64,000 nucleotides of DNA from Minisyncoccota bacterium. GTDB taxonomy: Bacteria > Patescibacteriota > Minisyncoccia > UBA6257 > GWB1-50-10. The notes beneath the pieces were generated by a model. It saw only the letters and a program-made list of their open reading frames with translations. It had not been told where the DNA came from and searched no databases. Shown here piece after piece: positions 1 through 64,000 of this stretch. The position numbers were made by a program, and so were the translations under genes. The stretch covers positions 233,625 to 297,624 of the forward strand of contig JAGVBB010000003.1 in NCBI GenBank assembly GCA_020059915.1. The letters run 5' to 3'. The first letter of the stretch is position 1, and each line of letters opens with the position of its first letter.

Positions 1-345
1 ATGAATTGCCAAAAGAATTTGCTCCATTGCCTGAGGTCCTTTTTCAAGTTCTCGAGGGACTCTAAGTTCAATAAGGGTATTCTTTTCTACCGCCATTTCT
101 TTTTCTTTAAACTGTTCCTGTTTGATAAAAAGATAGATTGGTTTTACTAATTCAAATAAAAAGAAGAATAACCAAATTGGCCAAGTAAGCTCAATGAATC
201 TAATAAAAATATTAGCGATTTCTCTTGGAGCAATAATCGGAACAGCAATAGAAACACCAACAAGTGTCAGAAATATCCAGATTTCTGCCTTTCCCAAAAG
301 TTCGGTAAAAGTGTCGCCAAAATGTCCTGAAACCTCGTTTAACAT
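1..345 (-). CDS. partial CDS (N-terminus in window, continues beyond position 1): membrane protein of unknown function
   Basis: ATG at 343-345 on the minus strand opens a frame that stays open to the window edge (MLNEVSGHFGDTFTELLGKAEIWIFLTLVGVSIAVPIIAP...), with one hydrophobic helix. Absent from the ORF track because no stop falls inside the window. Confidence 0.35.
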   Translation of the reverse strand, partial: MLNEVSGHFGDTFTELLGKAEIWIFLTLVGVSIAVPIIAPREIANIFIRFIELTWPIWLFFFLFELVKPIYLFIKQEQFKEKEMAVEKNTLIELRVPRELEKGPQAMEQILLAIH

Positions 346-454
346 CACCTATATTGTAGCACCAAAGCATCCGCTTTGGAATTGAAAAAATAATAATCAA
401 AAAATTAAAGCATTAATATAAATATCTCAATGTTAAATCTTAAATTTTTCAATA

Positions 455-489
455 AAAAACCCGCTAGTCTATGGACTAGCGGGGTTTTG
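455..489 (-). terminator. rho-independent terminator hairpin CCCGCTAGTCTATGGACTAGCGGG plus T-run
   Basis: Perfect 10-bp stem with 4-nt loop at 459-484, followed on the minus strand by a U-run, immediately 3' of the 490..1500 CDS stop. Confidence 0.7.
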
Positions 490-1500
490 TTATGCTTGTT
501 TTGTATGATATTTTCCACTCTCAAGGCGAGTAAAGTGCTTTCTATTTTGAAGACTAAGTAAAATAGTATTTTCTTTAAGAAAGCGTTGTTTATTCACCAG
601 TGTTACCACTTCATTTGAAGATAGTGGTCCATGTTTTTTCAATAATGTTGTAATTACCTCACGAACAGTTCCTGCTTCAAATCCATGTTCCTTTAAACCA
701 TAAATTCCTCTACCCACAAGAACAAAGCGCGTATCTTTAATGAGTTCATTGTGAACCGTCTGTATGTGTGCTTTTTTCTTATCGAGCCCAAAATCATTTA
801 TGCTTTTTGCAACTGATTCAAAGTGTAGTGGCTGACCATGTTTTTTTAAGACAAGATATGCCTTATCACGAATCGTTTTTGGTTCAATCTCTGGCCATTC
901 ACACAATCCAAGATCACCAAACACATTAATACCAAAATGTTTGGGAATCGCAAGTAAATGTTCACAACCCTTACATTCAGCAATATATGATTTTTCACGA
1001 AGGATCTGATTTCGATCTCCCCCCTTAAAAAATTGTGTCATCCTTTTCACAAAAGAAGTAAAACCATCCTTTGCTTCTTTTGAAGAATACCAATATGCAT
1101 GTGTAGAATCATCCTCTTTTGCATAATGTGGAACTCCTGCAGCGAGGAATAAAAAGCGAAGCTTTTCTGAAATATACTTTGCGTCAGACCCCTGAAGTTT
1201 TTCCTTCATTGCTGCAATAAACGTTTCATCAGATTCAACCCCCTGTAACGAATCAAGCCTCTTTGTCGCTAAATCAATTAACTCCTTTGCTTCCTTTCGA
1301 ACGCGATCTCTGAGTTTTGATAATAATTGCTCTTCAATTTGACGAACACGCTCTCGAGTAATGTTAAGCTCATCCCCAATTTCTTGGAGCGTAAGACGCT
1401 TTCCATTTTTTAAACCAAAACGACCAAAGGCAACCTTTTTTTGCTTTGGGTTGAAATCCTCGAATAAGGAATTGATAAATTGTTCTATATTTTGGACCAT
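490..1500 (-). CDS. sigma-70 region-4 (HTH) domain-containing protein
   Basis: N-terminal segment LTLQEIGDELNITRERVRQIEEQLLSKLR matches the sigma-70 region 4 helix-turn-helix. The remaining ~270 aa have no family I recognise. Confidence 0.5.
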   Translation of the reverse strand: MVQNIEQFINSLFEDFNPKQKKVAFGRFGLKNGKRLTLQEIGDELNITRERVRQIEEQLLSKLRDRVRKEAKELIDLATKRLDSLQGVESDETFIAAMKEKLQGSDAKYISEKLRFLFLAAGVPHYAKEDDSTHAYWYSSKEAKDGFTSFVKRMTQFFKGGDRNQILREKSYIAECKGCEHLLAIPKHFGINVFGDLGLCEWPEIEPKTIRDKAYLVLKKHGQPLHFESVAKSINDFGLDKKKAHIQTVHNELIKDTRFVLVGRGIYGLKEHGFEAGTVREVITTLLKKHGPLSSNEVVTLVNKQRFLKENTILLSLQNRKHFTRLESGKYHTKQA

Positions 1501-1652
1501 AATTCGTAAATGTTGTCTACTGTTACCATGTTAATATACACTATTCCTGGTGTCAAGTCAACCCCGTGTGAAATTGAACAATCCTTGGTAGTTCTCTATA
1601 TTGGCTACACGATTCTAACGAATAGATAGGCGTATACAATCCATGATATAGG

Positions 1653-2552
1653 TTATTTAATACCCCGTTTTGCCCAAGAATAAAGAAGTGGACTCGCAAG
1701 AAATATTGATGAATATGTACCAAATATCGTTCCTACAAGGATAGTGAGAATAAAGTAATACAGAGAAGAAGGACCAAATAAGAGCATTGCAACCAAGACA
1801 ATAATGAGCGTCACCGTTGTATTAATTGAACGAGCAAACGTCTCTCGTACACTCACATTGATTATTTCTGCAAATTCATCCTTTCCCCGACGAGTAATAA
1901 GATTTTCGCGAATGCGATCAAACACAACAATTGTGTCATGAACAGAAAATCCCATAACCACAAGGAGGGCAACAATAAAATTAGTATCAATCTCTATCCC
2001 CTTCCACCATCCCAAAAGAGCAAGAAGTCCTGTAGGAATAATAACATCATGAAACAAAGAAATGAGTGTAGCAAAACCATATTTCCAAGAAGATATCGGT
2101 TTTGAAACTTTTCTAAATGCATATGCAATATAAAATGATATACCAAACAACACTAAAATAATTGCAGTAATAGCACGTTTTCGTAGCTCATCTCCTATAG
2201 TTGGACCAATATTAGAAAAGCTCAATTCAGTATATGTTCCAACCGAAAGTAATACTTCCTTATATGCCTCGTATTCCTCTTGTGTAGCATTAGGAAGTCG
2301 TAGAATAAAAGAATCCTCTTCTGTTTTTCGGATTGATTGCTCACCTTTCTGTTCTACCAACCGAAGCGCCTGACGTACTACGTCTTCTGAAATGCTCTTG
2401 TTTTCAAACGAAACCTCCCAACGCACGCCACCACGAAGATCTATACCCTGCTTCAAACCTAATGTTCCAATAAGCACAATGGAAAGAATAACCATTAATC
2501 CAGAAAATCCGAGAAAATAATTTTTATATTTGATTAAATTAAAGTTCTTCAT
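1653..2552 (-). CDS. secF: protein translocase subunit SecF
   Basis: 299 aa, N-terminal TM then GIDLRGG motif, six-TM SecDF-type C-terminal half; lies directly downstream of secD. Confidence 0.9.
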   Translation of the reverse strand: MKNFNLIKYKNYFLGFSGLMVILSIVLIGTLGLKQGIDLRGGVRWEVSFENKSISEDVVRQALRLVEQKGEQSIRKTEEDSFILRLPNATQEEYEAYKEVLLSVGTYTELSFSNIGPTIGDELRKRAITAIILVLFGISFYIAYAFRKVSKPISSWKYGFATLISLFHDVIIPTGLLALLGWWKGIEIDTNFIVALLVVMGFSVHDTIVVFDRIRENLITRRGKDEFAEIINVSVRETFARSINTTVTLIIVLVAMLLFGPSSLYYFILTILVGTIFGTYSSIFLASPLLYSWAKRGIK

Positions 2553-2553
2553 G

Positions 2554-3843
2554 TTATTTAGTAAATAATTTAAGCATCATGCGCGTTGTTGTGATCGCGC
2601 TGAACATACTTATCACGACACCAACAAATAGGGTAAGGGCAAATCCCTGTACAAATCCAGAAGTAAAGAAATAAAGAACACCAGAGGTTATCATGGTAGA
2701 AATGTTTGAATCACGAATGGATGTCCACGCACGATGGAATCCTTCGTTAATAGCCACCGAATGAGCAAATCCCTTTTTGAATTCTTCTTGTGTTCTTTCA
2801 AATACAAGGATATTGGCATCTACCGCCATTCCAATAGAAAGAATAAAACCAGCGATTCCAGAAAGTGTCATAGTAACCCCCAAAAGCTTGAATAACCCAA
2901 GAACTAATGCGATATAAAATAGAAGTGCTACCGATGCAAAAACACCAAGTTTGCGATAATATGCAATCATGAAAAGCATAATAAGTACCGTTCCTATTGC
3001 TCCAGCGAAAATTGCCTTATCTAATGAATCCTGTCCGAAATCAGATCCAATCGTTTGTTGGTTGATGAGCTTTATTGGAGCAGGAAGTGCTCCAGCATTG
3101 AACCGTTCTACAATTTGTTTTGCGCGCTCTAAAGAAAACTGTCCGGTGATACGGGCACTCCCTCCAGATATTTTTGATTGAACGGTTGGGCAACTATCAT
3201 TGATATCCTCGGGAATAATCGGTTGTCCATCAAGAAATAAACATATTGGTTTTCCAATATTCTTTCCAGTAATTTCTTCAAAATGAGTTGCCCCTTCGTC
3301 ATTAAGTGAAAAATCTATCTCAATAACATTTGTCTGGGGGTCTCTCCCTAACGCCGCACGAGTCACATATCTTCCATTTAATGCGGTTGGCACAAAAGCA
3401 ACGGTGCTGGAACCATTTTCTAGTGTTGCCTCCTCCACCTCGCGGAACTCAAGAAATGGCGTTTCTCCAATCATGGTCACTGCCTTTTCCACGTCTTTAA
3501 TCCCCGCCAACTCAACGACAAGACGATTTGATTCTCCAACTTTTTCTCCGTATACCTTTGGCTCACTAACTCCAAACATATTCACTCGTTTCTCAATAAC
3601 ATCACGGAGTCCGCGCGCAACGATATCTTTATCTGCATCTTTAATCTGGGAAAGATCTATTTCATACGTAAGCGCTGTTCCTCCAGCAAGATCAAGACCC
3701 AAACTCCATGGTCTCCAACCATTTATCGTCTTCCATATGGGGTCATAAGAAAAAATTCCCGCAATGACGGATACGATAACAATAAACGACAAAAAAAGTT
3801 TTAAGCGATTTCGCTCATGTTTCATACACAAAATAGTGTACAC
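2554..3843 (-). CDS. secD: protein translocase subunit SecD
   Basis: 429 aa, LGLDLAGG motif, periplasmic domain plus C-terminal TM bundle; secD-secF arrangement. Confidence 0.9.
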   Translation of the reverse strand: MYTILCMKHERNRLKLFLSFIVIVSVIAGIFSYDPIWKTINGWRPWSLGLDLAGGTALTYEIDLSQIKDADKDIVARGLRDVIEKRVNMFGVSEPKVYGEKVGESNRLVVELAGIKDVEKAVTMIGETPFLEFREVEEATLENGSSTVAFVPTALNGRYVTRAALGRDPQTNVIEIDFSLNDEGATHFEEITGKNIGKPICLFLDGQPIIPEDINDSCPTVQSKISGGSARITGQFSLERAKQIVERFNAGALPAPIKLINQQTIGSDFGQDSLDKAIFAGAIGTVLIMLFMIAYYRKLGVFASVALLFYIALVLGLFKLLGVTMTLSGIAGFILSIGMAVDANILVFERTQEEFKKGFAHSVAINEGFHRAWTSIRDSNISTMITSGVLYFFTSGFVQGFALTLFVGVVISMFSAITTTRMMLKLFTK

Positions 3844-3893
3844 CGAGAATTAATAGATTGCAAAATCAATTTTCATCTCCATACAATTACTTT

Positions 3894-4739
3894 CTATTTT
3901 TTCATTACATCAATAAATCTCTCTGGGTCCACTGATATTCCATGTATCTTTAAAGAAAGGTGGAGATGTGGTCCAAATGAATATCCAGTATTTCCTACAA
4001 AACCAATCTTTTCACCCGCTCTCACCAACTCCCCATCTCCTTTTAATCGCTCATCAAGGTGCATATAAAGCGAAAAAACACCCCTACCATGGTCTATAAT
4101 AATGGTATTTCCATATACCTCATCAAAATAAGATTTTGATACAATTCCTCCAGAAATCGCATACACCTCACTTCCTTTTTTGGCCTTATAATCAATACCC
4201 CAATGCCTAATAATTGTTTTCCCCGTCTTTCTTATCTCCCCATATGGACTTGTAATTTCGTCTGCTGTAAGAAGTGGAGATTGAAATCGTTCATTAAAAT
4301 ATACAAACTCAGTTTTTTTTCCCACCACCTCGTCTATTGCAACCTTCTCTTTAGATAAATTTGAAACCAAAGTATCAGTAGTAAGTGTTGAGCCCTTCGG
4401 AATACCTAAAGAAACAGAGGGAAATTTTTTTGCTCTAATCCATATAGTACGCGTTGCGAGAGATCCATCAGAAAGTATTACATATAAAATATGTTTTTTT
4501 ATCGGTTCGTTCCCAGCGATAGGAATAAGTGCAACAAAATTGCCATTATATGGGAAAAAAGAAACAGATGCATTTTTAAAAAATGCATACGCTACTCCGG
4601 AATTTTCAAGCGTAACCCTAACTACGTCTCCTTGAAAGGGGCTATTTGTTGAAAGAGTGAGCCGTGGTTTTGATGCACCAAAAACAAATATAGGAGAGAA
4701 ACAAATAATACACACAATAAAGATGACTAACTTCTTCAC
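3894..4739 (-). CDS. M23 family metallopeptidase (LytM-like)
   Basis: C-terminal HxxxD ... GxTGxSxGPHLH motif (GNTGYSFGPHLHLSLKIHG), with N-terminal signal peptide. Confidence 0.85.
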   Translation of the reverse strand: MKKLVIFIVCIICFSPIFVFGASKPRLTLSTNSPFQGDVVRVTLENSGVAYAFFKNASVSFFPYNGNFVALIPIAGNEPIKKHILYVILSDGSLATRTIWIRAKKFPSVSLGIPKGSTLTTDTLVSNLSKEKVAIDEVVGKKTEFVYFNERFQSPLLTADEITSPYGEIRKTGKTIIRHWGIDYKAKKGSEVYAISGGIVSKSYFDEVYGNTIIIDHGRGVFSLYMHLDERLKGDGELVRAGEKIGFVGNTGYSFGPHLHLSLKIHGISVDPERFIDVMKK

Positions 4740-4771
4740 CTATGTATACTAACGCATTATTTGTTTTAAAA

Positions 4772-5788
4772 CTACAAAATTAACATAGCATCACCAAATG
4801 AATAAAATCTGAATTTTTCTTGTATTGCAATAGCATACAAATCAAGAATATTCCGTTTCGCCCCCTTGTGTGTCAAAAATGCATCAACGAGATACATTAA
4901 GGATGACTCTGAAACATGAAAATTAGTAATTAAACCGGTAGCAACAGTGAACGTAAAAGGTTTTTTAATAAATAAGTTTGTTATTCCCTCTTGGTTTTTC
5001 GTTGCTCCATATGACTCAAGCGCTCTCATTGCCGTGGTGCCAACGGGAATAATATTACTCTGAGAATTATGTATTACTTCTATCGTTTTATCAGAAATAG
5101 AATATTTTTCACTATGAAGGTGTCCCGCCTGTAATTGTTCATCACTCACTGGTGCGAATGTCCCCATACCAACGTGGAGAATAATTTCAGAAACAGCTAT
5201 CTGTTTCTTTTTTAATGAATGGAATACGTCCTCTGTAAAATGTAGTGATGCTGTAGGTGCAGCAATTGATGCTGGAATTTGTGCAAAAATACTTTGATAT
5301 GAATTCCTCAATATTGTCTCAGAAAGATGGTGTTCTTTTATATATTTAGGAATTGGTGTATTTCCAAATTTTTCCAAAATAGAAATAATTTCATGTTCAT
5401 CAAAAAGACATTGTAAAATAAAAAACTGATTCTTTTGGTCAACAACCCTACACGACCTTCGATCAGGAAAATAAAGAATCTGCCCAATGGTTAATTTTCT
5501 ATCAGCAATTGAACAAATTTCTCTTCCTCCGTTATATTCATTTATCAAGAATAGGACCTCAACCTTTCCCCCAGTTTCCTTTTCCATATATACACGGGCG
5601 GGAACCACCTTGGTTTTATTAATAATAAGCGTACTATGTTCCGGAATATATATGGAAAGATTGTTAAACGTATCAAAATATACAGCGTCTGTTTTTGTAT
5701 CATAGACAAATAAACGCGAGGCATCCCTTGGTTCTGCGGGTTTCTGAGCAATTAATTCTTTTGGTAATTGGTAAAAATAGTTATTCAT
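4772..5788 (-). CDS. queA: S-adenosylmethionine:tRNA ribosyltransferase-isomerase QueA
   Basis: 338 aa with N-terminal LPKELIAQKPAEPRDASRLFVY typical of QueA; adjacent to tgt. Confidence 0.85.
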   Translation of the reverse strand: MNNYFYQLPKELIAQKPAEPRDASRLFVYDTKTDAVYFDTFNNLSIYIPEHSTLIINKTKVVPARVYMEKETGGKVEVLFLINEYNGGREICSIADRKLTIGQILYFPDRRSCRVVDQKNQFFILQCLFDEHEIISILEKFGNTPIPKYIKEHHLSETILRNSYQSIFAQIPASIAAPTASLHFTEDVFHSLKKKQIAVSEIILHVGMGTFAPVSDEQLQAGHLHSEKYSISDKTIEVIHNSQSNIIPVGTTAMRALESYGATKNQEGITNLFIKKPFTFTVATGLITNFHVSESSLMYLVDAFLTHKGAKRNILDLYAIAIQEKFRFYSFGDAMLIL

Positions 5789-5969
5789 CCCGTTAGAGAC
5801 AGGAAATGGTTATAAAAAGAGAATCATAACCATGTCCTGTAGTGTGTGCAATGTATATACACGTTGTGTTGTCGTTTTTATTTTGTATAACCATTTCCGT
5901 CGTGATTATTATTTTTACATCCCAATGAACCAAGTATAAAACAATATATTTGATTGTCACCAAACGTCT

Positions 5970-7211
5970 CTAACGGGATTCATCCCGGTTATTACTATTG
6001 AGATCGCTAAGGGACTGCTTTTTAAATTCTGAAAAATTACCAACATGTATTGCATCTCGGAGATCTTTCATAAATGTATTGAAAAAAAATACATTGTGCA
6101 TGGTCGCATACCTACCCGCACTATCATCTTTTTCCTTGAATAATCGATAAAGCGCACCCCTTGTGATGCCACCTATACACGTTGGACACATACAACCATT
6201 AGCTAATGGCTCATTATTATCCAAATATTTTGTCTTCTTAATATCATATCTCCCAAAACGGGTCCAGATTCCTCCATGTCTCGCTTCGCGTGTTGGAATA
6301 ACACAATCAAATGTATCAATACCCCGTTCAACTCCATCCAATATATCTTCAATTCGTCCCACCCCAAGTAAATGCCTCGGCTTGTCATCAGGTAAATACG
6401 GAACGCTCCAATCAATAACATTCCTCATCTCCTCCTTTCCAAACGATCCACCAATAGCAAAACCATCAAATGGCATGCCACCGATGATCTTTGCACTTCT
6501 CTTCCTTAGATCTTCAAAATCGCCCCCTTGAACAATTCCATATAACAATTGCGAATTGTTTTTCTTTTTTTTAATACAACGTAATGCCCACCGATGAGTT
6601 CGATTCATAGCCCACGTTGTGTACCAATATCCATGTTTTGGAGAAGTACATTCATCAAATGCAAGAATAATATCCGCACCCAACTGCTCCTGAATCTCAA
6701 TAGACATTTCTGGAGTAAGTACTATAGGGTGTTTGTCACCGTATGATTCATCTATAAACCATGCTCCTGCGTTGGTAATTCTTACAGAATTCTTCTTATT
6801 TCGAATCCCAGCTTTTGCTCGCAATGCAAGAATAGCATCACCTATAAAACCATTTTTTTTATGAGAAAAGAAACCAACTTTGGAAACATTATGTTCCCGA
6901 GAAAACCCAAGCGAAAAAACTTGAAAACCTCCAGAGTCCGTCATAATAACTCCATCAAATTCCAATTTTTTATGCAATCCTTCAAAATGCTCGATCGACT
7001 CGCCTAATTCACGAAATAAATGATAGGTATTCGAAATGATCATTTGAGTTTTAGAATTTTTTATGTCATGAGAATTCAATGTTTTTACCGCACCCCGTGT
7101 TCCGACAACAACATATGAGGGGGTCTCAACAACCCCACCATCCTTCGTTTTAAGGATGCCCGTACGAGCACGTGTGTTCTTATCGCGTCCAGTTATAGAA
7201 AAAAAATCCAT
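5970..7211 (-). CDS. tgt: queuine tRNA-ribosyltransferase (tRNA-guanine transglycosylase)
   Basis: 413 aa with VIMTDSGGFQVFSLG and zinc-site CxCxxC...H near the C-terminus (CMCPTC); tgt-queA-secDF synteny as in many bacteria. Confidence 0.9.
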   Translation of the reverse strand: MDFFSITGRDKNTRARTGILKTKDGGVVETPSYVVVGTRGAVKTLNSHDIKNSKTQMIISNTYHLFRELGESIEHFEGLHKKLEFDGVIMTDSGGFQVFSLGFSREHNVSKVGFFSHKKNGFIGDAILALRAKAGIRNKKNSVRITNAGAWFIDESYGDKHPIVLTPEMSIEIQEQLGADIILAFDECTSPKHGYWYTTWAMNRTHRWALRCIKKKKNNSQLLYGIVQGGDFEDLRKRSAKIIGGMPFDGFAIGGSFGKEEMRNVIDWSVPYLPDDKPRHLLGVGRIEDILDGVERGIDTFDCVIPTREARHGGIWTRFGRYDIKKTKYLDNNEPLANGCMCPTCIGGITRGALYRLFKEKDDSAGRYATMHNVFFFNTFMKDLRDAIHVGNFSEFKKQSLSDLNSNNRDESR

Positions 7212-7262
7212 ATATACTCACTTAATCATCAACGTCACAAAATCTCAAGTAAAAATCCCCAC

Positions 7263-7655
7263 CTAAATAGTGGGGAAAATAACCGCGTGCCAACCATTAC
7301 AAAAATGGAGTCTATCAAATGGTACAGCAAAGCCTTTAGCAAAATGAAGAGCAACCTCAATTTTAAATGAATCAGCCGTAACTTTCCTGAATTGAATAAG
7401 TTCCTTAAGAGAATCCATTTCCTTGAGTAAATCTTTTTTTGAAATTTTTTCTTCAAGAAAACTCACGCGAAGTGCTCTCGCTTTCTTTTGGCACATATGT
7501 GAAACAAACATTTCCACATGACGTAAAACACGAATATCGTGGGGAATAATTCCAAGGGTTTTTGCACTGTTTGGAATTCCAGCTAAAAAATCATTTTTTT
7601 CGTCTGGAACAATTTTGTATTCATGCTTTCCAATGTTAAGAATTATTTCTGACAT
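7263..7655 (-). CDS. hypothetical protein
   Basis: 130-aa ORF with good coding periodicity and no recognisable motif. Confidence 0.5.
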   Translation of the reverse strand: MSEIILNIGKHEYKIVPDEKNDFLAGIPNSAKTLGIIPHDIRVLRHVEMFVSHMCQKKARALRVSFLEEKISKKDLLKEMDSLKELIQFRKVTADSFKIEVALHFAKGFAVPFDRLHFCNGWHAVIFPTI

Positions 7656-7664
7656 ATCGCCCTC

Positions 7665-8183
7665 CTAGGATAATTTGGTAAATGTAAGAATCTCTGGATA
7701 TGATTTAAATAATCGTGGACAATCATACACATCCAATACTTTTGAAAGTCTTACAATACTCCGTTCTGAACCCTCAATCTCAACAAATTTTTGTCCAGTC
7801 TCTAGCTCATCAAGTTCAACATGAGTATTTTTATTGACTTCCCAATGTTCCCTTCGTTTTTTATAAAAAAACTTTGGAACCAAATCCAAACAATTTAGGA
7901 GTCCTTCCACCTGTTTTTTGTCCGTAACAATAAACTGAAATTCGTCGCGGTTCTTTGCACGTGTGCTGTCTTTTAGATCACGCTTGCATGTTATTGAAAT
8001 TGAATGATTTCTCCAATCTCGTATTCTCAGTGAAACACCCCGAGCTCTCAGAGACTCATCACGAAAATCATAATATTGAGTTTCTTCCATTCCTTTCCAA
8101 ATGAGTTTCGCTCCGATTGCATCAAGTCTTTCCTTTACCTTAGTAAAGGTTTTTACTCCAAATTTCATTTCTTTCTCTTTCAT
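7665..8183 (-). CDS. CYTH-domain protein (class IV adenylate cyclase / triphosphatase fold)
   Basis: 172 aa with alternating charged beta-strand pattern typical of the CYTH triphosphate tunnel (KFGVKTF...EIEG). Confidence 0.6.
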   Translation of the reverse strand: MKEKEMKFGVKTFTKVKERLDAIGAKLIWKGMEETQYYDFRDESLRARGVSLRIRDWRNHSISITCKRDLKDSTRAKNRDEFQFIVTDKKQVEGLLNCLDLVPKFFYKKRREHWEVNKNTHVELDELETGQKFVEIEGSERSIVRLSKVLDVYDCPRLFKSYPEILTFTKLS

Positions 8184-8227
8184 AATCTTCTCCGTTTGTT
8201 ATTAATTTTCTAACGTCATCCTATCAA

Positions 8228-8265
8228 GAAACATAAATAAAAACAAACCCCCATAGGGGGATTTA
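8228..8265 (-). terminator. terminator hairpin CCCCC-ATAG-GGGGG plus T-run
   Basis: Lies 3' of the FKBP gene stop on the minus strand. Confidence 0.6.
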
Positions 8266-8268
8266 TTT

Positions 8269-8781
8269 TTATTTAACACTGAGAAGTTCTACTTCGAATA
8301 CCAGTGTAGCATTTGGTGGGATCACATTTCCTGCTCCTTGCGATCCATATCCAAGATCTGGCGGAATAGTAAGTCGTCTCTTTCCTCCAACCTTCATACC
8401 AGAAACTCCCTCATCCCATCCTCTGATAACCTGCCCGACGCCAAGAGAAAATGTAAATGGTGTTCCACGATCAAGAGAGCTGTCAAATTTAGTTCCATCG
8501 ATAAGTGTACCAGTATAGTGCACCGTGACCACGTTTCCCGCTTTTGCCTCATCTCCCGTTCCAACCGCTATATCTCCAATTTGGAGTCCGCTTGGTAGTG
8601 TCTGCATTATTATATTTGTTTGTTCTTGCATAGATGTTTGTATTTGTTGGTTTGACTCAGGTAATAGTGACTCTTGCGTCGCGCTCTCTCGTGGTGTTTG
8701 TGTCCAAAGGACTATACCAACCCCCACAATGACAAGTGCAACAATAATTAATGTTGTTTTTTTATTGTTCATCCGATACAT
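8269..8781 (-). CDS. FKBP-type peptidyl-prolyl cis-trans isomerase (secreted)
   Basis: C-terminal [18 protein letters not shown]...[13 protein letters not shown]...LVFEVELL is the FKBP signature; N-terminal TM/signal. Confidence 0.9.
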
Positions 8782-8790
8782 TGTAGCATA

Positions 8791-9126
8791 TCAATCATCA
8801 CAATGAATAAGGTCACCAAGTTCTGTTTGTGTCTGTTCGATCGTACCCGCAGGAAATTCAAAAACCTTCTTATATTTTGGATTCCAAAAAAAGAATCTTT
8901 TTGGTCCCATATTTTTTCGTATCGAGCGAACATATCCGCTATCATCACAAACTGCACAATCAATGGGAAAACGCATACCAAACGTGTGTATCCCCCACCG
9001 CGTATCAAATAACATTGCATCGGTTTCAATAGCATCCAATAGCCCCCTCATTTTTTCCTCGTTTGTTTTTGCAATCTTTATTTCGTTATACAAAACCTTG
9101 TTTTTTGTCTTATTGAATACTTTCAT
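8791..9126 (-). CDS. DUF192 (COG1430) family protein
   Basis: RGLLD...MLFDTRWGIHTFGMRFPIDCAV pattern of DUF192. Confidence 0.6.
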   Translation of the reverse strand: MKVFNKTKNKVLYNEIKIAKTNEEKMRGLLDAIETDAMLFDTRWGIHTFGMRFPIDCAVCDDSGYVRSIRKNMGPKRFFFWNPKYKKVFEFPAGTIEQTQTELGDLIHCDD

Positions 9127-9983
9127 TATTTCAACAACTTTTTCATTATTTCAACATTTTTGATGTCAGGACCAGAACCATCAAATCCAGGGACCTCCAA
9201 AATCCACGGAATTGAGTGTAGCCGTTTGTCAGAAAATAACGCACGGAATCCTTCTTTCCCTATCTTCCCCTCACCAATATTTGCGTGCCTGTCATGATGA
9301 GAGCCAGAATCAGTCATTGAATCATTGGCATGAATTGCACAAAGATTTTGAATACCAATTTCCTTGTCAAATTCATCAAACAGCCTTTTCACCGAATTTT
9401 TTGTATAAGAGGTAACCCACCCCGCCTCAAATGCATGTGCAGTATCAAAACAAACTCCAAGCCGATCGGACTCCGTTTTTTGATACAATTCACCCATCTC
9501 TTTTATGGAATCTCCAACCTTATCCCCACCCCCTGCGGTATTCTCCATAATAAGCTTTGCCTTCCCAGGAACCCTATTAATTATCTCTTTCATTGCCTCT
9601 ATTTCTTGAATAAGCGCTTCTTCTCTCGTGATCCCCTTTGACGATCCAATATGGAAAATAAGTCCATGTGCTCCTATTAGTTCTGCAATTGAAAGATGAT
9701 CAATTAAACTTTGTTTCGATTGTAAAAAAATATCACTATTCCCACTTGCAAGGTTCACTAAATATGCAGCGTGCAAGAATACATGTGAAATTGAGTATTT
9801 TTTTATCCCATGTTTGAATTTTTCACACTCCTCTTGTGTTGGCATCTTTGCACGCCAAGAACGTGGAGATGCTCCAAATATTTGAATTGATTGAACTCCA
9901 AGTTTTTCTCCACGATCAACAGCGGTGTGGAGTCCACCTGCGGTAGAAACGTGAGCACCTAAAACAAATTTTGACATAGACAT
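9126..9983 (-). CDS. nfo: deoxyribonuclease IV (endonuclease IV, AP endonuclease)
   Basis: 285-aa TIM-barrel AP endonuclease 2 family with LGAHVS...IENTAGGG...H..Y motifs. Confidence 0.85.
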   Translation of the reverse strand: MSMSKFVLGAHVSTAGGLHTAVDRGEKLGVQSIQIFGASPRSWRAKMPTQEECEKFKHGIKKYSISHVFLHAAYLVNLASGNSDIFLQSKQSLIDHLSIAELIGAHGLIFHIGSSKGITREEALIQEIEAMKEIINRVPGKAKLIMENTAGGGDKVGDSIKEMGELYQKTESDRLGVCFDTAHAFEAGWVTSYTKNSVKRLFDEFDKEIGIQNLCAIHANDSMTDSGSHHDRHANIGEGKIGKEGFRALFSDKRLHSIPWILEVPGFDGSGPDIKNVEIMKKLLK

Positions 9984-10565
9984 TTACGGATTTGTTGACC
10001 ACTCATCACTTCCATCAACTAACATTTTCACATCTTGTATTGATGGAAATTGTTTCGCTGTTGCTTTAATTTGGGATATTACACCAGCAAGAGCACAAGA
10101 TCCACCCATAAATGGGGGTCTATTGAACTCAATAGTTAATATTCCATTTTCTAAATTTACTGAATTAATATGCAACCCAATTTCCTTAGGAATGGCACTT
10201 ATATATCCATCTCCACGCTCGCTCTCGGTTGGACCAATAATAAGCTCTTGAAGTGCTTGATGTGCAACACCGGGGACACGTTCCACTTTTCGCAAGACAG
10301 GAAACACTCTCCCACATTCAATAAGGTTCGGATCATTCGCTAACTTTGGGTTCTGAAAAAAAACAGAAATCTGCATAACATCCCCAGATCCACCAATAAG
10401 ATCATCATTGGAAGTATTATTTCTATGAGAAATTTCTACAAGTGCATTTTTTTCTGCAGTAAGACGATTTTCGTATCGAGAAATAGCGATAAACCCGACG
10501 CACAAAATCAACAAGATAATTATGAACAGTGTAATACGTTTTTGTATATTAATTTTTTCTCTCAT
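9984..10565 (-). CDS. GerMN domain-containing protein
   Basis: N-terminal TM, then GerMN-like core (VFPVLRKVERVPGVAHQALQELIIGPTESERGDGYISAIP). Confidence 0.6.
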   Translation of the reverse strand: MREKINIQKRITLFIIILLILCVGFIAISRYENRLTAEKNALVEISHRNNTSNDDLIGGSGDVMQISVFFQNPKLANDPNLIECGRVFPVLRKVERVPGVAHQALQELIIGPTESERGDGYISAIPKEIGLHINSVNLENGILTIEFNRPPFMGGSCALAGVISQIKATAKQFPSIQDVKMLVDGSDEWSTNP

Positions 10566-10956
10566 ACTGTTTTTTTAATAGTTCCTTAATCTCGGTGATA
10601 TCACCCTCAACTTTTTCAACTTTTCTGCGTAAACGACCAAGATCGCTCTCCTCCCCCTTGAGTTCCTCCTCGGTTTTTTCTGCAATCTTTTTTTGCGATT
10701 TAAGTCCAGAAATTAATATCTCATTTCCAATGAATGAAGAGACAAAGACCCCCGTCATAAGAAGAATAATAACGCTTAACAATATTGATCCGGGACCAAA
10801 AAGCGATGGAAACAACTCAGCTGTTTCCCAAACACCCTTCCAGAAAAGAACAATACCAATTCCACCAACAAACGCATACAGTATAGGAAAATGGCTCAAT
10901 GCACCACGTACGTGGTCTTCAAGTTTGTCAAAAAAACGTATTACCTTATGAATCAT
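10549..10956 (-). CDS. membrane protein with C-terminal coiled coil
   Basis: Two predicted TM helices followed by a charged coiled-coil tail. Confidence 0.5.
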   Translation of the reverse strand: MIHKVIRFFDKLEDHVRGALSHFPILYAFVGGIGIVLFWKGVWETAELFPSLFGPGSILLSVIILLMTGVFVSSFIGNEILISGLKSQKKIAEKTEEELKGEESDLGRLRRKVEKVEGDITEIKELLKKQYERKN

Positions 10957-11025
10957 ATATACATTTATCCTATCATATTTTTATATATGAGTATTTCCTC
11001 TATGTTTTCTAAATAAAAAGAACCC

Positions 11026-11280
11026 TCACCTTGAGGGTTCAAATTCCTTCTTCATTTTTTTGTAGTCTTCCCAACAGGTGTAACCACCACAGGGAAATAA
11101 TGAACATCCAATAGAAAACGCTAGGGAGAATACTATTGATCTCCAATCAAGATTATGAAGAACAACTACATAAAATGAAAGAAAACTGATAATTGGCAAA
11201 GAAACAACAAACATTACGATAAAAAGAATTGCCATTTCCTTCTCCGACTTCATTCTTTTAAAGCTTTTATATTTTGTCAT
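11026..11280 (-). CDS. small membrane protein
   Basis: 84 aa with two hydrophobic helices, followed by a terminator hairpin. Confidence 0.4.
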   Translation of the reverse strand: MTKYKSFKRMKSEKEMAILFIVMFVVSLPIISFLSFYVVVLHNLDWRSIVFSLAFSIGCSLFPCGGYTCWEDYKKMKKEFEPSR

Positions 11281-11485
11281 TTCTGACCCCTTTTAAATTG
11301 TTAATGGTATTATTATACCACATTATTCAGAAAAGTGCAATAGTTAACATAAGACACCCATTTTGACCCATAAATACTATCCTTTTCACATTTCCTCAAA
11401 AAGATTCCTACTTTCGCAGGAATGACTAAATCTCTAAAGTTATTACCGTGAAAGTAGGAATCTATATATAAGCAATCAATGGAAT

Positions 11486-12721
11486 TTATCTCTCCATCAT
11501 TTTTTTAGCTCGCAATTCTTTGTGATATTTAATAGCAAATCGATGTGCCTCATCGCGAACAAAAATAAGTGTTTTTTCTGAAACTCCCTTCGGGATACTT
11601 CCGATAAACTCGTTTTTGTCTCTTTTTTCCCCTTTTGCAATTCCCACTATAGGAATTGTTATTCCCAATTCCCTTAATGTTTTTATTGTCTCGTTCACCT
11701 GCGGTTTACCCCCGTCAATCAAAATACATTGAGGAAATTCCCACTCAGTGTGCTTAAATCTTCGTAATAAGACTTCGCGTAACATTTTTACATCATTTGG
11801 CCCCTCAACTGTTTTTATTTGAAATTTTTTATACTGACTTTTTACTGGCAACCCATCCACAAATACCACCATACTCCCCACTGCAGAGGTCCCTGAAATA
11901 TTTGAAATATCATAGCCCTCGATTCGCTGTGCCCCAATTTTCAATTTCGAACCTTGCCTACCGGCAGGCAGGTTTTCAATTTTCAATTTATCTTCTGAGA
12001 TAAGAGCGGTGTCGCGAATGTGTGTAAGTGCAAAAATTTGTTTTTTTAATTTATTTGCTAACTCAAATTCCATCTTCTTGCTCGCCTGTCTCATTTCTCT
12101 CTCAAGTTCACCAAGAATAATATCTTTTTTTCCTTCAAAAAATAAGATAAGTTTTCTTATCATTTTTTTATATTCAATCGAATTAATTTCTCCAATACAG
12201 ATTCCTGGACACAGCCCAATCTCATATTCAAAACATGGTTTTTTATATGCACCAATTTTTGCTCCCTCGTGAATATTCCATGGAAAAATCTTTCGCAAAA
12301 TTCGCAATGCTTCCCGAATGCTTGATGCGGAAACATATGGACCAAATACTATTCCATTAATTTTTGAAAGATCCTTTCCGCGAACCAACAAAACACGTGG
12401 GAACAATTCCTTGGTTACTACAACAAACAAGAAACTTGTATCGTCTTTTTCCCGAATATTAAATGGCGATTGATGTTTTTTAATAAGCGCTGATTCTAAT
12501 ATAAGGGCTTCAAGTGCAGAACCTGTTTCTCTTGTTTCAATTAAATGAATTTGTGAAACCATTTTTTCTATACGCGCATCATGTGGACGCAAAAAGTAGC
12601 TTGAAACACGGCGTTTCAAGTTTCCTGCTTTTCCTATATATAAAATCTCCCCATTGGCATTTTTCATAATATAAACGCCGGGATTTTCTGATATATGCTT
12701 GTATAATTCACTCTTCACCAT
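11486..12721 (-). CDS. uvrC: excinuclease ABC subunit C (short form lacking C-terminal HhH)
   Basis: GIY-YIG N-terminus (YIMKNANGEILYIGKAGNLKRRVSSYF), UVR domain, and UvrC RNaseH-like endonuclease domain (IEGYDISNISGTSAVGSMVVF); 411 aa. Confidence 0.85.
   Translation of the reverse strand: MVKSELYKHISENPGVYIMKNANGEILYIGKAGNLKRRVSSYFLRPHDARIEKMVSQIHLIETRETGSALEALILESALIKKHQSPFNIREKDDTSFLFVVVTKELFPRVLLVRGKDLSKINGIVFGPYVSASSIREALRILRKIFPWNIHEGAKIGAYKKPCFEYEIGLCPGICIGEINSIEYKKMIRKLILFFEGKKDIILGELEREMRQASKKMEFELANKLKKQIFALTHIRDTALISEDKLKIENLPAGRQGSKLKIGAQRIEGYDISNISGTSAVGSMVVFVDGLPVKSQYKKFQIKTVEGPNDVKMLREVLLRRFKHTEWEFPQCILIDGGKPQVNETIKTLRELGITIPIVGIAKGEKRDKNEFIGSIPKGVSEKTLIFVRDEAHRFAIKYHKELRAKKMMER
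11932..11993. repeat. core fragment of the palindromic repeat family, in-frame inside uvrC and flanked by 13-nt direct repeats
   Basis: AACCTTGCCTACCGGCAGGCAGGTT (11950-11974) is flanked by caattttcaattt at 11935-11947 and 11977-11989; encodes KLKIE-NLPAGRQGS-KLKIG. Confidence 0.6.
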
Positions 12722-12729
12722 ACAGGAGC

Positions 12730-12748
12730 ATTGTACAACGAGTACAAT
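12730..12748. promoter_or_regulatory. perfect inverted repeat ATTGTAC-N5-GTACAAT overlapping the putative -10 (TACAAT) of uvrC; candidate repressor operator
   Basis: 7-bp arms with a 5-nt spacer. On the uvrC strand TACAAT lies 8 nt before the ATG, which would make the mRNA leaderless. Confidence 0.4.
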
Positions 12749-12817
12749 ATCCTTGCACGAATATGTATTTTTTGATTGTATAAGTAAAGAAACATTTACA
12801 AATTAAGAGAGGTATAT

Positions 12818-13432
12818 ATGAGAGGCAAGTTTACCCTTATTCTCGGCAACATGTTTGCGGGGAAAACAGAAGAATTAATAAAGAGATTACGACGCGCAGA
12901 AAAACACGGACAAAAAACAACGCTCGCATTCAAACCAACAAAAGACACCCGTAGTGGGACTGGATTATTAAAAACCGCAGAAGGAGATGTCTTTCCTGCA
13001 ATTGATATACCAAAAGGTGAAACTTTTGAAATTACTAAAAAACTCAAACTGAAAGAATGGGAAATTGGAAAGAAAATTGATGTTATTGCTTTCGAGGAAG
13101 TACAATTTTTTCCAGAATCAATTTACCAAACAATTGATTATCTTCTTAGTCTTGGCTATGAAGTTATCGCAGCAGGGCTAAAGCTTGATTTTAAAGGTGA
13201 ACCGTTTGTTTCAAGTACGTCGCTGTTGGGTCTTGTGGAAACAAATTATGATTTATTACTCCTTACATCCTGCTGTTCTGTGTGCGGGAAAGAGGCACAG
13301 CTTCCCCAAAGATTAGTTGATGGAAAGCCAGCAAAATATAATGATCCTGTTGAGTTTGTTGGTGGTGCAGAATCGTATCAACCACGTTGTCACGAACACC
13401 ATATAGTTCCAGAAAAACCTCCATATGCATAA
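12818..13432 (+). CDS. tdk: thymidine kinase
   Basis: P-loop GNMFAGKTEELI at the N-terminus and C-terminal zinc ribbon CxxC...CxxH; GAGAGG RBS upstream. Confidence 0.9.
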   Translation: MRGKFTLILGNMFAGKTEELIKRLRRAEKHGQKTTLAFKPTKDTRSGTGLLKTAEGDVFPAIDIPKGETFEITKKLKLKEWEIGKKIDVIAFEEVQFFPESIYQTIDYLLSLGYEVIAAGLKLDFKGEPFVSSTSLLGLVETNYDLLLLTSCCSVCGKEAQLPQRLVDGKPAKYNDPVEFVGGAESYQPRCHEHHIVPEKPPYA

Positions 13433-13435
13433 TTA

Positions 13436-13470
13436 ACCCCGCTAGTCTATGGATTAGCGGGGATTTTTAT
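13436..13470 (+). terminator. terminator hairpin CCCCGCTAGTCTATGGATTAGCGGGG plus T-run (bidirectional)
   Basis: Lies between convergent tdk and patatin genes. Confidence 0.7.
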
Positions 13471-14360
13471 TCATCATCAATTCCGTAAAATATAAGATCA
13501 AAGAACGATTCAATGGGTTTCTTTTGGGGAGGAGTAATACCGGTTTTTTTATATATTTCTTTGAGATGCTCTTTTATCTCTTTGGTTCCGCACTGTATAA
13601 TTTCTCTTCCAAATTCAAAATCATTCCACTTATATTGGAGTACCGGCGGGTTCAATACAACATCCGCATCCTTTAATATATTTCTTGCAAGTTGATACTC
13701 AACAATAGAAAGCGCATGGGGAAGCATTGAATATACCTTCATTGGATTTATTGATTCTTTTTCAAGATTTATCCACTTACTTGATACATCAATTGCAACG
13801 ACACACTCTGCCCCCATACTCCTTACCACATCTGCTGGCACTGGATTAACAAATCCCCCATCCATAAGCACCCTCCCATTGATACGCGTCGGGGGAAAAA
13901 CAAAAGGAAGTGCCGTAGATGCTTGAATTGCCTGAATAATATCTCCCTCACGCAAAATAATTTCATCACCCGTCTCTACATCTGTTGCAACTGCCGAGAA
14001 AGGAATTTTGGTGTCTTTAATGTCTATTCCCTTTATTTTGCTTTCAATTCTATCAAGTAAACTATGTTTAAATATTTCCCCATCCTTCTTTCGCATCATA
14101 TGGGTTGCGGGAAAAATATCATCTTTTTTAATTGAGGTAAAAAAATCTTCCAAAAACTGTATATCTCCCGTTATAGCATAAAACCCACCAATAAGAGCTC
14201 CCATACTTGTCCCAGAAATAAAAGAAATCTCAATTCCTAGTCGTTCGAGTTCTTTAATAACACCAATATGAGCGAGTCCCTTTGCTCCACCACCACCCAA
14301 TGCAAGACCAACCTTCTTTTTTTGCTTTACCTCTATCATTACTATTAGTGTAACAAACAA
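13467..14360 (-). CDS. patatin-like phospholipase
   Basis: GGGAKG oxyanion motif and GTSMG nucleophile elbow; DGG near the C-terminal half. Confidence 0.85.
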   Translation of the reverse strand: MFVTLIVMIEVKQKKKVGLALGGGGAKGLAHIGVIKELERLGIEISFISGTSMGALIGGFYAITGDIQFLEDFFTSIKKDDIFPATHMMRKKDGEIFKHSLLDRIESKIKGIDIKDTKIPFSAVATDVETGDEIILREGDIIQAIQASTALPFVFPPTRINGRVLMDGGFVNPVPADVVRSMGAECVVAIDVSSKWINLEKESINPMKVYSMLPHALSIVEYQLARNILKDADVVLNPPVLQYKWNDFEFGREIIQCGTKEIKEHLKEIYKKTGITPPQKKPIESFFDLIFYGIDDE

Positions 14361-14410
14361 AAAGAAAACTCTAAATACTAACGTTTAGAAATTAGAATTT
14401 TAATATTATA

Positions 14411-16924
14411 TTAGAGAACCTTCTTTAAATATTGTCCGGTAAAACTAAATCCTTTTCGTGCAACATCTTCTGGGGTCCCTGCAACAATAATTTCTCCTCC
14501 GCGTTCCCCTCCCTCTGGACCAAGATCAATAACCCAATCTGCTGACTTTATTACATCAAGATTGTGTTCAATGACAACTATGGTATTCCCCCTATTCACT
14601 AATCTCTGGAGAACTTCAAGAAGTTTTTGAACATCGGCAAAATGCAAACCAGTGGTTGGCTCGTCCAATAAATATATAGTCTTGTGTGTATCCCGTTTGC
14701 CAAGCTCTGCTCCAAGTTTTATACGTTGTGCTTCACCACCGGAAAGTGTGGTTGCCGATTGTCCCAACTCCAAATATCCCAACCCAACCTCATCAAGTAT
14801 TGCAAGTCGATCATGGAGCCATGGAATGTCCTCAAAAAACACTACCGCTTCTTCTATAGTCATTTTGAGGACCTCATAAATATTCTTTCCTTTATATTCA
14901 ACCTCAAGTGTCTCGCGATCAAATCGTTTTCCCTTACATACATCACACGTTACGTACACAGTCGGCAAAAAATGCATTTCTATCGCAATAACCCCATGTC
15001 CCTCACAGTTTTCACAGCGCCCCCCTTTTACATTAAAACTGAAACGCCCAGGTTTATACCCTCGTATACGAGCATCCTCTGTAGCGGTAAATAAATCACG
15101 AATGAATGTCCATGCACCCACATATGTTGCTGGGTTTGATCGTGGGGTCCTCCCAATCGGCGACTGATCAATATTAATAACACGATTTATATATTCAAAC
15201 CCATGCGCACTCTTATATCCCTGAACACGGTAGCTTGAACCATTATATTTGTTAGCGAGCAACTTATATAAAACATCATATAATAATGTTGATTTACCAG
15301 AACCAGAAACACCTGTTATCGTAGTAAAGCGACGTAATGGAATATCAACATTGATATTTTTTAAATTATTTTCAACAAGACCACGCAATTTTAAATAGTC
15401 ATGATCTTTTGTCACCCGCCGACGAGTTTCTGGAATTGCAATAAATTCCTTTCCACGAAGATAATCAAGTGTTAATGATGATTGTTTTTTATCCTTTAAA
15501 ATATCTGGTAGTGGACCGGATGCTGTTATTTCCCCACCATGCACACCAGCACCAGGACCAATATCTACAAGGTAGTCCCCCGCACGAATAGTGTCTTCAT
15601 CATGTTCAACAACAATAACAGTATTTCCAAGATCCCGAAGATTTTTTAATGTTTGAATAAGTTTTTCATTGTCTCTTTGGTGTAATCCAATAGTTGGCTC
15701 ATCAAGAACATATAATGCCCCCGTAAGACGCGAGCCAATTTGGGATGCAAGACGAATACGTTGTGCCTCACCGCCAGACAATGTTCCCGCCCGACGCTCA
15801 AGCGTGAGATAATTCAATCCCACATCTAAAAGGAACTGAAGGCGACTCCTGATTTCTCGGAGTGGGACTTCTGCAACCTCCCGAAATCGAGCGTTTTTTG
15901 TTTTTTCCACCTTCTCAAAAAATGCTATTGCCTCCTCCACGGAATACCCAACAACCGTTGCTATATTTTTTTCCTGTATCAATACAGAAAGTGCTTCCTT
16001 TTTTAATCTCTTGCCACGACACACTTCACAAGGTTTTTCAGACCAAATACTTTCTGTCCCCAAACCATTACATGCTTCACATGCTCCAAAGGGACTGTTA
16101 AAAGAAAACAATCTTGGTTCTATCTCTGGAAAAGAACATCCATCATTGGGACAGGTAAATTTTGCGGAAAGTGAAATCTCTGTATGAGTAATTACTGTCA
16201 CCACATCACCACCATATTTCAATGCTTGTTCGATTGCTTCTGCAAGACGTAATCGGTTATCTTTATTTTTAAAATCAAGTGTCCCAGGAATTCTATCAAT
16301 TACCAAATCAATGGTATGTTGTTTGTAACGAGAAAGTTCTATTTTATCTCTCAATGAATAAAATTTCCCATCGACACGGACCTCTGAGAATCCTGCGTTT
16401 AAATAATCGTAAAGCATCTGATAATATTCTCCCTTTCTCCCGCGCACCACGGGGGCAAGAAGAACAAGATTTTTACCAGTATTATTTTCTTTTGCAATTT
16501 GTATTACCAAATCAACAATTTCTTCGCTTGTTCGTTTTTCAATAAGATGCCCACATTCAGGACAATGTGGTTTCCCTGCACGGGCAAAAAGCACACGGAG
16601 ATAATCATAAATTTCCGTTATAGTTGCAACCGTTGATCGTGGATTTGCTGAATGACTTTTTTGATCAATTGAGATTGCTGGAGAAAGCCCCTCAATTTCA
16701 TCAACATCTGGCTTATCCAATTTTCCCAAAAATTGGCGTGCATATGCAGAAAGCGATTCTATATATCTCCTTTGTCCCTCTGCAAAAATAGTATCAAACG
16801 CGAGTGATGACTTTCCTGAGCCAGAAAGCCCAGTAAATATAGTCATCTTCCCTCGAGGAAGTTCTAAATCAATATTTTTTAAATTGTGCTCTCGTGCTCC
16901 TTTTATTTTTATTTTGTCGTTCAT
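14411..16924 (-). CDS. uvrA: excinuclease ABC subunit A
   Basis: Two ABC ATPase modules ([33 protein letters not shown] x2) and zinc-finger Cys clusters; 837 aa. Confidence 0.9.
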
Positions 16925-17045
16925 AATAATAAATAGATAAGTTAGTATATGTACACAGAAACTTCCCCAGTTCCAAAGATACTAGGGATGTACAAGACAA
17001 GAATACAGGCAAACAAATTCATTAGCAAGTTTGTATATAAATAGC

Positions 17046-17085
17046 ACCCCACCAGTCTATAGACTGGTGGGGTTACGGATTGCGC
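17046..17085 (-). terminator. terminator hairpin CCCCACCAGTCTATAGACTGGTGGGG
   Basis: Same AGTCTATRGACT-core hairpin family as at 459, 13437 and 63797; 3' of the 17097 gene region. Confidence 0.5.
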
Positions 17086-17096
17086 TCGCTCAACAT

Positions 17097-19445
17097 TTAT
17101 TTTTCCCTCTTTAATGGAAGTGGAAATACTAATTTTCTTTTCCCTGATCTATGTGAAGAAATAACATATGCAATATAACAAAGGAACAAGAAGATAAATG
17201 AACTTATAACTGCAATGGTATTGTCTTGAGTTGTGAGAGAAACAAGGTTTGCAAACATGAGACGTGCCTTTCCAATATTTTGAGAAACAGTTGCAACATG
17301 TGCACGAGTTTCATACAAACCTGTTTTATATTCCGAAAGTTCTCGAAGCCCACTAAATGAATTGGTATTAAATACACCAAAACCTGATTGTTTCACATTA
17401 AATATGAGTGTTGCAAAATGTATTGGGTCATCAAATCCAGCATGCGACGCAGTTTTAACAAGTCGTCCATCTTTTTGATTATCAAAATTGTATATTGGAT
17501 CAAATTCTGGAACCCATCCATCCCCGTATTCTATTTCATTAAGCTCCAATGTGTCGGTAGGATAATCTAATTCCAAATGTGCTCCGTATTTTATTGATTC
17601 ACCTGGATGCGCAGTAAGTACTACTATTACCTTTTCCTCACTAGGAAGATAGGTGGCATTTGGAGAAATAGAAATAATTGATGTGTATGGTCGCGCTGTA
17701 TTTATAACTTCATAACGTGGAACAATTATGATTTCTGGTGGAGGTATTACCCTATTAGGAATCTCTAAGATGATTGAATCAGAAACCGGGCCAGCAGTAC
17801 TTGATGAGTCATTTCTGAATTTTGCATATACTATTTTATTTCCGTTTCCAGAAATAAGAACCCATTGAGTACTTGATGCAAATGGCTCCCATCGTGCTCC
17901 ATTAAAATCATTGGAATTGGAAAGCATCATTTCATCTGCATTCACTGCAGTAAGTGAAAGAGTTACTAGTGTGCTTTCTGTCTTTTCTGCTCCATTATTA
18001 ATAAGAACTGATGGAGAACTAATACTTGTTGGGGACCCACCTCCGCCAGAAGCACTTCCTCCACCACCTCCTCCCCCGCCTCCGCCACCACCAGATGTCG
18101 GTGTTGCGGTAACAAATACAATTGATGAATATTCACCTATAGTGTTCTGAACACGAACGCCACACCAATATTTTGTTCCATTCAAAAGACCTGATATACG
18201 CGTTCCTTGGCGAGTCCCAGGAATTGGAAGCGAAACACCTTGTACCATTGATACACTAGTGAAATTTGACGCGTTTAGTTCAGTAGAAGAACATCGCACA
18301 TCAAACAAAGATGTATTGATTGATGTTGGGGTATTCCATGCAAGATCAATAATTGTTGATCCTGGATTTGCGGTAAGGTTGGATACTGGAAGGATGCCAT
18401 TTGCATCAGAAGTAACTTGCGTAACAGTAAGCGTTGAAACGCGCCCAACCACATTTACCGTGCGTACCGCAAAATAATTTATTGTTGAAGCAACATTAGA
18501 AACAGTCATTGATTGTCGTGTCCCAGGAATTGGCAATGGATAGTTTTGAATTTTTTCTAACGAAACTGCATTTGAATCAGTAATGGTATTTTGACTCGCA
18601 AATACATCAAATACGGAGAGTACAGAGTTTGTTGGTGTGTCCCAGGAGAGAGTCACCGTTGTTCCGTTTTTCACCGCGGTAAGATTTGTTACTGGTGTTG
18701 GATCAGCAATCGTTCCCCCGCCTCCGCCAGATCCTCCACCCGTTGTTTGTGTAGAAATATATGTAATAGAAGATGCTTCACCAACTACATTTACGGTACG
18801 AATTCCAAAATAATATGTGGTACCCGCTTGCAATCCATCAACGCGAACGCCTTGCTGTGTATTTGAGATTGGCAACGGAACGCCCGCAATAGACGGAGCA
18901 GATGAGAATGTGAGATTTGTCATTTGATTCGTACTGTAATGAATATCAAACTGGGAAAGCACGGTTGATGCCGGAGTATTCCAACTGAGATCTACATAGG
19001 TAGATGCTGGAGTTGCGGTAAAACTGGACACGGGAGTTGGTGGTGGTGTCACCGACCCACCTCCCCCGCCACCCGATCCACCACCAGAGGACTGGGTAGT
19101 CGCTGATGTATATGAAATATACGTCGCACCAATCGTATCAATAAACTTGTATGCAAAATAATATGTTGTTCCTTCATTCAATCCGGAAATTGATACAGAT
19201 TGAGATGTGTTAGGAACAGACATTGGCATTGAACTATATGATTGCGCAGAAGAAAGATTTGAATCATGTAATGCGCTTGTGGAATAGAATATTTCGTGTG
19301 AAGTAATATCTGTATCAGTAACCCAAGAAAGAGAAATTGAATTTTCTCCTGTTGTTGATGCAGAAAAAGACACAGGTGCGGCATATGTTACGGGCACAAG
19401 TGTAAGTAAACCAACAAAAAATGCTAGTACTGAATATTTTTTCAT
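17097..19445 (-). CDS. cell-surface protein with multiple fibronectin type III-like domains, poly-Gly/Ser linkers and C-terminal TM anchor
   Basis: Signal peptide. Repeated ~90-aa units begin ...LSW.TP... and end ...YYFGIRTVNVVGE..., separated by GGGSGGGGGGS linkers. C-terminal hydrophobic helix plus basic tail. Confidence 0.7.
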   Translation of the reverse strand: MKKYSVLAFFVGLLTLVPVTYAAPVSFSASTTGENSISLSWVTDTDITSHEIFYSTSALHDSNLSSAQSYSSMPMSVPNTSQSVSISGLNEGTTYYFAYKFIDTIGATYISYTSATTQSSGGGSGGGGGGSVTPPPTPVSSFTATPASTYVDLSWNTPASTVLSQFDIHYSTNQMTNLTFSSAPSIAGVPLPISNTQQGVRVDGLQAGTTYYFGIRTVNVVGEASSITYISTQTTGGGSGGGGGTIADPTPVTNLTAVKNGTTVTLSWDTPTNSVLSVFDVFASQNTITDSNAVSLEKIQNYPLPIPGTRQSMTVSNVASTINYFAVRTVNVVGRVSTLTVTQVTSDANGILPVSNLTANPGSTIIDLAWNTPTSINTSLFDVRCSSTELNASNFTSVSMVQGVSLPIPGTRQGTRISGLLNGTKYWCGVRVQNTIGEYSSIVFVTATPTSGGGGGGGGGGGGSASGGGGSPTSISSPSVLINNGAEKTESTLVTLSLTAVNADEMMLSNSNDFNGARWEPFASSTQWVLISGNGNKIVYAKFRNDSSSTAGPVSDSIILEIPNRVIPPPEIIIVPRYEVINTARPYTSIISISPNATYLPSEEKVIVVLTAHPGESIKYGAHLELDYPTDTLELNEIEYGDGWVPEFDPIYNFDNQKDGRLVKTASHAGFDDPIHFATLIFNVKQSGFGVFNTNSFSGLRELSEYKTGLYETRAHVATVSQNIGKARLMFANLVSLTTQDNTIAVISSFIFLFLCYIAYVISSHRSGKRKLVFPLPLKREK

Positions 19446-19492
19446 CTGTCAAATTCTACACTATATCAACAAAAAAGTCAAGCTTTCCTCAC

Positions 19493-19546
19493 ATACACAT
19501 CTTATTTGCAGACTTTAGAGATTTAGTCTGCAAATAAGATGTGTAT
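19493..19546. promoter_or_regulatory. perfect 22-bp-stem inverted repeat (10-nt loop) immediately upstream of the TTGACT-17-TAGAAT promoter of the 17097..19445 gene
   Basis: ATACACATCTTATTTGCAGACT / AGTCTGCAAATAAGATGTGTAT are exact reverse complements. Confidence 0.6.
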
Positions 19547-19590
19547 ATTCATTTTTAGTGTGCAATCATCAATCGTTAAGAATAATAAAA

Positions 19591-19617
19591 ATCCGCCCCA
19601 ATTGGGGCGGTTTCTAT
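19591..19617 (-). terminator. terminator hairpin GCCCCAATTGGGGC plus T-run
   Basis: 3' of the 19618..21294 CDS stop. Confidence 0.7.
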
Positions 19618-21294
19618 CTATTTTACCAAGTTCATCTTCCTTGAAAGCTGTCCGAATTTGGTCTGGATCATATAAATATATGTTCCAGATGAGATCCCTT
19701 CTCCATCAAAACGTATGGAGTGAACACCGCCGGAAAACTCTTGGTTTGTCAGCTGTTTTACTTCCCTACCAAGAATATCAAATATTGATATTCTTACCAA
19801 AGAATTTGCTGGTAAGGAGAACTGAATCAATGTACTTGGATTAAACGGATTTGGATAATTCTGCGCAAGTGAAAAATCACTTGGTACTTGATTATCCTCA
19901 ACTCCAGTAACTCCTACTGTCATAAAGTTTACAACCGAAGTATATTCAGAATAATTTGCTCCACTTTTACCACGCATTTTTAGATAATATGTGGTAGAAG
20001 GTGAAAGATTTGGAAGCGCATAAGGACTTGTTGAAATAATATATGTGTGTACATCGGCAGTAAATTCCGAGTTTTTTGCAATCATAATTTCATATTCCGA
20101 TGCGTTCCCAGTAAATGAGAGTACTGTTTGAATCGGATTGCCAGTACTATTATTCCCCGGTGTTCCTATAATTGGAACACTCAAAGTAACTTGTACTTTA
20201 ACTTTAAAGATATAAGTTTCACTCCAATCACTTTGAGGATTTTTAAATCTCCCGCGTAATTGGTAGTCCCCATCGGCTAATCCAGAAAATGTGTATGGTG
20301 ATATATTTGCAGATGGATTCTGCAGAACAGTTCCACTCATATTCATAAGCTGAAATTCAACCTCGCCACCAACCCAATTCAACGTAATTGAATTATCTGA
20401 TTCGCTCCTGCTATTAACAGTAAATATAGGAACTGATACAACCTGAGATGCGGTAGTAAAACTAAATGTTTCAGACCAATTATCACTCGACGTATCGTTG
20501 TTCCAACATCTTACTCTCCAGTCGTACTGCGTATTGTATGACAATGGCGCAGTAAGCGTTACAGAGGTGCTGGCGTTTTTTTGATCATAAATAATTGAAC
20601 CGTCCAATTTTTTCATAATCTGAAGCTGGTACAGAGTTGTGTTTGTAACACTCCCATAATCAAACCTCGGAGTAACACTCACATTTGTTGCACTATTTAT
20701 CGGTGCTGTAAGCGTTGAAACTCCTGGTTTCACTATTGTGCCACCACCATTACCATTACAGTTATCAATAAGCGTTTCTGTCACTCCATCAACAAGATAG
20801 ACCCCGTCAATGAATAAATTCCGTAACCCTGATTCATTTTGAACATATGAAAGATTTAGACGAATTTTATTAAAACTACCGTCTATTTCAGGAAATCTAA
20901 AACTCTTTCGATGAAATGCCAGACTTGAGCCGGTATTCTTTGATTCAACTTCAAGCGCAGAATTCATTACAACGTTATCACCATTCAATAATGTTACAGA
21001 AATTTGGACATCACCTAACGGATCGGGAATCATTATATTTGCAGATATCTTCGATCCTTTTGGAAACGTGACACTCTGTGATAATGCGACTTCCCATTTT
21101 GTATATCTATTTCCTGTCGCAACTGAGGTATTCATCCAAAACTTGAATGATTTTCCCTCCTGAGCGGTATCACTCAGTGCAACACCTTTGTCGGATAGAT
21201 TTTCATATCCGGTAAGCGTTGGTAGCGGTGACTGAGCAAAATTAAGAGTAGTGAATACTACAAAAAGTACTGCGAAAAGAACTATTCTTTTCAT
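19618..21294 (-). CDS. secreted Fn3-repeat protein with C-terminal T9SS-type (Por secretion tail-like) sorting domain
   Basis: Signal peptide and several Fn3-like repeats. The last ~80 aa, NYPNPFNPSTLIQFSLPANSLVRISIFDILGREVKQL...GTYIYMIQT, fit the Por_Secre_tail / T9SS CTD pattern. Confidence 0.6.
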   Translation of the reverse strand: MKRIVLFAVLFVVFTTLNFAQSPLPTLTGYENLSDKGVALSDTAQEGKSFKFWMNTSVATGNRYTKWEVALSQSVTFPKGSKISANIMIPDPLGDVQISVTLLNGDNVVMNSALEVESKNTGSSLAFHRKSFRFPEIDGSFNKIRLNLSYVQNESGLRNLFIDGVYLVDGVTETLIDNCNGNGGGTIVKPGVSTLTAPINSATNVSVTPRFDYGSVTNTTLYQLQIMKKLDGSIIYDQKNASTSVTLTAPLSYNTQYDWRVRCWNNDTSSDNWSETFSFTTASQVVSVPIFTVNSRSESDNSITLNWVGGEVEFQLMNMSGTVLQNPSANISPYTFSGLADGDYQLRGRFKNPQSDWSETYIFKVKVQVTLSVPIIGTPGNNSTGNPIQTVLSFTGNASEYEIMIAKNSEFTADVHTYIISTSPYALPNLSPSTTYYLKMRGKSGANYSEYTSVVNFMTVGVTGVEDNQVPSDFSLAQNYPNPFNPSTLIQFSLPANSLVRISIFDILGREVKQLTNQEFSGGVHSIRFDGEGISSGTYIYMIQTKFGQLSRKMNLVK

Positions 21295-21457
21295 GATTTT
21301 CTCCTTTTATTTAAGTTATTAAAGATAGTTAGATTGTACCGTAAAAACATAGAAAAGTCAATCCCTATGCCTTTTATTATAGAATAGCCGGGATTGACAA
21401 AACATTAAATATATAATACAATGTTTTTATCTTTAAATAATTTAATAGGAGAAAGAA

Positions 21458-21835
21458 ATGAATAGGATCGTCACCATTGTCATTGGAGTTCTTGTACTTT
21501 TAGGAATTTTTGCAGCCGCAATATATTTTCTTGATTCCCCCACTACTAAGGTTGAACCAAAAAATAAGGTTGAGACTGTTAAAAAAGTAAGCCCATCAAT
21601 TAGAAAACAGCTTGATAATCACGAAAAAGAAATACAAGCTGGCAAAAAAAAGGATAAAGAACAAGATTTTCGATTAAACAAACACGCAGAAGCAATAAGC
21701 GATCTCGAACAGCGCCTCAACGAACTAAAAACCGATTCATCTTCTACACGTTCTGATTCTTCTTCTGAAAAAAAGAGTAAAATTCGGAAATATACCAAGG
21801 GCTGGGACTTTAAAGACTTCCCAGAAAACTGGTAA
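21458..21835 (+). CDS. membrane-anchored coiled-coil protein
   Basis: N-terminal TM plus a charged, Ser-rich tail; terminator hairpin at 21842-21862. Confidence 0.5.
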   Translation: MNRIVTIVIGVLVLLGIFAAAIYFLDSPTTKVEPKNKVETVKKVSPSIRKQLDNHEKEIQAGKKKDKEQDFRLNKHAEAISDLEQRLNELKTDSSSTRSDSSSEKKSKIRKYTKGWDFKDFPENW

Positions 21836-21935
21836 AAATGTTATTCAGATTCCCCGCTCCGCGGGGAATTATTTTAACTTGACTTTTCTATATATTTGTG
21901 TATAATATTTACATCATTAACAAAGGAGAATACTA

Positions 21936-22598
21936 ATGAAAACTATAAAGGTTTTCGTACTTTTGCTTATATTTACCGCTCCCATTCTGGCACAGGTTGC
22001 CGTGATGGCAGATGTTTCTGGTACTCCATTTTCAAATACTCCTGAAAAGTTTTCTACGTGGAAACTTCAGGTTCGCGTGGGAGTCACAGAAGATTTATCA
22101 CTTACCGGGATGTTCCGCTCCTCACGGAGCAGAACAGTGAGCGTCCCAATCTCTAACGCAAGTCCGTCTGATGCGGGACTAGTCGGTATTTATTATCGGC
22201 TAAATCCGTTTTTCCGAGTTGGTGTTTCTGGGGGACTTCAGACAAGACAGGATGTTGATAAAAAAGATCTTGGTTGGATAATTGGAGGAGATTTATTTTT
22301 AGGTATGGTTTCTACCAAAAACTATTATTTAAAAAAACAAGTTTTTGGATACGTCCACATTGAAAAAGGTCAGTGGGATACAAAGCCCTATATTGATGCT
22401 CGCGCAATGTTTCCTATTATGGATCTTGTCGCCGTTGGTGGAAAATATGAATCAGACCTCGGGTCCGGCCCACATTTGGAGATTAAAATTCCTCTCGCAG
22501 ATCAAGAAGAAATGAAAGCTATATATGTATATGGCACATACTTCTTCAGTGGAGAAATAAAAACTCCCGTCATAGGAGTCCGAATTGCGGTTAATTAG
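21936..22598 (+). CDS. secreted beta-strand-rich protein (possible beta-barrel)
   Basis: Signal peptide ending ...ILAQVA, with an alternating hydrophobic pattern throughout. Confidence 0.45.
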   Translation: MKTIKVFVLLLIFTAPILAQVAVMADVSGTPFSNTPEKFSTWKLQVRVGVTEDLSLTGMFRSSRSRTVSVPISNASPSDAGLVGIYYRLNPFFRVGVSGGLQTRQDVDKKDLGWIIGGDLFLGMVSTKNYYLKKQVFGYVHIEKGQWDTKPYIDARAMFPIMDLVAVGGKYESDLGSGPHLEIKIPLADQEEMKAIYVYGTYFFSGEIKTPVIGVRIAVN

Positions 22599-22636
22599 AT
22601 ATTCTGCCCCCATATGGGGGCTTTTTATTACGTAAA
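22599..22636. terminator. bidirectional terminator hairpin GCCCCCATATGGGGGC
   Basis: Lies between convergent 21936..22598 (+) and uvrB (-). Confidence 0.7.
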
Positions 22637-24709
22637 TTATTTATCAGAAAAATGTTTTCGTGCTTTTTCTTTTTCCTCTTTATTCTTTTTTGTTGTTTGT
22701 TGTTTGTAGTTGGTGGTAAGTTGTTTTATCTCATCTCGCAGTAATGTTGCCAACTCAAAATTCAATTCTTCCGCTGCCTCTTTCATTTCGCGCTCTTTTT
22801 CTTTCAATAGCTGTTCTATCCCCTTCTTTGTCTTTGGAGCACCACGCAATTCAATCTCTGCAATTTTTTCTGTCGGCAAAATATCTTTTATCTCCTTAAT
22901 AATTGTCCTTGGAGTGACATTATTTTTTTTGTTATATGCTAACTGAATCTTTCTTCTTCTCTCAGTCTCACGAATTGCGCGCTCCAATGATCCAGTAACT
23001 TGATCTGCATACATAATAACCTCACCACGAATATTTCTTGCTGCACGCCCTATTGTTTGAATGAGTGAGGTCTCGCTTCTCAAAAACCCTTCTTTGTCTG
23101 CATCCAAAATTGCAACCAGTTCAACTTCAGGAAGATCAAGCCCTTCTCGAAGAAGGTTTACCCCAACCAAAACATCAATGGTACCTCGTCGTAAGTCAGT
23201 AAGAATCTTTATTCTATCAAGTGTTTTAACATCACTATGAAGGTATGAGACTTTCATCTGCTTTTCCTCCAAGAAATGTGAAAGATCTTCTGCCATACGT
23301 TTGGTAAGTGTTGTTATCAATACACGAGGTTTTATCCCATCGTCATTAGGTTGTCTTTTTTCTATATGACTGATGAGGTCCTGAACCTGCCCACGAGCAG
23401 AACGAATAGTGACCTTTGGGTCTACAAGCCCTGTTGGACGAATAATCTGTTCAACAATCTGCCCCTCTTTCCTAGATTTTTTTCTTTCAAATTCTGCAGG
23501 TGTTGCGGAAACATAAATTGTCTTATCTGTGCGCTGTTCAAATTCCTTAAAATTAAGTGGTCTGTTATCCGCCGCAGATGGGAGACGAAAACCAAACTCA
23601 ATTAATGTTTTTTTGCGAGCGGCATCTCCTGCGTACATCCCTGCTATTTGTGGTACGGTCACGTGCGATTCATCTATTATCGTGATAAAATCTGCCTTTC
23701 CTTTTTTGTCTTTAGGAAAATAATCAAGCAATGTGTCTGGTGGTTCCCCTGATGCACGACCGGAAAGGTGTCGGGAATAGTTTTCTATGCCGTTGCAATA
23801 CCCTATTTCATCAATCATCGCACAATCAAATTTTGTTCTTCGTTCCAATCGTTCTGCTTCCAGTAATTTTCCTTCACGCTCAAATTTTGCAAGTTGTTCC
23901 TTTAATTCTTTCTTTATTTCCTTGATTGCTTTTTTCCTTGTATCCGTTTTTGTAATAAAATGTTTTGCTGGAGGAATAAACACCGCCTTAAGTTCTGGAG
24001 TCTCGCCACGAACAAATCCCTGAACAGGATTTATCTCATAAATTTTCTGAATAATTCCATCATGTATTTCAAATGAATAAATAACCTCCCTATCAGTGGG
24101 CATAATTTCCCATTGATCTCCCCGTACACGGAATGTTCCACGTTTTAAATCGGACGTTGTCCGAGAAAACTGTAATTCCACTAATTGTTTTATCAGCTGA
24201 GTCCTATTTACCGCCCCCCCTTCTTCAAAATGAAAAATATGTTCCTTATATACTTCTGGGGTTCCCAATCCATAAATACAAGATACTGAGGCAACAACAA
24301 TGACATCACGCCGAGTAAGCAGTGCAGTTGTTGCCGCATGACGAAGTTTGTCAATTTCTTCGTTAATCATCGCTTCCTTATCAATATAGGTATCCGATGT
24401 TGGAATATATGCTTCTGGTTGGTAATAGTCATAATAAGAAACAAAATAATGAACCGCGTTATGGGGAAATAATTCTCGAAGCTCATTACATAGCTGTGCG
24501 GCAAGGGTTTTATTGTGTGCAATGACAAGTGCGGGAGTATCAAGCTCCGCAATAACATGCGCAACAGTAAATGTTTTTCCCGATCCGGTAACGCCAAGCA
24601 GTGTCTGTGATTTCATCCCTTTTTTGAAACCAGAAACAAGCGATGTAATCGCCTGTGGCTGGTCCCCCGCGGGCTTGTTATTACTAACTAATTGAAACAG
24701 TTTTGGCAT
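22637..24709 (-). CDS. uvrB: excinuclease ABC subunit B
   Basis: GVTGSGKTFT Walker A, YYDYYQPEAY beta-hairpin motif, helicase motifs and C-terminal UVR domain; 690 aa. Confidence 0.9.
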   Translation of the reverse strand: MPKLFQLVSNNKPAGDQPQAITSLVSGFKKGMKSQTLLGVTGSGKTFTVAHVIAELDTPALVIAHNKTLAAQLCNELRELFPHNAVHYFVSYYDYYQPEAYIPTSDTYIDKEAMINEEIDKLRHAATTALLTRRDVIVVASVSCIYGLGTPEVYKEHIFHFEEGGAVNRTQLIKQLVELQFSRTTSDLKRGTFRVRGDQWEIMPTDREVIYSFEIHDGIIQKIYEINPVQGFVRGETPELKAVFIPPAKHFITKTDTRKKAIKEIKKELKEQLAKFEREGKLLEAERLERRTKFDCAMIDEIGYCNGIENYSRHLSGRASGEPPDTLLDYFPKDKKGKADFITIIDESHVTVPQIAGMYAGDAARKKTLIEFGFRLPSAADNRPLNFKEFEQRTDKTIYVSATPAEFERKKSRKEGQIVEQIIRPTGLVDPKVTIRSARGQVQDLISHIEKRQPNDDGIKPRVLITTLTKRMAEDLSHFLEEKQMKVSYLHSDVKTLDRIKILTDLRRGTIDVLVGVNLLREGLDLPEVELVAILDADKEGFLRSETSLIQTIGRAARNIRGEVIMYADQVTGSLERAIRETERRRKIQLAYNKKNNVTPRTIIKEIKDILPTEKIAEIELRGAPKTKKGIEQLLKEKEREMKEAAEELNFELATLLRDEIKQLTTNYKQQTTKKNKEEKEKARKHFSDK

Positions 24710-24760
24710 GGATAATTAAGAACCATCAGTTACTACCTATACCCTAGATTGAATTTCAGA

Positions 24761-25192
24761 TCAGAAGGTAATTGGAATACTAACCGATGCATCATGTTCA
24801 GGCAAACCAGATGGATTATCTTTTTTGAAAATAAGTAACCCCCCTTCCCCACTCTTCTGTTTTGGAAATATAAGTTCAGAAGAAAACGGAACATATTGTT
24901 CGGTCATCCATTCCCCTCCCGCTTGTGCAATTCCCGATGCAATGATATCTCCGTGTTTATTTTCCAAAATAATTGGAAACGACGCCTCAAAAAACCAATA
25001 TCCTTTTGCTTTCCCACGGACCACCATCGGACTCTGAATGCGCGAATTCATTTGGGGAGATTCAACAATAACTTCCGAAAATTCTTCTTGGTAGGGCATA
25101 TTGGTTCTATATTCTATAAGTTTGAAGATACCAAAAACACAAATGCCAGCACATATACCATAAATTACATATAGTATTATTTTTTTCATCAA
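24761..25192 (-). CDS. Gmad2 (bacterial Ig-like, spore-germination-related) domain protein
   Basis: N-terminal TM, then VVRGKAKGYWFFEASFPIILENKHGDIIASGIAQAGGEWMT typical of the Gmad2 domain. Confidence 0.55.
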   Translation of the reverse strand: MMKKIILYVIYGICAGICVFGIFKLIEYRTNMPYQEEFSEVIVESPQMNSRIQSPMVVRGKAKGYWFFEASFPIILENKHGDIIASGIAQAGGEWMTEQYVPFSSELIFPKQKSGEGGLLIFKKDNPSGLPEHDASVSIPITF

Positions 25193-25410
25193 TTTGGAAT
25201 TTCAAAGATTTTCTCTTTTGATCTGTGTCCAGAAAGCAATTCAATTTCTGATTTGCTTATATGGAAATGGGAAGCAAGCAATGCTATTACATCATTATTT
25301 GCCTTTCCCTCTTTTGCTGGTTTTGTTGTTTTTATTCTAAAACAACGCTCACCGAGTACAACCACTTCACTCTTTTTTGCCTGAGCATCCACACGAACAA
25401 GTATTTTCAT
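25189..25410 (-). CDS. DUF167 / YggU family protein
   Basis: 73 aa with KILVRVDAQAKKSEVV...NNDVIALLASHFHISKSEIELLSGHRSKEK, matching the UPF0235 family. Confidence 0.6.
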   Translation of the reverse strand: MKILVRVDAQAKKSEVVVLGERCFRIKTTKPAKEGKANNDVIALLASHFHISKSEIELLSGHRSKEKIFEIPN

Positions 25411-26357
25411 TAGAAAACCGGCTTTATGCCAACGTTGTTCTGTTTGAAGAAATCTTTATCAATAGTTCTGTCAAAACAAACCTGCCCCCTGTCATGCTTC
25501 CACGAAGTGTTTCCACGAAATCCACCGAGATAATAGTCGTCTCGCCCCCCGTCGGACGTTGTTGCAAATATTGCACACAATACAAATGTTTCGTTTCCCT
25601 TTGTGCCATATCCATATTCTTTATTTGTTTCCGGATCTTTTGGAATCAAGATTCCACGAAGATTATCGTTCAACTGCGAAAGATTCTCTGGTAATTCTCC
25701 TTTGTTCTGCCAATATTCAATAACAGAACTCTGAATCATGGAAAGATCGCTAACGCGTTGATCATCAATTTTTCTTTTTCGTGCCTCAAATGGAGAACCT
25801 GTTACAAAAATTCCTCCAACAATTGCAATAAGAACAAATATGGAAACAATATATCCAACATATCGTGTTATTTCTTTGGTGGTTTCCTTTATTTCATTTC
25901 GATAATACCAGAACACTAACAGGGCAACTATTAATACAGAAAATATTTTAAGGGTGAATTTAAGGGTAAGATCGCCATTTAAGAAGTTGTAGATTAAAGT
26001 AATAAAATCAGTTGCTATAACCAAGGCGGCAATAAACAGAGTAAAATGTAATAACCACTTACGGATTGATAATCGTTTGCGTGATTCATCAATTTTATAC
26101 TCTACAGCAAGTGTGCGTACCGTCCATAAAAACATTGGGAAAAACACAATAAGTGCAGCAATCGCCCCCCGCGCCGTTCCATTATATCGATATGAATTGT
26201 AATAATTCGCAATTGCATCAGGAATCAGAATATTTATCATTTGGAACAATAGCGTAAGTAATGCAATAACACTCCCATATAACGCGATAATGGATATAAG
26301 TTGCAAAAAAATGTCTTTCGGAGACGCTTTTGCTTGGATACTAGTTGAGTCACTCAT
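25410..26357 (-). CDS. multi-pass membrane protein, unknown function
   Basis: About five TM helices, then a C-terminal soluble domain. Confidence 0.5.
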   Translation of the reverse strand: MSDSTSIQAKASPKDIFLQLISIIALYGSVIALLTLLFQMINILIPDAIANYYNSYRYNGTARGAIAALIVFFPMFLWTVRTLAVEYKIDESRKRLSIRKWLLHFTLFIAALVIATDFITLIYNFLNGDLTLKFTLKIFSVLIVALLVFWYYRNEIKETTKEITRYVGYIVSIFVLIAIVGGIFVTGSPFEARKRKIDDQRVSDLSMIQSSVIEYWQNKGELPENLSQLNDNLRGILIPKDPETNKEYGYGTKGNETFVLCAIFATTSDGGRDDYYLGGFRGNTSWKHDRGQVCFDRTIDKDFFKQNNVGIKPVF

Positions 26358-26379
26358 ATATATAGTATAGAGGATTCTC

Positions 26380-27081
26380 TTATACTTTCAAAACCACCAA
26401 ATTAAAAACATCTATGAAATAACTGCCAAATAGAAGCAGGAAAAGAACAGCCAAAAGAAACGGGGTGCCCAAAGTCGTGTACTGTTGTTTCAAAAAAATT
26501 AGGCGAACAAGAGAAACGATGATAACAGAAAGAAACACAAGGGGGACAAAAATAACAAACAACGGCCATCCGACAATAAGGGCAGACAAAAAACCCAACT
26601 CAACTTCACCCTCCTCAAAAAATCTTTCAGTCCTCTTTTTCAATAATTTGAGAAATATATAAAATATATATGCAACAAAAATGGAAATAATAACAGAAAG
26701 CCAAAATCTTCCCCAAGAATAAAAAAGGAAATATCCAAATTTATTAGTAAATAACCAACCAAAATATTTCATTCCATCAATGGGGAGATCTTTTGAAAGT
26801 GGCGCAGTAAGAAAATAACTCCCCATTCCTCCCTCATTCCATAAGGAATATTGTAAATACATTAATAATCCAGCATGCGCTATACGACCACCAATCGCAT
26901 ATATGATTAAGTTGCGAAACGATAACAATGATTCTCTTGCAATAAATTTTTTTCGCAAAAAATATCTAACACAAGCAAAAAGAAAAATAACCCAAAGTAC
27001 AATGGGTAATATGTATGCAGAAAGAAAAATTAAAAAGGAATGTAAAGATTCAAAATGTTCCATGGTGACCAGTGTCCACAC
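26380..27081 (-). CDS. multi-pass membrane protein, unknown function
   Basis: 233 aa, very hydrophobic with 6-7 predicted helices. Confidence 0.5.
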   Translation of the reverse strand: MWTLVTMEHFESLHSFLIFLSAYILPIVLWVIFLFACVRYFLRKKFIARESLLSFRNLIIYAIGGRIAHAGLLMYLQYSLWNEGGMGSYFLTAPLSKDLPIDGMKYFGWLFTNKFGYFLFYSWGRFWLSVIISIFVAYIFYIFLKLLKKRTERFFEEGEVELGFLSALIVGWPLFVIFVPLVFLSVIIVSLVRLIFLKQQYTTLGTPFLLAVLFLLLFGSYFIDVFNLVVLKV

Positions 27082-27084
27082 ATC

Positions 27085-28116
27085 CTAAACAGTGTTAATG
27101 GGAGATTTTGACAAGAATGCGGTAATATTACGTATTGTCGTTTGTAGTATCCTCCCCAAAGCTTCCTGTGTATTGAATGCCGTATGTGGAGTAATAAATA
27201 CATTTGGCATATTCATTAATCGATGATTCGCAAGTATTAATTTTAAATCTTCTGCTTTTGCTCCCTTTTTACTAAAGAACTGCATCTCGTCTTTTGTCTG
27301 CTCTTCGTCTTCCAAAACATCAAGTGCGGCCGCCGCAATTCTCCCATCAAGCAACGCCTCAATAAGGGCAAATGTTTCAATAATCCCCCCTCGTGCAGTA
27401 TTTATTAAGTACGCTCCCTTTTTCAGAAAACGCATCGATTCTTTGTTTAACAAGTGCTTGGTTGAATCATTGAGAGAACAATGAATTGTCACTATATCCG
27501 CAATTTTCAATCCTTCTTCAAGTGAAACATAGGAAAATCCAAGTTTTGTAGCAAGTTCCGGCTTTGGTTTTGGATCATACGCAATGACGTTCATATCAAA
27601 CCCCTTTGCAATTGTTATTGCATGGGTTCCTATCCTTCCCGTTCCGATAACTAATATCGTTTTTCCACCAATATCTATTCCTCGCAATCGTTTATATGAC
27701 AATGATTCTGTTTCTTTCACCTGATCAATCGCATCAAAAATCTTTCTTGTCATGGTGAGTAACAACCCAAAAGCAAACTCAGCAACAGTATTGTCTCCAT
27801 ATCCTGGAACATTAGAAACTACTATTCCCCGTTTTTTACATGCTTCTAGATCAATATGATCATATCCTGTTGAACGGGTTGCGATAAATTTTAAATTGGG
27901 AAAATAAGAAAGTGTTTTTTCGTTAATTACTGAATCAACAAAAATACAAATAGCATCAAAATCTGCTTGTGCAGGAATTTTTCCCTCCTCAATTTTATCA
28001 TTAGAAAATCTACACTCCGGACCAACAATTGTTTCTCGAATAACCTTCTCTTCCCATCCTTCGAGTTCAAAGAAACCAATTTTCATATATTCATTGTACC
28101 ATAAAAATACCCCCAC
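27085..28116 (-). CDS. D-isomer-specific 2-hydroxyacid dehydrogenase (NAD-binding)
   Basis: Rossmann GxGxxG (VIGTGRIGTHAITIAKGFDMNVIAYD) plus the catalytic R...E...H arrangement. The true start is probably M11 (near 28086). Confidence 0.85.
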   Translation of the reverse strand: MGVFLWYNEYMKIGFFELEGWEEKVIRETIVGPECRFSNDKIEEGKIPAQADFDAICIFVDSVINEKTLSYFPNLKFIATRSTGYDHIDLEACKKRGIVVSNVPGYGDNTVAEFAFGLLLTMTRKIFDAIDQVKETESLSYKRLRGIDIGGKTILVIGTGRIGTHAITIAKGFDMNVIAYDPKPKPELATKLGFSYVSLEEGLKIADIVTIHCSLNDSTKHLLNKESMRFLKKGAYLINTARGGIIETFALIEALLDGRIAAAALDVLEDEEQTKDEMQFFSKKGAKAEDLKLILANHRLMNMPNVFITPHTAFNTQEALGRILQTTIRNITAFLSKSPINTV

Positions 28117-28138
28117 TTATCAGCAGGGGTATTTTTAT

Positions 28139-30583
28139 TTATTTTGAAAGTTGTGTCTTTCTCTTCATGCTTGCAATCTCCTTTTCCTTTTTTTGTACCA
28201 CTCCAATCATCTTCATGATTGAGTCTGGATTTAGAGACATACTCTCAATTCCCTCCTCCACAAGAAATTCTGCAAATTCTGGATAGTCAGACGGTGCCTG
28301 TCCACAAATACCAATATATTTTTTTTGTGCCTTACATTTTTCAATAATCTGGGAAACAAGTTTTTTCACTGATGGATTATTTTCATTCGCAATGTGGGTC
28401 ACGATACCAGAATCTCTATCCAAGCCAAGAGTAAGCTGAGTAAGGTCGTTTGAACCAATAGACATACCGTCAAAAATATCTAAAAATTCATCAGCAAGGA
28501 TAATGTTTGATGGAATTTCGCACATCACATATACCTTGAGCTTCTTGTCTTTTGTTCTATCAAGTCCATATTCTTTCATTACTTCAATTACCTTTCTCCC
28601 TTCTTCCGGAGTCCTGCAAAAAGGAATCATAGGAATTACATTTTGCAATCCCATATCTTCACGAACACGGCGCATTGCTTCACATTCCAAACCAAATGCA
28701 TCAATAAATTTTGGATCATAGTACCTTGATGCACCACGCCATCCCAACATTGGATTCTCCTCTTGTGGTTCGTACAAGCTCCCACCAATGAGTTTTGAAT
28801 ACTCATTTGTTTTAAAATCGGAAAAACGAATAATTACCTCGTTTGGATAAAATGCGGCGCCAATTTTTGCGATACCCTCGGCAAGTTCACTGGTATAATA
28901 TTCTGCTTTATCATCATAACCAATAGTCATCTCTTCAATTGTTCTCAGAAGCTTCCGAAGATCACGCGTTTTCTTTCCTTTTTTGAGATTTTGATAATTT
29001 ATAAGTGCATTCGGGTGAATTTTTATATGTGATGCAATGATAAATTCAAGACGTCCTAGTCCCACCCCACGAGCAGGCAGAAAATGACTCTTAAACGCTT
29101 CATCAGGAGATCCGATATTTACCATCACCTTTGTTTTTGTTTTTGGTACTTCTTCTAACCTATGTTCAATAACTTCAAATGGCAATGCTCCCGCATAGAC
29201 AATTCCCTCATTTCCCGAAGAACAATCAACAGTTATTATTTCTTTATTTTTGAGTATCTTGGTAGCATTATTTGTTCCTACAATACAGGGAATACCAAGC
29301 TCACGGGACACAATAGCAGCATGTGATGTTCTCCCCCCCTTATTGGTAACAATTGCAGATGCAATTTTCATAATTGGCTCCCAATCGGGATCAGTAATCT
29401 CCGTGACCAAAACCTCCCCTTTTTGAAATTCTGAAAGTTGGCTTGCACCTTTCAATATACGCACACCACCACTCCCAATTTTTGAACCAACCGCAATTCC
29501 TTTCACACGAATATCACTTCTCTTTTCCAAACGATATTCTTTATATACTGATTTGTCTTGAGAAGAATGCACCGTCTCTGGCCTCGCTTGCACAATAAAT
29601 AACTCCCCCGTATTTCCGTCTTTTGCCCATTCGATATCCATAGGTTGATACCTTCCATGCGTTTCTGAAAAATATATTTCAATCTCTAGACACCATTTTG
29701 CAAGTTGGAGTACCTCATCATCAGTCAGTGAGAATTTTTGTTCATCTGCCCAAGAAACCGACTTCTGTTTTGTCCCTCTCGATCCATATACAAGCTTTAT
29801 ATGTTTTTTCCCCAAATCACGAGCAATAATTGCTCGATGCCCTTTTTCTAGAGTCGGTTTAAATACAATAAACTCATCAGGAATAACCTTCCCTTGCACA
29901 ATAAACTCGCCCAAACCATAAATACCATTAATAACAATCACTTTATCAAATCCTGTTTCGGTATCTAGTGTAAAAGCAACGCCAGAAGAAGATATATCAG
30001 AACGAACCATCCTTTGGACTCCAACAGAAAGTGCAGCTTCGGTATGTGAAAAACCCTTATCCACACGATATGAAATTGCACGATCAGTAAATAGTGAAGC
30101 AATACATTTACGCGCATAGTGGAGCACCTCCTGTTCGCCCCGAACATTTAAAAATGTTTCTTGTTGCCCAGCGAATGATGCACCAGGAAGATCTTCTGCT
30201 GTTGCAGAAGAACGTACTGCAACATCGGTTTCTTTTCCATATGTATCTTCCATCTTCTTATATGCCAATATAATTGATTGCCTCAAATCATCAGGGAATT
30301 CTGTAGCAACAACTAATTCGCGAATTGCTTTTCCTGTTGCTTGTAGTTGTTTGATATCACGTGTATCAAGCACGTTTAACATCTCGCCAATCTTCTCTTC
30401 AATACCCGTTTTTTTTACAAAATGACGATAGGCATCTGCGGTAATAGCAAAACCATCGGGAATGCGGACTCCCCGAGGAACGAGATGGGAATACATCTCT
30501 CCAAGTGCGGCGTTCTTTCCCCCAACAGTGGGTACATCTTTTATACCGACTTCCTCAAACCATAGAATAAATTGATTGGACAT
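28139..30583 (-). CDS. ppsA: phosphoenolpyruvate synthase (pyruvate, water dikinase)
   Basis: 814 aa with an N-terminal ATP-grasp PPDK_N domain, a central phosphohistidine domain (GGRTSHAAIVSRELGIPCIVG) and a C-terminal PEP-utilising TIM barrel. Confidence 0.9.
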   Translation of the reverse strand: MSNQFILWFEEVGIKDVPTVGGKNAALGEMYSHLVPRGVRIPDGFAITADAYRHFVKKTGIEEKIGEMLNVLDTRDIKQLQATGKAIRELVVATEFPDDLRQSIILAYKKMEDTYGKETDVAVRSSATAEDLPGASFAGQQETFLNVRGEQEVLHYARKCIASLFTDRAISYRVDKGFSHTEAALSVGVQRMVRSDISSSGVAFTLDTETGFDKVIVINGIYGLGEFIVQGKVIPDEFIVFKPTLEKGHRAIIARDLGKKHIKLVYGSRGTKQKSVSWADEQKFSLTDDEVLQLAKWCLEIEIYFSETHGRYQPMDIEWAKDGNTGELFIVQARPETVHSSQDKSVYKEYRLEKRSDIRVKGIAVGSKIGSGGVRILKGASQLSEFQKGEVLVTEITDPDWEPIMKIASAIVTNKGGRTSHAAIVSRELGIPCIVGTNNATKILKNKEIITVDCSSGNEGIVYAGALPFEVIEHRLEEVPKTKTKVMVNIGSPDEAFKSHFLPARGVGLGRLEFIIASHIKIHPNALINYQNLKKGKKTRDLRKLLRTIEEMTIGYDDKAEYYTSELAEGIAKIGAAFYPNEVIIRFSDFKTNEYSKLIGGSLYEPQEENPMLGWRGASRYYDPKFIDAFGLECEAMRRVREDMGLQNVIPMIPFCRTPEEGRKVIEVMKEYGLDRTKDKKLKVYVMCEIPSNIILADEFLDIFDGMSIGSNDLTQLTLGLDRDSGIVTHIANENNPSVKKLVSQIIEKCKAQKKYIGICGQAPSDYPEFAEFLVEEGIESMSLNPDSIMKMIGVVQKKEKEIASMKRKTQLSK

Positions 30584-30589
30584 ATTTGT

Positions 30590-31873
30590 TTATTGTTTTA
30601 ATGCAAAGATGAGGTCTGAAACATTTTCACCAGTTTCGCCAGTAAGAATAAAATCTCCCACAGTTTCAAAAAACTTGTAGGAGGTGTTTTCTTTCAAACT
30701 CTTTATTGGATCAATGTTTTTTGCCTGAGCATTCTTTAAGGTCATTATATCACAGATAGCACCAGCAAAATCTGAATTATCTCTCCCATCTGACGCCGCA
30801 CCAACAATGAGAACATGTTCGTCCACATGAGGAACAGCAGAAAGAACTAACTCCAACTCTCTCCCCCCTTTTCCTTTTTGTGTGATAGTAACAGTTGGCT
30901 CTCCACCCCAAAAATATGCAGTTTTTGAGGGAGCATTTTTTATTTTTTCTACAATTTCTTTACCAATTACCCGCGCTTCTCCAGAAAGTGTGTTGGTTAT
31001 AATACTACTTGAAAACCCAAGCGACTCCGCCGTTTTTTTCATTGTACGCAATGCATTGTCGTTTGAAACGGCAAGTATGTTTGTCACTCGTTCAAAAAAT
31101 TTTTCATCCTTCACTGTTTCAATAAGTGACCCGTCGGGAAAATAATGTTCAAGATTGTATTTCTTTATGATCACCATAGCGTCAGAAACAGTGGTTGGGT
31201 CAAGGATAGTGGGACCTGATGCAACCATATCCATTCCAGTATTACCAGGGACATCAGAAAATATAAGAGACACAATTCGCGCTGGATATGCGTGGTATGC
31301 AAGCATTCCTCCCCGCGCTCCAGATATATGCTTTCGAATTGTGTTTAATTCATTGATTGTAGCTCCTTTCTCAAACATCGCCTGAACAATATCGCGCTCT
31401 GCCTGACAGGTCATATTCTGAGGATTACAAAGTAATGTTGATCCCCCTCCAGAAACGAGGGCAATAACAAGATCACGCGGAGTAAGTCCATGAAGAATCT
31501 CAAGCAATTCTTTTGTTGCAGAAATATTTGCTTCAGAGGGATATGGATGCGTCCCCTCACGCATAGTAAGTGAACACAAGTCCCTTTTTTTTGTTCCTAA
31601 AACAATACCGCCCGTGATTCGTTCCCCCAATATTTTTTCAACTGCACACGCGGCTTTTGGGGAACACTTTCCTGCTCCAACAACAAAAATCCTATCCACA
31701 GAATCTAATGGAATTTTTGTCTCTCCAATAAGAAGGATGTTTCTTACTACCGAAATCATCTTTTTAACAACCTCCTCAGTATCTATTGAATTATATGCTG
31801 ACTCCAAAATAGTTAATGCAGCATTACGAATTTCACTCTTATTTAAATCTTCAAAGTTCTGAATGCGCCCCAT
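30590..31873 (-). CDS. glycerate 2-kinase (MOFRL family)
   Basis: 427 aa with the DUF4147/MOFRL architecture: glycine-rich loops VVGAGKCS, GGGSTLL and AGGEPTVT. Confidence 0.75.
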   Translation of the reverse strand: MGRIQNFEDLNKSEIRNAALTILESAYNSIDTEEVVKKMISVVRNILLIGETKIPLDSVDRIFVVGAGKCSPKAACAVEKILGERITGGIVLGTKKRDLCSLTMREGTHPYPSEANISATKELLEILHGLTPRDLVIALVSGGGSTLLCNPQNMTCQAERDIVQAMFEKGATINELNTIRKHISGARGGMLAYHAYPARIVSLIFSDVPGNTGMDMVASGPTILDPTTVSDAMVIIKKYNLEHYFPDGSLIETVKDEKFFERVTNILAVSNDNALRTMKKTAESLGFSSSIITNTLSGEARVIGKEIVEKIKNAPSKTAYFWGGEPTVTITQKGKGGRELELVLSAVPHVDEHVLIVGAASDGRDNSDFAGAICDIMTLKNAQAKNIDPIKSLKENTSYKFFETVGDFILTGETGENVSDLIFALKQ

Positions 31874-31946
31874 ACAACAATTATACTCCGTTTAGACAAC
31901 GGAGTATAATTAAATTCTCAATCTACCTACCGAAGGTAGGTTTAAA

Positions 31947-32318
31947 TTAAAAAGGACACCCAGCTTTCTTGGCAAGTACATACAATTCTTGTTGACCCGC
32001 GAGTTGCGTTCCATCAGGAAATGTCCATGTTGGATATCCCTGTACGCCGGCATCAATACATTCCTTTTCTCTCTCGGTGCATTCAACATATGTAATATTT
32101 TCAAATGCACTCCCGAATTCTTTTTTCTGATTTTGGCAATGTGGACACCAATATGTTCCATACATCACCACTCCTTTTTCTTTCAAGCAAAGTGATAGCG
32201 CTGTAACTTCAGCAGTCGGTGGTTCTGGTTGGGCGGAATACCACAACAACACAAAAAGACCGACTACAAATACTGTAAGTCCAATCGTAATAAATATATT
32301 TTTTTTCTTCTGATTCAT
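31947..32318 (-). CDS. membrane-anchored thioredoxin-like protein (CPHC active site)
   Basis: N-terminal TM, then the thioredoxin-fold motif YGTYWCPHCQNQKKEF. Confidence 0.75.
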   Translation of the reverse strand: MNQKKKNIFITIGLTVFVVGLFVLLWYSAQPEPPTAEVTALSLCLKEKGVVMYGTYWCPHCQNQKKEFGSAFENITYVECTEREKECIDAGVQGYPTWTFPDGTQLAGQQELYVLAKKAGCPF

Positions 32319-32328
32319 AAATTCAATG

Positions 32329-32450
32329 TAAAATTCTAATTTCTAAGCCCTAAATTCTAAATAATATCAAAACTCAAATATTCAAATGACTTTTGATAAT
32401 TCTTATTTTGGATTTGTTTAGGGTTTCTATATTAGTGCTTAGGGTTTTTA
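32329..32450. repeat. diverged copy of the palindromic repeat family (lacks the GC-rich core hairpin)
   Basis: ccctaaattctaaataatatcaaaactcaaatatt ... ggatttgtttagggttt ... attagtgcttagggttt aligns with elements at 51921, 52674 and 54303. The tail supplies the stop codon of 32432..32968. Confidence 0.55.
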
Positions 32451-32968
32451 TCTGACTCGTCACAACAGTCAACCATTTTTTCAACTATATCTTCAAATGA
32501 CCACGCGCCCTCTTTCGGTTTTGTATCATGTTTTGAAAGTTGTGAGTCATTAATCTTTTTAATTGAGCTGGTATCAATGAGCTTCAAGCGGATACCAAAG
32601 AACATCGCGTATGATTTATATGCCAAATCAAACATTCTTTTTGCCTCATCACGCCTTCCACTCCCTTCTAATTTTGTCCCCACTTCCATAAGGCGCATTG
32701 ATGTTGCAAGAAGATGCTTTGATATGCACCAAGTCTCTCCCTCGTTTTGAACCATCATCTTCCCCAACAATTCTCTGCGCATTTCCCTCACCTCTTTCAA
32801 TAAATCGAAGTAATCATCCTTTTTTGTCTTCTCTGCGGTAAAAAAGAAATGTTCTTCCAAACTCACCAAGTTCATAATCGCAATAGAAAGATCTTCATCA
32901 AGAGAAAGATCGACATCTCCCTTTTTCTTCATTTCTTCAATTTTTTGTTTAATTTTTTCGAAGTCCAT
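32432..32968 (-). CDS. hypothetical protein (acidic, helical)
   Basis: 178-aa ORF whose last five codons and stop lie inside the repeat element tail. Confidence 0.5.
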   Translation of the reverse strand: MDFEKIKQKIEEMKKKGDVDLSLDEDLSIAIMNLVSLEEHFFFTAEKTKKDDYFDLLKEVREMRRELLGKMMVQNEGETWCISKHLLATSMRLMEVGTKLEGSGRRDEAKRMFDLAYKSYAMFFGIRLKLIDTSSIKKINDSQLSKHDTKPKEGAWSFEDIVEKMVDCCDESDKNPKH

Positions 32969-33087
32969 ATGTGTTAGTGTAAAATGAAAAGTGTAAAAGT
33001 CAAAAATGAAACGTAAAAGTTACAAATTAGACAGTTTTTAGCTTCAACTTTGCATTTTGAGATTTAAGTTTTGATTTATTCATTTTC

Positions 33088-33918
33088 TTATGACAATAAG
33101 AAAATGAGTATTCCCATTCCAATCATAATTGCGCCATCAATAAAACGCAATCTACCTGATACACTCTTTCTCCATGTATCAAACTTATCTATCAGTGCCT
33201 TCTTTGAGGCAATACCAAGAATGATTATTAACGGCATAACAAATAACACATTATATAAGAAAAGATATCCAAACCCGCTCATAAATGTGCGTGAATCATG
33301 GAGAAGTCCAAGAATCATAAGATACGGCCCACCAGTACAAGGAAACTCACACAAACCAACAAATGCACCAAGTATGAATGCCCCAGGAATTGACGTCTTT
33401 TCCATGAGTCGAGCCATTGTCTTGTGTGACCCTTTAGGAATCTTTAACTTTATTGGAAAAGAAGGAATATAGGTATGTATGATATCCAACATACCTAGAA
33501 CAATAATGAGTATTGCTCCGATCTTCCCAACAAAATTTGGAATACTAAAGAATGACAAAACCCGTAAAATTCCTAATCCAATTCCTAGATAAACCAGGAA
33601 AACCCCGGAAATATATGCCCCACCTATGCCCAATATTTTTTTTCTATCTGCACCAAGACTAAACAAGAATGTGATAGTGAGTAATAAAATAGAAAATGCA
33701 CAAGGATTGATACTATCAACAATTGCCGAAACAACAACCAACGGAAGGAAAAATGAATGTGACGACCGAAATAGAGAAAACATTTCTTCCCCTACCGGCG
33801 TTGTCTTAACAACAATGACAGATATCAAAAATATAATAATAAGACCGATAAATATCCAAGAAAATAATTTTTTCATATATATAACTAACAATAGCGAACA
33901 GAAAATTTTATAGAACAA
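33088..33918 (-). CDS. ccdA: cytochrome c-type biogenesis / disulfide transfer membrane protein CcdA (DsbD_2 family)
   Basis: Paired TM cysteines (SINPCAFSILL and GLCEFPCTGGPYL) in a six-TM protein. The true start is probably MKKLF at about 33876. Confidence 0.75.
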   Translation of the reverse strand: MFYKIFCSLLLVIYMKKLFSWIFIGLIIIFLISVIVVKTTPVGEEMFSLFRSSHSFFLPLVVVSAIVDSINPCAFSILLLTITFLFSLGADRKKILGIGGAYISGVFLVYLGIGLGILRVLSFFSIPNFVGKIGAILIIVLGMLDIIHTYIPSFPIKLKIPKGSHKTMARLMEKTSIPGAFILGAFVGLCEFPCTGGPYLMILGLLHDSRTFMSGFGYLFLYNVLFVMPLIIILGIASKKALIDKFDTWRKSVSGRLRFIDGAIMIGMGILIFLLS

Positions 33919-33927
33919 ACACCTAAA

Positions 33928-34290
33928 TTAAATATATGAAGGACTCAATTCATTAAGAGAAAGCCATCTCCTATATTTTTGAAGAGAAGAACAAAAAAGA
34001 TTTTTCTGAGAAATAAAAAAAGTGACGGAGCTTGAATGAAAAACAGCTGTTTGTTCAACAAATAGCACTGTAATAAAAAGAAGGAAGAACAAGGAAATCG
34101 CCAATGAAAGTTGGCTAAATGCGTTTATGTGAAAATTTAGAAACAAGATACTCCCCACATTTGCCGGGCACCCTCCCCCTTGGAGTGTCTGCACCAAACA
34201 TCCTGCATGAGACACAAATGCAATAAGCGTTATTGCGCTAATCCCGACAAGCGCAAATATGATAATAAATGATAAAAATTTTCGAAACAT
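33928..34290 (-). CDS. small membrane protein with a CxxxxxxxxxC loop (possible thiol-redox partner)
   Basis: 120 aa, 3-4 TM helices, loop cysteines HAGCLVQTLQGGGCPAN. Confidence 0.4.
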   Translation of the reverse strand: MFRKFLSFIIIFALVGISAITLIAFVSHAGCLVQTLQGGGCPANVGSILFLNFHINAFSQLSLAISLFFLLFITVLFVEQTAVFHSSSVTFFISQKNLFCSSLQKYRRWLSLNELSPSYI

Positions 34291-34300
34291 ATTTTAATAA

Positions 34301-34410
34301 ATTCTAATTTCTAAATCCCAAATTCTAAATAATATCAAAACTCAAATATTTAAATTAACTTCTTCAATTCGTGTTTTTTAGGATTTCGATATTAGTGCTT
34401 AGAGTTTATT
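34301..34410. repeat. diverged copy of the palindromic repeat family (lacks the GC-rich core hairpin)
   Basis: Very similar to the copy at 32329-32450. The tail gtttatttaa supplies the stop of the CsaA-like gene. Confidence 0.55.
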
Positions 34411-34750
34411 TAATTTTCCATCCTCCTCCAATTGATTTATCCGGTTGTAAAATTGAGATGGTACCTTCATTATCAGTTGCGGCAACAATCATTCCATTGC
34501 TTATCTCTCCCATGAGTGAACGTGGTTCAAGATTTGCAACGATAACAATATCTTTCCCAATGAGTGTTTCTGGTTCGTATTGTTTTCCAATCCCCGCAAG
34601 AACAATCCGCGAGACCGGTTCTCCTGCTTCATTTTTGTCTCCCACATCCAATGTTAAGCGAAGTAGTTTTTCTGAATCCAAAACACGTTCAGCCTGCAAT
34701 ACGTGAGCCGTTTTTAATTCAACTTTGGAAAAATCATCATACCCGATCAT
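34406..34750 (-). CDS. tRNA-binding domain protein (CsaA / Trbp111 / MetRS C-terminal domain-like)
   Basis: VELKTAHVLQAERV...KLLRLTLDVGDKNE...RIVLAGI...EPETLIGKDIVIVANLEPRSLMGEISNGMIV is the OB-fold tRNA-binding signature. The ORF track start at 34870 is probably too long; start M41 is likely. Confidence 0.75.
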   Translation of the reverse strand: MIGYDDFSKVELKTAHVLQAERVLDSEKLLRLTLDVGDKNEAGEPVSRIVLAGIGKQYEPETLIGKDIVIVANLEPRSLMGEISNGMIVAATDNEGTISILQPDKSIGGGWKIK

Positions 34751-34805
34751 AAAACAATTATATGGTATTCCATAGTAAAAATAAAACCCCTTTCGGGGTT
34801 TTATT

Positions 34806-35657
34806 TTAATTTTCTGGAGATAAAAGTAATGTTGCTCGTTCTGCGTGTATACCTTGTATTTCATCCCCAATACCTTGAACCTCTACAGCGTCTCCCACTT
34901 GAAAGTTTGAAATATCTGATGGTTCGTCAATAAATGGAACTGGAATCGTCACCAATGTTCCATTTTTATATGCCTCTGTCTCCTCTTTAAATTGAGTGTC
35001 ACTTTTTTTGCCTTGCTTTGAAAAAATGGTGTTTGAACTTATCTTTATTTGCACCCTTGTTCCATCACCTTTATCCACCGCAAATCTTGTATTATCATCT
35101 GCCTTCCAACCAACAACACCAACTACCTTTTTTGGTGCACCAATATTCGGAATATCAGAAAATTTTGGAGCAGAAGATGGATTATTAATAATGATCGAGG
35201 TCGCTAAGAATTCATTGTATTCCTCAACATTTTTATTAGCACGAATGGTCACAAAATCTCCAATAGTAATAGTATTACCCTCAACCCGTTCTTCTATAAA
35301 CGGTAATGGCGGTTCAGTTTTTGTATTATTAGTTTTTTGTGATTCCAAAAAGATCGCCTGTTCTTTTTCAAACAAAGAAATATCTTTTTGAATTTGTTTC
35401 TTAACAAGTGTTGTTGAATCAAATGTAACAGTTTTGAGTATTTTTTGGTCTTGTGAATTTCCCGCAACACCACGGAGTGTGATCGCATCAACAACAAGAA
35501 CATTTCCATTTTTTTGTTCAACTATTCCTGATATCACCACATTTCCAATATTACGAGGAGTATTCCCGGCAATATATGAAATGGCTATTGCAACCACAAT
35601 AAGAACAACTAAAGCAAGTATGGTGTATAATATTTTTTTCTTTTTTTCTTGTTCCAT
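34806..35657 (-). CDS. membrane-anchored extracellular protein, unknown function; last gene of the giant-protein operon
   Basis: N-terminal TM, 283 aa; starts 21 nt downstream of the 35679 giant gene stop. Confidence 0.5.
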   Translation of the reverse strand: MEQEKKKKILYTILALVVLIVVAIAISYIAGNTPRNIGNVVISGIVEQKNGNVLVVDAITLRGVAGNSQDQKILKTVTFDSTTLVKKQIQKDISLFEKEQAIFLESQKTNNTKTEPPLPFIEERVEGNTITIGDFVTIRANKNVEEYNEFLATSIIINNPSSAPKFSDIPNIGAPKKVVGVVGWKADDNTRFAVDKGDGTRVQIKISSNTIFSKQGKKSDTQFKEETEAYKNGTLVTIPVPFIDEPSDISNFQVGDAVEVQGIGDEIQGIHAERATLLLSPEN

Positions 35658-35678
35658 AGTTTTAATTATATCAGTTCT

Positions 35679-38600
35679 TTAATATGTTATTTTGACCATT
35701 CCATGACCAGAACGAACCCCTGCGGTATTTGTTTGGTTTGTTCCGGAATTATAACTTCCACCTCCACCGCCATATGTTGAGCTTCCGCTCCATGATGCCG
35801 AAGTTCCACCTCCAGAATAACCTCCCCCTGCTCCTGGTCCACCGAGCTGTCCACCACCACCGCCACCATATCCACCATAATTTTCTGTTGTGTAACAACT
35901 ATTTCCTGTTCCTCCTGCCCCACCATTTAAATAACTCTGTCCTCCATATGCGGTTGCGCAATGAGTTCCTCCATCCATTCCATTTGTACTAAATCCTCCT
36001 CCCGCTCCTCCTGCATAACTTTGGTTTGAACTACCACCTGATCCCGCAGACCCTCCAGTTCCAGTACCTGCACAACTAATCGTTACTCCAGAGGTTCCCG
36101 ACTGACCATTTCCCTCAGACGCTGTGCGCGTACATGATGTCCCATAACTTGTTGCTGGACCACCACCACCGCCACCTGCGATAATGAGTGGTACATTTCC
36201 TGTTTGTTTCACAACAAACGTTCCACCGCCACCACCATTTTCATTTCCGTGTGCTCCACCATTGCTACCTCCTTGTTGACCAACGAGAATTTTAATAACA
36301 TCTCCAGCAGTAAGAGATACTGTTCCCTTAACATATGCACCAAGTCCACCTGTTAAACTATTACTACCTGTACCACTTCCACCCTGTGCCCCCCACGCTT
36401 CAATAATATATGATCCCGTTGTCGAAGCAGTAAATGTTTGCAAACTTCCCGTTCTTCCCGTGGTAATATTATTAAATGTTACCGTTATTGGATTTGTTGG
36501 GGTTGCTGTTACCTCAGAACTCAATCCACTTTCCCCTGCTGGATTTACTGAAGAAACCTTATAGTAGTAAGCCATTACACTCAATCCAGAATCTACATAC
36601 GAAGTTGAGGTCACATTAGAGGTTAATAAAGAATATCCACTTCCCGATGTTGTGCTTCGATATACATTATATGAATATGCAAGCGCACAAGAATTTCCTG
36701 TTGGTGCAGTCCATGAAATAGTATTTGAAAGAGCACCAGGCGTTGCTGTTGCACCCGTTGGCGCACTAGGAGCAGAAAGTCCATTTGGACAAGATGCTGC
36801 GTAACAAACCAATTCTGTATTTGATCCAATATTTTGTGTCGATGTCGCCATACCCCACCCCGCAGGACAGGAAAGTGATTGATTTGCTCCTTTAGCACGC
36901 AATGTAAATGATTGAAACGGAGCATCGGTGCGATAACAAATCTGCTCGTTTACATCAACCCCATCTATAGTCACCGTACTTGTTGGTGCAGAACTCCATC
37001 CTGATGGGCAAGAAGGGGCGGGAGAAGAAATTATTTTATAGCAGGCACTATCATAGGTCGTTTGCGAGCTATATCTCTTTCGCGTGTAATTTTGGTTTGT
37101 ATATTTTGTATATCCTGTTGGACAGGTAATACTATTTGAAGCAGCATTTGCATTGTATACAAAAGTATCAGATACCCCAGAATTTGTATTATTTATACAT
37201 GCACCTGTATATGCCTGATATCCAGAAATTGGAGCATTATAATATACCGCAGAGGTATTACTCCAATTGGTAAATCCACTCGGACAACTCACTACTGAGG
37301 TTGGATTTCCCAATCCCGTATATGATTCCCAAATAAATGATGGAGGATTTCCTTTATAACACGCACCTGAATAAACCTGATCAATGCCTGCTGGGCTATA
37401 AACATACTGTCCTACCCATCGTGTATATCCTGTTGGGCAGGTCACGCTCGTTGCTCCCGAATATGATTTCCATGTAAATACATCATTTGTTGCACTTGCG
37501 TTATAACACGCTCCCGAATATGACCAATAATCATATGTATAGTCATATTGCGAACACGTAGGCTCATCAACACAATATTCATACCATGCTGGTCTCCATC
37601 GCGCATAACTGTTATCGTACCAGTTAGTAAGTCCTGTTGGGCAGGTTTGCGTACTAGCGGTATATGCACTCCAAGAAAATGACGGTAATGTCGTTCCCTT
37701 ATAACACACACCGTCATATTTGCTAGTACTATTGTCCGGATCTACATCCCACCATGTGTTAACCCATCGTGTATATCCTGTTGGGCAGGTCACACTTGAT
37801 GGTGATGGTGATCGCCACTTAAATAAATCGTTTGATGCTGATGTTGGATAACACGCACCTGTATATGCAACATATCCACTCTCACTTGAACTATAATATG
37901 CATTAGAACTCCACCACTTGGTATATCCCTCTGGACAAGTTATGTAGGTATCAGGACTATAATTGTTTACTAATTGCCAAGTAAATGATCTTGGGTCCGA
38001 GCTCCCCGATCGCAAATACATAACATTGTCACTTGCACCTAACGCCACCACCTGTGCGTTATATATCTGCCATGTTCCATTACCACTCGCATCCACTGTG
38101 AGAACATACCCCGGCGTTGCCGATGTCCCCAACTGGAATCCATTCATTTTTATTGTCCCATACACATCAAGTTTTGCTGTTGGGGTTGAGGTTCCAATAC
38201 CAACATTCCCCGTATTAATGGAATATAAATTTGAACCTGATGCATTCCAGAGTGAATATGCAGAAGAATCTGCATATGATTTTGTTGCAACATGTCCCAC
38301 CGCTGTTGGTGATCCAACAATGACAGCCCCATCAAACTGTCCCGCGCCAACAACATCAAGAGTATATGCGGGCGTTGTTGTTCCAATACCAATGTTCCCC
38401 GCATTGGTCATAGTCAATCGATATGCCGAAGTGTTGTTATTATAAAAATGCAAAGCACTTCCTGCAGAAACCAATTCCCATGATGATCCCGTTGAAAGCA
38501 AGCGAATGGAACCACTACTCCCCCCTGTTTCAAATGTCGCTAATACTCCCGATGGTGGTGCAAGATTATATAAATGAAATGGATATGTTGGATTGGTTGT

Positions 38601-39047
38601 ACCAATACCAACGTTTGTCCCGTTATTAAACAAAAGAGAGGTTGCAACCCAACTCGAACCACTATGACGAAGTGTTTGCCCCGATGTACCACTCGCTATT
38701 CCCCCACCAACCATTGAATCAACATAACTTTTTGTCACTGCGTGCGTTACTCCTGTTGGGGACCCAACAAACACCGGAGAAGAAAAATATCCCTTCCCTG
38801 TTACTTGCAATTTATACGACGGATTGGATGTATATATTCCAATATTTCCCGTGGAATTAATTACAAATAAATCATTTGATCCAAAGATAATATCATTTCC
38901 ACTTCGTTCATTTAATTTCAAAACCGCACCAGTGTTTTCAATTGAAGAAGTATTTTGATCAATAGTGATATATTGTGCGGACACAAACTCCCCCACAAAG
39001 AATGTGAGAATAATTATTATGAAGATGATAAATGATTTATATTTCAT
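35679..39047 (-). CDS. giant secreted modular surface protein 1 (tail-fibre-like repeats, two-Cys tandem repeats, Fn3, ALK/LTK-type glycine-rich domain)
   Basis: Signal peptide, N-terminal NIGIGTTTPAYTLDV / ATKSYADS repeats, about 9 repeats of V.CPTGYT.W...Y.GACY, an Fn3 (YNVYRSTTSGSGYSL), and a C-terminal WGAQGGSGTG...ILVGQQGG...GGGGGTFVV...IIAGGGGGG glycine-rich domain. Confidence 0.8.
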   Translation of the reverse strand: MKYKSFIIFIIIILTFFVGEFVSAQYITIDQNTSSIENTGAVLKLNERSGNDIIFGSNDLFVINSTGNIGIYTSNPSYKLQVTGKGYFSSPVFVGSPTGVTHAVTKSYVDSMVGGGIASGTSGQTLRHSGSSWVATSLLFNNGTNVGIGTTNPTYPFHLYNLAPPSGVLATFETGGSSGSIRLLSTGSSWELVSAGSALHFYNNNTSAYRLTMTNAGNIGIGTTTPAYTLDVVGAGQFDGAVIVGSPTAVGHVATKSYADSSAYSLWNASGSNLYSINTGNVGIGTSTPTAKLDVYGTIKMNGFQLGTSATPGYVLTVDASGNGTWQIYNAQVVALGASDNVMYLRSGSSDPRSFTWQLVNNYSPDTYITCPEGYTKWWSSNAYYSSSESGYVAYTGACYPTSASNDLFKWRSPSPSSVTCPTGYTRWVNTWWDVDPDNSTSKYDGVCYKGTTLPSFSWSAYTASTQTCPTGLTNWYDNSYARWRPAWYEYCVDEPTCSQYDYTYDYWSYSGACYNASATNDVFTWKSYSGATSVTCPTGYTRWVGQYVYSPAGIDQVYSGACYKGNPPSFIWESYTGLGNPTSVVSCPSGFTNWSNTSAVYYNAPISGYQAYTGACINNTNSGVSDTFVYNANAASNSITCPTGYTKYTNQNYTRKRYSSQTTYDSACYKIISSPAPSCPSGWSSAPTSTVTIDGVDVNEQICYRTDAPFQSFTLRAKGANQSLSCPAGWGMATSTQNIGSNTELVCYAASCPNGLSAPSAPTGATATPGALSNTISWTAPTGNSCALAYSYNVYRSTTSGSGYSLLTSNVTSTSYVDSGLSVMAYYYKVSSVNPAGESGLSSEVTATPTNPITVTFNNITTGRTGSLQTFTASTTGSYIIEAWGAQGGSGTGSNSLTGGLGAYVKGTVSLTAGDVIKILVGQQGGSNGGAHGNENGGGGGTFVVKQTGNVPLIIAGGGGGGPATSYGTSCTRTASEGNGQSGTSGVTISCAGTGTGGSAGSGGSSNQSYAGGAGGGFSTNGMDGGTHCATAYGGQSYLNGGAGGTGNSCYTTENYGGYGGGGGGQLGGPGAGGGYSGGGTSASWSGSSTYGGGGGSYNSGTNQTNTAGVRSGHGMVKITY
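36830..38000 (-). repeat. intragenic tandem array of ~135-nt units encoding the two-Cys repeat (CPTGYTxW...GACY)
   Basis: Recurring near-identical DNA words such as ggtatatcctgttgggcaggt at 37425, 37780 and others. Confidence 0.7.
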
Positions 39048-39050
39048 AGT

Positions 39051-42000
39051 TTATTTTATCCACAGCCGTCCATATCCTCTTGACGATGCTGAACCACATC
39101 CATTTACTGGATACGAATCATATCCTGTATATGCCTGATATGGATATTGATAGTGTGGACCATTACATATACCACTTGGATTTCTTCCTCCAACTGCTGG
39201 ACTGTTCCCTGTATACCCCGTACCAACTCCAGAACAGTAATTATCTCCACAAGCAGCTAAACAATCTGGATTTGTTGGATAACTTGCATAGTTGGTCCAA
39301 CTTACCCACCATCCACGTTGCGTTGTATCTCTATCGTATGAGTTCCAAGTCCAGTTTGTACGATCATGGAATGTGGTTGCGTTATATGGCGAACAATAAA
39401 ATCTAAATATTCCCAAACTTCCCGAGGCGGTTCGAATTTGATTTATAACAGTATCAGAAAACTTCCCCTTATCATCTTGCGTCCATGTTGATTTTGTACT
39501 CCACCCACTCTGTTCTGTTGTTTGTCTATGATTTGCATTTGCTGAATCAATTCCTGCAACAAGTGTCCAACCCCCTCCATCGGTGGTCATATCACAATAT
39601 GCTCGAAATGCATCACTTGTTGAACCACCATTTGGATCTATCCAATAAGTACCATCAGTCTTTGATGGGAATGCAGTCTTAATCACCTTGCAAGAAATTC
39701 CAGCAAAAGTCTGTGAGGATCCATCTGGGTCTGAAAGCGGAACAGCACTCACCTCACTACTTTGTGCACTTTCACCACCACTGTTTACTGAAGAAATTTT
39801 GTAATAATATGTCGGATAAGTTCCACTCCCTAAAATCTTAAATTCTATTTCTGCAATTCCACCATTGTTATATCCAGTACCAGAGACCGCCACAAGTTTG
39901 TAATAACGATATGCAGTAGTGTTTGCACTTAAGTCACCAAAATAACTTGGTTGTGCAACTCCACCCGGCGCAGTATATACCGCAGAAATATCAGTCCACG
40001 TTGAATTATTTGTTGATCCTCGCCACTGATAATTTCCCGTTTGTGCACCACCGCCACCCCACGTATATCGAGCCTCTGTAATAGTAATTGCAGAACCAAA
40101 ATCAAATGTTATTGATTGTCCAGAAAATGAAGTTGTTTGGAGATATGCGATAGTCCCCGTATTTCCATCAATCATGTTTGTATTTGGATACCCAGAATAA
40201 CTCCATAAATTATCTGAGAGAAGTGTAATAAGTGATGTTCTATTTCCAATGCTTTGTGTTTGAGTATATGTTGATGTTGCGCTTGTGGTGATTGAAGTAT
40301 CTGAATACGTTGTACCTGCAATACCACTCGTAACAAGTGAGAATCCAGATCCAGAGGTTAAACTTCTATATATATTATATGTTTCTGGTTGCGAGCATAC
40401 TCCTCCACCACTTGGTGCTGTCCAAGAAAGATTTATACTTTGACTGGCTCCGGTAGCGGATGGACTAGTTGGAACATCCGGTGCAGTCATCCCCTCCGAG
40501 CAAGCAAAATAGCAGGCAAGTTCCGTGTTCCCTGCAACGTTGGTTGCGGACATTGCTGGAGCCCACGCAGCACTTGGACAAGAAATAGATTGCGAAGATC
40601 CTTTCTTTGTTATCTGCATTGTTGTCACCGCCGAATCAGTTTTGTAACAAATTTTCTCTTTTACATCATATCCATTGGTAAGTACTGTCTGACAAGTTGT
40701 TTCACTCCATCCAGATGGGCAGGATGGACACACTGTTGCATCAAACGTCTTGTAACAGGTTGCGTCCCATGCTTGGACACTAGATCCTCGTTTGTATGCA
40801 AATTGTCCGCTTTTATATTTTGTATATCCTGTTGGGCAAGTTACCGTGTCCGACGCCACCATCGTCTCAATATTAAATGCATCAGCACCAGTTGCAGTGT
40901 TACTTATACATGCTGCAGTATATGCATCATAACTATTTCCAGTTCTCCATTTTGCATTTGCATCATACCACTTGGTATATCCTGTTGGGCAGGTATTATT
41001 TGCCATATTCCCACCAGTGTATGCATCCCAAATAAATGATGTCGGATTCCCTTTATAACAAACTCCAGAATAATACTGGTTATTTCCTGGACCATATACA
41101 ATGTCACTTGGATACCACTTAGTGTATCCTGTTGGGCAGGTAAGAGAGGTTGGAGAGGTTGATTTCCATGGAAAATAGTCATTTGTTGCACTTGTGTTGT
41201 AACACGCTCCAACATAGCTATAGTATCCAGATCCAGAAGAATACCATTGTGCATTTGAATCAAACCATTTTGTATATCCCGTTGGGCAGGTAAGAGAGGT
41301 TGGCGTTCCAAGTCCTGTGTATGATTCCCAATTAAACGCTGTTGTTGGAGATCCTTTGTAACAAACGCCACTATAGTATGCCTGCGAAGAATAAATACCA
41401 TAACCATAATACGAGGTATTAACCCACCTCGTATATCCTGTTGGACATACTACCGAATTTGGAGATGTCATTGTCTTCCATGAAAAAATATCAGTTGTTG
41501 TATCCGCGTTATAACACGCCCCCTCATACGACACATTTCCCGAAAGGTCCGCATACCAATATGCATAACTCTGATCAAACCATTTTGTATATCCCGTTGG
41601 GCAGGTTACTGACGTGGGACTATTTGTTTCCCATGTAAATGAATTCATAATAAGTGTTATTGGGTTTCTTAATTTCATAACACTCGTTCCATATGCATTC
41701 CCAACATTTGCAATTGACTGCCATGTACCAACACCACTTGCATTTGCAATTAAAATATTTCCTGCAGTTGCGGAGGTACCCAACTGAAATGAGGACATTT
41801 TCACCGTTCCCATAACATCAAGTTTTGCCCCTGGTGAATTTGTTCCAATGCCAATGTTTCCTGATGGAACGGTATATGTGTTAGTACTTGATGACACCCA
41901 CATTGAAACTGCAAGTGCATCAACATATGCCTTGCTCGCCGCATGCCCCGCCGCGGTTGTGGTACTTATAAGAACAGGAGAAGAAAAATTTCCCGTTCCC

Positions 42001-42713
42001 GCAACATGGAGTAAAGACGCAGGAGATTGTGTTCCAATACCAACATTTCCTGCATTTGTTATTGTCGTACGATATTGTGATGTATTGTCATTATAAAATT
42101 GCAGACCGGATCCCGTCGCACCAATTTGCCACGATGATCCTGTTGATCCAATTTTTATAAATGAAGCGGATGTTCCTGTTTGAAAACGAGAAAGCACGGC
42201 AGATGTTCCGCTATATACATGCAGTGGGGCTGTTGGGTTTGTTGTTCCAACACCAATATTTGTTCCATTGTTGTAAAGTGTTGAATCACCAAACCATCCA
42301 GATCCAGTATTTCTTAATGTCTGCCCAGATGTTCCTGAACCAACTCCTCCTGCAATAGTAAAGTCTGCATAGGATTTTGTTGAAATATCAGAAGCGATTT
42401 GCGGTTCTCCAATGGTGAGTGGATTTACAAAATATCCAGCACCCTGCACATGCAATGGGTATTGAGGATTTGTTGTGTTTATACCAATCTTATCCCCTGA
42501 AGTATTTATATATATGATTCCGTCTCCTACTGAAATATCATATGCACTCCGTGCATTCAAATACAATGGTGCATACCACGATTCAACAGAATTACTATCA
42601 ATGGTAACGCTTTGTGCATACACTGATGAAAACGAAAACACAAAACACAACATAAATATGCTCAAAAATAAAATTCTATATGTACTTATATGCGTTTGTA
42701 TGTTCATTTTCAT
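39051..42713 (-). CDS. giant secreted modular surface protein 2 (tail-fibre-like repeats, two-Cys tandem repeats, Fn3, discoidin-like domain, C-terminal fibrinogen-related domain)
   Basis: Likely start MKMNIQTH... (signal peptide); the ORF track start at 42752 overlaps the upstream gene. The C-terminus DGTYWIDPNGGSTSDAFRAYCDMTTDGGGWTLV is a strong FReD signature. The mid-region ITFDFGSAITITEARY...YQWRGSTNNSTWTDIS is discoidin/F5-8C-like. Confidence 0.8.
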   Translation of the reverse strand: MKMNIQTHISTYRILFLSIFMLCFVFSFSSVYAQSVTIDSNSVESWYAPLYLNARSAYDISVGDGIIYINTSGDKIGINTTNPQYPLHVQGAGYFVNPLTIGEPQIASDISTKSYADFTIAGGVGSGTSGQTLRNTGSGWFGDSTLYNNGTNIGVGTTNPTAPLHVYSGTSAVLSRFQTGTSASFIKIGSTGSSWQIGATGSGLQFYNDNTSQYRTTITNAGNVGIGTQSPASLLHVAGTGNFSSPVLISTTTAAGHAASKAYVDALAVSMWVSSSTNTYTVPSGNIGIGTNSPGAKLDVMGTVKMSSFQLGTSATAGNILIANASGVGTWQSIANVGNAYGTSVMKLRNPITLIMNSFTWETNSPTSVTCPTGYTKWFDQSYAYWYADLSGNVSYEGACYNADTTTDIFSWKTMTSPNSVVCPTGYTRWVNTSYYGYGIYSSQAYYSGVCYKGSPTTAFNWESYTGLGTPTSLTCPTGYTKWFDSNAQWYSSGSGYYSYVGACYNTSATNDYFPWKSTSPTSLTCPTGYTKWYPSDIVYGPGNNQYYSGVCYKGNPTSFIWDAYTGGNMANNTCPTGYTKWYDANAKWRTGNSYDAYTAACISNTATGADAFNIETMVASDTVTCPTGYTKYKSGQFAYKRGSSVQAWDATCYKTFDATVCPSCPSGWSETTCQTVLTNGYDVKEKICYKTDSAVTTMQITKKGSSQSISCPSAAWAPAMSATNVAGNTELACYFACSEGMTAPDVPTSPSATGASQSINLSWTAPSGGGVCSQPETYNIYRSLTSGSGFSLVTSGIAGTTYSDTSITTSATSTYTQTQSIGNRTSLITLLSDNLWSYSGYPNTNMIDGNTGTIAYLQTTSFSGQSITFDFGSAITITEARYTWGGGGAQTGNYQWRGSTNNSTWTDISAVYTAPGGVAQPSYFGDLSANTTAYRYYKLVAVSGTGYNNGGIAEIEFKILGSGTYPTYYYKISSVNSGGESAQSSEVSAVPLSDPDGSSQTFAGISCKVIKTAFPSKTDGTYWIDPNGGSTSDAFRAYCDMTTDGGGWTLVAGIDSANANHRQTTEQSGWSTKSTWTQDDKGKFSDTVINQIRTASGSLGIFRFYCSPYNATTFHDRTNWTWNSYDRDTTQRGWWVSWTNYASYPTNPDCLAACGDNYCSGVGTGYTGNSPAVGGRNPSGICNGPHYQYPYQAYTGYDSYPVNGCGSASSRGYGRLWIK
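40500..41630 (-). repeat. intragenic tandem array encoding two-Cys repeats (paralogous to 36830-38000 and 44820-45900)
   Basis: ggtatatcctgttgggcaggt / ggtatatcccgttgggcaggt words at about 40975, 41125, 41275, 41440 and 41590. Confidence 0.7.
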
Positions 42714-42723
42714 AGTTTTTATA

Positions 42724-45700
42724 TTATCTTGTACATGTAATGTTGACCGCATAGTCAGTTGAGTTCTGATTATTACACTCGCTCAAATATCCAGAAGGAG
42801 GTGTTGGTGCAGCAGCACATTGTGTTGGCTGGGAACCAAAACTCCAATTTCCTGATTGTCCATCATACAATGTTACATTTGAAGAGGTACTCCAAGCACA
42901 ATCAATTGCTGTTCCAGAACCAATCGCATATCCATTTGGTTGTGAACCCCAAACACCATTTCCAATACTATGATATGCGGCATAAGAGACGCCGGAATTT
43001 GCTACTGTACATGAAGAATACCCAAGCTGTTGTCTGATCTGCGTCAATACATTGGAATCCCACTCACTATTCATCATACGAGCAATAAGTTTGTGTTGTG
43101 GATTTGACCAACTCGCAAGACGCGTGAATTGTGCATCCACACAAATTTCCTGGTCTCCATTATCAGTGACGCTACTACAATATATTCCATACTCACAAGG
43201 ATTTGATCCATATAAGAGTGGTGGAATTGAATTATATCCTTGCTTGAACAAAGTCAACGCAGGCGCTGCGGGTATTGCACCAAATTCTGCCGTCTGTGTA
43301 CTTTCTCCAAATCCGTTAATCGCAGAAATTTTATAATAGTATGTTGTACCATTGGTGACTCCTGTATCTAAATAATAATTTCCTGTTGATGTTGCATAAA
43401 GTGAAAAACCACTTCCCGACGTTAAGCTTCTAAAAATTTTGAAATAGCTTGGAATTGCTGTACAACTAATACCTCTACTCCATGAAAGAGCAACACTATT
43501 ATTTCCTGCGGTTGATGTTGCGGAAGATGGTACAGCTGGAGCCTGAGAAACTGCACTCGTACATTTTGTAACAACAACCTGTCCCGCACCCGATCTATTC
43601 CCCGCAATATTTGATTGATTTATTCCATCATTATATGATCCACCGCCACCTCCACCATATGTACTTCCCCAACTTCCACCTGCTCCACCACCAGAATATC
43701 CTCCTCCTCCACCGGCAGTAAGTCCACCTGCTCCACCACCGCCAAATCCACCAACATTGCCACCCCATCCGGACCATACGCTTGCTCCATTATCTCCACC
43801 ATATCCTCCATTTAAGAATTTTGAACCACCATAGTCATACCACGCAGAACTTCCACCTCCATCAACATTAGTAGTTCCATCTGTTCTCCATCCCGCTCCT
43901 CCTCCAGAATAATTTGCACGACCGCCACCCATTCCATTTGTTCCTCCAGCACCCCCACCAGATGATTGCCCAGCAGTTCCATTAATAGTTGTCTGTCCAC
44001 CACTTGCTGACCCACCCCCATTTGTACCAGGCGCGCCCCCACCACCACCGGCAACAATAATCGGCAAATTATTTGAATCAACTACAAAGGTTCCCCCTCC
44101 CCCTCCATTTCCTCCATTATATTGGACACCATTGTTTGCCGGGCTACCTTGTTGTCCAACAAGTATTGAAATTACCTCACCCATTCTTAAATACACATCG
44201 CCCTGCATTTTTGCTCCAAAACCACCCGTGTAACTCATTGAACCCCCCTGTGCTCCATACGCAGCTATTGTATAAACCCCAGTTTCAGGAACAGTCCATT
44301 TCTGTGTTCCTGTTGCAACATCAAAAAATGATGAGTTCTCATCCCAGGAAGTTGAGTATGCAGAACGACATGCAGATATCGTTGGACCAGTTCTTCCAGT
44401 TTGTGAACAATTAGTAAATGTATGTGTAGTAAATGAATATAAAACATTCGGTGTCGTGACACTAAATTCATTTGAGGTAGATCCTTCTCCGGCTATATTC
44501 GTACCGGAAACCTTATAATAGTAAGTGGTATTTTGTGTTGTTGTCGCGTCGGTAAAAGTAGTCGCTTCAACTCCTGAGGCAATAAGGGAATACCCACTCC
44601 CTGAGGTAAGGCTTCTATATATATTATAAGTATCTGTTGCAGTACATTCAGTTGCACTTGGTGCTGTCCACGAAAGAGCAACTGAAATACCAGAAAGGCT
44701 TCCCGTAAGTGAGGTTGGTGTTAGTGGTAAAGAAAAACTTGAGCAGGCAACATAACAGGCACGCTCTGTATTTCCATTCACATTTGCTGTTGTACCCGCA
44801 CTTGAAAGTCCTGCGGGACAAGAAATTGATTGGTTTGATCCCTTCTTTTGCACTGTAATTGTTTGGATTGGTCCGCCTTGCTTATAACAAACACGTTCTC
44901 CATAATCGCCAAGTGATCCAGAAACAGTGTTACATGATCCAGCCGTCCATCCAGTTGGACACGACTGACAAGTTGCGGCAGGAATTTTATAACACGCACT
45001 ACTGTACGCTGCTTGACCTGAACCGCGGTAGGTGTAATACGAAGAATTCCCCTGCCATTTTGTATATCCGGATGGACAAGCAACAGCATCGGATCCCGAT
45101 GTGGAAAAATATGGAAATGCATCTGCTGCTGTTGCTGAAGAGTTTACGCAGTATCCATTATATGATTGATATGAACTACTATAGGTATAATATTTTGCAT
45201 ATGTTGTGTCATACCAATTTGTGTATCCAGATGGACAGGTCACAGTAGTTGGTGCGTATCCAGTATAAATCTCCCATGGAAGAGAGGATGGTGATCCCTT
45301 GTAGCAAACTCCAGTGTAATAAGTGACCGACCCTGGACCATATGCATAATTTGTTGGGTACCATTTTGTATATCCAGATGGACAGGTCACTGATGCTGGC
45401 GAGGTAGATTTCCATTTGAATACATCCGTGCTTGCAGATGCGTTATAGCACGACCCCGTATAGTTATAATAACCACCCGTTGATGAATACCATTGTGCAT
45501 TTGCATGATACCAAGCGGTATATCCACTTGGACAAGAAATAAAGGTGGTTGGATCTCCACTTCCCGTGTATGTCTCCCACGTAAACGATGATGGTGACCC
45601 CTTGTAGCAAGCACCATTATACCCATTATAAGTAGAATATATTCCCTTTCCTGGATATGATGCATTTGTCCAAGTAGTGTATCCAGATGGACAGGTCACT

Positions 45701-46923
45701 GATGCCGGAGATGAGTATGCTTTCCAAGTGAAGACATCGTCTATTAAGGAGTTTTGATAACAAGTACCAAAATAAGAAGGGTTTCCACTTTCGTCTCCAT
45801 ACCAGTAGGCGTTACCGTGTGACCACAATGAGTACCCCGTAGGACAGGTAAAATAAGTTGAGATAGCACTTGTACGACTTTCAAAAGCAAATGTTTTGGG
45901 ATCTCCGATTGACGAATGTAAAGTTAAAATGGCACTTCCTGGTTTTGAACCACTGGTACCTGGAAGAACTTGCCACGTTCCGACGCCACTTGCATCCGTA
46001 GTAAGAGCATAACCCGCCGTTGTTGAAGTTCCAATTTGAATTCCTGTTGCGCGAACTTTTCCAACTACCTCAAGTTTTGTTGTTGGGTTAGTAATACCAA
46101 TTCCGACGTTCCCAGAGTTCCCAGAGTATAAAGATGTTGATGTTGCGGTCCACACAGAACCGACCAACGAATCAACATATCCTTTTGTCGCAGCGTTATT
46201 TGCAGCAGTTGGTGTTCCTACAGAAAGTGTAGAAAAACTTCCCGTGCCGGCCACATCAAGCAACGACGATGGCGTTGTTGTACCAATCCCAATATTTCCA
46301 GAGTTTGCCATCGTCATCCGATACTGTAGATTGTTCCTATTATAAAATTGGAGCCCACTTGCTGTCGTCCCAAAATTCCAAGAAGCATCAGACCCAATTA
46401 AGTTTAATGTTCCCGCCGTACTTCCACTTTGGAAATAGGTAACAATATTGCCAGATGGTGCAGAATTATATACATCAAATTTTATTGTTGGACTTATCCC
46501 TATACCAACCGCACCACCATTATTGATAATTAAAGAAGATGCAACCCATCCAGATCCATTATTATGCAATGTCTGGTTTGCACTTCCCGATCCAACACCT
46601 CCACCGAGAATGGAATCAACATATCCTTTTGTGGCAGCATTGCTCGCAGCAGTTGGAGATCCCGCACCAGTGCTTGTGGAAAAAACAGCACTCCCAACCA
46701 CGTGTAACGGATATGTTGGTACAAGGGTTCCAATCCCTATATATCCATTTCCACGAGAAATAAACAAATCACCGTTTCCGATGTTTATGTTATATCCACT
46801 CGTCTTATTGAATCCAAGTCCCGATGCATCACTTTGAATATCGGTGTCGCCAAAAAAAATACTTGCACTTACTACCAATGGAAGTAGACATAAACCTATG
46901 GTTAGTATGAGAAAGCGTTTCAT
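42724..46923 (-). CDS. giant secreted modular surface protein 3 (tail-fibre-like repeats, two-Cys tandem repeats, Fn3, ALK/LTK-type glycine-rich domain, second Fn3, Cys-rich C-terminal domain)
   Basis: Signal peptide MKRFLILTIGLCLLPLVVSAS. Same module order as protein 1, plus an extra C-terminal ~190-aa domain with 8 Cys. First gene of a four-gene minus-strand operon. Confidence 0.8.
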   Translation of the reverse strand: MKRFLILTIGLCLLPLVVSASIFFGDTDIQSDASGLGFNKTSGYNINIGNGDLFISRGNGYIGIGTLVPTYPLHVVGSAVFSTSTGAGSPTAASNAATKGYVDSILGGGVGSGSANQTLHNNGSGWVASSLIINNGGAVGIGISPTIKFDVYNSAPSGNIVTYFQSGSTAGTLNLIGSDASWNFGTTASGLQFYNRNNLQYRMTMANSGNIGIGTTTPSSLLDVAGTGSFSTLSVGTPTAANNAATKGYVDSLVGSVWTATSTSLYSGNSGNVGIGITNPTTKLEVVGKVRATGIQIGTSTTAGYALTTDASGVGTWQVLPGTSGSKPGSAILTLHSSIGDPKTFAFESRTSAISTYFTCPTGYSLWSHGNAYWYGDESGNPSYFGTCYQNSLIDDVFTWKAYSSPASVTCPSGYTTWTNASYPGKGIYSTYNGYNGACYKGSPSSFTWETYTGSGDPTTFISCPSGYTAWYHANAQWYSSTGGYYNYTGSCYNASASTDVFKWKSTSPASVTCPSGYTKWYPTNYAYGPGSVTYYTGVCYKGSPSSLPWEIYTGYAPTTVTCPSGYTNWYDTTYAKYYTYSSSYQSYNGYCVNSSATAADAFPYFSTSGSDAVACPSGYTKWQGNSSYYTYRGSGQAAYSSACYKIPAATCQSCPTGWTAGSCNTVSGSLGDYGERVCYKQGGPIQTITVQKKGSNQSISCPAGLSSAGTTANVNGNTERACYVACSSFSLPLTPTSLTGSLSGISVALSWTAPSATECTATDTYNIYRSLTSGSGYSLIASGVEATTFTDATTTQNTTYYYKVSGTNIAGEGSTSNEFSVTTPNVLYSFTTHTFTNCSQTGRTGPTISACRSAYSTSWDENSSFFDVATGTQKWTVPETGVYTIAAYGAQGGSMSYTGGFGAKMQGDVYLRMGEVISILVGQQGSPANNGVQYNGGNGGGGGTFVVDSNNLPIIVAGGGGGAPGTNGGGSASGGQTTINGTAGQSSGGGAGGTNGMGGGRANYSGGGAGWRTDGTTNVDGGGSSAWYDYGGSKFLNGGYGGDNGASVWSGWGGNVGGFGGGGAGGLTAGGGGGYSGGGAGGSWGSTYGGGGGGSYNDGINQSNIAGNRSGAGQVVVTKCTSAVSQAPAVPSSATSTAGNNSVALSWSRGISCTAIPSYFKIFRSLTSGSGFSLYATSTGNYYLDTGVTNGTTYYYKISAINGFGESTQTAEFGAIPAAPALTLFKQGYNSIPPLLYGSNPCEYGIYCSSVTDNGDQEICVDAQFTRLASWSNPQHKLIARMMNSEWDSNVLTQIRQQLGYSSCTVANSGVSYAAYHSIGNGVWGSQPNGYAIGSGTAIDCAWSTSSNVTLYDGQSGNWSFGSQPTQCAAAPTPPSGYLSECNNQNSTDYAVNITCTR
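44820..45900 (-). repeat. intragenic tandem array encoding two-Cys repeats
   Basis: Repeated tgtatatccagatggacaggtcac-type words. Confidence 0.7.
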
Positions 46924-46983
46924 GTATCCTCTTATATTATTATACTATATCAATTTCCTCCGTGATATAATAAATATAAGAAT

Positions 46984-47475
46984 ATGAACGAGCAGACAAA
47001 AAAAATAAGTATATTCGGTGCTGTAGCTATAATACTTCTTATAGTTCTTGTATATACACTCCCCGAAAATGCCAATGAGCAGAAAAAAACTGCAGAAACA
47101 CAAAAAATGCCAGAGACAATTGTCAGGGATTTTTACAATTGGTATAAAGAACAAACAATCGGTGTTTTGGATGATGGGGAAACAATAGTAAACCTCGCAA
47201 AAGAAAAGGGATTTGTAACACAAGAATTTGCCATATCAGCAATGTTCCATCCCCTTGTTGTGTCAAAAAAAGCAGATGTAATTATTTGTGCATCAAAAAA
47301 AGATAACACAGCTTTTCCTAATATATTTATACCATTCCCAACAGCGAGTTCAACGGAGATAGTAAGAGTTGAGGCGGCATCCCCAATACAAAATCACAAA
47401 ATAAATATTTTATTTAATACAAAAGAGAAAAAAATAATATCAATAACCTGTCCAGTAATTCCAAATCTTGAATAA
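46984..47475 (+). CDS. membrane-anchored hypothetical protein
   Basis: N-terminal TM, 163 aa; divergent from the giant-protein operon. Confidence 0.5.
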   Translation: MNEQTKKISIFGAVAIILLIVLVYTLPENANEQKKTAETQKMPETIVRDFYNWYKEQTIGVLDDGETIVNLAKEKGFVTQEFAISAMFHPLVVSKKADVIICASKKDNTAFPNIFIPFPTASSTEIVRVEAASPIQNHKINILFNTKEKKIISITCPVIPNLE

Positions 47476-47480
47476 AAAAA

Positions 47481-48188
47481 TCAGCTACTAAGCTGATTTT
47501 TTTTAATTAATTCCTCAAATTTATCCCTATATAATTTAGACTCTTTTATGTCTATATCTTTGTAAACCTCTGAAAGCATAAGATAAAAATCTGGGTATGT
47601 TGGGACCTGTGAAATTCCATATTTAAAAACAGAAATTGCTTTTATATTATCCCCTTTTTGGACATGAATTCTACCAAGAAAAGTATATGGCGCAGGACTT
47701 TTAGAATCACTCAATCTAGCTATATCAATCGCTTTATTATAAGACTTAATTGCCTCATCTAGATTGTTCTGATCCTCAGCAAGGCGCCCTTTTTGTATAT
47801 AAAAGTCGAGATCATCAGAAGACACTAAAGAAATATTTTCTAAAGCTTTCTGAGCATTTGCATAGTCTTTTTCTGCCAATGATTTTATAAATTCTTGTTT
47901 ATTGATATCTATTTTTTCCTGAATAGCTATCAACTGTTTTCCTTCTTCAATATCCAAAACAACAGTATTAGTTGTTGAAAGTTTTAATGGAACAGAATTT
48001 TTTTGTAATATCACTTCATTAGCTTTTTGCTTTATTTCTTCATAAGCACGCGCCTCCTCGGAATTAATGATGATTCTCTTTTCAACCGAAAAATTTTCTT
48101 TATTTCGCATAAAAAAGAGAACGGTAAAACTAGCTACAAAGAAAAGAAAAATTATAATTATTAAAATTTTATTTTTATCATTAATCAT
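47481..48188 (-). CDS. membrane-anchored TPR-repeat protein
   Basis: N-terminal TM, then 3-4 TPR-like 34-aa helical repeats (AEKDYANAQKALENI, LDEAIKSYNKAIDIA). Confidence 0.6.
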   Translation of the reverse strand: MINDKNKILIIIIFLFFVASFTVLFFMRNKENFSVEKRIIINSEEARAYEEIKQKANEVILQKNSVPLKLSTTNTVVLDIEEGKQLIAIQEKIDINKQEFIKSLAEKDYANAQKALENISLVSSDDLDFYIQKGRLAEDQNNLDEAIKSYNKAIDIARLSDSKSPAPYTFLGRIHVQKGDNIKAISVFKYGISQVPTYPDFYLMLSEVYKDIDIKESKLYRDKFEELIKKNQLSS

Positions 48189-48190
48189 AA

Positions 48191-50641
48191 TTATTTACAT
48201 AAATAGGTGCCACCAATACTTCCAGAGATATTTCCACTATAGTTCACAAAAGCAGTACATTCTACTGCGGAAGTGAAAACACGAAAGTCTGTTCCAATTT
48301 GACAAACTGTTGTCTGCCCCACATCACCACATGGAAAAATTTGAGAACCGGCCGTACAACCAACATTGGAACCAGAGTAACAAGTTGATCCACCTGGCAT
48401 TCGATACCAAGCATAAAAAAGACTTCCAGGAGCATATTGTGTTCCAGCAGACGAAGTTATAGCTCCATCACAATTATAATCAAAACTTCCATCACCACGG
48501 TTTGTAGAGAATGAAGAAGCTTGTCCAGGTCGCGCGTTTGCATTTGAATCATAACAGTCAGAATTATTTACAACATATCCAGCTGGTGGTGTTGGACTTG
48601 CTGAAGTAGTCGAAACTGAAGGATTTCCATATCCATCGCCATCTACATCACGATAGTAGGTATATGAGGGGGTGACGGTAAGCGTTGTGTTATATGTTTG
48701 TGATTCTGAACTTCCAGTAAACCCAATATTACTCACAGACATAGTAACAGAAAGATTGTATGTTCCCGGTGTTGCGCCCGCAGGAATAATAAAATCAACT
48801 GGGTGTGAGGCAGTGCCCCCCGCGGCTACATAATAACTACTCGGTCCACAATTCGGAAAGTTGTAACACGTCGTTCCCGAAGGAAGTCCACTAATTGAAG
48901 AGACAGTAAGTGGATATGAAACTGGATCACCACTCAAATCAGAACGTGTATGTGTAAACCCACCACTAACAGTTCCACCAACCGGAGCACTTCCCCCTGA
49001 AAATGAACCGGAAATACAATTTCCATAATTCGCACCCGCGTTCCCATCATTACAGTCTCTTGAATCGGTTGTGTATCCAGATGGAGCGGAATTTCCATAA
49101 CAAACACTTGTTGCCGCATCGGAATACGGATAACTTAATGTTGCCTTTCCACCATATCCATCACCATCAGCGTCCGGATAAAATGTTCCATTTCTCCACT
49201 TAGAAGCATCGGACGACGCACAATCTGAATTGTTATTTGAACACCAACCAGTTGTTATACAATCCCATGCTCCTCCATCATACCCAATACAAAATGGTTG
49301 AAGACTTCCAGCTCCATATCCATCATGATCCGAATCTAAATATTTTTGAACAATTCGCCAAACACCAGCGGACGTATCATCACAATCTGTCCCTAAAGAT
49401 GGATAGGTTGTGTGATATGGGCACGAAGTTGCGCAATATGACGAACCACTCCCAACAGTATATCCATCGGTATCATTATCTGTATAGCAGGTTCTATATG
49501 AAGAAACTGAATAATTATAATCATCGCAATCACTTCCCGGAGAAGCAGAAACACCAGGATTTGAAGAGCCTCCACAAAGATATCCATAATTACTCCCATA
49601 CACTCCATCTCCATCATTATCTAAATACCCTCCCCAATCTTGATAAGTCCAATAATCACTATCATTACAATCGCTTCCTGGACTGGTATTGCCAGCTGGG
49701 AGTGACGTACCAGAACAAATTGAACTTTGACTCGGACTATTATACCCATCCCCATCATTATCTGCATATCCACTCAAATATTGCCATACAGTTGCCGACC
49801 CATCATTACAATCAATATTAAACGAAGTAAGTGCTGACTTTCTTACTCTTCCTCCAGCACTACTCGTATATTGAGTGCTATTTGATGGGTATCCATCACT
49901 GTCTGCATCGCTCATATATAAATCACCCTGTTGGATACTTCCTCCAGATCCCAACACAATTTTTCCTCCGTTGCTCAACGTGATTGACTTCCCCGCATTC
50001 CAAACAAACGTACCATTTACTGTGAGTGTCGCATTTGCATCAATAGCAACATTTCCGTTATCAACCCCATCAACACCACTGATGGTACACGACGCACCAG
50101 CATTGTTCGTCGTCATACTCCAATTTCCTGAAAGGGCTATACCGCACGCATCTGACCATGCAATATCAAAAAAATCTGAATTACCCGCATTGTCTTCTGC
50201 AACAAAACGAGTGGTATATCGCGTGTCATGTGTATCTTCAACAATCCAACTTCCCCTCCAAATATTTGATCCCTCATTATTAAGCGCTACCTCTTGTGTT
50301 TTTGTATCAGTAGTAATAACTGCTTTTACAGACTTAATACCAGACTCTGCAGAAACTTCAATCATAAACGTCTGCATGTCCCCCAAATGAACATCCGGAG
50401 GATCTATCTCCCCTTTTATAAATTTGATAGCATTCTCATCTGCAGATGCAACACTAAATTCATATATACCCTGTGGCAATGTCCACTCTTTTCCATCTTT
50501 ATTCACCAAAATGCGATCTTTTTGTTCAATAGCACGCTTTCCAAAAAAAGAAGGGAGAGAAAGAAATGCAATCACAAAAACCGCGAAAAAGAACACGATG
50601 AGTCCTGCAATATGCGGTTTTTCCTGCACGAATTTTTTCAT
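48191..50641 (-). CDS. membrane-anchored surface protein with MopE-like Cys/Asp repeats (DxDxDGYG calcium-binding-type motifs)
   Basis: 816 aa with an N-terminal TM and about 8 repeats of C.D.D....PG..E.CDG.DNDGDGY (DADSDGYPS, DNDGDGYNS, DVDGDGYGNPS). Confidence 0.65.
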   Translation of the reverse strand: MKKFVQEKPHIAGLIVFFFAVFVIAFLSLPSFFGKRAIEQKDRILVNKDGKEWTLPQGIYEFSVASADENAIKFIKGEIDPPDVHLGDMQTFMIEVSAESGIKSVKAVITTDTKTQEVALNNEGSNIWRGSWIVEDTHDTRYTTRFVAEDNAGNSDFFDIAWSDACGIALSGNWSMTTNNAGASCTISGVDGVDNGNVAIDANATLTVNGTFVWNAGKSITLSNGGKIVLGSGGSIQQGDLYMSDADSDGYPSNSTQYTSSAGGRVRKSALTSFNIDCNDGSATVWQYLSGYADNDGDGYNSPSQSSICSGTSLPAGNTSPGSDCNDSDYWTYQDWGGYLDNDGDGVYGSNYGYLCGGSSNPGVSASPGSDCDDYNYSVSSYRTCYTDNDTDGYTVGSGSSYCATSCPYHTTYPSLGTDCDDTSAGVWRIVQKYLDSDHDGYGAGSLQPFCIGYDGGAWDCITTGWCSNNNSDCASSDASKWRNGTFYPDADGDGYGGKATLSYPYSDAATSVCYGNSAPSGYTTDSRDCNDGNAGANYGNCISGSFSGGSAPVGGTVSGGFTHTRSDLSGDPVSYPLTVSSISGLPSGTTCYNFPNCGPSSYYVAAGGTASHPVDFIIPAGATPGTYNLSVTMSVSNIGFTGSSESQTYNTTLTVTPSYTYYRDVDGDGYGNPSVSTTSASPTPPAGYVVNNSDCYDSNANARPGQASSFSTNRGDGSFDYNCDGAITSSAGTQYAPGSLFYAWYRMPGGSTCYSGSNVGCTAGSQIFPCGDVGQTTVCQIGTDFRVFTSAVECTAFVNYSGNISGSIGGTYLCK

Positions 50642-50647
50642 GCGTGT

Positions 50648-51889
50648 TTATTTATTATTTTTGTAATATGTATCCAGATTCAAACCCTCCCAATCGCTAC
50701 TTGAATAATTAGTCCAATCTTTTGCATCAAATCGTGGAGCAGTTAGACGATAACTTATTTCTAATTTTGAATTTTGAATTTCTAATTTTGAATTAGGAAT
50801 ACCGAATATCACAATCTTTTTGTTTTGTTCGTCTTTTTGATACCATACTTTGCCATCAAAGTTTGGAGTAAGAAGCACAGACACATGCTTCAATCCATTT
50901 TTTTCTACATCAATAGTATGTGCAAATAACCACACATCACTTCCTTTTTCTTTATTGTTTAAATCAATAGTATATGAATATAAATTCCCATTCAAAGTTG
51001 CAACAAGTGTAGCAACGTCACTGAGCTCTTCTTTCACACCACCAACCATTCCAGGGTTGTATGTTGCATATCGCTTCCCTTCTATGGTGTAAACTGGATC
51101 AAATGTCACCCCATCAATCTTGTTTGCAATAATATCTGCCGCCGCTGTTCCCTCATCTGCATAGATTTGTCCAGCAACTTGAAGTTTATATGTTGGATTC
51201 GTTATACCAATACCTACCCTTCCAGAACTATCTACATTTAAACGCCATGCACCAGTATGCCAAAAGCCAAATGCAGAGGTCCCAGTGTTATCTAAGGATC
51301 CTATAAACCTGTCTCCACTCCCGGAAGAGTCTGTAATCCAAATTCCAGCACTTCCATTAGAACCCTGTCTTATTCTAATTCTATCTGCAATATCTAATTT
51401 ATATCCAGGAGTTACTCCAATACCAACACTTCCATCTCCCGCAAAAACAACTGGATATGATGTATTCCCAAACATTCTAACTCCATTCCCTCCAGCAAAT
51501 TGCATTTCAATAAAACCATCGGTTCTGTTTATTTGGCTGGCATTCATGGTAAAGGCGCCACCGGCACCAACCTGAAGAACACCCGCAATAGTCGTGGTTC
51601 CTACAACATATAATGGTGAAGTTGGATTTGTTGTTCCAATACCAACATAGGTTGCCGCTTGTGGATAAATCTTTGTACTTGTTGCAGTCCATCCCCCACC
51701 CCCAATCGCTGATGCGCTATCAAGCGTTGAGCTGTCTGGAAATCGAATAACTTTTCCTGGCGAAAGAATAATATCTTTATCAATAGTAAGTGAGTTCTGT
51801 GCATATACAACGGCAACACCACTCAAGATCACGACACCCAAAAATAAGAGCGCTCCCGAAAACAATTTTTTGCGCAAAAAATGTTTCAT
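50648..51889 (-). CDS. secreted tail-fibre-like repeat protein with a C-terminal domain shared with 55488..59504
   Basis: Likely start MKHFLRKKLF (signal peptide); the ORF track start 51913 uses GTG. Contains VGIGTTNPTSPLYVVG, VGIGVTPGYKLDI and VGIGITNPTYKLQVAG repeats. C-terminal DPVYTIEGKRYATYNPGMVGGVKEE...EKGSDVWLF matches the C-terminus of the 1338-aa protein. Confidence 0.7.
   Translation of the reverse strand: MKHFLRKKLFSGALLFLGVVILSGVAVVYAQNSLTIDKDIILSPGKVIRFPDSSTLDSASAIGGGGWTATSTKIYPQAATYVGIGTTNPTSPLYVVGTTTIAGVLQVGAGGAFTMNASQINRTDGFIEMQFAGGNGVRMFGNTSYPVVFAGDGSVGIGVTPGYKLDIADRIRIRQGSNGSAGIWITDSSGSGDRFIGSLDNTGTSAFGFWHTGAWRLNVDSSGRVGIGITNPTYKLQVAGQIYADEGTAAADIIANKIDGVTFDPVYTIEGKRYATYNPGMVGGVKEELSDVATLVATLNGNLYSYTIDLNNKEKGSDVWLFAHTIDVEKNGLKHVSVLLTPNFDGKVWYQKDEQNKKIVIFGIPNSKLEIQNSKLEISYRLTAPRFDAKDWTNYSSSDWEGLNLDTYYKNNK
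50758..50799. repeat. 21-nt tandem duplication inside the CDS (encodes NSKLEIQ NSKLEIS) with similarity to repeat-element flanks
   Basis: tttctaattttgaatt ttgaa tttctaattttgaatt. Confidence 0.5.
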
Positions 51890-51920
51890 ATCTATAGAAT
51901 TAGTATAACACACTGCAATA

Positions 51921-52080
51921 AACTCTAATATCTAAAAACTAAATCCTAAACAAACCTGTCTGCCGATAGGTAGATTCAAATGACCAAAACTCAAAATATT
52001 TAGAACATTTGGATTTTGATATTGTTTAGAGCTTAGCCTGCCTGTCCGGTAGGCAGGAATTAGTGCTTAGAGTTTAATAA
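51921..52080. repeat. palindromic IVS-like repeat element, copy 1 (upstream of 50648..51889)
   Basis: aaactctaatatctaaa...caaaactcaaaatatttagaacatttggattttgatattgtttagagcttag CCTGCCTGTCCGGTAGGCAGG aattagtgcttagagtttaataaaa; the core hairpin is at 52037-52057. Confidence 0.8.
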
Positions 52081-52081
52081 A

Positions 52082-52100
52082 AAAGCCCTTTTGGGCTTTT
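52082..52100 (-). terminator. terminator GCCC-AAAA-GGGC plus U-run for the 52101..52658 gene
   Basis: Hairpin at 52085-52096 abuts the stop codon. Confidence 0.7.
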
Positions 52101-52658
52101 TTATTCTACTATCATCTTCCCCACCTCTCCCCTTCCTGGATGTCCAGGAACATCACAATGATATGCATACGTTCCTTTTTTCGTCGGTGCGTTGAACGTA
52201 ATGAGTCTCGCAGGATCACCAGGACCAACACCAACCGCTACTGCAGAAAGTGATGGATCATCAAACATAAATAAGTGAGTTCCACTATCTCCCGCAGAAA
52301 CAAGTAAGTGCGTCACTGCTCCCGCCTTTACTGTAAATTGTGAGGGGGTGATTCCTGTTGCTGAAATTTTTATATCTATCGCTTCTGAAGGAACAGATGC
52401 CTTGTCTGTTATAGGAAGTGATTCTTGTGGTGCCTCTGGTGACATTGGCGCAACATCGTTTCGTGCTGCCTTTCCTTCTGGTGTTACCACAACACCCTCA
52501 ACACTCACCGCACTCGCACCAGGTGCTGCAACATTACTCGGTTTGTATGTCTGCTCTTGTTGCGTTGGCTCGCTGAAACTTCCCGTGATCGCAAGCGCTA
52601 CCACAATGGCAATAACAACAACCGCAAATATAATCCAAATAATTGTTTTCTTTTCCAT
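52101..52658 (-). CDS. membrane-anchored cupredoxin-like (type-1 copper) protein
   Basis: N-terminal TM, Pro/Ser/Glu-rich linker, then a C-terminal beta-sandwich with His (GTHLFMF), YHCDVPGH and GKM, i.e. an H-C-H-M ligand set. Confidence 0.7.
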   Translation of the reverse strand: MEKKTIIWIIFAVVVIAIVVALAITGSFSEPTQQEQTYKPSNVAAPGASAVSVEGVVVTPEGKAARNDVAPMSPEAPQESLPITDKASVPSEAIDIKISATGITPSQFTVKAGAVTHLLVSAGDSGTHLFMFDDPSLSAVAVGVGPGDPARLITFNAPTKKGTYAYHCDVPGHPGRGEVGKMIVE

Positions 52659-52673
52659 AAGTTAATTATAACA

Positions 52674-52818
52674 AAAACTCTAATATCTAAACCCTAAATT
52701 CTAAACAAATTTAAATGACCAAAACTCAAAATATTTAGAACATTTGGATTTTGATATTGTTTAGAGCTTAGACCTGCCTGTCCGGTAGGTAGGAATTCGT
52801 GCTTAGAGTTTAATAAAA
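52674..52818. repeat. palindromic IVS-like repeat element, copy 2 (upstream of 52101..52658)
   Basis: Nearly identical to copy 1. The core at 52773-52793 has one substitution that keeps pairing only as G-U on the plus-strand transcript. Confidence 0.8.
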
Positions 52819-52839
52819 CAAGCCATTAGGCTTGTTTTA
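52819..52839 (-). terminator. terminator CAAGCC-UAAU-GGCUUG plus U-run for 52840..54273
   Basis: Hairpin directly after the stop codon. Confidence 0.7.
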
Positions 52840-54273
52840 TTATCGTTTCATTTTAAAGTCCAATCTCATTGATTTAAGGAACAATGAATACATCGGATTG
52901 GAATCTGGAGTATATTCCATCTTCCAGAATATTCGATTTGCTTCTTGATTCTTGAATGTTATTTCTTCCCCCACATTCACGCGTTGCCAATTGGTGCCAT
53001 CATTAGAAAGGAAAATAGATATATTTCCCGATTTTGTATAATCCGCAAATGTAACTGTTCCTTTTTGAACGGGAAGAATATTGTTGCTGATGTTTGCAGA
53101 GGCAACGGTGTACGATTTTGAATTATCAAATCCATAGTCATAAAAATTCCACGCCTCAACCCCAGTGTCGGCATCTGCATTGCAACGAAGCGCTCTATTT
53201 TCCACAACCCCGTCGCAAACCAATCTGCGAACGTTGCCCAACGAATTCAACGAGCTCATCAAGTTGACTGCCCCCTCAATTGAATTTGTCCCATTCTGAA
53301 ACAATTTTATGAACTTTATTTTCCCCGCTCCCTTGTTCCACACATACCACATTGCATCGTTCCCAAATCCAACTTTTGATATACCGGGGACAAACCCGCC
53401 ATCCATGAACCGCGTATTGAATATATTGGGAATTTCTACGGCACTCCCATCATTCAAAAACTGAAAAGCACGACCCTCATATCCCCCATACACCAACAAC
53501 CACCCACCATCATTTCCCCCAATACCAATCGTCCCAATATATTTTGAATCAAATAATTCTCCACTTCCTTTTATGTTTTTAAAATTGGAACCATCAAATG
53601 CATATACATAGGACTTAAAGATTCCATCTTCCTTGATAACCACCCCAACACGCCACCCTGAATCCAATGCAGAAACGGAAACGGTCATCAATGTTTTTGA
53701 TCTCACCTCTTCAGGGAGTTGTACCTCACTTGATCCTCGATATAGTCCCAACCCTTTTGCTACATAGCATTCTTTTTGTATGCACGCCTCTTCCGCAGAT
53801 ATTTGTTTGAATGCATCTGCTCGTCGCCACTCGTATTTTGGAGGGAGTGTGAACACACTCACTTCTCGATCGTGCCACAAGGTTGTCTGCACCTGATCTA
53901 CCCAGCCAAGCCCAGAAAAGAAGTCATGGAATGTTTGGTAGCTATATTCATCAGAAACTGCTTGCGGACCAAGTCCTGGAATATCAAGTTGGATCAGTGA
54001 TTTGGAAAGTTCTTTCTGTCTCATTTTCGACAATGTCTCTGTGGAGGACGCAATAATTGTCTTTTGTCCCGCAGTTGTCTGATCACCTTTCTGCACACTT
54101 ATAATTGCATTATCAACAATCTTTCTTTCAAGGAAGTTACGAACCGCTGTTGCTGCCAAAAAAAGAAATGTAAAAAAACCGATTGCAGCAATCATCACGC
54201 TGAAAGCGATTCCCAATCCTTCAAATACCTTCTTCCCCTCTTTTGTTATTTTCTTGAACGGCTCATGCTTCAT
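52840..54273 (-). CDS. membrane-anchored extracellular protein, unknown function
   Basis: 477 aa with an N-terminal TM; no family I recognise. Confidence 0.55.
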   Translation of the reverse strand: MKHEPFKKITKEGKKVFEGLGIAFSVMIAAIGFFTFLFLAATAVRNFLERKIVDNAIISVQKGDQTTAGQKTIIASSTETLSKMRQKELSKSLIQLDIPGLGPQAVSDEYSYQTFHDFFSGLGWVDQVQTTLWHDREVSVFTLPPKYEWRRADAFKQISAEEACIQKECYVAKGLGLYRGSSEVQLPEEVRSKTLMTVSVSALDSGWRVGVVIKEDGIFKSYVYAFDGSNFKNIKGSGELFDSKYIGTIGIGGNDGGWLLVYGGYEGRAFQFLNDGSAVEIPNIFNTRFMDGGFVPGISKVGFGNDAMWYVWNKGAGKIKFIKLFQNGTNSIEGAVNLMSSLNSLGNVRRLVCDGVVENRALRCNADADTGVEAWNFYDYGFDNSKSYTVASANISNNILPVQKGTVTFADYTKSGNISIFLSNDGTNWQRVNVGEEITFKNQEANRIFWKMEYTPDSNPMYSLFLKSMRLDFKMKR

Positions 54274-54302
54274 TTCTTTAATTGTAACAAAAACAATTAA
54301 AG

Positions 54303-54448
54303 AAACTCTAATATCTAAACTTTAAATTCTAAACAAATTCAAATAACCAAAACTCAAAATATTTGAAACATTTGGATTTTGATATTGTTTAGGATTTAGA
54401 CCTGCCTGTCCGGTAGGCAGGAATTAGTGCTTAGAGTTTAATAAAAAA
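54303..54448. repeat. palindromic IVS-like repeat element, copy 3 (upstream of 52840..54273)
   Basis: Same architecture as copies 1 and 2; core hairpin at 54401-54421. Confidence 0.8.
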
Positions 54449-54469
54449 TCCGCCTTTCGGCGGTATTTT
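54449..54469 (-). terminator. terminator CCGCC-GAAA-GGCGG plus U-run for the 54470 gene
   Basis: Hairpin abuts the stop codon. Confidence 0.7.
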
Positions 54470-54976
54470 TTATTTGACTATCATCTTCCCCACCTCTCCG
54501 TTATCTTCATGTCCTGGCAAATCACATCTGAATATATATTCTCCAGCTTTGTCTGGTGCTATGAAATTCACCGCACTTGTCTGTCCCGGCCCCGCGTTCA
54601 ATGCTACCGAACCAAGTGATGGATCTTTAAATGCAAATGTGTGTGATTTGTCTGTTGAGGTTATTGCAAGCGTTACCGTCTGTCCCCTGCTTACAGTAAA
54701 TTCACTCGGAGAAAATCCAGATGGGGAAATAGAAAGTTCAATGGTCCCTTCAGGAAGTTTTTCCCGAGCAACAGTGCTTGCCTGCGGAACCTCTGCATTG
54801 TTTGGAACGGGCGCACTCACCACGCCAGGGAGTGACTCCTCCGTATTTGTCACCGTCTCAACAATTTTCTTTGCAGAATCCGCCCCTCCGTTTGAAAACG
54901 CAAGAATAATGATTCCTAGTGCGACCACCACCCCCACAATAATCCAAATATATAATCTCTTTTTATGCTCTTCCAT
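54470..54976 (-). CDS. membrane-anchored cupredoxin-like (type-1 copper) protein, paralog of 52101..52658
   Basis: C-terminal HTFAFKD ... YIFRCDLPGHEDNGEVGKMIVK (H-C-H-M). The likely start MEEHKK is at 54976; the ORF track start 55066 overlaps the upstream gene. Confidence 0.7.
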   Translation of the reverse strand: MEEHKKRLYIWIIVGVVVALGIIILAFSNGGADSAKKIVETVTNTEESLPGVVSAPVPNNAEVPQASTVAREKLPEGTIELSISPSGFSPSEFTVSRGQTVTLAITSTDKSHTFAFKDPSLGSVALNAGPGQTSAVNFIAPDKAGEYIFRCDLPGHEDNGEVGKMIVK

Positions 54977-54991
54977 AATATCATTATACAC

Positions 54992-55480
54992 AAACTCTAA
55001 ATTCGAAAACCTAAACCCTAAACAAATTCTAATATCAAAAAAGATAAAACTATTTTGACTTCTCAATAATAGAACCGAATATCTTCATTAACTCTGTCGC
55101 CTCTTGTTTTAGTTCTTTTTGTTTCTCTTCGTCGTTTTGATTCACAAGAATAAGTGATAACCAATAAACACTTTCTTTTGCTTCTTTTCTACAAATTTTA
55201 ACTCTCATAACAAAATCTTTTTTACTTAGAGATTCGTTGGCTTCAATATAGTTAGCACCAACAGAACCCGCCGAACGAGCAAGCTGTTTTCCATATTCAA
55301 TAGTGGTGACCGATTTTGGAGCTTTATTTATTAAATCACGCACGTTTCGTGCAAAGATAAGCGTTCTCTCTTCAAGATCATATCCACCTTTTCTATTTTG
55401 AAATTCAACCATTTGAATTTTGAGATTGTTTAGAGTTTAGGCCTGCCTGTCCGGTAGGCAGGAATTAGTGCTTAGGGTTT
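54992..55480. mobile_element. copy 4 of the palindromic element, split into left (54992-55043) and right (55413-55480) halves by the embedded four-helix-bundle ORF
   Basis: The left half aaactctaaattcgaaaacctaaaccctaaacaaattctaatatcaaaa and right half ttgaattttgagattgtttagagtttagg CCTGCCTGTCCGGTAGGCAGG aattagtgcttagggttt together reconstitute copies 1-3, with the 363-nt ORF in place of the central loop. Confidence 0.7.
55050..55412 (-). CDS. four-helix-bundle protein (23S rRNA intervening-sequence protein family; same fold family as DGR Avd)
   Basis: 120 aa containing GSVGANYIEANESLSKKDFVMRVKICRKEAKESVYWLSL, characteristic of TIGR02436/PF05635. Confidence 0.75.
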   Translation of the reverse strand: MVEFQNRKGGYDLEERTLIFARNVRDLINKAPKSVTTIEYGKQLARSAGSVGANYIEANESLSKKDFVMRVKICRKEAKESVYWLSLILVNQNDEEKQKELKQEATELMKIFGSIIEKSK

Positions 55481-55487
55481 ACAGTTT

Positions 55488-58400
55488 TTATTTCTCCTTG
55501 AGAATAAACGATGGAGTTTCCTTTTGATCTTTGCTATATGTTGGCCACTCCTTCCAGTCATGGCGGTTACCAATAAGGCGATACGAAAATTCTGTCGGTT
55601 CATCTGCAAAGAATTTAATTGTTTTTCCGCTAATTATGTATCCCACACCAACCGTCGTCCCATACGGAGTTGTAATCGCTTGTACATTATCTTTTCCAAA
55701 ATCAACCGCCTGATACCAAAGCCACAAGTCGGAACCTCGTTCAATATTTGAGAAATCAATGACATATTGATACTCAGTTCCTCCAAATCCTAATTTCGAA
55801 CCTTGCCTACCGCCTGCCTGTCCGGTAGGCAGGGCAGACAGGTTTTGAATTTCTAAACAATTTTCTAAATCAGAATTCTCTAAACTATTTTGAGTTTTGA
55901 TATTTGAATTTTGGCATTGTTTAGAGTTTAGGGTTTCAGATTTAGAGTTTTGAAGAGTGAGTTGGCCTCGTCCAACGAACTCTTCTTTCACTCCTCCCGC
56001 AATTGAGGATGTATATGTTGCATATTTCTTTCCATCAATTTCATACAACGGGTCGATGGTCTGCACGGTAATTTTTCCAATAGAACCAATGTTTCCTCCA
56101 CTCAAAGTTATACTACTTGACGCATTCATCGTAAGATTTCCATTGATCGTCACCTGATTGTTAAACCATGATGTTCCTGATACATACAATCGATGAGTTC
56201 CTGGGTTTGTTGTGCCGACTGCAAGCTGTCCATTCATATAATTGATTCCCGTTCCATCAGATTGCACAGCACCAGCAAATTTTAATGATGTTCCCGTATT
56301 TGCAGGATCAATATAATAGGTGGGGTCGTTGTAGTCATAGTACTTGGTTGCACTGAGTGTATCAGTGAGTTGTCCCTGTCCAATAACATCAAGTTTGAGT
56401 GACGGACCTGCTCCACCAATGATTACTTTTCCTGTAGTGGCTGCAAGGGTTGAAGTACCCGATACATACATGGTGGCAAAGGATGCGGTTGAGGTTCCAC
56501 TTCCACCACTACCGAGAACAGAATCTACATATCCTTTTGTAGCAGCATGACCAGAATCACCTGGTGAACCAACAAAGATTGGATTTTCAAATTTAGCCGT
56601 TCCATTCACGTGAAGTAGATATGCGGGAGTGGTGGTACCGATACCGACATAACCACTTTCTCTAATGGACATTCTTTCTACTAAAGCTCCATCAACTATA
56701 GGATTTCTAACAAAAAACCCTAATCTTTGTTTATTGGTTATAGCATTGTTGTCTTCAATATTTATCCTTTTTATACCAACTGCATCAAAAAGATTAGTTG
56801 TAGCATTATAATAACCCCTAAATATAAGACCGCCATTTTCTCCACCAGTTGCATTTCGTTCTGAAAGATATATCTTTGCGGCATCGGCAGTTGCAGACGA
56901 AATTTCAAGTAACGATCCTGGATTTGTTGTTCCAATACCAACATTGCCATCCCCACTTATACTCATCGCATTCACCCAACTAAATGTCGATCCAGCAGTA
57001 CCGGTTGGTGCAACTTTGAAATCCATTGATCCAGCCGCATCTGAGTTCCAACCAATTCTCCCCGCACCACTAGCCAGAATGCGCTGCCACGCACCACCAC
57101 TATTAAAGAACGCATTGTTAACAATATAAGAATCTGCGGCAGAATCTCTTTGCATAATGTTAACAGGACCAAACATATTAAATTGATATCCTGCGTTTAC
57201 CGTTGAATAACCAGTTGAACCAACATGAAAACGTCCTTGTGGAGAAGCGTTCCCAATACCAGCGCGACCACTTGGAGTAACAGTAAATACCTCTCCACCG
57301 CCCGTTGAAGAATATGCGCGGATTAACAATGCTCCCGCATCACTTGAATAATTTTCTATATTTACAAGTTTTTGAGTTCCCACAGCTGTATTTTTTACTC
57401 TTAATAATTCATTTGTTGATGTGTCATATACTTCAAGTTTTGCGGCGGGGCTGGTTGCCCCAATACCAACCCTTCCATTGCCACCAGATGCGGAGAGAAA
57501 TGCAAAATTATTATTTGAATAAAAATTAGTAATAGCACTTGTTTGATCAATAGCAAATTGTCCAGTTCCATCTCCTATTGTAAAATCATTACCAGCATAG
57601 TTTGCTAGTGCTCCTATTTGTAATTTATTTGCGGGTGCCGTTGTCCCAATACCTACCCTCTCATTCGTCGCGTCAACTTTCAACACATTATTCGTACTTG
57701 CCGCTGCTTCAAATGTATAATTTCCTTTTCCTGCAGTGTATCCAAAGGTTCCTGCAGAGACATTACTTGCCCCCACATTTGTTGTCATTGTTCCCCCCGT
57801 TGTTATATTTCCCGAAACATACGCATTCCCCTGCACATGTAACGCCTGTGTCGGCGTTGATGTTCCAATCGCAACCCAATCGGTTGTGGTGGTGAGTGTC
57901 ACATAGGTCCCCGTTCGCGACCACCCCACAGAATTTCCCCCACCCCCCGCAGTTAACTGGATTGATCCATCAGGAAACTTGAACCCTCCTGTTGTTGACT
58001 CAACCACCCCCGCAACAGAAAGTTTTTGCGCTGGATTTGTAATACCTATCCCAACACTTCCATTAAAATATGATTTTGCAGAGCCAGTTGAATATACCGA
58101 ATAAAAATTATTTCCTCCATTATTTACATTAAGTTCAATACCAGAATTTGCTCCCGTTCCCGTTGATGTATTGGAAACCTTAATGCCAGATGTCTGCCAT
58201 GTTGGAGCACCACTTATATTGATATCAATTCCATAATTAATAACATCAGTTTGTGCATTTGTGGTAATTGCCAATTTTTGATTTGGATTTGTTATTCCAA
58301 TACCAACATTGCCCGTTGGGCTTATTGTCATTCTTTCTACTGGAATATCGTTTCCACTACCCGTTATACCAGTTCCTGATTTTGTAGCAAAAACAAGATA

Positions 58401-59504
58401 ATCCCGTTCGCTTCCAGCAGTATCATTTAATCTTGTACCAATCCATGCTTGTGGTGATCCATTGAATGTCGTTCCACCTTGATAATTTAATAAATGGTTG
58501 AATGCAATGCCTGAATAATAAGATCCGACTGTTGTGGACCTATCATGTAACGGGCCTAATTGTATGTTATATACATTTGAATTTATTGATATGTTTCCAG
58601 TACTCGGTCCCTCAATATGTGCACTTCCATTATATAAATGTAACTTTGCGCTTGGACTAGTTGTCCCAATGCCAACCTTTCCACCAGCCGGGTTTAATAA
58701 AAGTCCGTATTGAGTAGCGGATTGTAAGGTTGTATAACCAGTAGAACCATTATAAAGTTCAAGTGTTGCGTTGTAAGAATTTCCATTTGTCCCCCAACCA
58801 TTCCCTTGTCCAATTTTTCCACCATTCGATAACGCGATATCTCCAAAAACCTCCAATTTTTTACTTGGACTCATCACCCCAATTCCAACATTTCCCGCAA
58901 CATACAATCCGTTTGTTGGTAGCCTCGCAATTGAGGAGGTTCCCACACCAAGTGCGCTTGGAAATGCATAGTTCGTTGATTGGAACGCTCCCCCTGTGAT
59001 ACTCGACGGAGAGAGTTGCCCAACAAACGCCGCCTCGGTTTGTATACTTCCCCCAACATGCAAAGTTGAACTTGCTATCCCCACAGGACCAATACCAATG
59101 TTTCCATTTGGTTCAACAAAAAAACGTAATGCACCAGCAGAAAGTGCTGTTTCATCCCATAACGCCAACCGTCCATTTGGACGAGAATACCACACATATG
59201 TGTGTCCCCCCGTGGTAAGGTTCTTAAGTGCAATACCAGGATCAGATGTTGAAGCAACAGTAAATATTTTTCCAAAGCGCGCATTTGTCGGATCTCCCGT
59301 TGGTGTTGCCAAACTAGTTCCAAAACCAATGTTTCCACTCGCATCAAGCTGTAACACACCACCCCCCTGTCCCGCAGGAAGTGCCGGACCAGTGAACGCA
59401 AAAACAAAACCACCAGCAAACAAACTTGAAGCAAGTGTAAAAACTGTTATTCCAATAATTATGCGTGAGTACTTCAAAATAGTAGTGTAAAGTTCAAACT
59501 TCAA
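55488..59504 (-). CDS. giant secreted tail-fibre-like repeat protein (1338 aa) with an in-frame repeat-element insertion in its C-terminal domain
   Basis: Signal peptide and at least 20 repeats of the G.VGIGTT.P..KL.V type (NVGIGVMSPSKKLEVFG, KVGIGTTSPSAKLHLYNG, RVGIGATSPAAKLEVYD ...). The C-terminal domain is homologous to that of 50648..51889 but interrupted by 55 aa encoded by the repeat element. Confidence 0.75.
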   Translation of the reverse strand: MKFELYTTILKYSRIIIGITVFTLASSLFAGGFVFAFTGPALPAGQGGGVLQLDASGNIGFGTSLATPTGDPTNARFGKIFTVASTSDPGIALKNLTTGGHTYVWYSRPNGRLALWDETALSAGALRFFVEPNGNIGIGPVGIASSTLHVGGSIQTEAAFVGQLSPSSITGGAFQSTNYAFPSALGVGTSSIARLPTNGLYVAGNVGIGVMSPSKKLEVFGDIALSNGGKIGQGNGWGTNGNSYNATLELYNGSTGYTTLQSATQYGLLLNPAGGKVGIGTTSPSAKLHLYNGSAHIEGPSTGNISINSNVYNIQLGPLHDRSTTVGSYYSGIAFNHLLNYQGGTTFNGSPQAWIGTRLNDTAGSERDYLVFATKSGTGITGSGNDIPVERMTISPTGNVGIGITNPNQKLAITTNAQTDVINYGIDINISGAPTWQTSGIKVSNTSTGTGANSGIELNVNNGGNNFYSVYSTGSAKSYFNGSVGIGITNPAQKLSVAGVVESTTGGFKFPDGSIQLTAGGGGNSVGWSRTGTYVTLTTTTDWVAIGTSTPTQALHVQGNAYVSGNITTGGTMTTNVGASNVSAGTFGYTAGKGNYTFEAAASTNNVLKVDATNERVGIGTTAPANKLQIGALANYAGNDFTIGDGTGQFAIDQTSAITNFYSNNNFAFLSASGGNGRVGIGATSPAAKLEVYDTSTNELLRVKNTAVGTQKLVNIENYSSDAGALLIRAYSSTGGGEVFTVTPSGRAGIGNASPQGRFHVGSTGYSTVNAGYQFNMFGPVNIMQRDSAADSYIVNNAFFNSGGAWQRILASGAGRIGWNSDAAGSMDFKVAPTGTAGSTFSWVNAMSISGDGNVGIGTTNPGSLLEISSATADAAKIYLSERNATGGENGGLIFRGYYNATTNLFDAVGIKRINIEDNNAITNKQRLGFFVRNPIVDGALVERMSIRESGYVGIGTTTPAYLLHVNGTAKFENPIFVGSPGDSGHAATKGYVDSVLGSGGSGTSTASFATMYVSGTSTLAATTGKVIIGGAGPSLKLDVIGQGQLTDTLSATKYYDYNDPTYYIDPANTGTSLKFAGAVQSDGTGINYMNGQLAVGTTNPGTHRLYVSGTSWFNNQVTINGNLTMNASSSITLSGGNIGSIGKITVQTIDPLYEIDGKKYATYTSSIAGGVKEEFVGRGQLTLQNSKSETLNSKQCQNSNIKTQNSLENSDLENCLEIQNLSALPTGQAGGRQGSKLGFGGTEYQYVIDFSNIERGSDLWLWYQAVDFGKDNVQAITTPYGTTVGVGYIISGKTIKFFADEPTEFSYRLIGNRHDWKEWPTYSKDQKETPSFILKEK
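55788..55952. repeat. palindromic IVS-like repeat element, copy 5, inserted in-frame within the 55488..59504 CDS
   Basis: Core CCTGCCTGTCCGGTAGGCAGG at 55812-55832 plus the long palindrome. The 165-nt insertion encodes QNSKSETLNSKQCQNSNIKTQNSLENSDLENCLEIQNLSALPTGQAGGRQGSKLGF between conserved domain residues. Confidence 0.75.
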
Positions 59505-59606
59505 AGTGCAAAATTGTATCTAAAAACCTTTAAACCTTTTAATTTCAGCTTTGCGTTTTGAGATTTGCTCTTTGATTTTTTTTACTAGACTCCTCCTTAT
59601 TTCATT

Positions 59607-59640
59607 ATACCAAAAAACCGCCCACAGGCGGTTTTCAATT
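59607..59640 (-). terminator. terminator CCGCC-CACA-GGCGG plus U-run
   Basis: 3' of the 59706..60299 gene. Confidence 0.6.
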
Positions 59641-59705
59641 TTAATTTATAAATTTCAAATCTCTATTACTCCGACATCTAGCCCCTAACCCCCAATCACT
59701 ATCCC

Positions 59706-60299
59706 CTATTTTTGATTCACAATAAGCGTTCCCGTCACCTCTTTCCCACAAATATCTTTACAATAGAATCCATATTTTCCAAACGGATATCCTTGGAATT
59801 GAATCTTCATTGATGTCCCCTTCTCAATGGTTCGGTACACCCCAAAATCAGGGAAGAACACATTGTATTTGGCATCCACTGCAGTGAAGTTGATGTCAAT
59901 CACATCTCCCTCATTCACCACCAAGGTTGATGGAACATATTTCCCTCCCTCACCCTTCATTTCAAATTGTCTGAATGCACTTGGTCCAGTTTCCAAAACA
60001 TTTGTTGGTACTGCAACATCTGTTGGTGTTGATGACGCGCCAACCTCAGGTGTCTTTATGGTTTCATCAACAACAATACGAGTCCCCCCCTCAACGGTGG
60101 GAAGTGCATTCTCCTGTTCTGGACGAAACGTGTCGGTCCCTGGAGTATTCACTCCTGATGTGGTTGTCGTACTGATTGAAACCTCTGGCATCGTGCTCTT
60201 CTTTCCAAACCATCCCTGACTCGAACCTATTGAAAGAATAGCGACAAGCACCACAACAACCGCGACCCCGATGATAACTTTTGTTTGTTTTTGATCCAT
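59706..60299 (-). CDS. membrane-anchored cupredoxin-fold paralog with degenerate metal site (CKDICG, no His/Met ligands)
   Basis: Same architecture as 52101 and 54470 (TM, Pro/Thr-rich linker, beta-sandwich), but the site reads ...YNVFF...FYCKDICGKEVTGTLIV. Confidence 0.6.
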   Translation of the reverse strand: MDQKQTKVIIGVAVVVVLVAILSIGSSQGWFGKKSTMPEVSISTTTTSGVNTPGTDTFRPEQENALPTVEGGTRIVVDETIKTPEVGASSTPTDVAVPTNVLETGPSAFRQFEMKGEGGKYVPSTLVVNEGDVIDINFTAVDAKYNVFFPDFGVYRTIEKGTSMKIQFQGYPFGKYGFYCKDICGKEVTGTLIVNQK

Positions 60300-60406
60300 G
60301 GCTCTTATATATAGTATAACACGTTAGAATTACAAAATTTCGAATTTCAAGTTTCAAATTAAGGACCCAATTCTCCCATTTGAAATTTGTAAATTATAAA
60401 TTGAAA

Positions 60407-60931
60407 TTACCTTGGTAGTACAATAAACTTCCCGCTTATCTTTTCCCCATTGGGACATTTGTCACGACATTCAAACAAGAACGTTCCCACAGTATCAGGA
60501 ATGAACGTTATCTGTTTTGTTTCTCCTTGTCCGACAAGCGCATAGGTTCCGTATTGCGGAATTGAAAAATCATACTCTCCATCAACTCCCGTTACTTTTA
60601 CTTTCACAAAATCATCTTTTTTTACCGTAAGATTGGTTTCCGAAAATCCATTTTTTGAGATTTGTATCTCATAGACTCCAAATGAACTATTTGATCCGCC
60701 AACAGCATATGTTACTTCTGGTTTTGTTGGTGTGGCATTTTCCGGAACGTCTGGAACAAATTCAACGCGTTGTGTTCCTGTTGCAGAAACATCGTTTGGA
60801 ACTTTTTCATTTTGTATCGGTTCATTGGTTACTTCCTTTTGTTGTGTCACCCCAAAAATTACCACCACAATCACAAATACAACTAATGCTCCAAGAATCA
60901 ACCATTGTTTTTTTGTCATCTGCATTTCCAT
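60407..60931 (-). CDS. membrane-anchored cupredoxin-fold paralog with degenerate metal site (CRDKCPNG)
   Basis: TM, linker, beta-sandwich ending FLFECRDKCPNGEKISGKFIVLPR. Confidence 0.6.
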   Translation of the reverse strand: MEMQMTKKQWLILGALVVFVIVVVIFGVTQQKEVTNEPIQNEKVPNDVSATGTQRVEFVPDVPENATPTKPEVTYAVGGSNSSFGVYEIQISKNGFSETNLTVKKDDFVKVKVTGVDGEYDFSIPQYGTYALVGQGETKQITFIPDTVGTFLFECRDKCPNGEKISGKFIVLPR

Positions 60932-60965
60932 ATATTCATTATATCAATATTATAAAAATCGAGCG

Positions 60966-61154
60966 TTATAAAACGCTCGATAATATAAACCAGATCACTG
61001 ACGCAAAAAATCCGAAAGTTCCAATAATGGTGAGGACCAACCATATTGCAGTGTTTCTTTTTGGGTTTTCAGAAAACAACATAAGAAGTAGAAAAGAGAC
61101 ACCAGCAAGGACAATTGAAACTATGATGAAAATTATTGGTAATGAAATGTACAT
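60966..61154 (-). CDS. small two-helix membrane protein
   Basis: 62 aa, hydrophobic. Confidence 0.35.
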   Translation of the reverse strand: MYISLPIIFIIVSIVLAGVSFLLLMLFSENPKRNTAIWLVLTIIGTFGFFASVIWFILSSVL

Positions 61155-61162
61155 GCACCCCC

Positions 61163-61375
61163 CTATCTTTCAAATGTTGAAGAAAAAAAATAAAGAAGCA
61201 TCCACAAAAACGAGAGGGCAACAGCACACCCACCAAGAAACACATAATGACAACCGCGCCGTGATTTTTTTTCTGATGAGAAAAAAGTTACTCTAGTTAT
61301 GATTACAATTTCTATAACAAGTGTAACAAGAAATACAAAAACACATAACGGCATTGAAGAGCCAAATAGTTCCAT
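61163..61375 (-). CDS. small membrane protein
   Basis: 70 aa, hydrophobic with a CHYVFLGGC motif. Confidence 0.35.
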   Translation of the reverse strand: MELFGSSMPLCVFVFLVTLVIEIVIITRVTFFSSEKKSRRGCHYVFLGGCAVALSFLWMLLYFFSSTFER

Positions 61376-61492
61376 AAAACCTCCTATTACATAGTAAATA
61401 TTCTACCCATATTAAACCACATACAAAAAGATTTTACAAGAATAAAATTTAGTGATAGGATACCATTAATTTGAACATTAACAGGAGTATAT

Positions 61493-61804
61493 ATGGATTT
61501 AGGAGTATATTTGCTCATACTAAATTTCGTTGGAATTATTAGTGCAATATCATTCTCCCAAAAAACGAAATTAATTGGATTCCACTATTTTTTTATGTCA
61601 CTACTTAGGGGTCTCTTTGCGGGCGCGGTTGGTATATGGACCGCAATCATCCTCTATTGGTATTTTGGGCTCCCAAAACAAGATGGATTTTTTTATGGAT
61701 TACTTTTTATCCAACTTGGAATACTTCATACCGGTTTTTGTCTTTTGAATCGTCTTATACATTTTCCACATAATTCTCCACCAAATAACAGATTAAAATT
61801 TTAA
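61493..61804 (+). CDS. small multi-pass membrane protein
   Basis: 103 aa with three hydrophobic helices, followed by the bidirectional terminator CCCGCC-GAT-GGCGGG at 61805-61825. Confidence 0.45.
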   Translation: MDLGVYLLILNFVGIISAISFSQKTKLIGFHYFFMSLLRGLFAGAVGIWTAIILYWYFGLPKQDGFFYGLLFIQLGILHTGFCLLNRLIHFPHNSPPNNRLKF

Positions 61805-61829
61805 TCCCGCCGATGGCGGGATTTTTCTA

Positions 61830-62141
61830 CTATACTTTTTTAACTTTTACTTCAGTGAATGGTTGTCGGTGTCCTTTTAATTTTCGGTACCGTGTTTTTG
61901 AATGGTATCGGAAAACAATTTTTTTATCTGCCTTCCCCGCATCAACAACCTCTGCCTCTATTGCAGCGTCTTTGATATATGGGGTTCCAATTTCTACTGT
62001 ATCTCCATCAGCAATAAGTAGCACCTTATCAAGTGAGAGCTTTTCACCTTTTTGTGTATCAAGCTTCTCCACTTTTACCTTGGTTCCAAGTTCTACTTTG
62101 TATTGTTTTCCACCTGTTTCTATAATTGCAAACTTTGACAT
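61830..62141 (-). CDS. rplU: 50S ribosomal protein L21 (bL21)
   Basis: MSKFAIIETGGKQYKVELGTKVKVEKL...KVLLIADG...KIVFRYHSKTRYRKLKGHRQPFTEVKV is a clear bL21 signature; the ORF track start 62171 is an upstream in-frame extension. Confidence 0.85.
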   Translation of the reverse strand: MSKFAIIETGGKQYKVELGTKVKVEKLDTQKGEKLSLDKVLLIADGDTVEIGTPYIKDAAIEAEVVDAGKADKKIVFRYHSKTRYRKLKGHRQPFTEVKVKKV

Positions 62142-62337
62142 AACACATATGATGGTACCGAAAGTCTTCATCTATGTCAAATATAATTTTCAAACCTCCA
62201 ATTACCAATTTTCATTGAATTTTCAAGAACCAATGATTTAAACTGTTTGATTATTGAGTCATTGAATATTGGTTGGAAATTGTAAAATTGAATATTGTAA
62301 ATTAAAAAACCGCCCCGAAGGGCAGTTTTTTTGTTTG

Positions 62338-63015
62338 TTATTCTACGTGCTCGCGCAACTTTGAAATAAGTGACGCAGCATACTCCTTCCCACCCAATCC
62401 AAATGCGATACCACCAGCAATTGCAATCATTGCAACAAACCCTGTTACTAATGACTGAATAATCGCTACTGCGATACCGAGTTGAGTGAGCGCGGTCAAA
62501 AGACCAAATATAATCACTGCCCACCAAGTAAGTGATGAAAGGAAATTCGATGCATGTAACTTTGCTCCCTTTACTGACGCTGTTACGAGTTTCTTCAAAA
62601 CGTTTGCAATCACTACGGTTGCAAGCATGATGAGAACCGCGACAATGACGTTAGGAACGTATAAAAGCGTCTCACGAAGGAAGTTCGAAAGCGAGTAAAA
62701 TCCGAGAATATCGGTTGCTGCGAGGAGGAAAACCACCACGAGGAACCAATACACCAGCTTACCAAAGAACTTTCCACTGTTAATGTGCAAACCTGCACGG
62801 CCGAAGTATTCCTCCAAGCCCAAACTCTTCAACGCTTTGTCGAGTTTTACTAGGTTCACCACACGCTCAACGAGCGCACCAAGTCCGCCAGCAACAATAA
62901 GACCAATCAAGAGAACGATTAACGCCCCCAAGATGTTTGCAAGCACGGAGATTGATCCACTCCAAAGGTTCTGCAACGAATTCACCACCACTGCTGTCCA
63001 ATCTTGAACTACCAT
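62338..63015 (-). CDS. membrane protein of the conserved TM-helix repeat family (MscS-associated type)
   Basis: Repeated amphipathic TM units, with IVAGGLGALVERVVNLVKLDKALKSLGLEEYF resembling PF05552. Confidence 0.5.
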   Translation of the reverse strand: MVVQDWTAVVVNSLQNLWSGSISVLANILGALIVLLIGLIVAGGLGALVERVVNLVKLDKALKSLGLEEYFGRAGLHINSGKFFGKLVYWFLVVVFLLAATDILGFYSLSNFLRETLLYVPNVIVAVLIMLATVVIANVLKKLVTASVKGAKLHASNFLSSLTWWAVIIFGLLTALTQLGIAVAIIQSLVTGFVAMIAIAGGIAFGLGGKEYAASLISKLREHVE

Positions 63016-63087
63016 AAATATAATGTGTTGAATGCGTATATCTTTCTTTCGACCTTTCTTGGTATTATTATATCAGTTTTATACTAT

Positions 63088-63789
63088 ATGACCATACGCG
63101 CACTTCTCCATCTTCACGCATCAGATGACCAAAAAGATTTTATACCCTTTTCCTTTGAACGGGCACTTCAAGAAGCGCAAAATCAGCATATTAATGCTAT
63201 AGCACTTACCTGCCATGATTTATTTACCGAAAAAGAAAAATACTCTGAACTTGCACAAACATATGGAATATTATTTATATCCGGTATTGAAAAAATAATA
63301 GAAGGAAAAGATGTAGTTATTCTTAATGGTGACGCACTAGTGATGGATATAAAAACATTTGAGGATTTACGTACATATAAAAGAACGCACCCTAACTGCT
63401 TCATTGTCGCACCACACCCGTACTTCCCTGGTGGTTATTCACTCAAACACAAACTAGAAGAATACAAAGATTGTTTTGACGCTATTGAACTCTCTTGGTT
63501 CTATTCAAAATCGATTGATTTCAATAAAAAAGCAAAACTATTTGCCGAACAACATAGTATCCCCTATATTGCAACACCGGATGCACACCGCATACAACAA
63601 TTATGCGCCGGATATATTATTGCAGAAGCATTTGAGTTTTCGGAACTTGGATTATTTGACGCAATAAAAAAACAAAAATATAAAAATGTAACTGAACCTA
63701 AAAAACTGTATCAACTTATTTCTTATTGGATTATCTTTTTATTTTCACAAATCGGAAAACATAAGAAAACAAGAAAAACACTTTCTTAA
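63088..63789 (+). CDS. PHP (polymerase/histidinol-phosphatase) domain metallophosphoesterase
   Basis: LHLHASDD, ALTCHD and TPDAHR motifs form the PHP metal-site signature; the probable start is MTIRALLHLH at about 63088. Confidence 0.6.
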   Translation: MTIRALLHLHASDDQKDFIPFSFERALQEAQNQHINAIALTCHDLFTEKEKYSELAQTYGILFISGIEKIIEGKDVVILNGDALVMDIKTFEDLRTYKRTHPNCFIVAPHPYFPGGYSLKHKLEEYKDCFDAIELSWFYSKSIDFNKKAKLFAEQHSIPYIATPDAHRIQQLCAGYIIAEAFEFSELGLFDAIKKQKYKNVTEPKKLYQLISYWIIFLFSQIGKHKKTRKTLS

Positions 63790-63790
63790 T

Positions 63791-63830
63791 AAAAAATCCG
63801 CCAGTTCATAGACTGGCGGATTTTTTATTT
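63791..63830. terminator. bidirectional terminator hairpin TCCGCCAG-TTCATAGA-CTGGCGGA with flanking A/T runs
   Basis: Lies between convergent PHP (+) and TrkA-like (-) genes; same hairpin family as at 459, 13437 and 17050. Confidence 0.7.
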
Positions 63831-63839
63831 TCCAGAAAT

Positions 63840-64000
63840 TCCCCTTACCAATTCCAGATCCCTTGCTTTTAGCTGTGACAAAACTTTCATCTCTGGATCT
63901 ATCGCTATTGTTTTTCCAAAATACTGCCCCGCAGTGAAATGAGGGACAAGCACATAGTCGGCCCCCGCATGATAGAGGTGGAGCATCTCATGGTCGGTTT
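63840..64000 (-). CDS. partial CDS (C-terminal end only): TrkA-N / NAD-binding potassium-transport-type domain protein
   Basis: Minus-strand frame reads ...TDHEMLHLYHAGADYVLVPHFTAGQYFGKTIAIDPEMKVLSQLKARDLELVRGISGK-stop, with stop at 63840. Confidence 0.45.

Follow-up and report, generated by a model that had tools for sequence, protein, structure and literature searches.

How did a short palindrome bracketed by two exact 13-nt direct repeats come to lie in frame inside uvrC, and do these repeats record a transposition event? We addressed this question in the window (the whole stretch of DNA analysed, 64,000 nucleotides) and at related loci in other genomes. Our preferred reading, to which we assign a probability of roughly 60%, is that the segment is a heptamer array carrying a frame-preserving, REP-like hairpin insertion of 21 nt, made without target-site duplication, and that the hairpin belongs to a non-autonomous dispersed element.

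UvrC and Its Interdomain Linker

11486–12721, minus strand: uvrC, short 411-aa form, assigned from Pfam domain matches

The translated product matches the Pfam GIY-YIG nuclease (residues 14–85, E-value 1e-10), the UVR motif (203–232, 3e-7) and the RNase H-like endonuclease (260–397, 4e-41), and these three domains together identify it, at the sequence level, as UvrC. The C-terminal (HhH)2 domain is missing from this 411-aa protein, which is identical to NCBI C4565_07420 (Candidatus Parcubacteria bacterium). Its homologues number in the thousands, and the best 120 listed span ~385–440 aa, similar to the window protein. AlphaFold2 pLDDT falls below 50 at residues 236–264, and the linker holding the insert, located between Pfam domains, is predicted to be disordered and tolerant of insertion. 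In this Parcubacteria clade, the linker between the UVR and endonuclease domains is built of a heptanucleotide tandem array. Heptamer arrays are present in the UvrB tail too.

A 21-nt Palindrome within a Heptamer Array

11936–11951, no strand assigned: promoter-distal part of the heptamer array, plus strand AATTTTC AATTTCG AA, containing the first 13-nt repeat (11935–11947); TRF
11952–11972, minus strand: imperfect palindrome of 21 nt, coding strand CCTGCCTGCCGGTAGGCAAGG, the inserted unit, encoding L251–G257 (LPAGRQG)
11973–11991, no strand assigned: continuation of the heptamer array, plus strand TTTTC AATTTTC AATTTAT, containing the second 13-nt repeat (11977–11989); TRF

An earlier, sequence-only reading had placed an in-frame palindrome at 11950–11974 in the UVR–endonuclease linker. 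It is present there as claimed: the palindrome sits in frame in the third heptamer of the linker array, its pairing reaches 11950–11974 via AA/TT, and the translation across the region reads ...EDKLKIENLPAGRQGSKLKIGAQRIEG. The bracketing repeats also exist as described, with CAATTTTCAATTT occurring exactly at 11935–11947 and 11977–11989 on the plus strand and cgAACCTTGCCTACCGGCAGGCAGGTTtt as the plus-strand stretch between them. As DNA, the palindrome folds into a hairpin of −6.3 to −7.4 kcal/mol (z of about −2 to −2.6). This palindrome pattern has one match in the window versus none in 100 shuffles. Exact direct repeats of at least 13 nt within 60 nt occur at 5 places, compared with a mean of 0.23 when the window is simulated 100 times with a first-order Markov model.

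The coding-strand array unit is (ATTGAAA/ATTCGAA)n, corresponding to AATTTTC/AATTTCG on the plus strand, and the whole plus-strand layout is AATTTTC AATTTCG AA, the palindrome, then TTTTC AATTTTC AATTTAT. TRF reports a period of 7 at 11973–11989 (2.4 copies, 100% match). The 13-nt flanks are two array units on either side of the palindrome, and excising only the 21-nt palindrome leaves a regular 5-unit array. The earlier interpretation of the flanks as a target-site duplication is wrong because they are units of a tandem array that orthologues possess without the palindrome. We also considered cycles of 7-bp duplication and excision as the origin of the heptamer array, and rejected them because copies of the palindrome outside arrays have no 7-bp flanking repeat. 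With the false transposon signature removed, what the uvrC locus presents is an insertion unit of 21 nt, without duplication, in a core repair gene whose linker is a hypervariable run of heptamer repeats.

uvrC Linkers in Relatives

Nine uvrC linkers were compared as codon-level DNA, together with 31 further linker sequences from metagenome loci. Two orthologues carry the array without the palindrome, as ATTCGAA ATTAAAA ATTCGAA ATTAAAA (P0009) and (ATTCGAA)x3 (P0004), and relative to them the window gene has exactly 21 nt extra, none of it duplicated. A third palindrome-free array runs in the opposite orientation, (AATTTTC)x4 (P0006). Array copy number, sequence and even orientation differ among relatives, and in metagenome loci other heptamer units (GAAATTG, AACTTAA and CTACAAA) occupy the same linker site. 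Different GC palindromes were observed within the linker array at L005 (30 nt) and L181/L187 (27 nt). We also recovered an exact filled/empty pair, in which L003/L194 contain an 18-nt palindrome, CCTGCCTGCGCAGGCAGG, within an (AATTTTC)x4 array that is palindrome-free in L007/L157. Such alleles would provide a tractable marker for hairpin-targeted insertion in uncultivated bacteria.

The alignment of orthologues bore out the suspicion that the segment is lineage-specific: the closest orthologues (75–90% identity) are without the palindrome, and the nearest palindrome-free type-A linkers belong to proteins only 77–79% identical. At that distance, gain in the window is probable rather than certain, the alternative being precise loss in the relatives. 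An orthologue with 60% identity (P0040) does carry CCTGCCTGCCGGTAGGC in its heptamer array. Sharing by distant orthologues had been named as a sign that the element derived from uvrC, but in other phyla this same 20-mer turns up at hundreds of loci with no relation to uvrC, and uvrC is therefore not its source.

Copies in the Window

The window contains six copies of the family; beyond the uvrC copy, the annotated ones are the following.

52037–52057, plus strand: canonical intergenic copy CCTGCCTGTCCGGTAGGCAGG, within a heptamer-built inverted-repeat element
52773–52793, plus strand: intergenic copy, variant ...GGTAGGTAGG
54401–54421, plus strand: canonical intergenic copy
55442–55462, plus strand: canonical intergenic copy
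55797–55844, plus strand: copy 5, the sister copy, in the 1338-aa ORF, with outer palindrome cgAACCTTGCCTACCG...GCAGACAGGTT and a canonical 21-nt copy nested at its centre (55813–55833); sequence alignment

The uvrC copy aligns as the equal of the outer palindrome of copy 5. The core match noticed earlier was reproduced, CGAACCTTGCCTACC recurring exactly at 55797–55811, and the two copies have the same derived extra T and the same aatttcgaa/tttt flanks. The peptide common to UvrC and the 1338-aa ORF had been given as AGRQGSKL; the shared part is GRQGSKL (...LPTGQAGGRQGSKLGF), without the leading alanine.

A Dispersed Family in Bacteria and Phages

The family is defined by a 20- or 21-nt unit with 8-bp stems, CCTGCCTG/CAGGCAGG, around a centre of 2–5 nt; the stem imperfection is usually a G.T mismatch in ...CCGGTAGG..., and the DNA fold energy is −6 to −7 kcal/mol. 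A single sequence pattern served as the seed for sampling the genome collection, so the family-wide frequencies below are rough and refer to the matches listed. Among 129 listed matches to a 17-nt pattern in GTDB genomes, 78% are followed by AGG, which completes the palindrome (expected 1.6%). More than 10 bacterial phyla, as well as phage contigs, harbour near-identical copies, the taxa including Patescibacteria, Bacteroidota, Ignavibacteriota, Planctomycetota, Omnitrophota, Nitrospirota, Chloroflexota, proteobacterial lineages and phages. Among viral sequences, 28 stretches contain the complete 20- or 21-mer; one phage contig with at least eight copies encodes ordinary podovirus proteins and no transposase. 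Empty alleles were searched for at two phage loci, where only filled alleles were found.

Copies occur in both orientations relative to genes, and ~86% of 116 copies listed from low-GC loci lie outside long ORFs. In other genomes most of them reside in unique sequence, without an array and without common flanks. Copies are enriched inside other hairpins, their own loop and heptamer arrays: at least 8 of 165 lie inside another copy, inverted repeats of at least 7 bp flank 10% of the listed copies versus 1.5% of random positions, and a period-7 signal accompanies 5–11% versus 0.5–0.7%. The periods standing out around copies are 7, its double 14 and, more weakly, 8. Short direct repeats around core copies elsewhere had been proposed as something to look for; flanking repeats of at least 3 nt are no commoner than at random positions (123 copies listed, other genomes). 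The flank profile of 132 listed copies shows G (70%) or A (24%) at −1 and G (44%) or T (36%) at +1, with no conserved target motif beyond this purine and G/T.

Rfam gave no family at gathering score across the whole window, and relaxed thresholds around the elements gave only chance-level matches. Searching the literature for the sequences, the peptides, CPR palindromes and heptanucleotide repeats returned nothing relevant.

Gene-Internal Copies

Copies inside genes are insertions of 3n length in loops or linkers of housekeeping proteins, among them TrpRS, ProRS, ArgRS, ligase, FtsW and UvrC. All nine copies with at least 100 open codons on both sides keep the frame, and ORFs contain an excess of 21-nt variants (Fisher p = 0.003). 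No case was found for a frameshift or bypass at 20-nt copies splitting genes, an idea that we dropped. Compared with the solved structure 2a4m, the TrpRS copy corresponds to a gap of exactly 7 residues; in RsmH, the region in question is variable in solved structures. Together with the heptamer tracts, such inserts account for many odd LPAGRQG-, PTGQAG- and NWKLEI-type peptides and for length polymorphisms in metagenomic proteins.

Search for a Mobilising Enzyme

No transposase, HUH or reverse-transcriptase domain was detected in the window ORFs scanned, and an all-against-all BLAST of 2017 ORFs near copies revealed no recurrent neighbour gene in ~150 loci. Using phmmer with IS200 and RAYT query sequences, we found Y1_Tnp genes at L036 and L054, the former starting 15 nt after a family copy, the only such case. 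The Y1 transposase of L036 was considered as the mobiliser and rejected: homologous Y1 genes at four more neighbourhoods (L205–L219) are flanked by a different hairpin. The Y1_Tnp genes in L054 and L205–L219 are subclass-1.2-like, with a cognate hairpin GCTCC-n3/4-GGAGC plus GNCCTGT, which is absent from the window.

Origin of the Insertion

On our preferred reading, the hairpin would be selfish and non-autonomous, each copy being made in trans from a master copy; its conserved imperfection favours copying and disfavours de novo snap-back synthesis. Pasting would occur without duplication into DNA able to extrude single-stranded loops, such as slipped heptamer arrays, the tips of other hairpins and the element's own loop, the last yielding nested copies. 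The most likely route would be a HUH/Y1-type (RAYT/IS200-like) single-strand “peel-and-paste” reaction or replication-fork template switching, after which purifying selection may spare only frame-preserving copies at tolerant sites, the UvrC linker for example.

It is possible, although rather unlikely, that the palindrome entered uvrC together with its heptamer flank by homology-driven gene conversion or template switching from another array, for instance the copy-5 locus, with no dedicated transposase. The two copies have 20 identical nucleotides, including the 9-nt flank aatttcgaa, and on the other side share tttt-aattt and the derived extra T. That flank, however, is already found in the palindrome-free P0009 array, and common flanks may therefore reflect similar targets. 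Palindromes are ~10-fold enriched in heptamer arrays and no transposase emerged from the window ORFs scanned or as a recurrent neighbour, both in line with such copying; the prevalence in other genomes of copies in unique sequence, and the nested copies lying in hairpin loops without flank homology, speak against it.

A broader and more speculative proposal, which we regard as quite unlikely, is that one almost invariant hairpin replicator of 20–21 nt spreads in at least 10 phyla and phages without a lineage-specific or cis-linked transposase, via a universal replication/repair activity. Such a replicator would insert into single-stranded loops, be it its own, those of other hairpins or slipped heptamer arrays, essential proteins (tRNA synthetases, UvrC, ligase, FtsW) would gain a 7-residue LP[AT]G[RQ][QA]G tag, and the heptamer arrays could be a second product of this process or its preferred substrate. 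Given a common mobilising activity, the palindrome would rank among the known mobile sequences of smallest size and widest distribution.

Descent of the palindrome from an ancestor shared by P0040 and the window organism, with precise loss in most descendants, appears improbable. The P0040 copy does lie in the same array at nearly the same position, but all eight closer relatives (75–90% identity) are without it or have other palindromes, and its position within the heptamer differs (A^TTCGAA versus ATT^GAAA). Nor are 17/17 identical nucleotides explicable as neutral retention at 60% protein identity, and the same 20-mer recurs at unrelated loci in other phyla.

Very improbable, in our estimate, is a local de novo origin, in which slippage or template switching in the repeat-rich linker turned (CCTG)n/(CAGG)n-like sequence into a quasi-palindrome that resembles other copies by convergence. 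Snap-back synthesis would yield perfect palindromes related to local sequence, whereas the same imperfect sequence is found in many phyla, down to the position of the G.T and the 21-nt variants with AAGG or a loop T. In favour of a local origin, the linker is hypermutable, its arrays expanding and its orientation differing between P0002 and the window; L002 and L008 have RIEG codons in an 11-bp inverted duplication; and the stems are tetranucleotide repeats.

We give equally little credence to a selected function, with the hairpin or array kept as an mRNA or DNA structure regulating uvrC, as a contingency tract open to phase variation (7 not being divisible by 3) or for a useful LPAGRQG loop. 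Heptamer tracts in a repair gene could toggle nucleotide-excision repair, the UvrB tail has arrays too, and published REPs are over-represented in repair genes. The nearest orthologues nevertheless do without the palindrome, copies lie in both orientations to genes and in unrelated host proteins, no frameshifted allele was seen among the uvrC loci inspected, and the segment is predicted to be disordered.

Hardly credible, finally, is transposition of a MITE-like element or its core that created a target-site duplication of 13 bp (42 nt in all, of which the element makes up 29): exact 13-nt repeats do bracket the palindrome and 42 is a multiple of 3, but the repeat belongs to a period-7 array found without the palindrome in P0009, P0004 and P0006, removal of the 21 nt alone restores the regular array, family copies elsewhere are without target-site duplication, and the pair L003 and L007 differs by the palindrome alone.

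Comparison with Known Systems

MITEs (Correia/NEMIS, ERIC, RUP) resemble the family in being non-autonomous and dispersed and in allowing in-frame fusions. They measure 70–300 bp and have terminal inverted repeats and target-site duplications; judged by both features and a length of 50–500 bp, the 21-nt unit falls outside this class, as it has neither. The hairpin elements derived from IS200/IS605 (PATEs) and single-strand “peel and paste” transposition would share hairpin recognition and single-stranded targets with the family, and have in common with it the lack of terminal inverted repeats and target-site duplication. The elements differ in their distinct left and right ends and defined 4–5 nt target, whereas the family is one hairpin with only a purine at −1. 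An IS200/IS605-type mechanism would agree with the lack of target-site duplication and with the preference shown for targets that form loops; the flank profile revealed no fixed target.

Yeast mitochondrial GC clusters are organellar, GC-rich palindromes of 30–50 bp that spread in AT-rich DNA, insert into AT spacers and each other, occasionally lie in frame in a gene (var1) and often have short flanking duplications. The family has no sequence relation to them. Rickettsia palindromic elements (RPEs) are likewise selfish palindromes in frame in unrelated housekeeping genes, where they add a peptide at tolerant surface or linker sites. RPEs are ~100–150 bp long, add 30–50 residues and are confined to Rickettsia (review PMC10969869); the family unit differs in length (21 nt, 7 residues) and in its very broad taxonomic range.

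REPs are defined as GC-rich imperfect palindromes of 20–40 bp with a 6–13 bp stem and a short loop (PMC3733652), and the family agrees in size, GC-rich imperfect hairpin, stem length and loop. It is also dispersed and mostly intergenic, with six copies in 64 kb, and shows G.T stem pairs, no target-site duplication, in-frame gene copies and insertion within other palindromes. REPs inside target palindromes and G.T pairs in REP stems have been published (PMC3733652), and genes for excinuclease ABC, DNA ligase and tRNA synthetases are documented hosts of intragenic REPs (Di Nocera et al. 2013, PMC3733652). Since in-frame examples are on record for the excinuclease and synthetase genes, the kind of event seen in uvrC is known. 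REP/REPIN sequences are GTAG- or CGTC-tagged palindromes mobilised by RAYT (TnpA-REP) Y1 transposases (PMC3733652; Quentin et al. 2018, PMC6006769). The family, in contrast, is without a terminal GTAG/CGTC tag, GTAG lying inside the 3' arm (CCGGTAGGCAGG), and no RAYT (Y1 HUH) gene flanked by its palindrome was seen among the window and loci searched. Its copies stand mostly as single units and not as head-to-head dimers. Its sequence stays nearly constant across phages and more than 10 phyla, whereas REPs usually track the RAYT of their lineage. Self-nesting and the association with heptamer arrays, not described for REPs, are features of the family.

uvrC palindrome and its host gene

The uvrC gene of the window encodes a protein identical to C4565_07420 of Candidatus Parcubacteria bacterium and carries the palindrome between two direct repeats, with the following layout (repeats in plus-strand order):

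11486-12721, minus strand: uvrC, 411 aa; GIY-YIG domain at residues 14-85, UVR 203-232, RNase H-like endonuclease domain 260-397
11935-11947: direct repeat CAATTTTCAATTT, then cg
11950-11974: palindrome AACCTTGCCTACCGGCAGGCAGGTT, then tt
11977-11989: direct repeat CAATTTTCAATTT

The peptide derived for this segment in the sequence-only reading, ...EDKLKIENLPAGRQGSKLKIGAQRIEG, is correct. The insertion site is a predicted disordered inter-domain linker (AlphaFold2 pLDDT <50 at residues 236-264). Allowing up to 3 mismatches, the window contains this palindrome once (0 in 100 shuffles). It has 5 places with an exact direct repeat of at least 13 nt within 60 nt, versus a mean of 0.23 in first-order Markov simulations.

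Insertion into a pre-existing heptamer array

We aligned 26 UvrC orthologues (P numbers) and obtained DNA for eight, on numbered loci (L) fetched from other genomes. The linker from HIRD to RIEGYDISN is hypervariable, with 7-nt tandem units in the window's clade. On the coding strand it reads:

Window: ATTGAAA ATTGAAA A[CCTGCCTGCCGGTAGGCAAGG]TTCGAA ATTGAAA ATTGGGG
P0009: ATTCGAA ATTAAAA ATTCGAA ATTAAAA ATT, without palindrome
P0004: (ATTCGAA)x3 ATTGGAA, without palindrome

Relative to P0009 and P0004, the window has exactly 21 nt extra, corresponding to L251-G257 (LPAGRQG). Each 13-nt flank consists of two heptamers, and removal of the 21 nt leaves a regular 5-unit array. The flanks had been taken for a possible target-site duplication; they are units of an array that exists in P0009 and P0004 without the palindrome, so that part of the interpretation falls. 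What stands is that a repeat-family palindrome was inserted in frame and that the insertion is lineage-specific. The comparison demonstrates that a family member entered a uvrC array already in place, as a precise 21-nt insertion that preserved the frame and left no duplication.

A clean filled/empty pair was found among arrays of opposite orientation: P0006 and L157 have an empty (AATTTTC)x4, and P0010 and L194 have (AATTTTC)x4 with a perfect palindrome of exactly 18 nt, CCTGCCTGCGCAGGCAGG, added and no duplication. Other orthologues carry different, unrelated GC-rich palindromes in the same array: 30 nt in P0003 (L005:367-1617; GTCAGCCCAAGGCTGAC plus CCGCCTAGGGCGG) and 27 nt in L181/L187 (centre GAGCTC). 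More distant Parcubacteria have arrays of unrelated heptamers at this site, namely GAAATTG x4 (read as GNWKLEIGNS), AACTTAA and CTACAAA.

The closest orthologue, P0002 (L002:311-1513, L008:10001-11203), is 88-90% identical to window 11486-12721. Its linker heptamer lies on the opposite strand (AATTTTC, reading NFQ in place of KLKI). The gene also contains an 11-bp inverted repeat, AATTCGCAAAC/GTTTGCGAATT, with its right arm formed by the sequence that encodes the conserved L-R-I-E; this amounts to an inverted duplication or inversion within uvrC between close relatives. In the P0010 organism, a diversity-generating retroelement (bAvd plus RVT_1 reverse transcriptase, L003:3092-4485) lies 1.5 kb downstream of uvrC.

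Family copies and their hosts

The canonical form CCTGCCTGTCCGGTAGGCAGG occurs in the window at 52037, 52773 (variant), 54401, 55442 and 55813; the uvrC copy is this form in reverse orientation with one extra base. Its proposed relation to copy 5 (55797-55844, in the 1338-aa ORF) was borne out: CGAACCTTGCCTACC recurs at 55797-55811, and in the alignment the outer palindrome of copy 5 equals the uvrC copy, with a second 21-nt copy nested in the centre of copy 5. Both have the extra T; the peptide common to UvrC and the 1338-aa protein is GRQGSKL rather than AGRQGSKL.

A scan for CCTGCCTG(N0-1)CCGGTAGGC in one genome per GTDB species matched at least 120 stretches, with ~140 chance matches expected for the 17 bases of the pattern; AGG follows, completing the palindrome, in 101 of the 129 matches listed versus 1.6% expected. 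The hosts listed include Bacteroidota (with isolates of Olivibacter, Arenibacter and Terrimonas), Ignavibacteriota, Chlorobiota, many Patescibacteria lineages, Planctomycetota, Omnitrophota, Nitrospirota, Chloroflexota, Thermodesulfobacteriota, Bdellovibrionota, Gammaproteobacteria, Acidobacteriota and Stahlbacteria. The full 20- or 21-mer was also present in 28 IMG/VR stretches. One of these, a P22-like podovirus contig (28.8 kb, IMGVR_UViG_3300038551_000082, L133), contains at least 8 copies, of which at least 4 lie in frame, two of them nested, in the N-terminal linker of a glucosaminidase (L133:2955-3974), together with two copies of the variant CCTGTCTGCCGACAGGCAGG. Additional copies in the fetched loci, outside the search pattern, keep the 8-bp stems constant around a variable centre (CCGG, TCCGG, CGCA or TCGA).

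Most copies are intergenic. Junction direct repeats of at least 3 nt occur at 2% of the copies listed versus 2.8% of random positions in the same loci, giving no sign of target-site duplication. Among the copies listed, G (70%) or A (24%) stands at position -1 and G or T (80%) at position +1, and no conservation extends beyond these two positions. Loop-forming targets are preferred across the family: copies sit disproportionately often at the apex of other inverted repeats (stem of at least 7 at 10% versus 1.5%), and at least 8 of 165 lie complete within the central region of another copy, in both relative orientations and at varying points (after CCTGCCTG, CCG, TCCGG or GGTA). Period-7 flanks are ~10-fold enriched around copies; the enrichment holds for period 7, for its double, 14, and less strongly for 8.

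In Magasanikbacteria (L037), a CCGCCCAAGGCG/CGCCTTGGGCGG hairpin hosts a nested canonical copy. The palindrome also lies repeatedly between the two parts of another widespread repeat, a CCCCTCTCC-TTGG-GGAGAGGG hairpin followed by GGGTGAGG (L143:977-996, L144:332-351 and 4512-4531; also L015, L055, L069, L098, L105, L107), in a viral contig (three copies) and several bacterial phyla.

Within genes, purifying selection maintains a length of 3n. In low-GC loci, 21-nt variants lie in long ORFs in 9 of 35 cases versus 3 of 66 for the 20-nt form (Fisher p=0.003), and the frame is kept in all nine copies with at least 100 open codons on both sides. Host genes include those for TrpRS, ProRS, GlyRS, ArgRS, ValRS, RsmH, Mur ligase, FtsW/RodA, ATP-dependent DNA ligase, UxaC, trigger factor and a histidine kinase; the inserted peptide is LPAGRQ[GAV] or LPTG(R)QAG, and in TrpRS it corresponds exactly to a 7-residue gap versus the solved TrpRS 2a4m.

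Other repeats of the window

Among the tandem repeats of the window, AT-rich period-7 arrays (e.g. TTTGTTG, AAATTCT, AATTTTG, GTTTAGA) predominate, with eleven loci detected by TRF. These and related features include:

22689-22726, 32331-32362, 34298-34330, 42635-42650, 50757-50800, 54303-54334, 55887-55950, 59484-59512, 60335-60360: period-7 arrays
51916-52083, 52668-52818, 54296-54446, 32327-32447, 34295-34410: intergenic inverted-repeat element, ~150 nt
54988-55041 and 55404-55481: arms of this element, apart
454-486 and 13435-13467: terminator-like 33-nt hairpin (AAAAAACCCGCTAGTCTATGGACTAGCGGGGTT), 13 kb apart, inverted, 85% identity

Coding arrays occur in a 421-aa ORF (50648-51913) and at the variable C-terminal end of UvrB, whose tail (TTNYKQQTTKKN) differs from that of the L008 orthologue. 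The arms of the ~150-nt element are themselves heptamer arrays (AAACTCT AATATCT AAACCCT ... / ... GTTTAGA GCTTAGA); since its 32-34 kb copies have no GC palindrome, the palindrome is a secondary insertion into it. In one copy the arms are separated, and between them lies a gene for a protein of the 23S rRNA intervening-sequence family (55050-55412; Pfam PF05635, E 3e-14), much as an IVS stem surrounds its ORF. Four very large paralogous ORFs of 1122, 1233, 1399 and 1338 aa (35679-46923, 55488-59504) have many internal repeats in common (D1-D8); the 1338-aa ORF, with no Pfam match, includes ~180 nt of heptamer arrays and nested palindromes in frame.

Mechanism and candidate mobilisers

For the family, the palindrome would be copied from a template and inserted into single-stranded loops, probably through an HUH-type single-strand reaction or template switching at the replication fork. 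Template copying is favoured over a de novo snap-back origin because copies share imperfections: the position of the G.T mismatch, the 21-nt variants with AAGG or a loop T, and the extra T common to the uvrC copy and copy 5. For the uvrC copy in particular, gene conversion between heptamer arrays of similar sequence is a serious rival, favoured by the 9 nt of flank that it shares with copy 5.

The window ORFs scanned contain no transposase, HUH or reverse-transcriptase domain, and no gene recurs near copies in ~150 loci. With IS200/RAYT queries, phmmer detected Y1_Tnp genes on L036 and L054, the former starting 15 nt after the end of a canonical copy. These highly conserved 153-aa proteins (L054:3582-4046, L036:3706-4178, L205-L219; DHMH ... 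WQ ... YVKNQEAHH) carry the subclass 1.2 motifs of Quentin et al. 2018 (PMC6006769), with homologues 65-96% identical across Bacteroidales, Ignavibacteria, KSB1 and Sphingobacteriaceae; several Y1_Tnp genes lie at the very end of their contig. Four further Y1 neighbourhoods are flanked by arrays of another 21-nt hairpin, GCTCC-n3/4-GGAGC then GNCCTGT, and lack the family palindrome beside the gene. Y1_Tnp is therefore not supported as the mobiliser, despite the adjoining palindrome in L036; the other hairpin, absent from the window, looks like its cognate REP (repetitive extragenic palindrome).

Comparison with known systems

REPs are mostly intergenic 20-40 bp hairpins with a terminal GTAG or CGTC tag, often with G.T pairs in the stem and sometimes within 'target palindromes'; some lie in frame in genes, notably those for excinuclease ABC, UvrD, PolA, recBCD, DNA ligase and tRNA synthetases (Di Nocera et al. 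2013, PMC3733652). RPEs, 100-150 bp, are the Rickettsia analogue (PMC10969869). We found no paper with the family sequence or its peptides, and as far as we searched the family is undescribed. Since REPs are known in frame in excinuclease and other genes, the uvrC insert is of a known kind and, as a local finding, is ordinary intragenic REP-like DNA. Unlike described REPs, the family lacks a terminal tag, is mostly monomeric, nests within itself, associates with heptamer arrays and keeps essentially one sequence from phylum to phylum. Its small size, wide spread and self-nesting are unusual.

Follow-up and report, generated by a model that had tools for sequence, protein, structure and literature searches.

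Mosaic adhesive trimers (MATs) of Bdellovibrio bacteriovorus, a family that includes Bd2133, Bd3182, Bd1334, Bd2439, Bd2734 and Bd2740, are surface-displayed trimeric prey-recognition fibres whose tips are swapped and may be TNF-like, C-type-lectin or novel (Caulton et al. 2024, PMC10769870). Their cell-proximal N-terminal domain is invariant. Among phage receptor-binding fibres, the T-even gp38 adhesin of the kind found in Salmonella phage S16 is described in one account as having a polyglycine-rich tip (PMC13243192). Further described relatives concern end domains: the ALK/LTK 'TG' module (PDB 7N00, 7NX3, 7LRZ, 7NX0; PF12810) and the intelectins and other fibrinogen-related domains (FReDs; NF040941; PDB 4WMQ, 7E1E). 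Here we compare these systems with three adjacent genes, g1 to g3, in the window, that is, the whole 64,000-nucleotide stretch of DNA analysed. We consider it probable that g1 to g3 encode Sec-exported surface fibres of the MAT and phage-tail-fibre type for partner or host binding, together with a partner protein, g0. The features of the locus are as follows.

46924-46983, minus strand: 60-nt gap upstream of g3, common to a divergent 163-aa ORF
42724-46923, minus strand: g3, 1399 aa (RJQ26062.1)
39051-42713, minus strand: g2, 1220 aa from M14
35679-39047, minus strand: g1, 1122 aa (RJQ26060.1)
34806-35657, minus strand: g0, 283 aa, last gene of the unit
34778-34807, minus strand: hairpin resembling an intrinsic terminator; it overlaps the stop codon of g0 and closes the four-gene unit

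An earlier note on this DNA had reported minus-strand genes of 1122, about 1221 and 1399 aa; its positions are exact, and the three frames, read from the window, have no internal stops. The full g2 ORF spans 39051-42752 on the minus strand, and the alternative start M14 at 42713, giving 1220 aa, was preferred because the N-termini of orthologues support it best. Intergenic gaps within the array are 10, 3 and 21 nt, and just 3' of g0 lies a strong terminator hairpin, AAAACCCC-GAAA-GGGGTTTT, followed by a T run. Together with synteny, the gaps and terminator support the same note's grouping of g3, g2, g1 and g0 as one transcription unit. Direct reading of the 60-nt gap revealed a TATAAT box and, 5 nt ahead of the g3 ATG, an AAGAGGA ribosome-binding site. 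A sigma-70 scan of this gap gave no full -35/-10 match, and the g3 promoter is therefore putative.

Each protein was divided into modules.

g3, aa 1-20, minus strand: signal peptide
g3, aa 21-318 (45970-46863), minus strand: stalk
g3, aa 343-726 (44746-45897), minus strand: Cys repeats
g3, aa 727-824 (44452-44745), minus strand: Fn3a
g3, aa 825-1119 (43567-44451), minus strand: ALK-like TNFL+GRD
g3, aa 1120-1227 (43243-43566), minus strand: Fn3b
g3, aa 1228-1399 (42727-43242), minus strand: 8-Cys C-terminal domain
g2, aa 1-33, minus strand: signal peptide
g2, aa 34-332 (41718-42614), minus strand: stalk
g2, aa 357-737 (40503-41645), minus strand: Cys repeats
g2, aa 738-816, minus strand: Fn3, N-terminal part
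g2, aa ~817-966, minus strand: discoidin/CBM32-like insert
g2, aa 967-993 (39735-39815), minus strand: Fn3, F/G strands
g2, aa 994-1220 (39054-39734), minus strand: fibrinogen/intelectin-like domain
g1, aa 1-24, minus strand: signal peptide
g1, aa 25-331 (38055-38975), minus strand: stalk
g1, aa 353-752 (36792-37991), minus strand: Cys repeats
g1, aa 753-851 (36495-36791), minus strand: Fn3
g1, aa 852-1122 (35682-36494), minus strand: ALK-like TNFL+GRD

The module order shared by the three genes, as first described, is borne out by co-linear alignment: the paralogues are 42-48% identical over the first ~800 residues (signal peptide, stalk, Cys repeats and Fn3), and pairwise alignment shows that the sequences part ways after Fn3. 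N-terminal n/h regions and AXA-type sites are visible by inspection in all three. The mature proteins contain 24, 28 and 32 Cys, every count even, and DsbD_TM and thioredoxin-like genes downstream are kept in synteny; together with the N-terminal features this speaks for export. The Fn3 domains named in the earlier note match the PDB Fn3-like entry 3mpc (E 2.7e-9 for g1, 3.4e-6 for g3, 6e-3 for g2) and fell below threshold with Pfam fn3, where g3 Fn3b scored 22.7 against a cut-off of 25. This second Fn3 of g3 and the nesting of the g2 discoidin inside the g2 Fn3 had both been overlooked. The C-termini (...GMVKITY, ...YGRLWIK and ...VNITCTR) carry no LPXTG or other sorting signal, and the proteins have neither a lipobox nor any other recognised anchor. 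A sortase-anchored (LPXTG) adhesin was rejected, as an LPXTG with hydrophobic segment and basic tail is absent from these ends.

The stalk motifs reported earlier (IGIGTTNP..KLDV and AATKGYVDS) are present, GIGTTxP..KLxV three to four times and ATKxYVDS twice per protein. A stalk profile searched against the PDB matched the MAT fibres Bd2133 (8ond, E 1.1e-14), Bd3182 (8ojn, 2.5e-10) and Bd1334 (8oml, 1.4e-3) and nothing else significantly, in a comparison whose entries cover only the distal parts of the Bdellovibrio fibres. Distant relatives share the stalk alone, many of them with Peptidase_S74 or YadA domains, and a cyanophage virion structural protein is a weak match. Like MATs, g1 to g3 are ~1000-aa proteins with a signal peptide and homologous beta-helix fibre repeats, resemble phage tail fibres, and form a paralogous family in which the fibre is constant while the C-terminal binding tips, TNF-like and lectin folds among them, are exchanged. 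They differ in that they come from a CPR bacterium labelled Parcubacteria rather than from a deltaproteobacterial predator, and that their genes are arranged in tandem in a conserved operon, which also encodes a membrane protein dedicated to it. With ~300 aa, their stalk falls far short of those of Bdellovibrio MATs; they lack an S74 chaperone, and stalk and tip are separated by a disulfide-repeat module of 400 aa and by the Fn3 adaptor. The tips themselves are an ALK-type TNFL+GRD, a discoidin nested in Fn3, an intelectin-like FReD and an 8-Cys domain.

The two-Cys repeats number eight per gene, six long (~50 aa) and two short, rather than the about nine first counted, with the consensus 'FxW...SVTCPxGYTxW...YxGxCY' in eight units. 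The module was found in just 5 of 1.84 billion representative proteins; apart from a single protein whose contig is labelled Altiarchaeota, it appears limited to one small clade of Parcubacteria. Structures were predicted for this module and for the g3 C-terminal domain; the model of the Cys-repeat module gave no significant structural match. The repeats have the lowest dN/dS and are the most conserved part of the proteins. Such conservation might be expected of structural envelope parts (S-layer or sheath) with Cys repeats and Fn3 as scaffold, as might large, abundant-looking, secreted and beta-rich proteins, and the stalk profile did give one very weak match to an S-layer protein (9fsa, E 0.16). 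However, domain searches returned no S-layer-homology or cell-wall-binding domains, and distal lectin-type domains and cassette swapping are unexpected in lattice proteins. We regard an envelope role as very unlikely.

The glycine-rich ends of g1 and g3 were correctly recognised as ALK/LTK-type in the first reading. Phmmer matched them to ALK/LTK TNFL+GRD at E 2.5e-4 and 5e-12, and a profile of both ends and their orthologues (A6) matched ALK (1.6e-21), LTK (1.2e-17) and C. elegans SCD-2 (3.8e-8) in the PDB. The match extends from an N-terminal FTxCxxxGxxGPTxxxCxxAY motif across the glycine runs to the last strand, and the non-glycine first stretch of the profile alone still matches ALK/LTK (E 6.4e-15). 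PF12810 (ALK_LTK_GRD) did not match the whole proteins, and the g1 C-terminal fragment scored 16.8 against a cut-off of 24.5 bits. The g1 GRD lacks the N-terminal Cys loop present in that of g3. As in the TG module, the TNF-like and the glycine-rich segments are both matched, whereas the module here is bacterial and lies at a fibre end, outside any kinase, EGF or MAM context; polyglycine-II helices, packed as a lattice against a TNF-like sandwich, may be present in it. Since the ligand of the ALK-type module in animals is a protein cytokine, a lectin role here would be by analogy only. Gp38-type phage fibres likewise have a distal glycine-rich PPII-type domain, act as modular host-range determinants and exchange tip cassettes. 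The likeness to gp38, drawn from the literature, is functional and compositional; PDB searches with g1, g3 and the end-module profile gave no sequence match to gp38.

The closest profile matches of the g1 and g3 end module are phage families of unassigned function, among them phrog_22713 (E 3e-40, and 1.9e-38 with the g3 GRD), and the phage homologues adjoin structural or collagen-like genes. These similarities, which extend to phrog_7388 and to cyanophage and actinophage homologues, could suggest that g1 to g3 are tail-fibre genes of a prophage, tailocin or other mobile element, and an upstream 421-aa protein matches a tail-fibre PHROG. The surroundings argue against this. UvrA, UvrB and PEP synthase genes lie near the array, with no phage genes there. 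The neighbours examined include no gene for a capsid, portal, terminase, baseplate or integrase; on its flanks the array has tRNA-binding, DsbD, PEP synthase and UvrA/B genes, and its synteny extends to four genomes. The GC content of the locus is only modestly above that of its flanks, and, unlike virion fibres, g1 to g3 have Sec signal peptides. A mobile-element origin is highly improbable. The annotation of the RJQ proteins comes from a Candidatus Parcubacteria MAG (303,818-bp contig), and we propose, as part of the best explanation, that the unit is an operon on the chromosome of a bacterium of the Parcubacteria (CPR).

A more speculative joint proposal is that the Cys repeats are an undescribed disulfide-stabilised beta-repeat fold and that the ALK/LTK TNFL+GRD is an old prokaryotic or phage receptor-binding tip; we hold this to be doubtful. 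If true, the lineage would have in the Cys-repeat module a fibre shaft of its own with which to reach a host, perhaps an archaeon, and the animal ALK/LTK receptor ectodomain would descend from a microbial adhesin domain.

At the end of g2, both the discoidin-like and the fibrinogen-related domain of the first reading were recovered. The discoidin passed PF22633 (F5_F8_type_C_2) marginally, at 28.7 against a gathering threshold of 27.8 bits, and also matched the CBM32 protein AlyQ (7d29, E 0.004). The FReD matched NF040941 (GGGWT_bact; E 6.6e-20, 70.9 against a cut-off of 30 bits), COLFI (E 6e-14, 52.3 against 26.2 bits) and intelectin-1 (E 5.9e-7). Its core, SCxxIK...YCDMTTDGGGWT, includes a YCDxxxxGGGW stretch above the curated cut-off, and this GGGWT-type core is shared with intelectins and FReDs. 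Unlike in those proteins, the domain in g2 can be recognised over its first ~70 residues only. Matches end at about residue 1087 of 1233 (full-ORF g2), so that the distal ligand-binding (P) subdomain is not recognisable; this Cys-rich distal half, the ligand-binding region of FReDs, is unrelated to known members and could not be aligned even with the g2 orthologue of genome B.

Both discoidin/CBM32-like and intelectin/FReD-like domains bind carbohydrates in a generic way. The three proteins might thus be general extracellular lectins or matrix proteins (biofilm, particle attachment or glycan capture) rather than host-specific recognition factors, and strong purifying selection and old paralogy would fit such a housekeeping surface function. 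Yet the stalk is homologous specifically to the cell-targeting fibres of a bacterial predator and to structural proteins of phages, receptor-binding proteins typically show the kind of end-cassette re-assortment seen here between genomes, and five stalk-family genes cluster within 24 kb. A general matrix role therefore seems unlikely to us, and we favour fibres for partner or host binding.

The further Cys-rich domain noted earlier at the g3 C-terminus (aa 1228-1399) has 8 Cys and no Pfam or PDB match. Since a constant N-terminal scaffold bears variable C-termini, and neither the 8-Cys domain nor the g3 end in genome A has an assigned function, polymorphic toxins or effector-delivery proteins with C-terminal toxin domains were also considered. 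Those end domains that were identified, however, are binding modules and not enzymes, no small immunity-like genes follow the paralogues, for which gaps of just 3-21 nt leave no room, and the searches run gave no toxin Pfam, NCBIfam or PADLOC-type signal. We judge toxin delivery extremely unlikely.

At least three related metagenomic genomes (A, B and L007) keep the array and g0 in synteny. Identity is 66-76% between positional orthologues, compared with 44-48% between paralogues, and the triplication therefore predates these genomes. End domains have been exchanged between paralogues across genomes, with junctions at the Fn3 C-terminus. In one related genome the 8-Cys domain of g3 is located on the g2 orthologue (80% aa, 76.6% DNA identity); in another the g2 orthologue is without the discoidin insert and differs in the distal half of its FReD. 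Tandem paralogy with module swapping, as the earlier note had it, thus holds. Its 'extensive intragenic DNA repeats' are motif-level repeats of only 30-76 nt at 60-93% identity; no repeat of at least 70 nt above 78% identity was found inside the fibre genes, and between paralogues DNA identity is confined to patches of 65-73%. All shared modules have dN/dS of ~0.07-0.2, values that are rough because dS is saturated (>1). Given the age of the paralogues and the strong purifying selection acting on them, the array is not a fast-switching contingency locus, and the 'classic signature' of a variable locus was not upheld. A diversity-generating retroelement target was also rejected: there was no reverse-transcriptase gene among the scanned ORFs and no template/variable-repeat pair in the repeat search. 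Elsewhere in the window, an Avd-like 23S_rRNA_IVP gene lies at 55050-55412.

In the arrangement that we propose, the ~300-aa N-terminal beta-helix stalk would trimerise close to the cell, the eight disulfide-bonded beta repeats, a module almost exclusive to the lineage, would form a rigid extension, and Fn3 would serve as a constant adaptor before the tip. Distal binding would fall to the ALK/LTK-type TNF-like and polyglycine module in g1 and g3, with a further Fn3 and the 8-Cys domain added in g3, and to the discoidin and intelectin/fibrinogen-like lectin in g2. Three fibres would give the cell at least three binding specificities for a partner or host cell surface, which may have been re-assorted over evolutionary time through cassette exchange at the C-terminal edge of Fn3. 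The analysis establishes gene structure, homologies, synteny, cassette exchange and purifying selection, whereas export, trimerisation, surface display, anchoring via g0 and adhesion to a host are each presumed steps. The adhesin and episymbiosis roles are suggested by the Parcubacteria MAG label, the MAT stalk homology and the lectin-type ends, and an episymbiotic lifestyle of the source organism is assumed from its phylum. Within the window, g1 to g3 would be the best candidates for the cell's grip on a partner cell.

In the window, as in genomes A, B and L007, the array is followed by the fourth gene, g0. Its product has an N-terminal transmembrane helix (aa ~9-29), and the domain search gave only a weak DUF5666 match. 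This partner protein is restricted to the lineage, with only 3 clusters among 5.8 billion proteins, and is a candidate for an anchor or assembly factor.

The three tandem paralogous fibre genes (g3, g2 and g1) lie on the minus strand, followed by a 283-aa gene (g0):

46984-47475, plus strand: divergent ORF, 163 aa, transmembrane helix at the N-terminus
42724-46923, minus strand: g3, 1399 aa, uninterrupted ORF
39051-42752 (counted from the first ATG), minus strand: g2, uninterrupted ORF
35679-39047, minus strand: g1, 1122 aa, uninterrupted ORF
34806-35657, minus strand: g0, 283 aa
33088-33918, minus strand: DsbD/CcdA-type membrane protein, just downstream of the operon
31947-32318, minus strand: thioredoxin-like protein, just downstream of the operon

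A g2 start at M14 (42713) gives a protein of 1220 aa and agrees with the N-termini of g2 orthologues. The gap is 10 nt between g3 and g2, 3 nt between g2 and g1, and 21 nt between g1 and g0. Inside the four-gene stretch no terminator was convincing, and a textbook hairpin with a T-run lies at 34778-34807, directly after the stop of g0. By eye alone, a TATAAT (-10) box and AAGAGGA as ribosome-binding site could be made out in the gap 5' of g3; a sigma-70 scan of that gap returned no promoter. The g0 protein has a transmembrane helix at its N-terminus and belongs to a family with just three clusters in a set of 5.8 billion proteins, and its gene comes after the array in every genome with known context. 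An earlier note had proposed that these genes form one transcription unit. The short gaps, terminator position, putative promoter elements, g0 conservation and conserved gene order bear this out: the four-gene unit is well supported, if not proven. In every related locus the divergent ORF (163-167 aa) keeps its place; it had no family match. Exact copies of the array proteins were already deposited as hypothetical proteins (RJQ26060.1 and RJQ26062.1, from a 303,818-bp contig of a Candidatus Parcubacteria MAG) and are also present on JGI contig Ga0104751_1001115.

The three fibre proteins were co-linear, with 42-48% identity across the first ~800 residues. Their leaders are basic/hydrophobic and, on direct reading, end in VSA-Q, VYA-Q or VSA-S (hyphen at the leader end). 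The stalk (~300 aa, Cys-free) contained GIGTTxP..KLxV three or four times and ATKxYVDS twice in each protein. When a profile of the three stalks was searched against the whole PDB, the only matches were mosaic adhesive trimer (MAT) fibres of Bdellovibrio: Bd2133 (8ond, 1.1e-14), Bd3182 (8ojn, 2.5e-10) and Bd1334 (8oml, 1.4e-3). MAT fibres, which have been characterised by experiment, are trimeric, surface-displayed, phage-tail-fibre-like proteins of prey recognition whose tips are exchanged among paralogues (PMC10769870). The 206 database relatives of g3 came from diverse bacteria, other lineages of the candidate phyla radiation (CPR/Patescibacteria) among them; all except the close relatives had the stalk alone in common, and many distant ones bore Peptidase_S74 or YadA-type domains. 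One, a 1439-aa Falkowbacteria protein (P0042) that carries the annotation type II secretion system F protein (PF00482), matched the g3 stalk over 72% of stalk length; here a pilus-platform protein may have been fused to a fibre stalk. There was also a weak match to a cyanophage virion structural protein (3e-6). The array could be read as prophage fibres on such likenesses, a reading that is less well supported: the neighbours examined were ordinary chromosomal genes (PEP synthase, UvrA, UvrB, tRNA-binding protein, DsbD-type and thioredoxin-like) with no phage genes among them, and a prophage origin was therefore rejected.

After a short linker, each gene encodes eight two-Cys repeats, slightly fewer than the nine or so first noted: six long units (~50 aa; FxW...SVTCPxGYTxW...YxGxCY) and two short ones (CPxGW...CY). 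The Fn3 domain that follows has its own conserved Cys pair; the g1 copy matched PDB 3mpc (2.7e-9), and the Pfam fn3 model scored slightly under its threshold. Mature proteins contain 24, 28 and 32 cysteines, every count even, which fits with full disulfide pairing outside the cell. The DsbD-type and thioredoxin-like neighbours would suit the handling of disulfides in Cys-rich fibres, a putative link; the position of the DsbD-type gene was kept in two related genomes (A and B). An envelope scaffold is a less well supported reading of proteins built in this way.

The Cys-repeat module was rare. Its profile gave five matches among 1.84 billion representative proteins, four of them from syntenic relatives. 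The fifth, from a contig with the label Candidatus Altiarchaeota (JAWAEV010000006.1; locus L008, 8780-10537), is a protein of 585 aa that has the same stalk and then four Cys repeats as its C-terminus, and its gene adjoins surface proteins rich in N-glycosylation sequons. This was the only carrier found outside the Parcubacteria clade; either cross-domain transfer or a binning error could account for it. No match to the module was found in 50,697 phage genomes. A metagenome scan with Cys-repeat patterns yielded no contig beyond that of genome A, which was known before, and a genome scan yielded one true relative, the Altiarchaeota-labelled one. In an Omnitrophota protein of 4230 aa (JBAXRK010000002.1; locus L009, 3548-16240), ~70 tandem CPxGYTGTL..C..G.F....G.C units lead into a C-terminal region that resembles a glycosidase; this protein was rejected as a homologue, having only the CPxGY motif in common.

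After Fn3, g1 and g3 carry a homologue of the ALK/LTK region that binds ligand, with its TNF-like and glycine-rich parts. Searched one at a time, the sequences matched ALK/LTK at 2.5e-4 (g1) and 5e-12 (g3), and a five-sequence profile of the ALK-like ends matched ALK (1.6e-21), LTK (1.2e-17) and SCD-2 (3.8e-8). Taken by itself, the stretch without glycine runs at the profile's N-terminus gave 6.4e-15, so the ALK match is no composition artefact. Both cysteines of the FTxCxxxGxxGPTxxxCxxAY motif are present in g3, and the g1 form is shortened and lacks them; the ends score under the threshold of the Pfam ALK glycine-rich model. Top profile matches were to phage families without assigned function (phrog_22713, 3e-40 and 2e-38), and tblastn located the domain in Synechococcus and actinobacterial phages, beside structural or collagen-like genes.

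The g2 end carried a discoidin/CBM32-like domain (PF22633, 28.7 bits against a cut-off of 27.8), which alignment placed as a ~150-aa insert within Fn3, between the domain body and the last two strands. It was followed by a fibrinogen/intelectin-like domain (NF040941, 6.6e-20; COLFI, 6e-14; intelectin-1, 6e-7), recognisable over its first ~70 residues only. A general lectin or matrix role, which such domains might suggest, is less well supported than MAT-like fibres, the stalk's only PDB matches. The g3 protein continues past the ALK-like module with another Fn3, overlooked earlier, and a 172-aa domain with eight Cys, for which no match was found in Pfam, PDB or a viral contig scan. AlphaFold2, run on only three sequences, gave it a pLDDT of 51, too poor for a fold search, and the domain was left unclassified. 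When this g3 domain alone was the query, a word-indexed search had no hits, a false negative, since the domain occurs at ~80% identity in two proteins (P0008 and P0010).

Comparison with related genomes showed old paralogues with exchanged ends. The order TPR gene, divergent small ORF, g3, g2, g1, g0, tRNA-binding gene and DsbD was also found in the metagenomic genomes A and B, and in part in a more distant genome (L007). Positional orthologues were 66-76% identical and paralogues 44-48%, indicating that the triplication predates these genomes. The 8-Cys domain was on g3 in the window and genome B and on g2 in genome A, in place of the fibrinogen-related domain (FReD); the moved domain retained 80% protein identity and 76.6% DNA identity over 623 nt, above backbone identity. 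Genome A g3 had a different Cys-rich end. Of all Fn3 domains at the locus, only those of window g2 and genome A g2 carried the discoidin insert. Genome B lacked it, and genome B g2 had just the opening part of the FReD in common with window g2. These differences confirm the module swapping proposed earlier. Exchange joints fell at the conserved Fn3 F/G strands (YYYKxS..N..GE...SEVSAxP), so Fn3 behaves as a fixed adaptor to which exchanged cassettes are joined. Polymorphic toxins, another reading of an array with exchanged ends, were less well supported, and a toxin system was considered and rejected.

All shared modules had dN/dS of ~0.07-0.2 (Nei-Gojobori), lowest in the Cys repeats, values that are rough because synonymous sites were saturated. 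Window paralogues shared DNA identity in patches only (65-73%), and in place of the extensive intragenic DNA repeats described earlier we found only short motif echoes (30-76 nt, 60-93% identity). Neither a reverse-transcriptase gene, among the ORFs scanned, nor a TR/VR-like (template/variable) repeat was found, and hypervariation of the diversity-generating retroelement type was rejected. Variation at the locus is slow cassette shuffling rather than rapid switching.

A conserved operon of three MAT-like fibres is the best-supported reading of the array. We infer that the fibres would be exported, trimerise, be displayed and anchored at the surface and bind a ligand. The stalk would trimerise near the cell, the Cys repeats would form a disulfide-braced shaft, and Fn3 would act as adaptor for a distal binding module; together the three fibres could offer several binding specificities for a partner-cell surface. 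LPXTG anchoring was rejected since the motif is absent; the g1-g3 proteins also lack a lipobox or other known anchor, and g0 is perhaps the fibre anchor.

To our knowledge, little has been described of how CPR bacteria recognise and hold hosts, type IV pili in Saccharibacteria apart. The general principle is already known: published work covers MAT fibres and the swapping of their tips, and Pfam's ALK glycine-rich family includes proteins from outside the animals. New are the CPR setting, the tandem operon and dedicated partner gene, the intervening Cys-repeat shaft, Fn3 as exchange joint with a domain nested inside it, and the particular set of end domains. A non-exhaustive literature search found no description of these features, nor any account of ALK-type domains as bacterial fibre tips or of MAT-like fibres in CPR. 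The MAT/tail-fibre design now reaches a CPR bacterium, with a defined recombination joint for tip exchange at the C-terminal edge of Fn3. The locus supplies concrete, testable candidates for CPR host recognition, and its interchangeable ends are suited to expression and to binding screens with glycans or candidate hosts. That the ALK/LTK ligand-binding region has clear homologues at the ends of proteins from bacteria and phages bears on the origin of the animal receptor domain.

Further fibre genes and small genes lie upstream of the array, and intergenic repeats lie on either side of it:

48191-50641, minus strand: 816-aa membrane-anchored or secreted protein, 28 Cys, repeated D.DGDGY / C.D.D motifs
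50648-51913, minus strand: stalk-family fibre gene, 421 aa, three GIGTTxP..KLxV motifs, tail-fibre phrog_9942 (6e-9)
55488-59504, minus strand: stalk-family fibre gene, 1338 aa, at least seven GIGTTxP..KLxV motifs and HAATKGYVDS
52101-52658, 54470-55066, 59706-60299 and 60407-60931, minus strand: four small cupredoxin-like genes, interspersed with fibre genes
55050-55412, minus strand: Avd-like 23S_rRNA_IVP gene
51933-52083, 52668-52818, 54296-54446 and 55404-55481: ~150-nt intergenic repeat with hairpin CCTGCCTGTCCGGTAGGCAGG
32331-32409, 34299-34377, 52675-52753 and 54303-54381: 79-nt intergenic repeat, AAATTCTAATTTCTAA...

Counting the 1338-aa and 421-aa genes, five MAT-like genes lie within 24 kb; these two have another C-terminal domain in common (..DP.Y.I.GK.YATY...GGVKEE..). 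The 816-aa protein had no Pfam match, and related genomes likewise have its gene upstream of the array. The surroundings of the Avd-like gene showed no reverse-transcriptase gene. Four minus-strand genes (the thioredoxin-like gene, a cupredoxin, and ORFs of 120 and 477 aa) each have the 79-nt repeat right before their start, and this repeat may be a shared regulatory element.

Follow-up and report, generated by a model that had tools for sequence, protein, structure and literature searches.

The products of two giant genes of an uncultured Candidatus Parcubacteria bacterium, g1 and g3, carry a TG domain (TNF-like plus glycine-rich) which sequence comparison shows to be a homolog of the region, rich in glycine, that binds the ligand in the animal receptors ALK and LTK. 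The domain is predicted with high confidence to adopt the ALK-type TNF-like plus glycine-rich fold. Both products are probably secreted fibre proteins of a CPR cell surface, in which the folded TG domain would serve as distal binding head.

The window, i.e. the whole stretch of 64,000 nucleotides that was analysed, contains three tandem paralogs on the minus strand in the order g3, g2 and g1. By exact look-up g1, g2 and g3 were identified as RJQ26060.1, RJQ26061.1 and RJQ26062.1 from a Candidatus Parcubacteria MAG; RJQ26060.1 (g1) is annotated in the database as 'hypothetical protein'. Genes for UvrABC, SecD, Tgt, QueA, PEP synthase and DUF5671 are carried on the flanks, and the closest neighbours of the giant genes are housekeeping genes (glycerate kinase-type MOFRL, PEP synthase, 2-hydroxyacid dehydrogenase and UvrB). 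The gene order is repeated in a second assembly (locus L003), with giant proteins that are 67-74% identical over the shared parts. No tRNA gene was found in the window, neither an integrase nor a phage gene was recognised among the ORFs scanned, and a 283-aa ORF downstream had no family match. Because of the flanking genes, the source name and the synteny in the second assembly, the origin of the window is cellular (Candidatus Parcubacteria) and not phage. Sec-type signal peptides, which appear cleavable, were detected on g1, g2 and g3; an LPxTG cell-wall anchor was looked for in the giant proteins and was absent.

Gene g1 (35679..39047, minus strand; 1122 aa), defined by the ORF list and its translation, encodes from the N- to the C-terminus a signal peptide, tail-fibre-like repeats, two-Cys repeats, an Fn3 domain and the TG domain. 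The N-terminal tail-fibre-like repeat region (38028..38975, minus strand) is characterised by GNVGIGTTxPxxxLxV motifs. The stalk (36813..37940, minus strand) comprises six tandem repeats of ~50 aa with two Cys each (CPTGYTKW...GACY), after which smaller Cys modules are found; the repeats gave no significant match in Pfam. An Fn3-like domain located directly before the TG domain (36498..36767, minus strand; aa ~761-850) matched Pfam fn3 below the cut-off (E=0.0033) and shares 40% identity with g3 aa 1121-1226, where the second Fn3 of g3 lies. The TG domain of g1 (35682..36485, minus strand; aa 855-1122; 268 aa with 32% Gly) closes the protein at its C-terminus. An in-frame deletion of 26 aa, seen in comparison with g3 and with the 72%-identical ortholog, has removed its N-terminal disulfide-helix segment and the first Cys. 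The conserved FTxCG..G..GPT...C..Y motif and both Cys there are also lacking in the Planctomycetota relative P0001, and the family therefore tolerates loss of this motif.

Gene g3 (42724..46923, minus strand; 1399 aa) encodes a signal peptide, tail-fibre-like repeats, seven two-Cys repeats, Fn3, TG, a second Fn3 and a Cys-rich C-terminal domain. Its TG domain is complete (43561..44442, minus strand; aa 828-1121; 294 aa with 31% Gly) and keeps the N-terminal disulfide-helix segment FTNCSQTGRTGPTISACRSAY, with a helix at 22-29 in the model. The domain is internal and is followed by the second Fn3-like domain (43291..43512, minus strand; Pfam fn3 at aa 1138-1211 with E=0.00012 for the whole protein and E=0.0011 when excised) and by the 175-aa Cys-rich C-terminal domain (42727..43251, minus strand; aa 1225-1399), for which no family match was obtained in Pfam. 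The glycine-rich pattern quoted for both proteins in an earlier, sequence-only reading was seen in the two translations, as WGAQGGSGTGSNSLTGGLGAYVKGTVSLTAGDVIKILVGQQGGSNGGAHGNENGGGGGTFVVKQTGNVPLIIAGGGGGG in g1 and as YGAQGGSMSYTGGFGAKMQGDVYLRMGEVISILVGQQG...GGGGGTFVVDSNNLPIIVAGGGGG in g3. The range given there for g1 (35682-36500) was essentially exact, but that for g3 (43530-44310, corresponding to aa 872-1132) missed the first 44 residues of the domain, where similarity to ALK is highest. Both proteins do contain a glycine-rich domain, but the glycine part is not the unit by itself; the unit is the entire TG domain, TNF-like portion included.

Located between these two genes, g2 (39051..42752, minus strand; 1233 aa) is a paralog with the same stalk and without TG domain. 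Stalk identity among g1, g2 and g3 is 40-45%, and the common design consists of signal peptide, tail-fibre-like repeats and disulfide-type two-Cys repeats, with end modules that differ per paralog. At its end g2 has an Fn3 into which an F5/8 type C (discoidin) domain is inserted, and then a fibrinogen-like C-terminal domain, with matches to COLFI (E=6.3e-14), F5_F8_type_C_2 (E=2.1e-6) and Fibrinogen_C (E=1.1e-5) in Pfam and to GGGWT_bact (E=6.6e-20) in NCBIfam. At the syntenic locus of the second assembly, the Cys-rich C-terminal domain of g3 was found on the ortholog of g2 (o2 aa 939-1168 versus g3 aa 1169-1399, 71% identity), and the end of o3 differs from the end of g3. From these alignments, end modules have been exchanged among the fibre genes relative to the syntenic relative. 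The N-terminal stalk region recurs in hundreds of proteins from Patescibacteria, Bacteroidota and DPANN archaea, the C-termini of which vary. These relatives are named 'tail fiber domain-containing protein' and carry PF13884, PF01391 or PF05658 at their ends; PF13884 (Peptidase_S74), present in several of them, was absent from g1-g3 in the Pfam search.

Using the TG domain of g3 as phmmer query, human ALK (7LS0) was matched with E=3.5e-11, LTK with 4.4e-9 and SCD-2 with 1.2e-7. The best direct match to ALK falls within the N-terminal 100 residues, the non-glycine portion, in which FTNCSQTGRTGPTISACRSAY is aligned; its bias is 0.4 bits, and the HMMER bias in the glycine-rich half of the match was 42-53 bits. 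Since the strongest match lies in the non-glycine N-terminal 100 residues, the similarity between g3 and ALK goes beyond composition. A family profile of 34 members (g3, g1 and 32 relatives) matched human ALK with E=2.9e-40, LTK with 8.6e-36 and SCD-2 with 2.3e-17. Its match to ALK spans profile positions 40-330 and chain residues 29-340, which is the whole TG region; the identity of the domain to ALK is ~35% in aligned columns. The 34 relatives share 25 invariant columns, and conservation reaches at least 90% in ~47, non-Gly residues included; the TG domains of g1 and g3 are ~50% identical mutually and to a large family. In a MAFFT alignment with ALK residues 676-987, glycine-rich counterparts were present in g3 and g1 at 14 of the 14 PGII helices of ALK, the list of which was taken from PMC13243192.

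Searches of the whole g1-g3 proteins with Pfam and NCBIfam returned no match to PF12810 (ALK_LTK_GRD), whose gathering score of 24.5 bits is an operational classifier and not a biological feature. An hmmsearch with this model, suggested as a check in the sequence-only reading, was nearly negative: the excised TG domain of g1 scored 16.7 bits (E=0.0078), below the cut-off of 24.5, and the excised TG domain of g3 gave no match. The cut-off was passed by 19 of the 34 relatives, which are 45-54% identical to g3 (best E=2.9e-14), and multi-copy relatives matched at up to 59 bits. Because these close and multi-copy relatives do match, the PF12810 model is insensitive for the sub-branch of g1 and g3, and homology is not absent.

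Structure models were built with AF2 without templates. The model of the g3 TG domain reached a pLDDT of 90.9 and a pTM of 0.92, with pLDDT >90 at 227 of 294 residues, and that of g1 a pLDDT of 88.6 and a pTM of 0.91. In Foldseek searches of the PDB the g3 model matched 7NX1 with E=2.1e-15 and TM 0.68-0.74 (7NX4 with TM 0.74), and the best match of the g1 model was 7NX4 (E=1.4e-11, TM 0.67). For each model the best 21 matches were all TG structures of ALK, LTK or SCD-2, and the first match of another type was ~10 orders of magnitude weaker in E-value; in the case of g1 this was the fibre of cyanophage Pam3 (7YPX, E=0.0096, prob 0.99). DSSP assigned neither helix nor strand over most of the glycine-rich part, where pLDDT is mostly >90, and the TM of ~0.7 over the whole TG domain implies that the glycine-rich part superposes too. 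In the predicted fold, the strands of a TNF-like beta-sandwich would extend into a rigid lattice of ~14 polyglycine-II helices. Structure prediction, likewise suggested as a check, thus yielded confident models with ALK/LTK TG structures as best 21 matches and not disordered glycine. The ALK/LTK-type folded domain of the bacterial PF12810 branch that had been postulated for g1 and g3 is borne out by the ALK/LTK homology, the 19 of 34 relatives and the models.

Between g3 and its ortholog the TG domain is 82% identical with a dN/dS of 0.11, and a dN/dS of 0.20 was obtained for the TG domain of g1 and its ortholog, dS being saturated in both comparisons. On the basis of these ratios both TG domains are functional and under purifying selection. 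Conservation of the TG domain between orthologs equals or exceeds that of the stalk, and diversifying selection on the TG domain, as often seen in receptor-binding heads, was sought by dN/dS (0.11-0.20) and not found.

The TG domain of g1 and g3 is a further member of a large catalogued family, which comprises at least 14,735 clusters at 50% identity from bacteria, DPANN archaea and phage virion proteins. Many top-scoring members are giant multi-domain proteins with 2-10 TG copies, and many members are single-domain proteins of ~330 aa; fn3, Por_Secre_tail and Peptidase_S74, a chaperone domain of tail fibres, are among the partner domains in the family. The fusion to tail-fibre-like repeats and Fn3 had been regarded as unusual, which is overstated in view of thousands of members, multi-domain giants and phage fibres, but with this particular stalk the TG domain is rare (4 of 125 stalk relatives). 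The phage family phrog_22713 was matched by the TG domains of g1 (E=3.4e-40) and g3 (E=1.9e-38), and 52 viral structure matches were obtained, among them virion structural, minor tail and tail-collar proteins (best E=3.3e-20 in BFVD). A literature search on bacterial PF12810 or TG domains, with the 2021 ALK/LTK structure papers outside its scope, revealed nothing specific, and for CPR surface adhesins it revealed type IV pili work only.

By analogy, the TG domain is most likely the binding head of a cell-surface fibre. The N-terminus would be the cell-proximal end and the TG domain the distal head, in which the glycine lattice would act as a compact and stiff framework, and the variable loops between the PGII helices together with the TNF-like face may touch a ligand borne by a polymer or by a host or partner cell. 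Such a binding mode would parallel the one proposed for related glycine-rich heads on phage tail fibres, and the binding of ALKAL by the animal TG domain. The three paralogs could thereby offer three binding specificities on a single stalk design. A binding-head role is supported by the lectin-type modules, discoidin and fibrinogen-like, which g2 carries at the position equivalent to the TG domain, as well as by the likeness to Pam3 gp24, the viral matches and the phage-gene contexts. Against a strict tip role stands the internal position of the TG domain in g3, where it is not strictly a tip and Fn3 and the 175-aa domain come after it, and the dN/dS ratios, which bear no mark of the diversifying selection that receptor-binding heads often show, argue against a binding head. 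The absence of an LPxTG anchor, the signal peptides that appear cleavable and the PF12810 scores below the cut-off also weigh against the reading as a whole.

It is also conceivable, although unlikely, that the TG domain mainly acts as nucleus for folding and oligomerisation, or caps the fibre as a rigid structural element, and is not the ligand-binding site. Parallels for such a nucleus are the C-terminal trimerisation domains of collagens and the TNF/C1q-like and fibre-knob heads by which three chains are registered. The C-propeptide of collagen nucleates trimers, and at the equivalent position g2 matches this fibrillar collagen C-propeptide (COLFI, E=6.3e-14); moreover, conservation of the TG domain from ortholog to ortholog is strong, with no hypervariability. 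In the 2021 structures, however, the TG domain of ALK and LTK is reportedly monomeric until ligand binding. In g3 the domain is internal, and many family members are single-domain proteins of ~330 aa without a fibre to nucleate. Trimers are common among TNF-like folds. Pam3 gp24 also forms one, yet it trimerises mostly via its helical shaft (PMC9608196).

The binding-head reading was further weighed against three explanations of lower probability. That the giant genes are phage tail-fibre genes, belonging to a prophage or a phage-derived particle, and not genes for cellular surface proteins is very unlikely. The resemblance of the N-terminal repeats to 'tail fiber domain-containing' proteins and the matches of the TG domain to phrog_22713 (E=3.4e-40) and to phage proteins would fit such an origin, but no phage gene or integrase was seen among the ORFs scanned and no tRNA gene in the window, the neighbours are housekeeping genes in an order kept in the second assembly, and Sec-type signal peptides, which are absent from virion proteins, are found on all three products. 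A prophage origin was rejected on the basis of gene context and synteny. Binding of the flat PGII face to ice or a mineral surface, as in the snow-flea antifreeze protein, instead of to a biological ligand is highly improbable. PGII bundles do present faces that are flat and rigid, and antifreeze proteins of PGII type are known (PMC13243192), but neither the PDB sequence (phmmer) nor the Foldseek searches brought up any resemblance to an antifreeze protein, and the Fn3, discoidin and fibrinogen-like partners as well as the phage-fibre relatives suggest biological ligands. The probability is close to nil that the glycine-rich stretches are disordered low-complexity linkers resembling ALK by chance, as might be thought from the Gly content of 31-32%, the HMMER bias of 42-53 bits in the glycine-rich half and the PF12810 scores below the cut-off. 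Against this, the best match to ALK falls within the non-Gly part at a bias of 0.4 bits, there are 25 invariant columns and ~47 with at least 90% conservation among 34 relatives, non-Gly residues included, pLDDT exceeds 90 at 227 of 294 residues, the fold match is restricted to ALK and LTK, and the TG domain shows purifying selection. A disordered linker is effectively refuted by homology, conservation, model confidence and dN/dS.

The glycine-rich region of ALK and LTK has long been an oddity of two animal receptors, and the polyglycine-II lattice is a rare architecture. A complete TG domain under purifying selection on the putative surface fibres of a CPR bacterium provides a microbial setting for asking what the fold binds. 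The three-gene array is a candidate host-attachment set in CPR, where host recognition is largely obscure, and its design combines a single stalk with exchangeable ends and three binding-type modules (TG, discoidin and fibrinogen-like). No concept is changed by this, as the TG family was already catalogued and its function is proposed by analogy. A more far-reaching and rather doubtful reading is that the TG domain of animal ALK and LTK is a horizontally acquired offshoot of a very large prokaryotic and phage fibre-head family, which in ultra-small episymbionts (CPR bacteria and DPANN archaea) would determine host recognition and be shuffled as a cassette between fibre genes. If this were true, the identity of ~35% between Parcubacteria and human ALK would reflect a microbial adhesin head acquired at the origin of the animal receptor.

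In comparison with known systems, the TG structures of ALK, LTK and SCD-2 (7LS0, 7N00, 7NX4, 7NX1 and 7LIR) are homologous to the domain of g1 and g3 over its whole length. The motif order FTxCGxxGxxGPT...C..Y, YGAxGG, ILVGQQG, GGGGGTxV, PLIxAGGGG, GGFGGGG, GGGGGYxGG and GHGxVxI is shared with ALK and LTK. In contrast, the Cys-loop insert of ~28 aa that follows VGQQGED in ALK is missing in g1 and g3. Also missing is the receptor context of ALK and LTK (MAM/LDLa, EGF-like module, transmembrane helix and kinase), the host protein of the domain being a bacterial fibre; searches of g1-g3 with Pfam and NCBIfam turned up neither a kinase nor an EGF, MAM or LDLa domain. The three proteins are not ALK-family receptors, with which the TG domain alone is shared, and the ligand of the TG domain in g1 and g3 is certainly not an ALKAL cytokine.

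Among viruses, the same domain family as in g1 and g3 occurs in Synechococcus phages S-SZBM1 and S-CREM1, Actinomycetia phage DSL-LC01 and Caulobacter phages Ccr34 and CcrBL10. Identities of 37-45% over the first 130 residues were obtained by tblastn to phage homologs, whose genes adjoin structural or collagen-like genes. Phage homologs have been named automatically 'receptor protein-tyrosine kinase' or 'ALK tyrosine kinase receptor'. They differ from g1 and g3 in being viral and in lacking the Parcubacteria stalk. Gp24 of cyanophage Pam3 (7YPX, 7YFW) is a trimer with helical shaft, a domain of TNF-like type and a glycine-rich one, the trimer contacts of which lie mostly in the helical shaft and are loose in the TNF-like as well as glycine-rich part; it resembles ALK 7LIR, and its TNF-like and its glycine-rich domain have been proposed to recognise the host receptor (PMC9608196). 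As would be the case in g1 and g3, the far end of the fibre carries a TNF-like sandwich that passes into a lattice rich in glycine. However, gp24 is far more distant than ALK (TM ~0.3, 16-18% identity), its lattice is smaller with 12 glycine-rich motifs, and it is a virion protein that needs the dedicated chaperone gp25; a gp25-like gene was not recognised next to g1 or g3. In gp38, the adhesin tip of Salmonella phage S16 (6F45) and a polyglycine-II sandwich, the PGII lattice is described, in the passages of PMC9608196 and PMC13243192 that deal with it, as a rigid scaffold presenting variable receptor-binding loops at the fibre tip. With the TG domains of g1 and g3 it gave neither a sequence match (phmmer) nor a fold match (Foldseek), and it differs from them, as far as those passages go, in being described without a TNF-like subdomain. 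The resemblance of g1 and g3 to these phage tail-fibre adhesins, Pam3 gp24 and S16 gp38, is one of proposed mode of action, drawn by analogy, and not of membership.

The three giant fibre-like proteins, all annotated 'hypothetical protein', are encoded head to tail on the minus strand in the order g3 (42724-46923, 1399 aa, RJQ26062.1), g2 (39051-42752, 1233 aa, RJQ26061.1) and g1 (35679-39047, 1122 aa, RJQ26060.1), with g3 and g2 overlapping by 29 nt as called and a gap of 3 nt between g2 and g1. The NCBI model of g2 starts 12-14 residues ahead of a typical signal peptide (MKMNIQTH..., window 42710-42752) and the product is 1190 aa long according to JGI; the real start is probably Met13 or Met15. 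Exact protein matches to g1-g3 and to UvrB and PEP synthase of the window were all found on one contig (303,818 bp) of a 'Candidatus Parcubacteria bacterium' MAG. The locus is flanked by housekeeping genes, namely those for UvrA, UvrB, UvrC, SecD, Tgt, QueA, PEP synthase, DUF5671, a 2-hydroxyacid dehydrogenase and a glycerate kinase-type protein (MOFRL), and the window contains no tRNA gene. The same gene order was present in a 61-kb locus of a second assembly (L003), where the counterparts o1, o2 and o3 are 67-74% identical to g1-g3 over the shared parts. The g1-g3 locus is chromosomal and belongs to a CPR bacterium. A prophage origin was rejected because of the housekeeping flanks, the synteny in L003 and the lack of recognised phage genes among the ORFs scanned in the window.

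The proteins g1, g2 and g3 are paralogs with 40-45% identity across about the first 800 residues. Each comprises a Sec-type signal peptide, recognised by eye in the sequence, a region of tail-fibre-like repeats (GNVGIGTTxP...) about 300 aa long, a tandem array of six or seven repeats (CPTGYTKW...GACY), each containing two Cys in about 50 aa, and an Fn3-like domain scoring under the Pfam cut-off. The tail-fibre-like region recurs in Patescibacteria, Bacteroidota and DPANN, in hundreds of proteins whose end domains vary. The two-Cys stalks (minus strand; g1 36813-37940, g2 approximately 40518-41700, g3 44749-45891) matched no Pfam family and therefore seem to consist of a disulfide-type repeat that has not been described before. 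Smaller CPSGW modules follow these repeats.

According to family alignments, the domain behind the stalk spans aa 855-1122 of g1 (nt 35682-36485, minus strand, 32% Gly) and aa 828-1121 of g3 (nt 43561-44442, minus strand, 31% Gly). The glycine-rich pattern on which the sequence-only reading had based an ALK/LTK-type domain is present in both proteins; its coordinates were essentially exact for g1, whereas for g3 they began 44 residues late and omitted the stretch that resembles ALK most. The comparison with PF12810, the Pfam model of this domain, was almost negative: the model was not found in whole g1-g3, the excised g1 domain reached 16.7 bits (E=0.0078; cut-off 24.5 bits) and the excised g3 domain gave no score. 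All other identity tests were positive, and the ALK/LTK-type identification was correct. When the g3 domain was run with phmmer against the whole set of PDB sequences, the only significant matches were ALK, LTK and SCD-2 of C. elegans (E=3.5e-11 to 1.2e-7). The N-terminal 100 residues, which are not glycine-rich, matched best (bias only 0.4 bits); within them FTNCSQTGRTGPTISACRSAY aligns with ALK. A database search yielded at least 2,842 relatives, of which many had a precomputed PF12810 match; an alignment of 34 of them showed 25 invariant columns and about 47 columns conserved to at least 90%, and 19 of the 34 passed PF12810. The profile built from this alignment covered the complete domain of human ALK (E=2.9e-40) and closed with GHGxVxI opposite GHGEVNI of ALK.

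AlphaFold2 models, calculated without templates, were confident for both g3 (pLDDT 90.9, pTM 0.92) and g1 (pLDDT 88.6, pTM 0.91). For each model, Foldseek ranks 1-21 against the PDB were all structures of the TNF-like plus glycine-rich (TG) domain of ALK, LTK or SCD-2, with 7NX1 best for g3 (E=2.1e-15; TM 0.68-0.74) and 7NX4 best for g1 (E=1.4e-11; TM 0.67), and the first match after this set appeared at E ~0.01. The unit in g1 and g3 is the complete TG domain, more than its glycine-rich part alone. When ALK 676-987 was aligned to the family, each of the 14 experimentally defined polyglycine-II (PGII) helices of ALK (PMC13243192) faced a Gly-rich segment in g3 as well as in g1. In the models, the glycine regions show DSSP helix or strand in few places although their pLDDT is largely over 90, and they must superpose on the ALK/LTK structures for the domain as a whole to reach a TM of 0.7; PGII geometry is thus probable in these regions. 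In substance, neither an absence of PF12810 similarity nor merely disordered glycine stretches describe these domains.

Past stalk and Fn3, the three paralogs differ. g1 terminates with TG; in g3, TG is followed by another Fn3 and then by a Cys-rich domain (175 aa; 42727-43251, minus strand) without family match; and g2 carries a discoidin (F5/8 type C) domain inserted in Fn3 (39960-40178, minus strand) and a C-terminal fibrinogen-like domain (39054-39785, minus strand; NCBIfam GGGWT_bact E=6.6e-20, Pfam COLFI E=6.3e-14, Fibrinogen_C E=1.1e-5). With the discoidin and fibrinogen-like domains, one stalk family carries two more 'animal-looking' modules for extracellular binding in addition to TG. 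In o2 (L003 6438-9944) the place of the fibrinogen-like domain is taken by one that shares 71% identity with the g3 C-terminal domain, and o3 ends in another Cys-rich domain different from that of g3, which indicates that end modules were exchanged between paralogous fibre genes while the stalk was conserved.

In function, g1-g3 are probably surface fibres with TG as a binding head, in which the PGII lattice would provide a stiff, compact scaffold, while ligand contact would fall to the inter-helix loops and the TNF-like face. Such a role is supported by the equivalent position of the lectin-type modules of g2, by the Pam3 fibre as the first non-ALK Foldseek match of the g1 model and by the ligand-binding role of the animal TG domain. 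The main rival is a role of TG in assembly or trimerisation instead of binding. A binding head is weakened by the internal position of TG in g3, and two further results count against it: no anchor motif was found in the giant fibre proteins, and no diversifying selection on the TG copies was seen in dN/dS against the orthologs. Both copies are under purifying selection, with dN/dS values of 0.11 (g3) and 0.20 (g1) that are rough because dS was saturated; identity to the orthologs was 88% at PGII-aligned and 79% at other positions.

Directly downstream of g1, a 283-aa ORF (34806-35657, minus strand) is kept in position in L003 (49% identity). Its product starts with a hydrophobic helix, contains no Cys, matches no family and could be an accessory or anchoring factor for the fibre genes. 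Upstream lie three more putative surface proteins without any Pfam match (48191-50641, 50648-51913 and 55488-59504, minus strand): two, of 421 and 1338 aa, have GxVGIGT tail-fibre-like repeats as in g1-g3, and the third, of 816 aa, has DNDGDGY-type repeats and 28 Cys. The region looks like a surface-protein island. Two Fn3-rich proteins are encoded at 19618-21294 and 17097-19445 (minus strand), the 558-aa one ending in Por_Secre_tail (PF18962, E=9.1e-10). This type IX secretion sorting signal is typical of Bacteroidota, and its presence in Parcubacteria was not expected.

When 1.84 billion representative proteins were searched with the profile, 14,735 TG clusters had E<=0.001, of which 8,863 reached E<=1e-10 and 4,471 reached E<=1e-30. 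The top-scoring proteins were giants, the longest of 7,819 aa, in which 2-10 stretches matched, some also carrying Flg_new, Gly_rich_2 or the tail-fibre chaperone domain Peptidase_S74. In a reference-genome scan TG was widespread among the matches listed, which included Bacteroidota, Proteobacteria (including Micavibrio and Rickettsiales), Myxococcota, Planctomycetota, Zixibacteria and Marinimicrobia as well as archaeal Woesearchaeota, Nanohalarchaeota, Iainarchaeota, Thermoplasmata and Methanosarcinales. In phages, phrog_22713 matched the domain (E=3.4e-40), the TG gene adjoins structural or collagen-like genes in Synechococcus phages S-SZBM1 and S-CREM1 and Actinomycetia phage DSL-LC01, and 52 fold matches were obtained in BFVD, some named virion structural, minor tail or tail collar. 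Given the giant multi-copy proteins and the phage structural occurrences, fusion of TG to fibre-like giants, which had been considered unusual, is not so for this family. The combination with this stalk is rare, being found in 4 of 125 proteins of a stalk search (g1, g3 and the relatives P0128 and P0129). Close TG relatives (P0003-P0086) are mostly secreted single-domain proteins of about 330 aa in which the signal peptide is directly followed by a conserved A-L-P-T-F-Q-G-V motif that may serve in processing or sorting. The g1 and g3 domains are further members of a large, already catalogued family, to which the CPR setting and the end-module exchange add modest interest.

At its TG start (window 36400-36485), g1 has a 26-aa in-frame deletion of the N-terminal disulfide-helix segment, which is kept in g3 and in o1 (PTLANCQSAYSAATWTSSSSLFSVTS), and the first Cys of the conserved FTNCG...C..Y segment is missing. 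Outside the deletion the domain is 73% identical to its ortholog, and the g1 model has one helix and one strand fewer and is still confident; the Planctomycetota relative P0001 is likewise without the conserved motif at this position. Compared with ALK, which carries a Cys-loop insert of about 28 aa after VGQQGED, both bacterial copies are without this insert.
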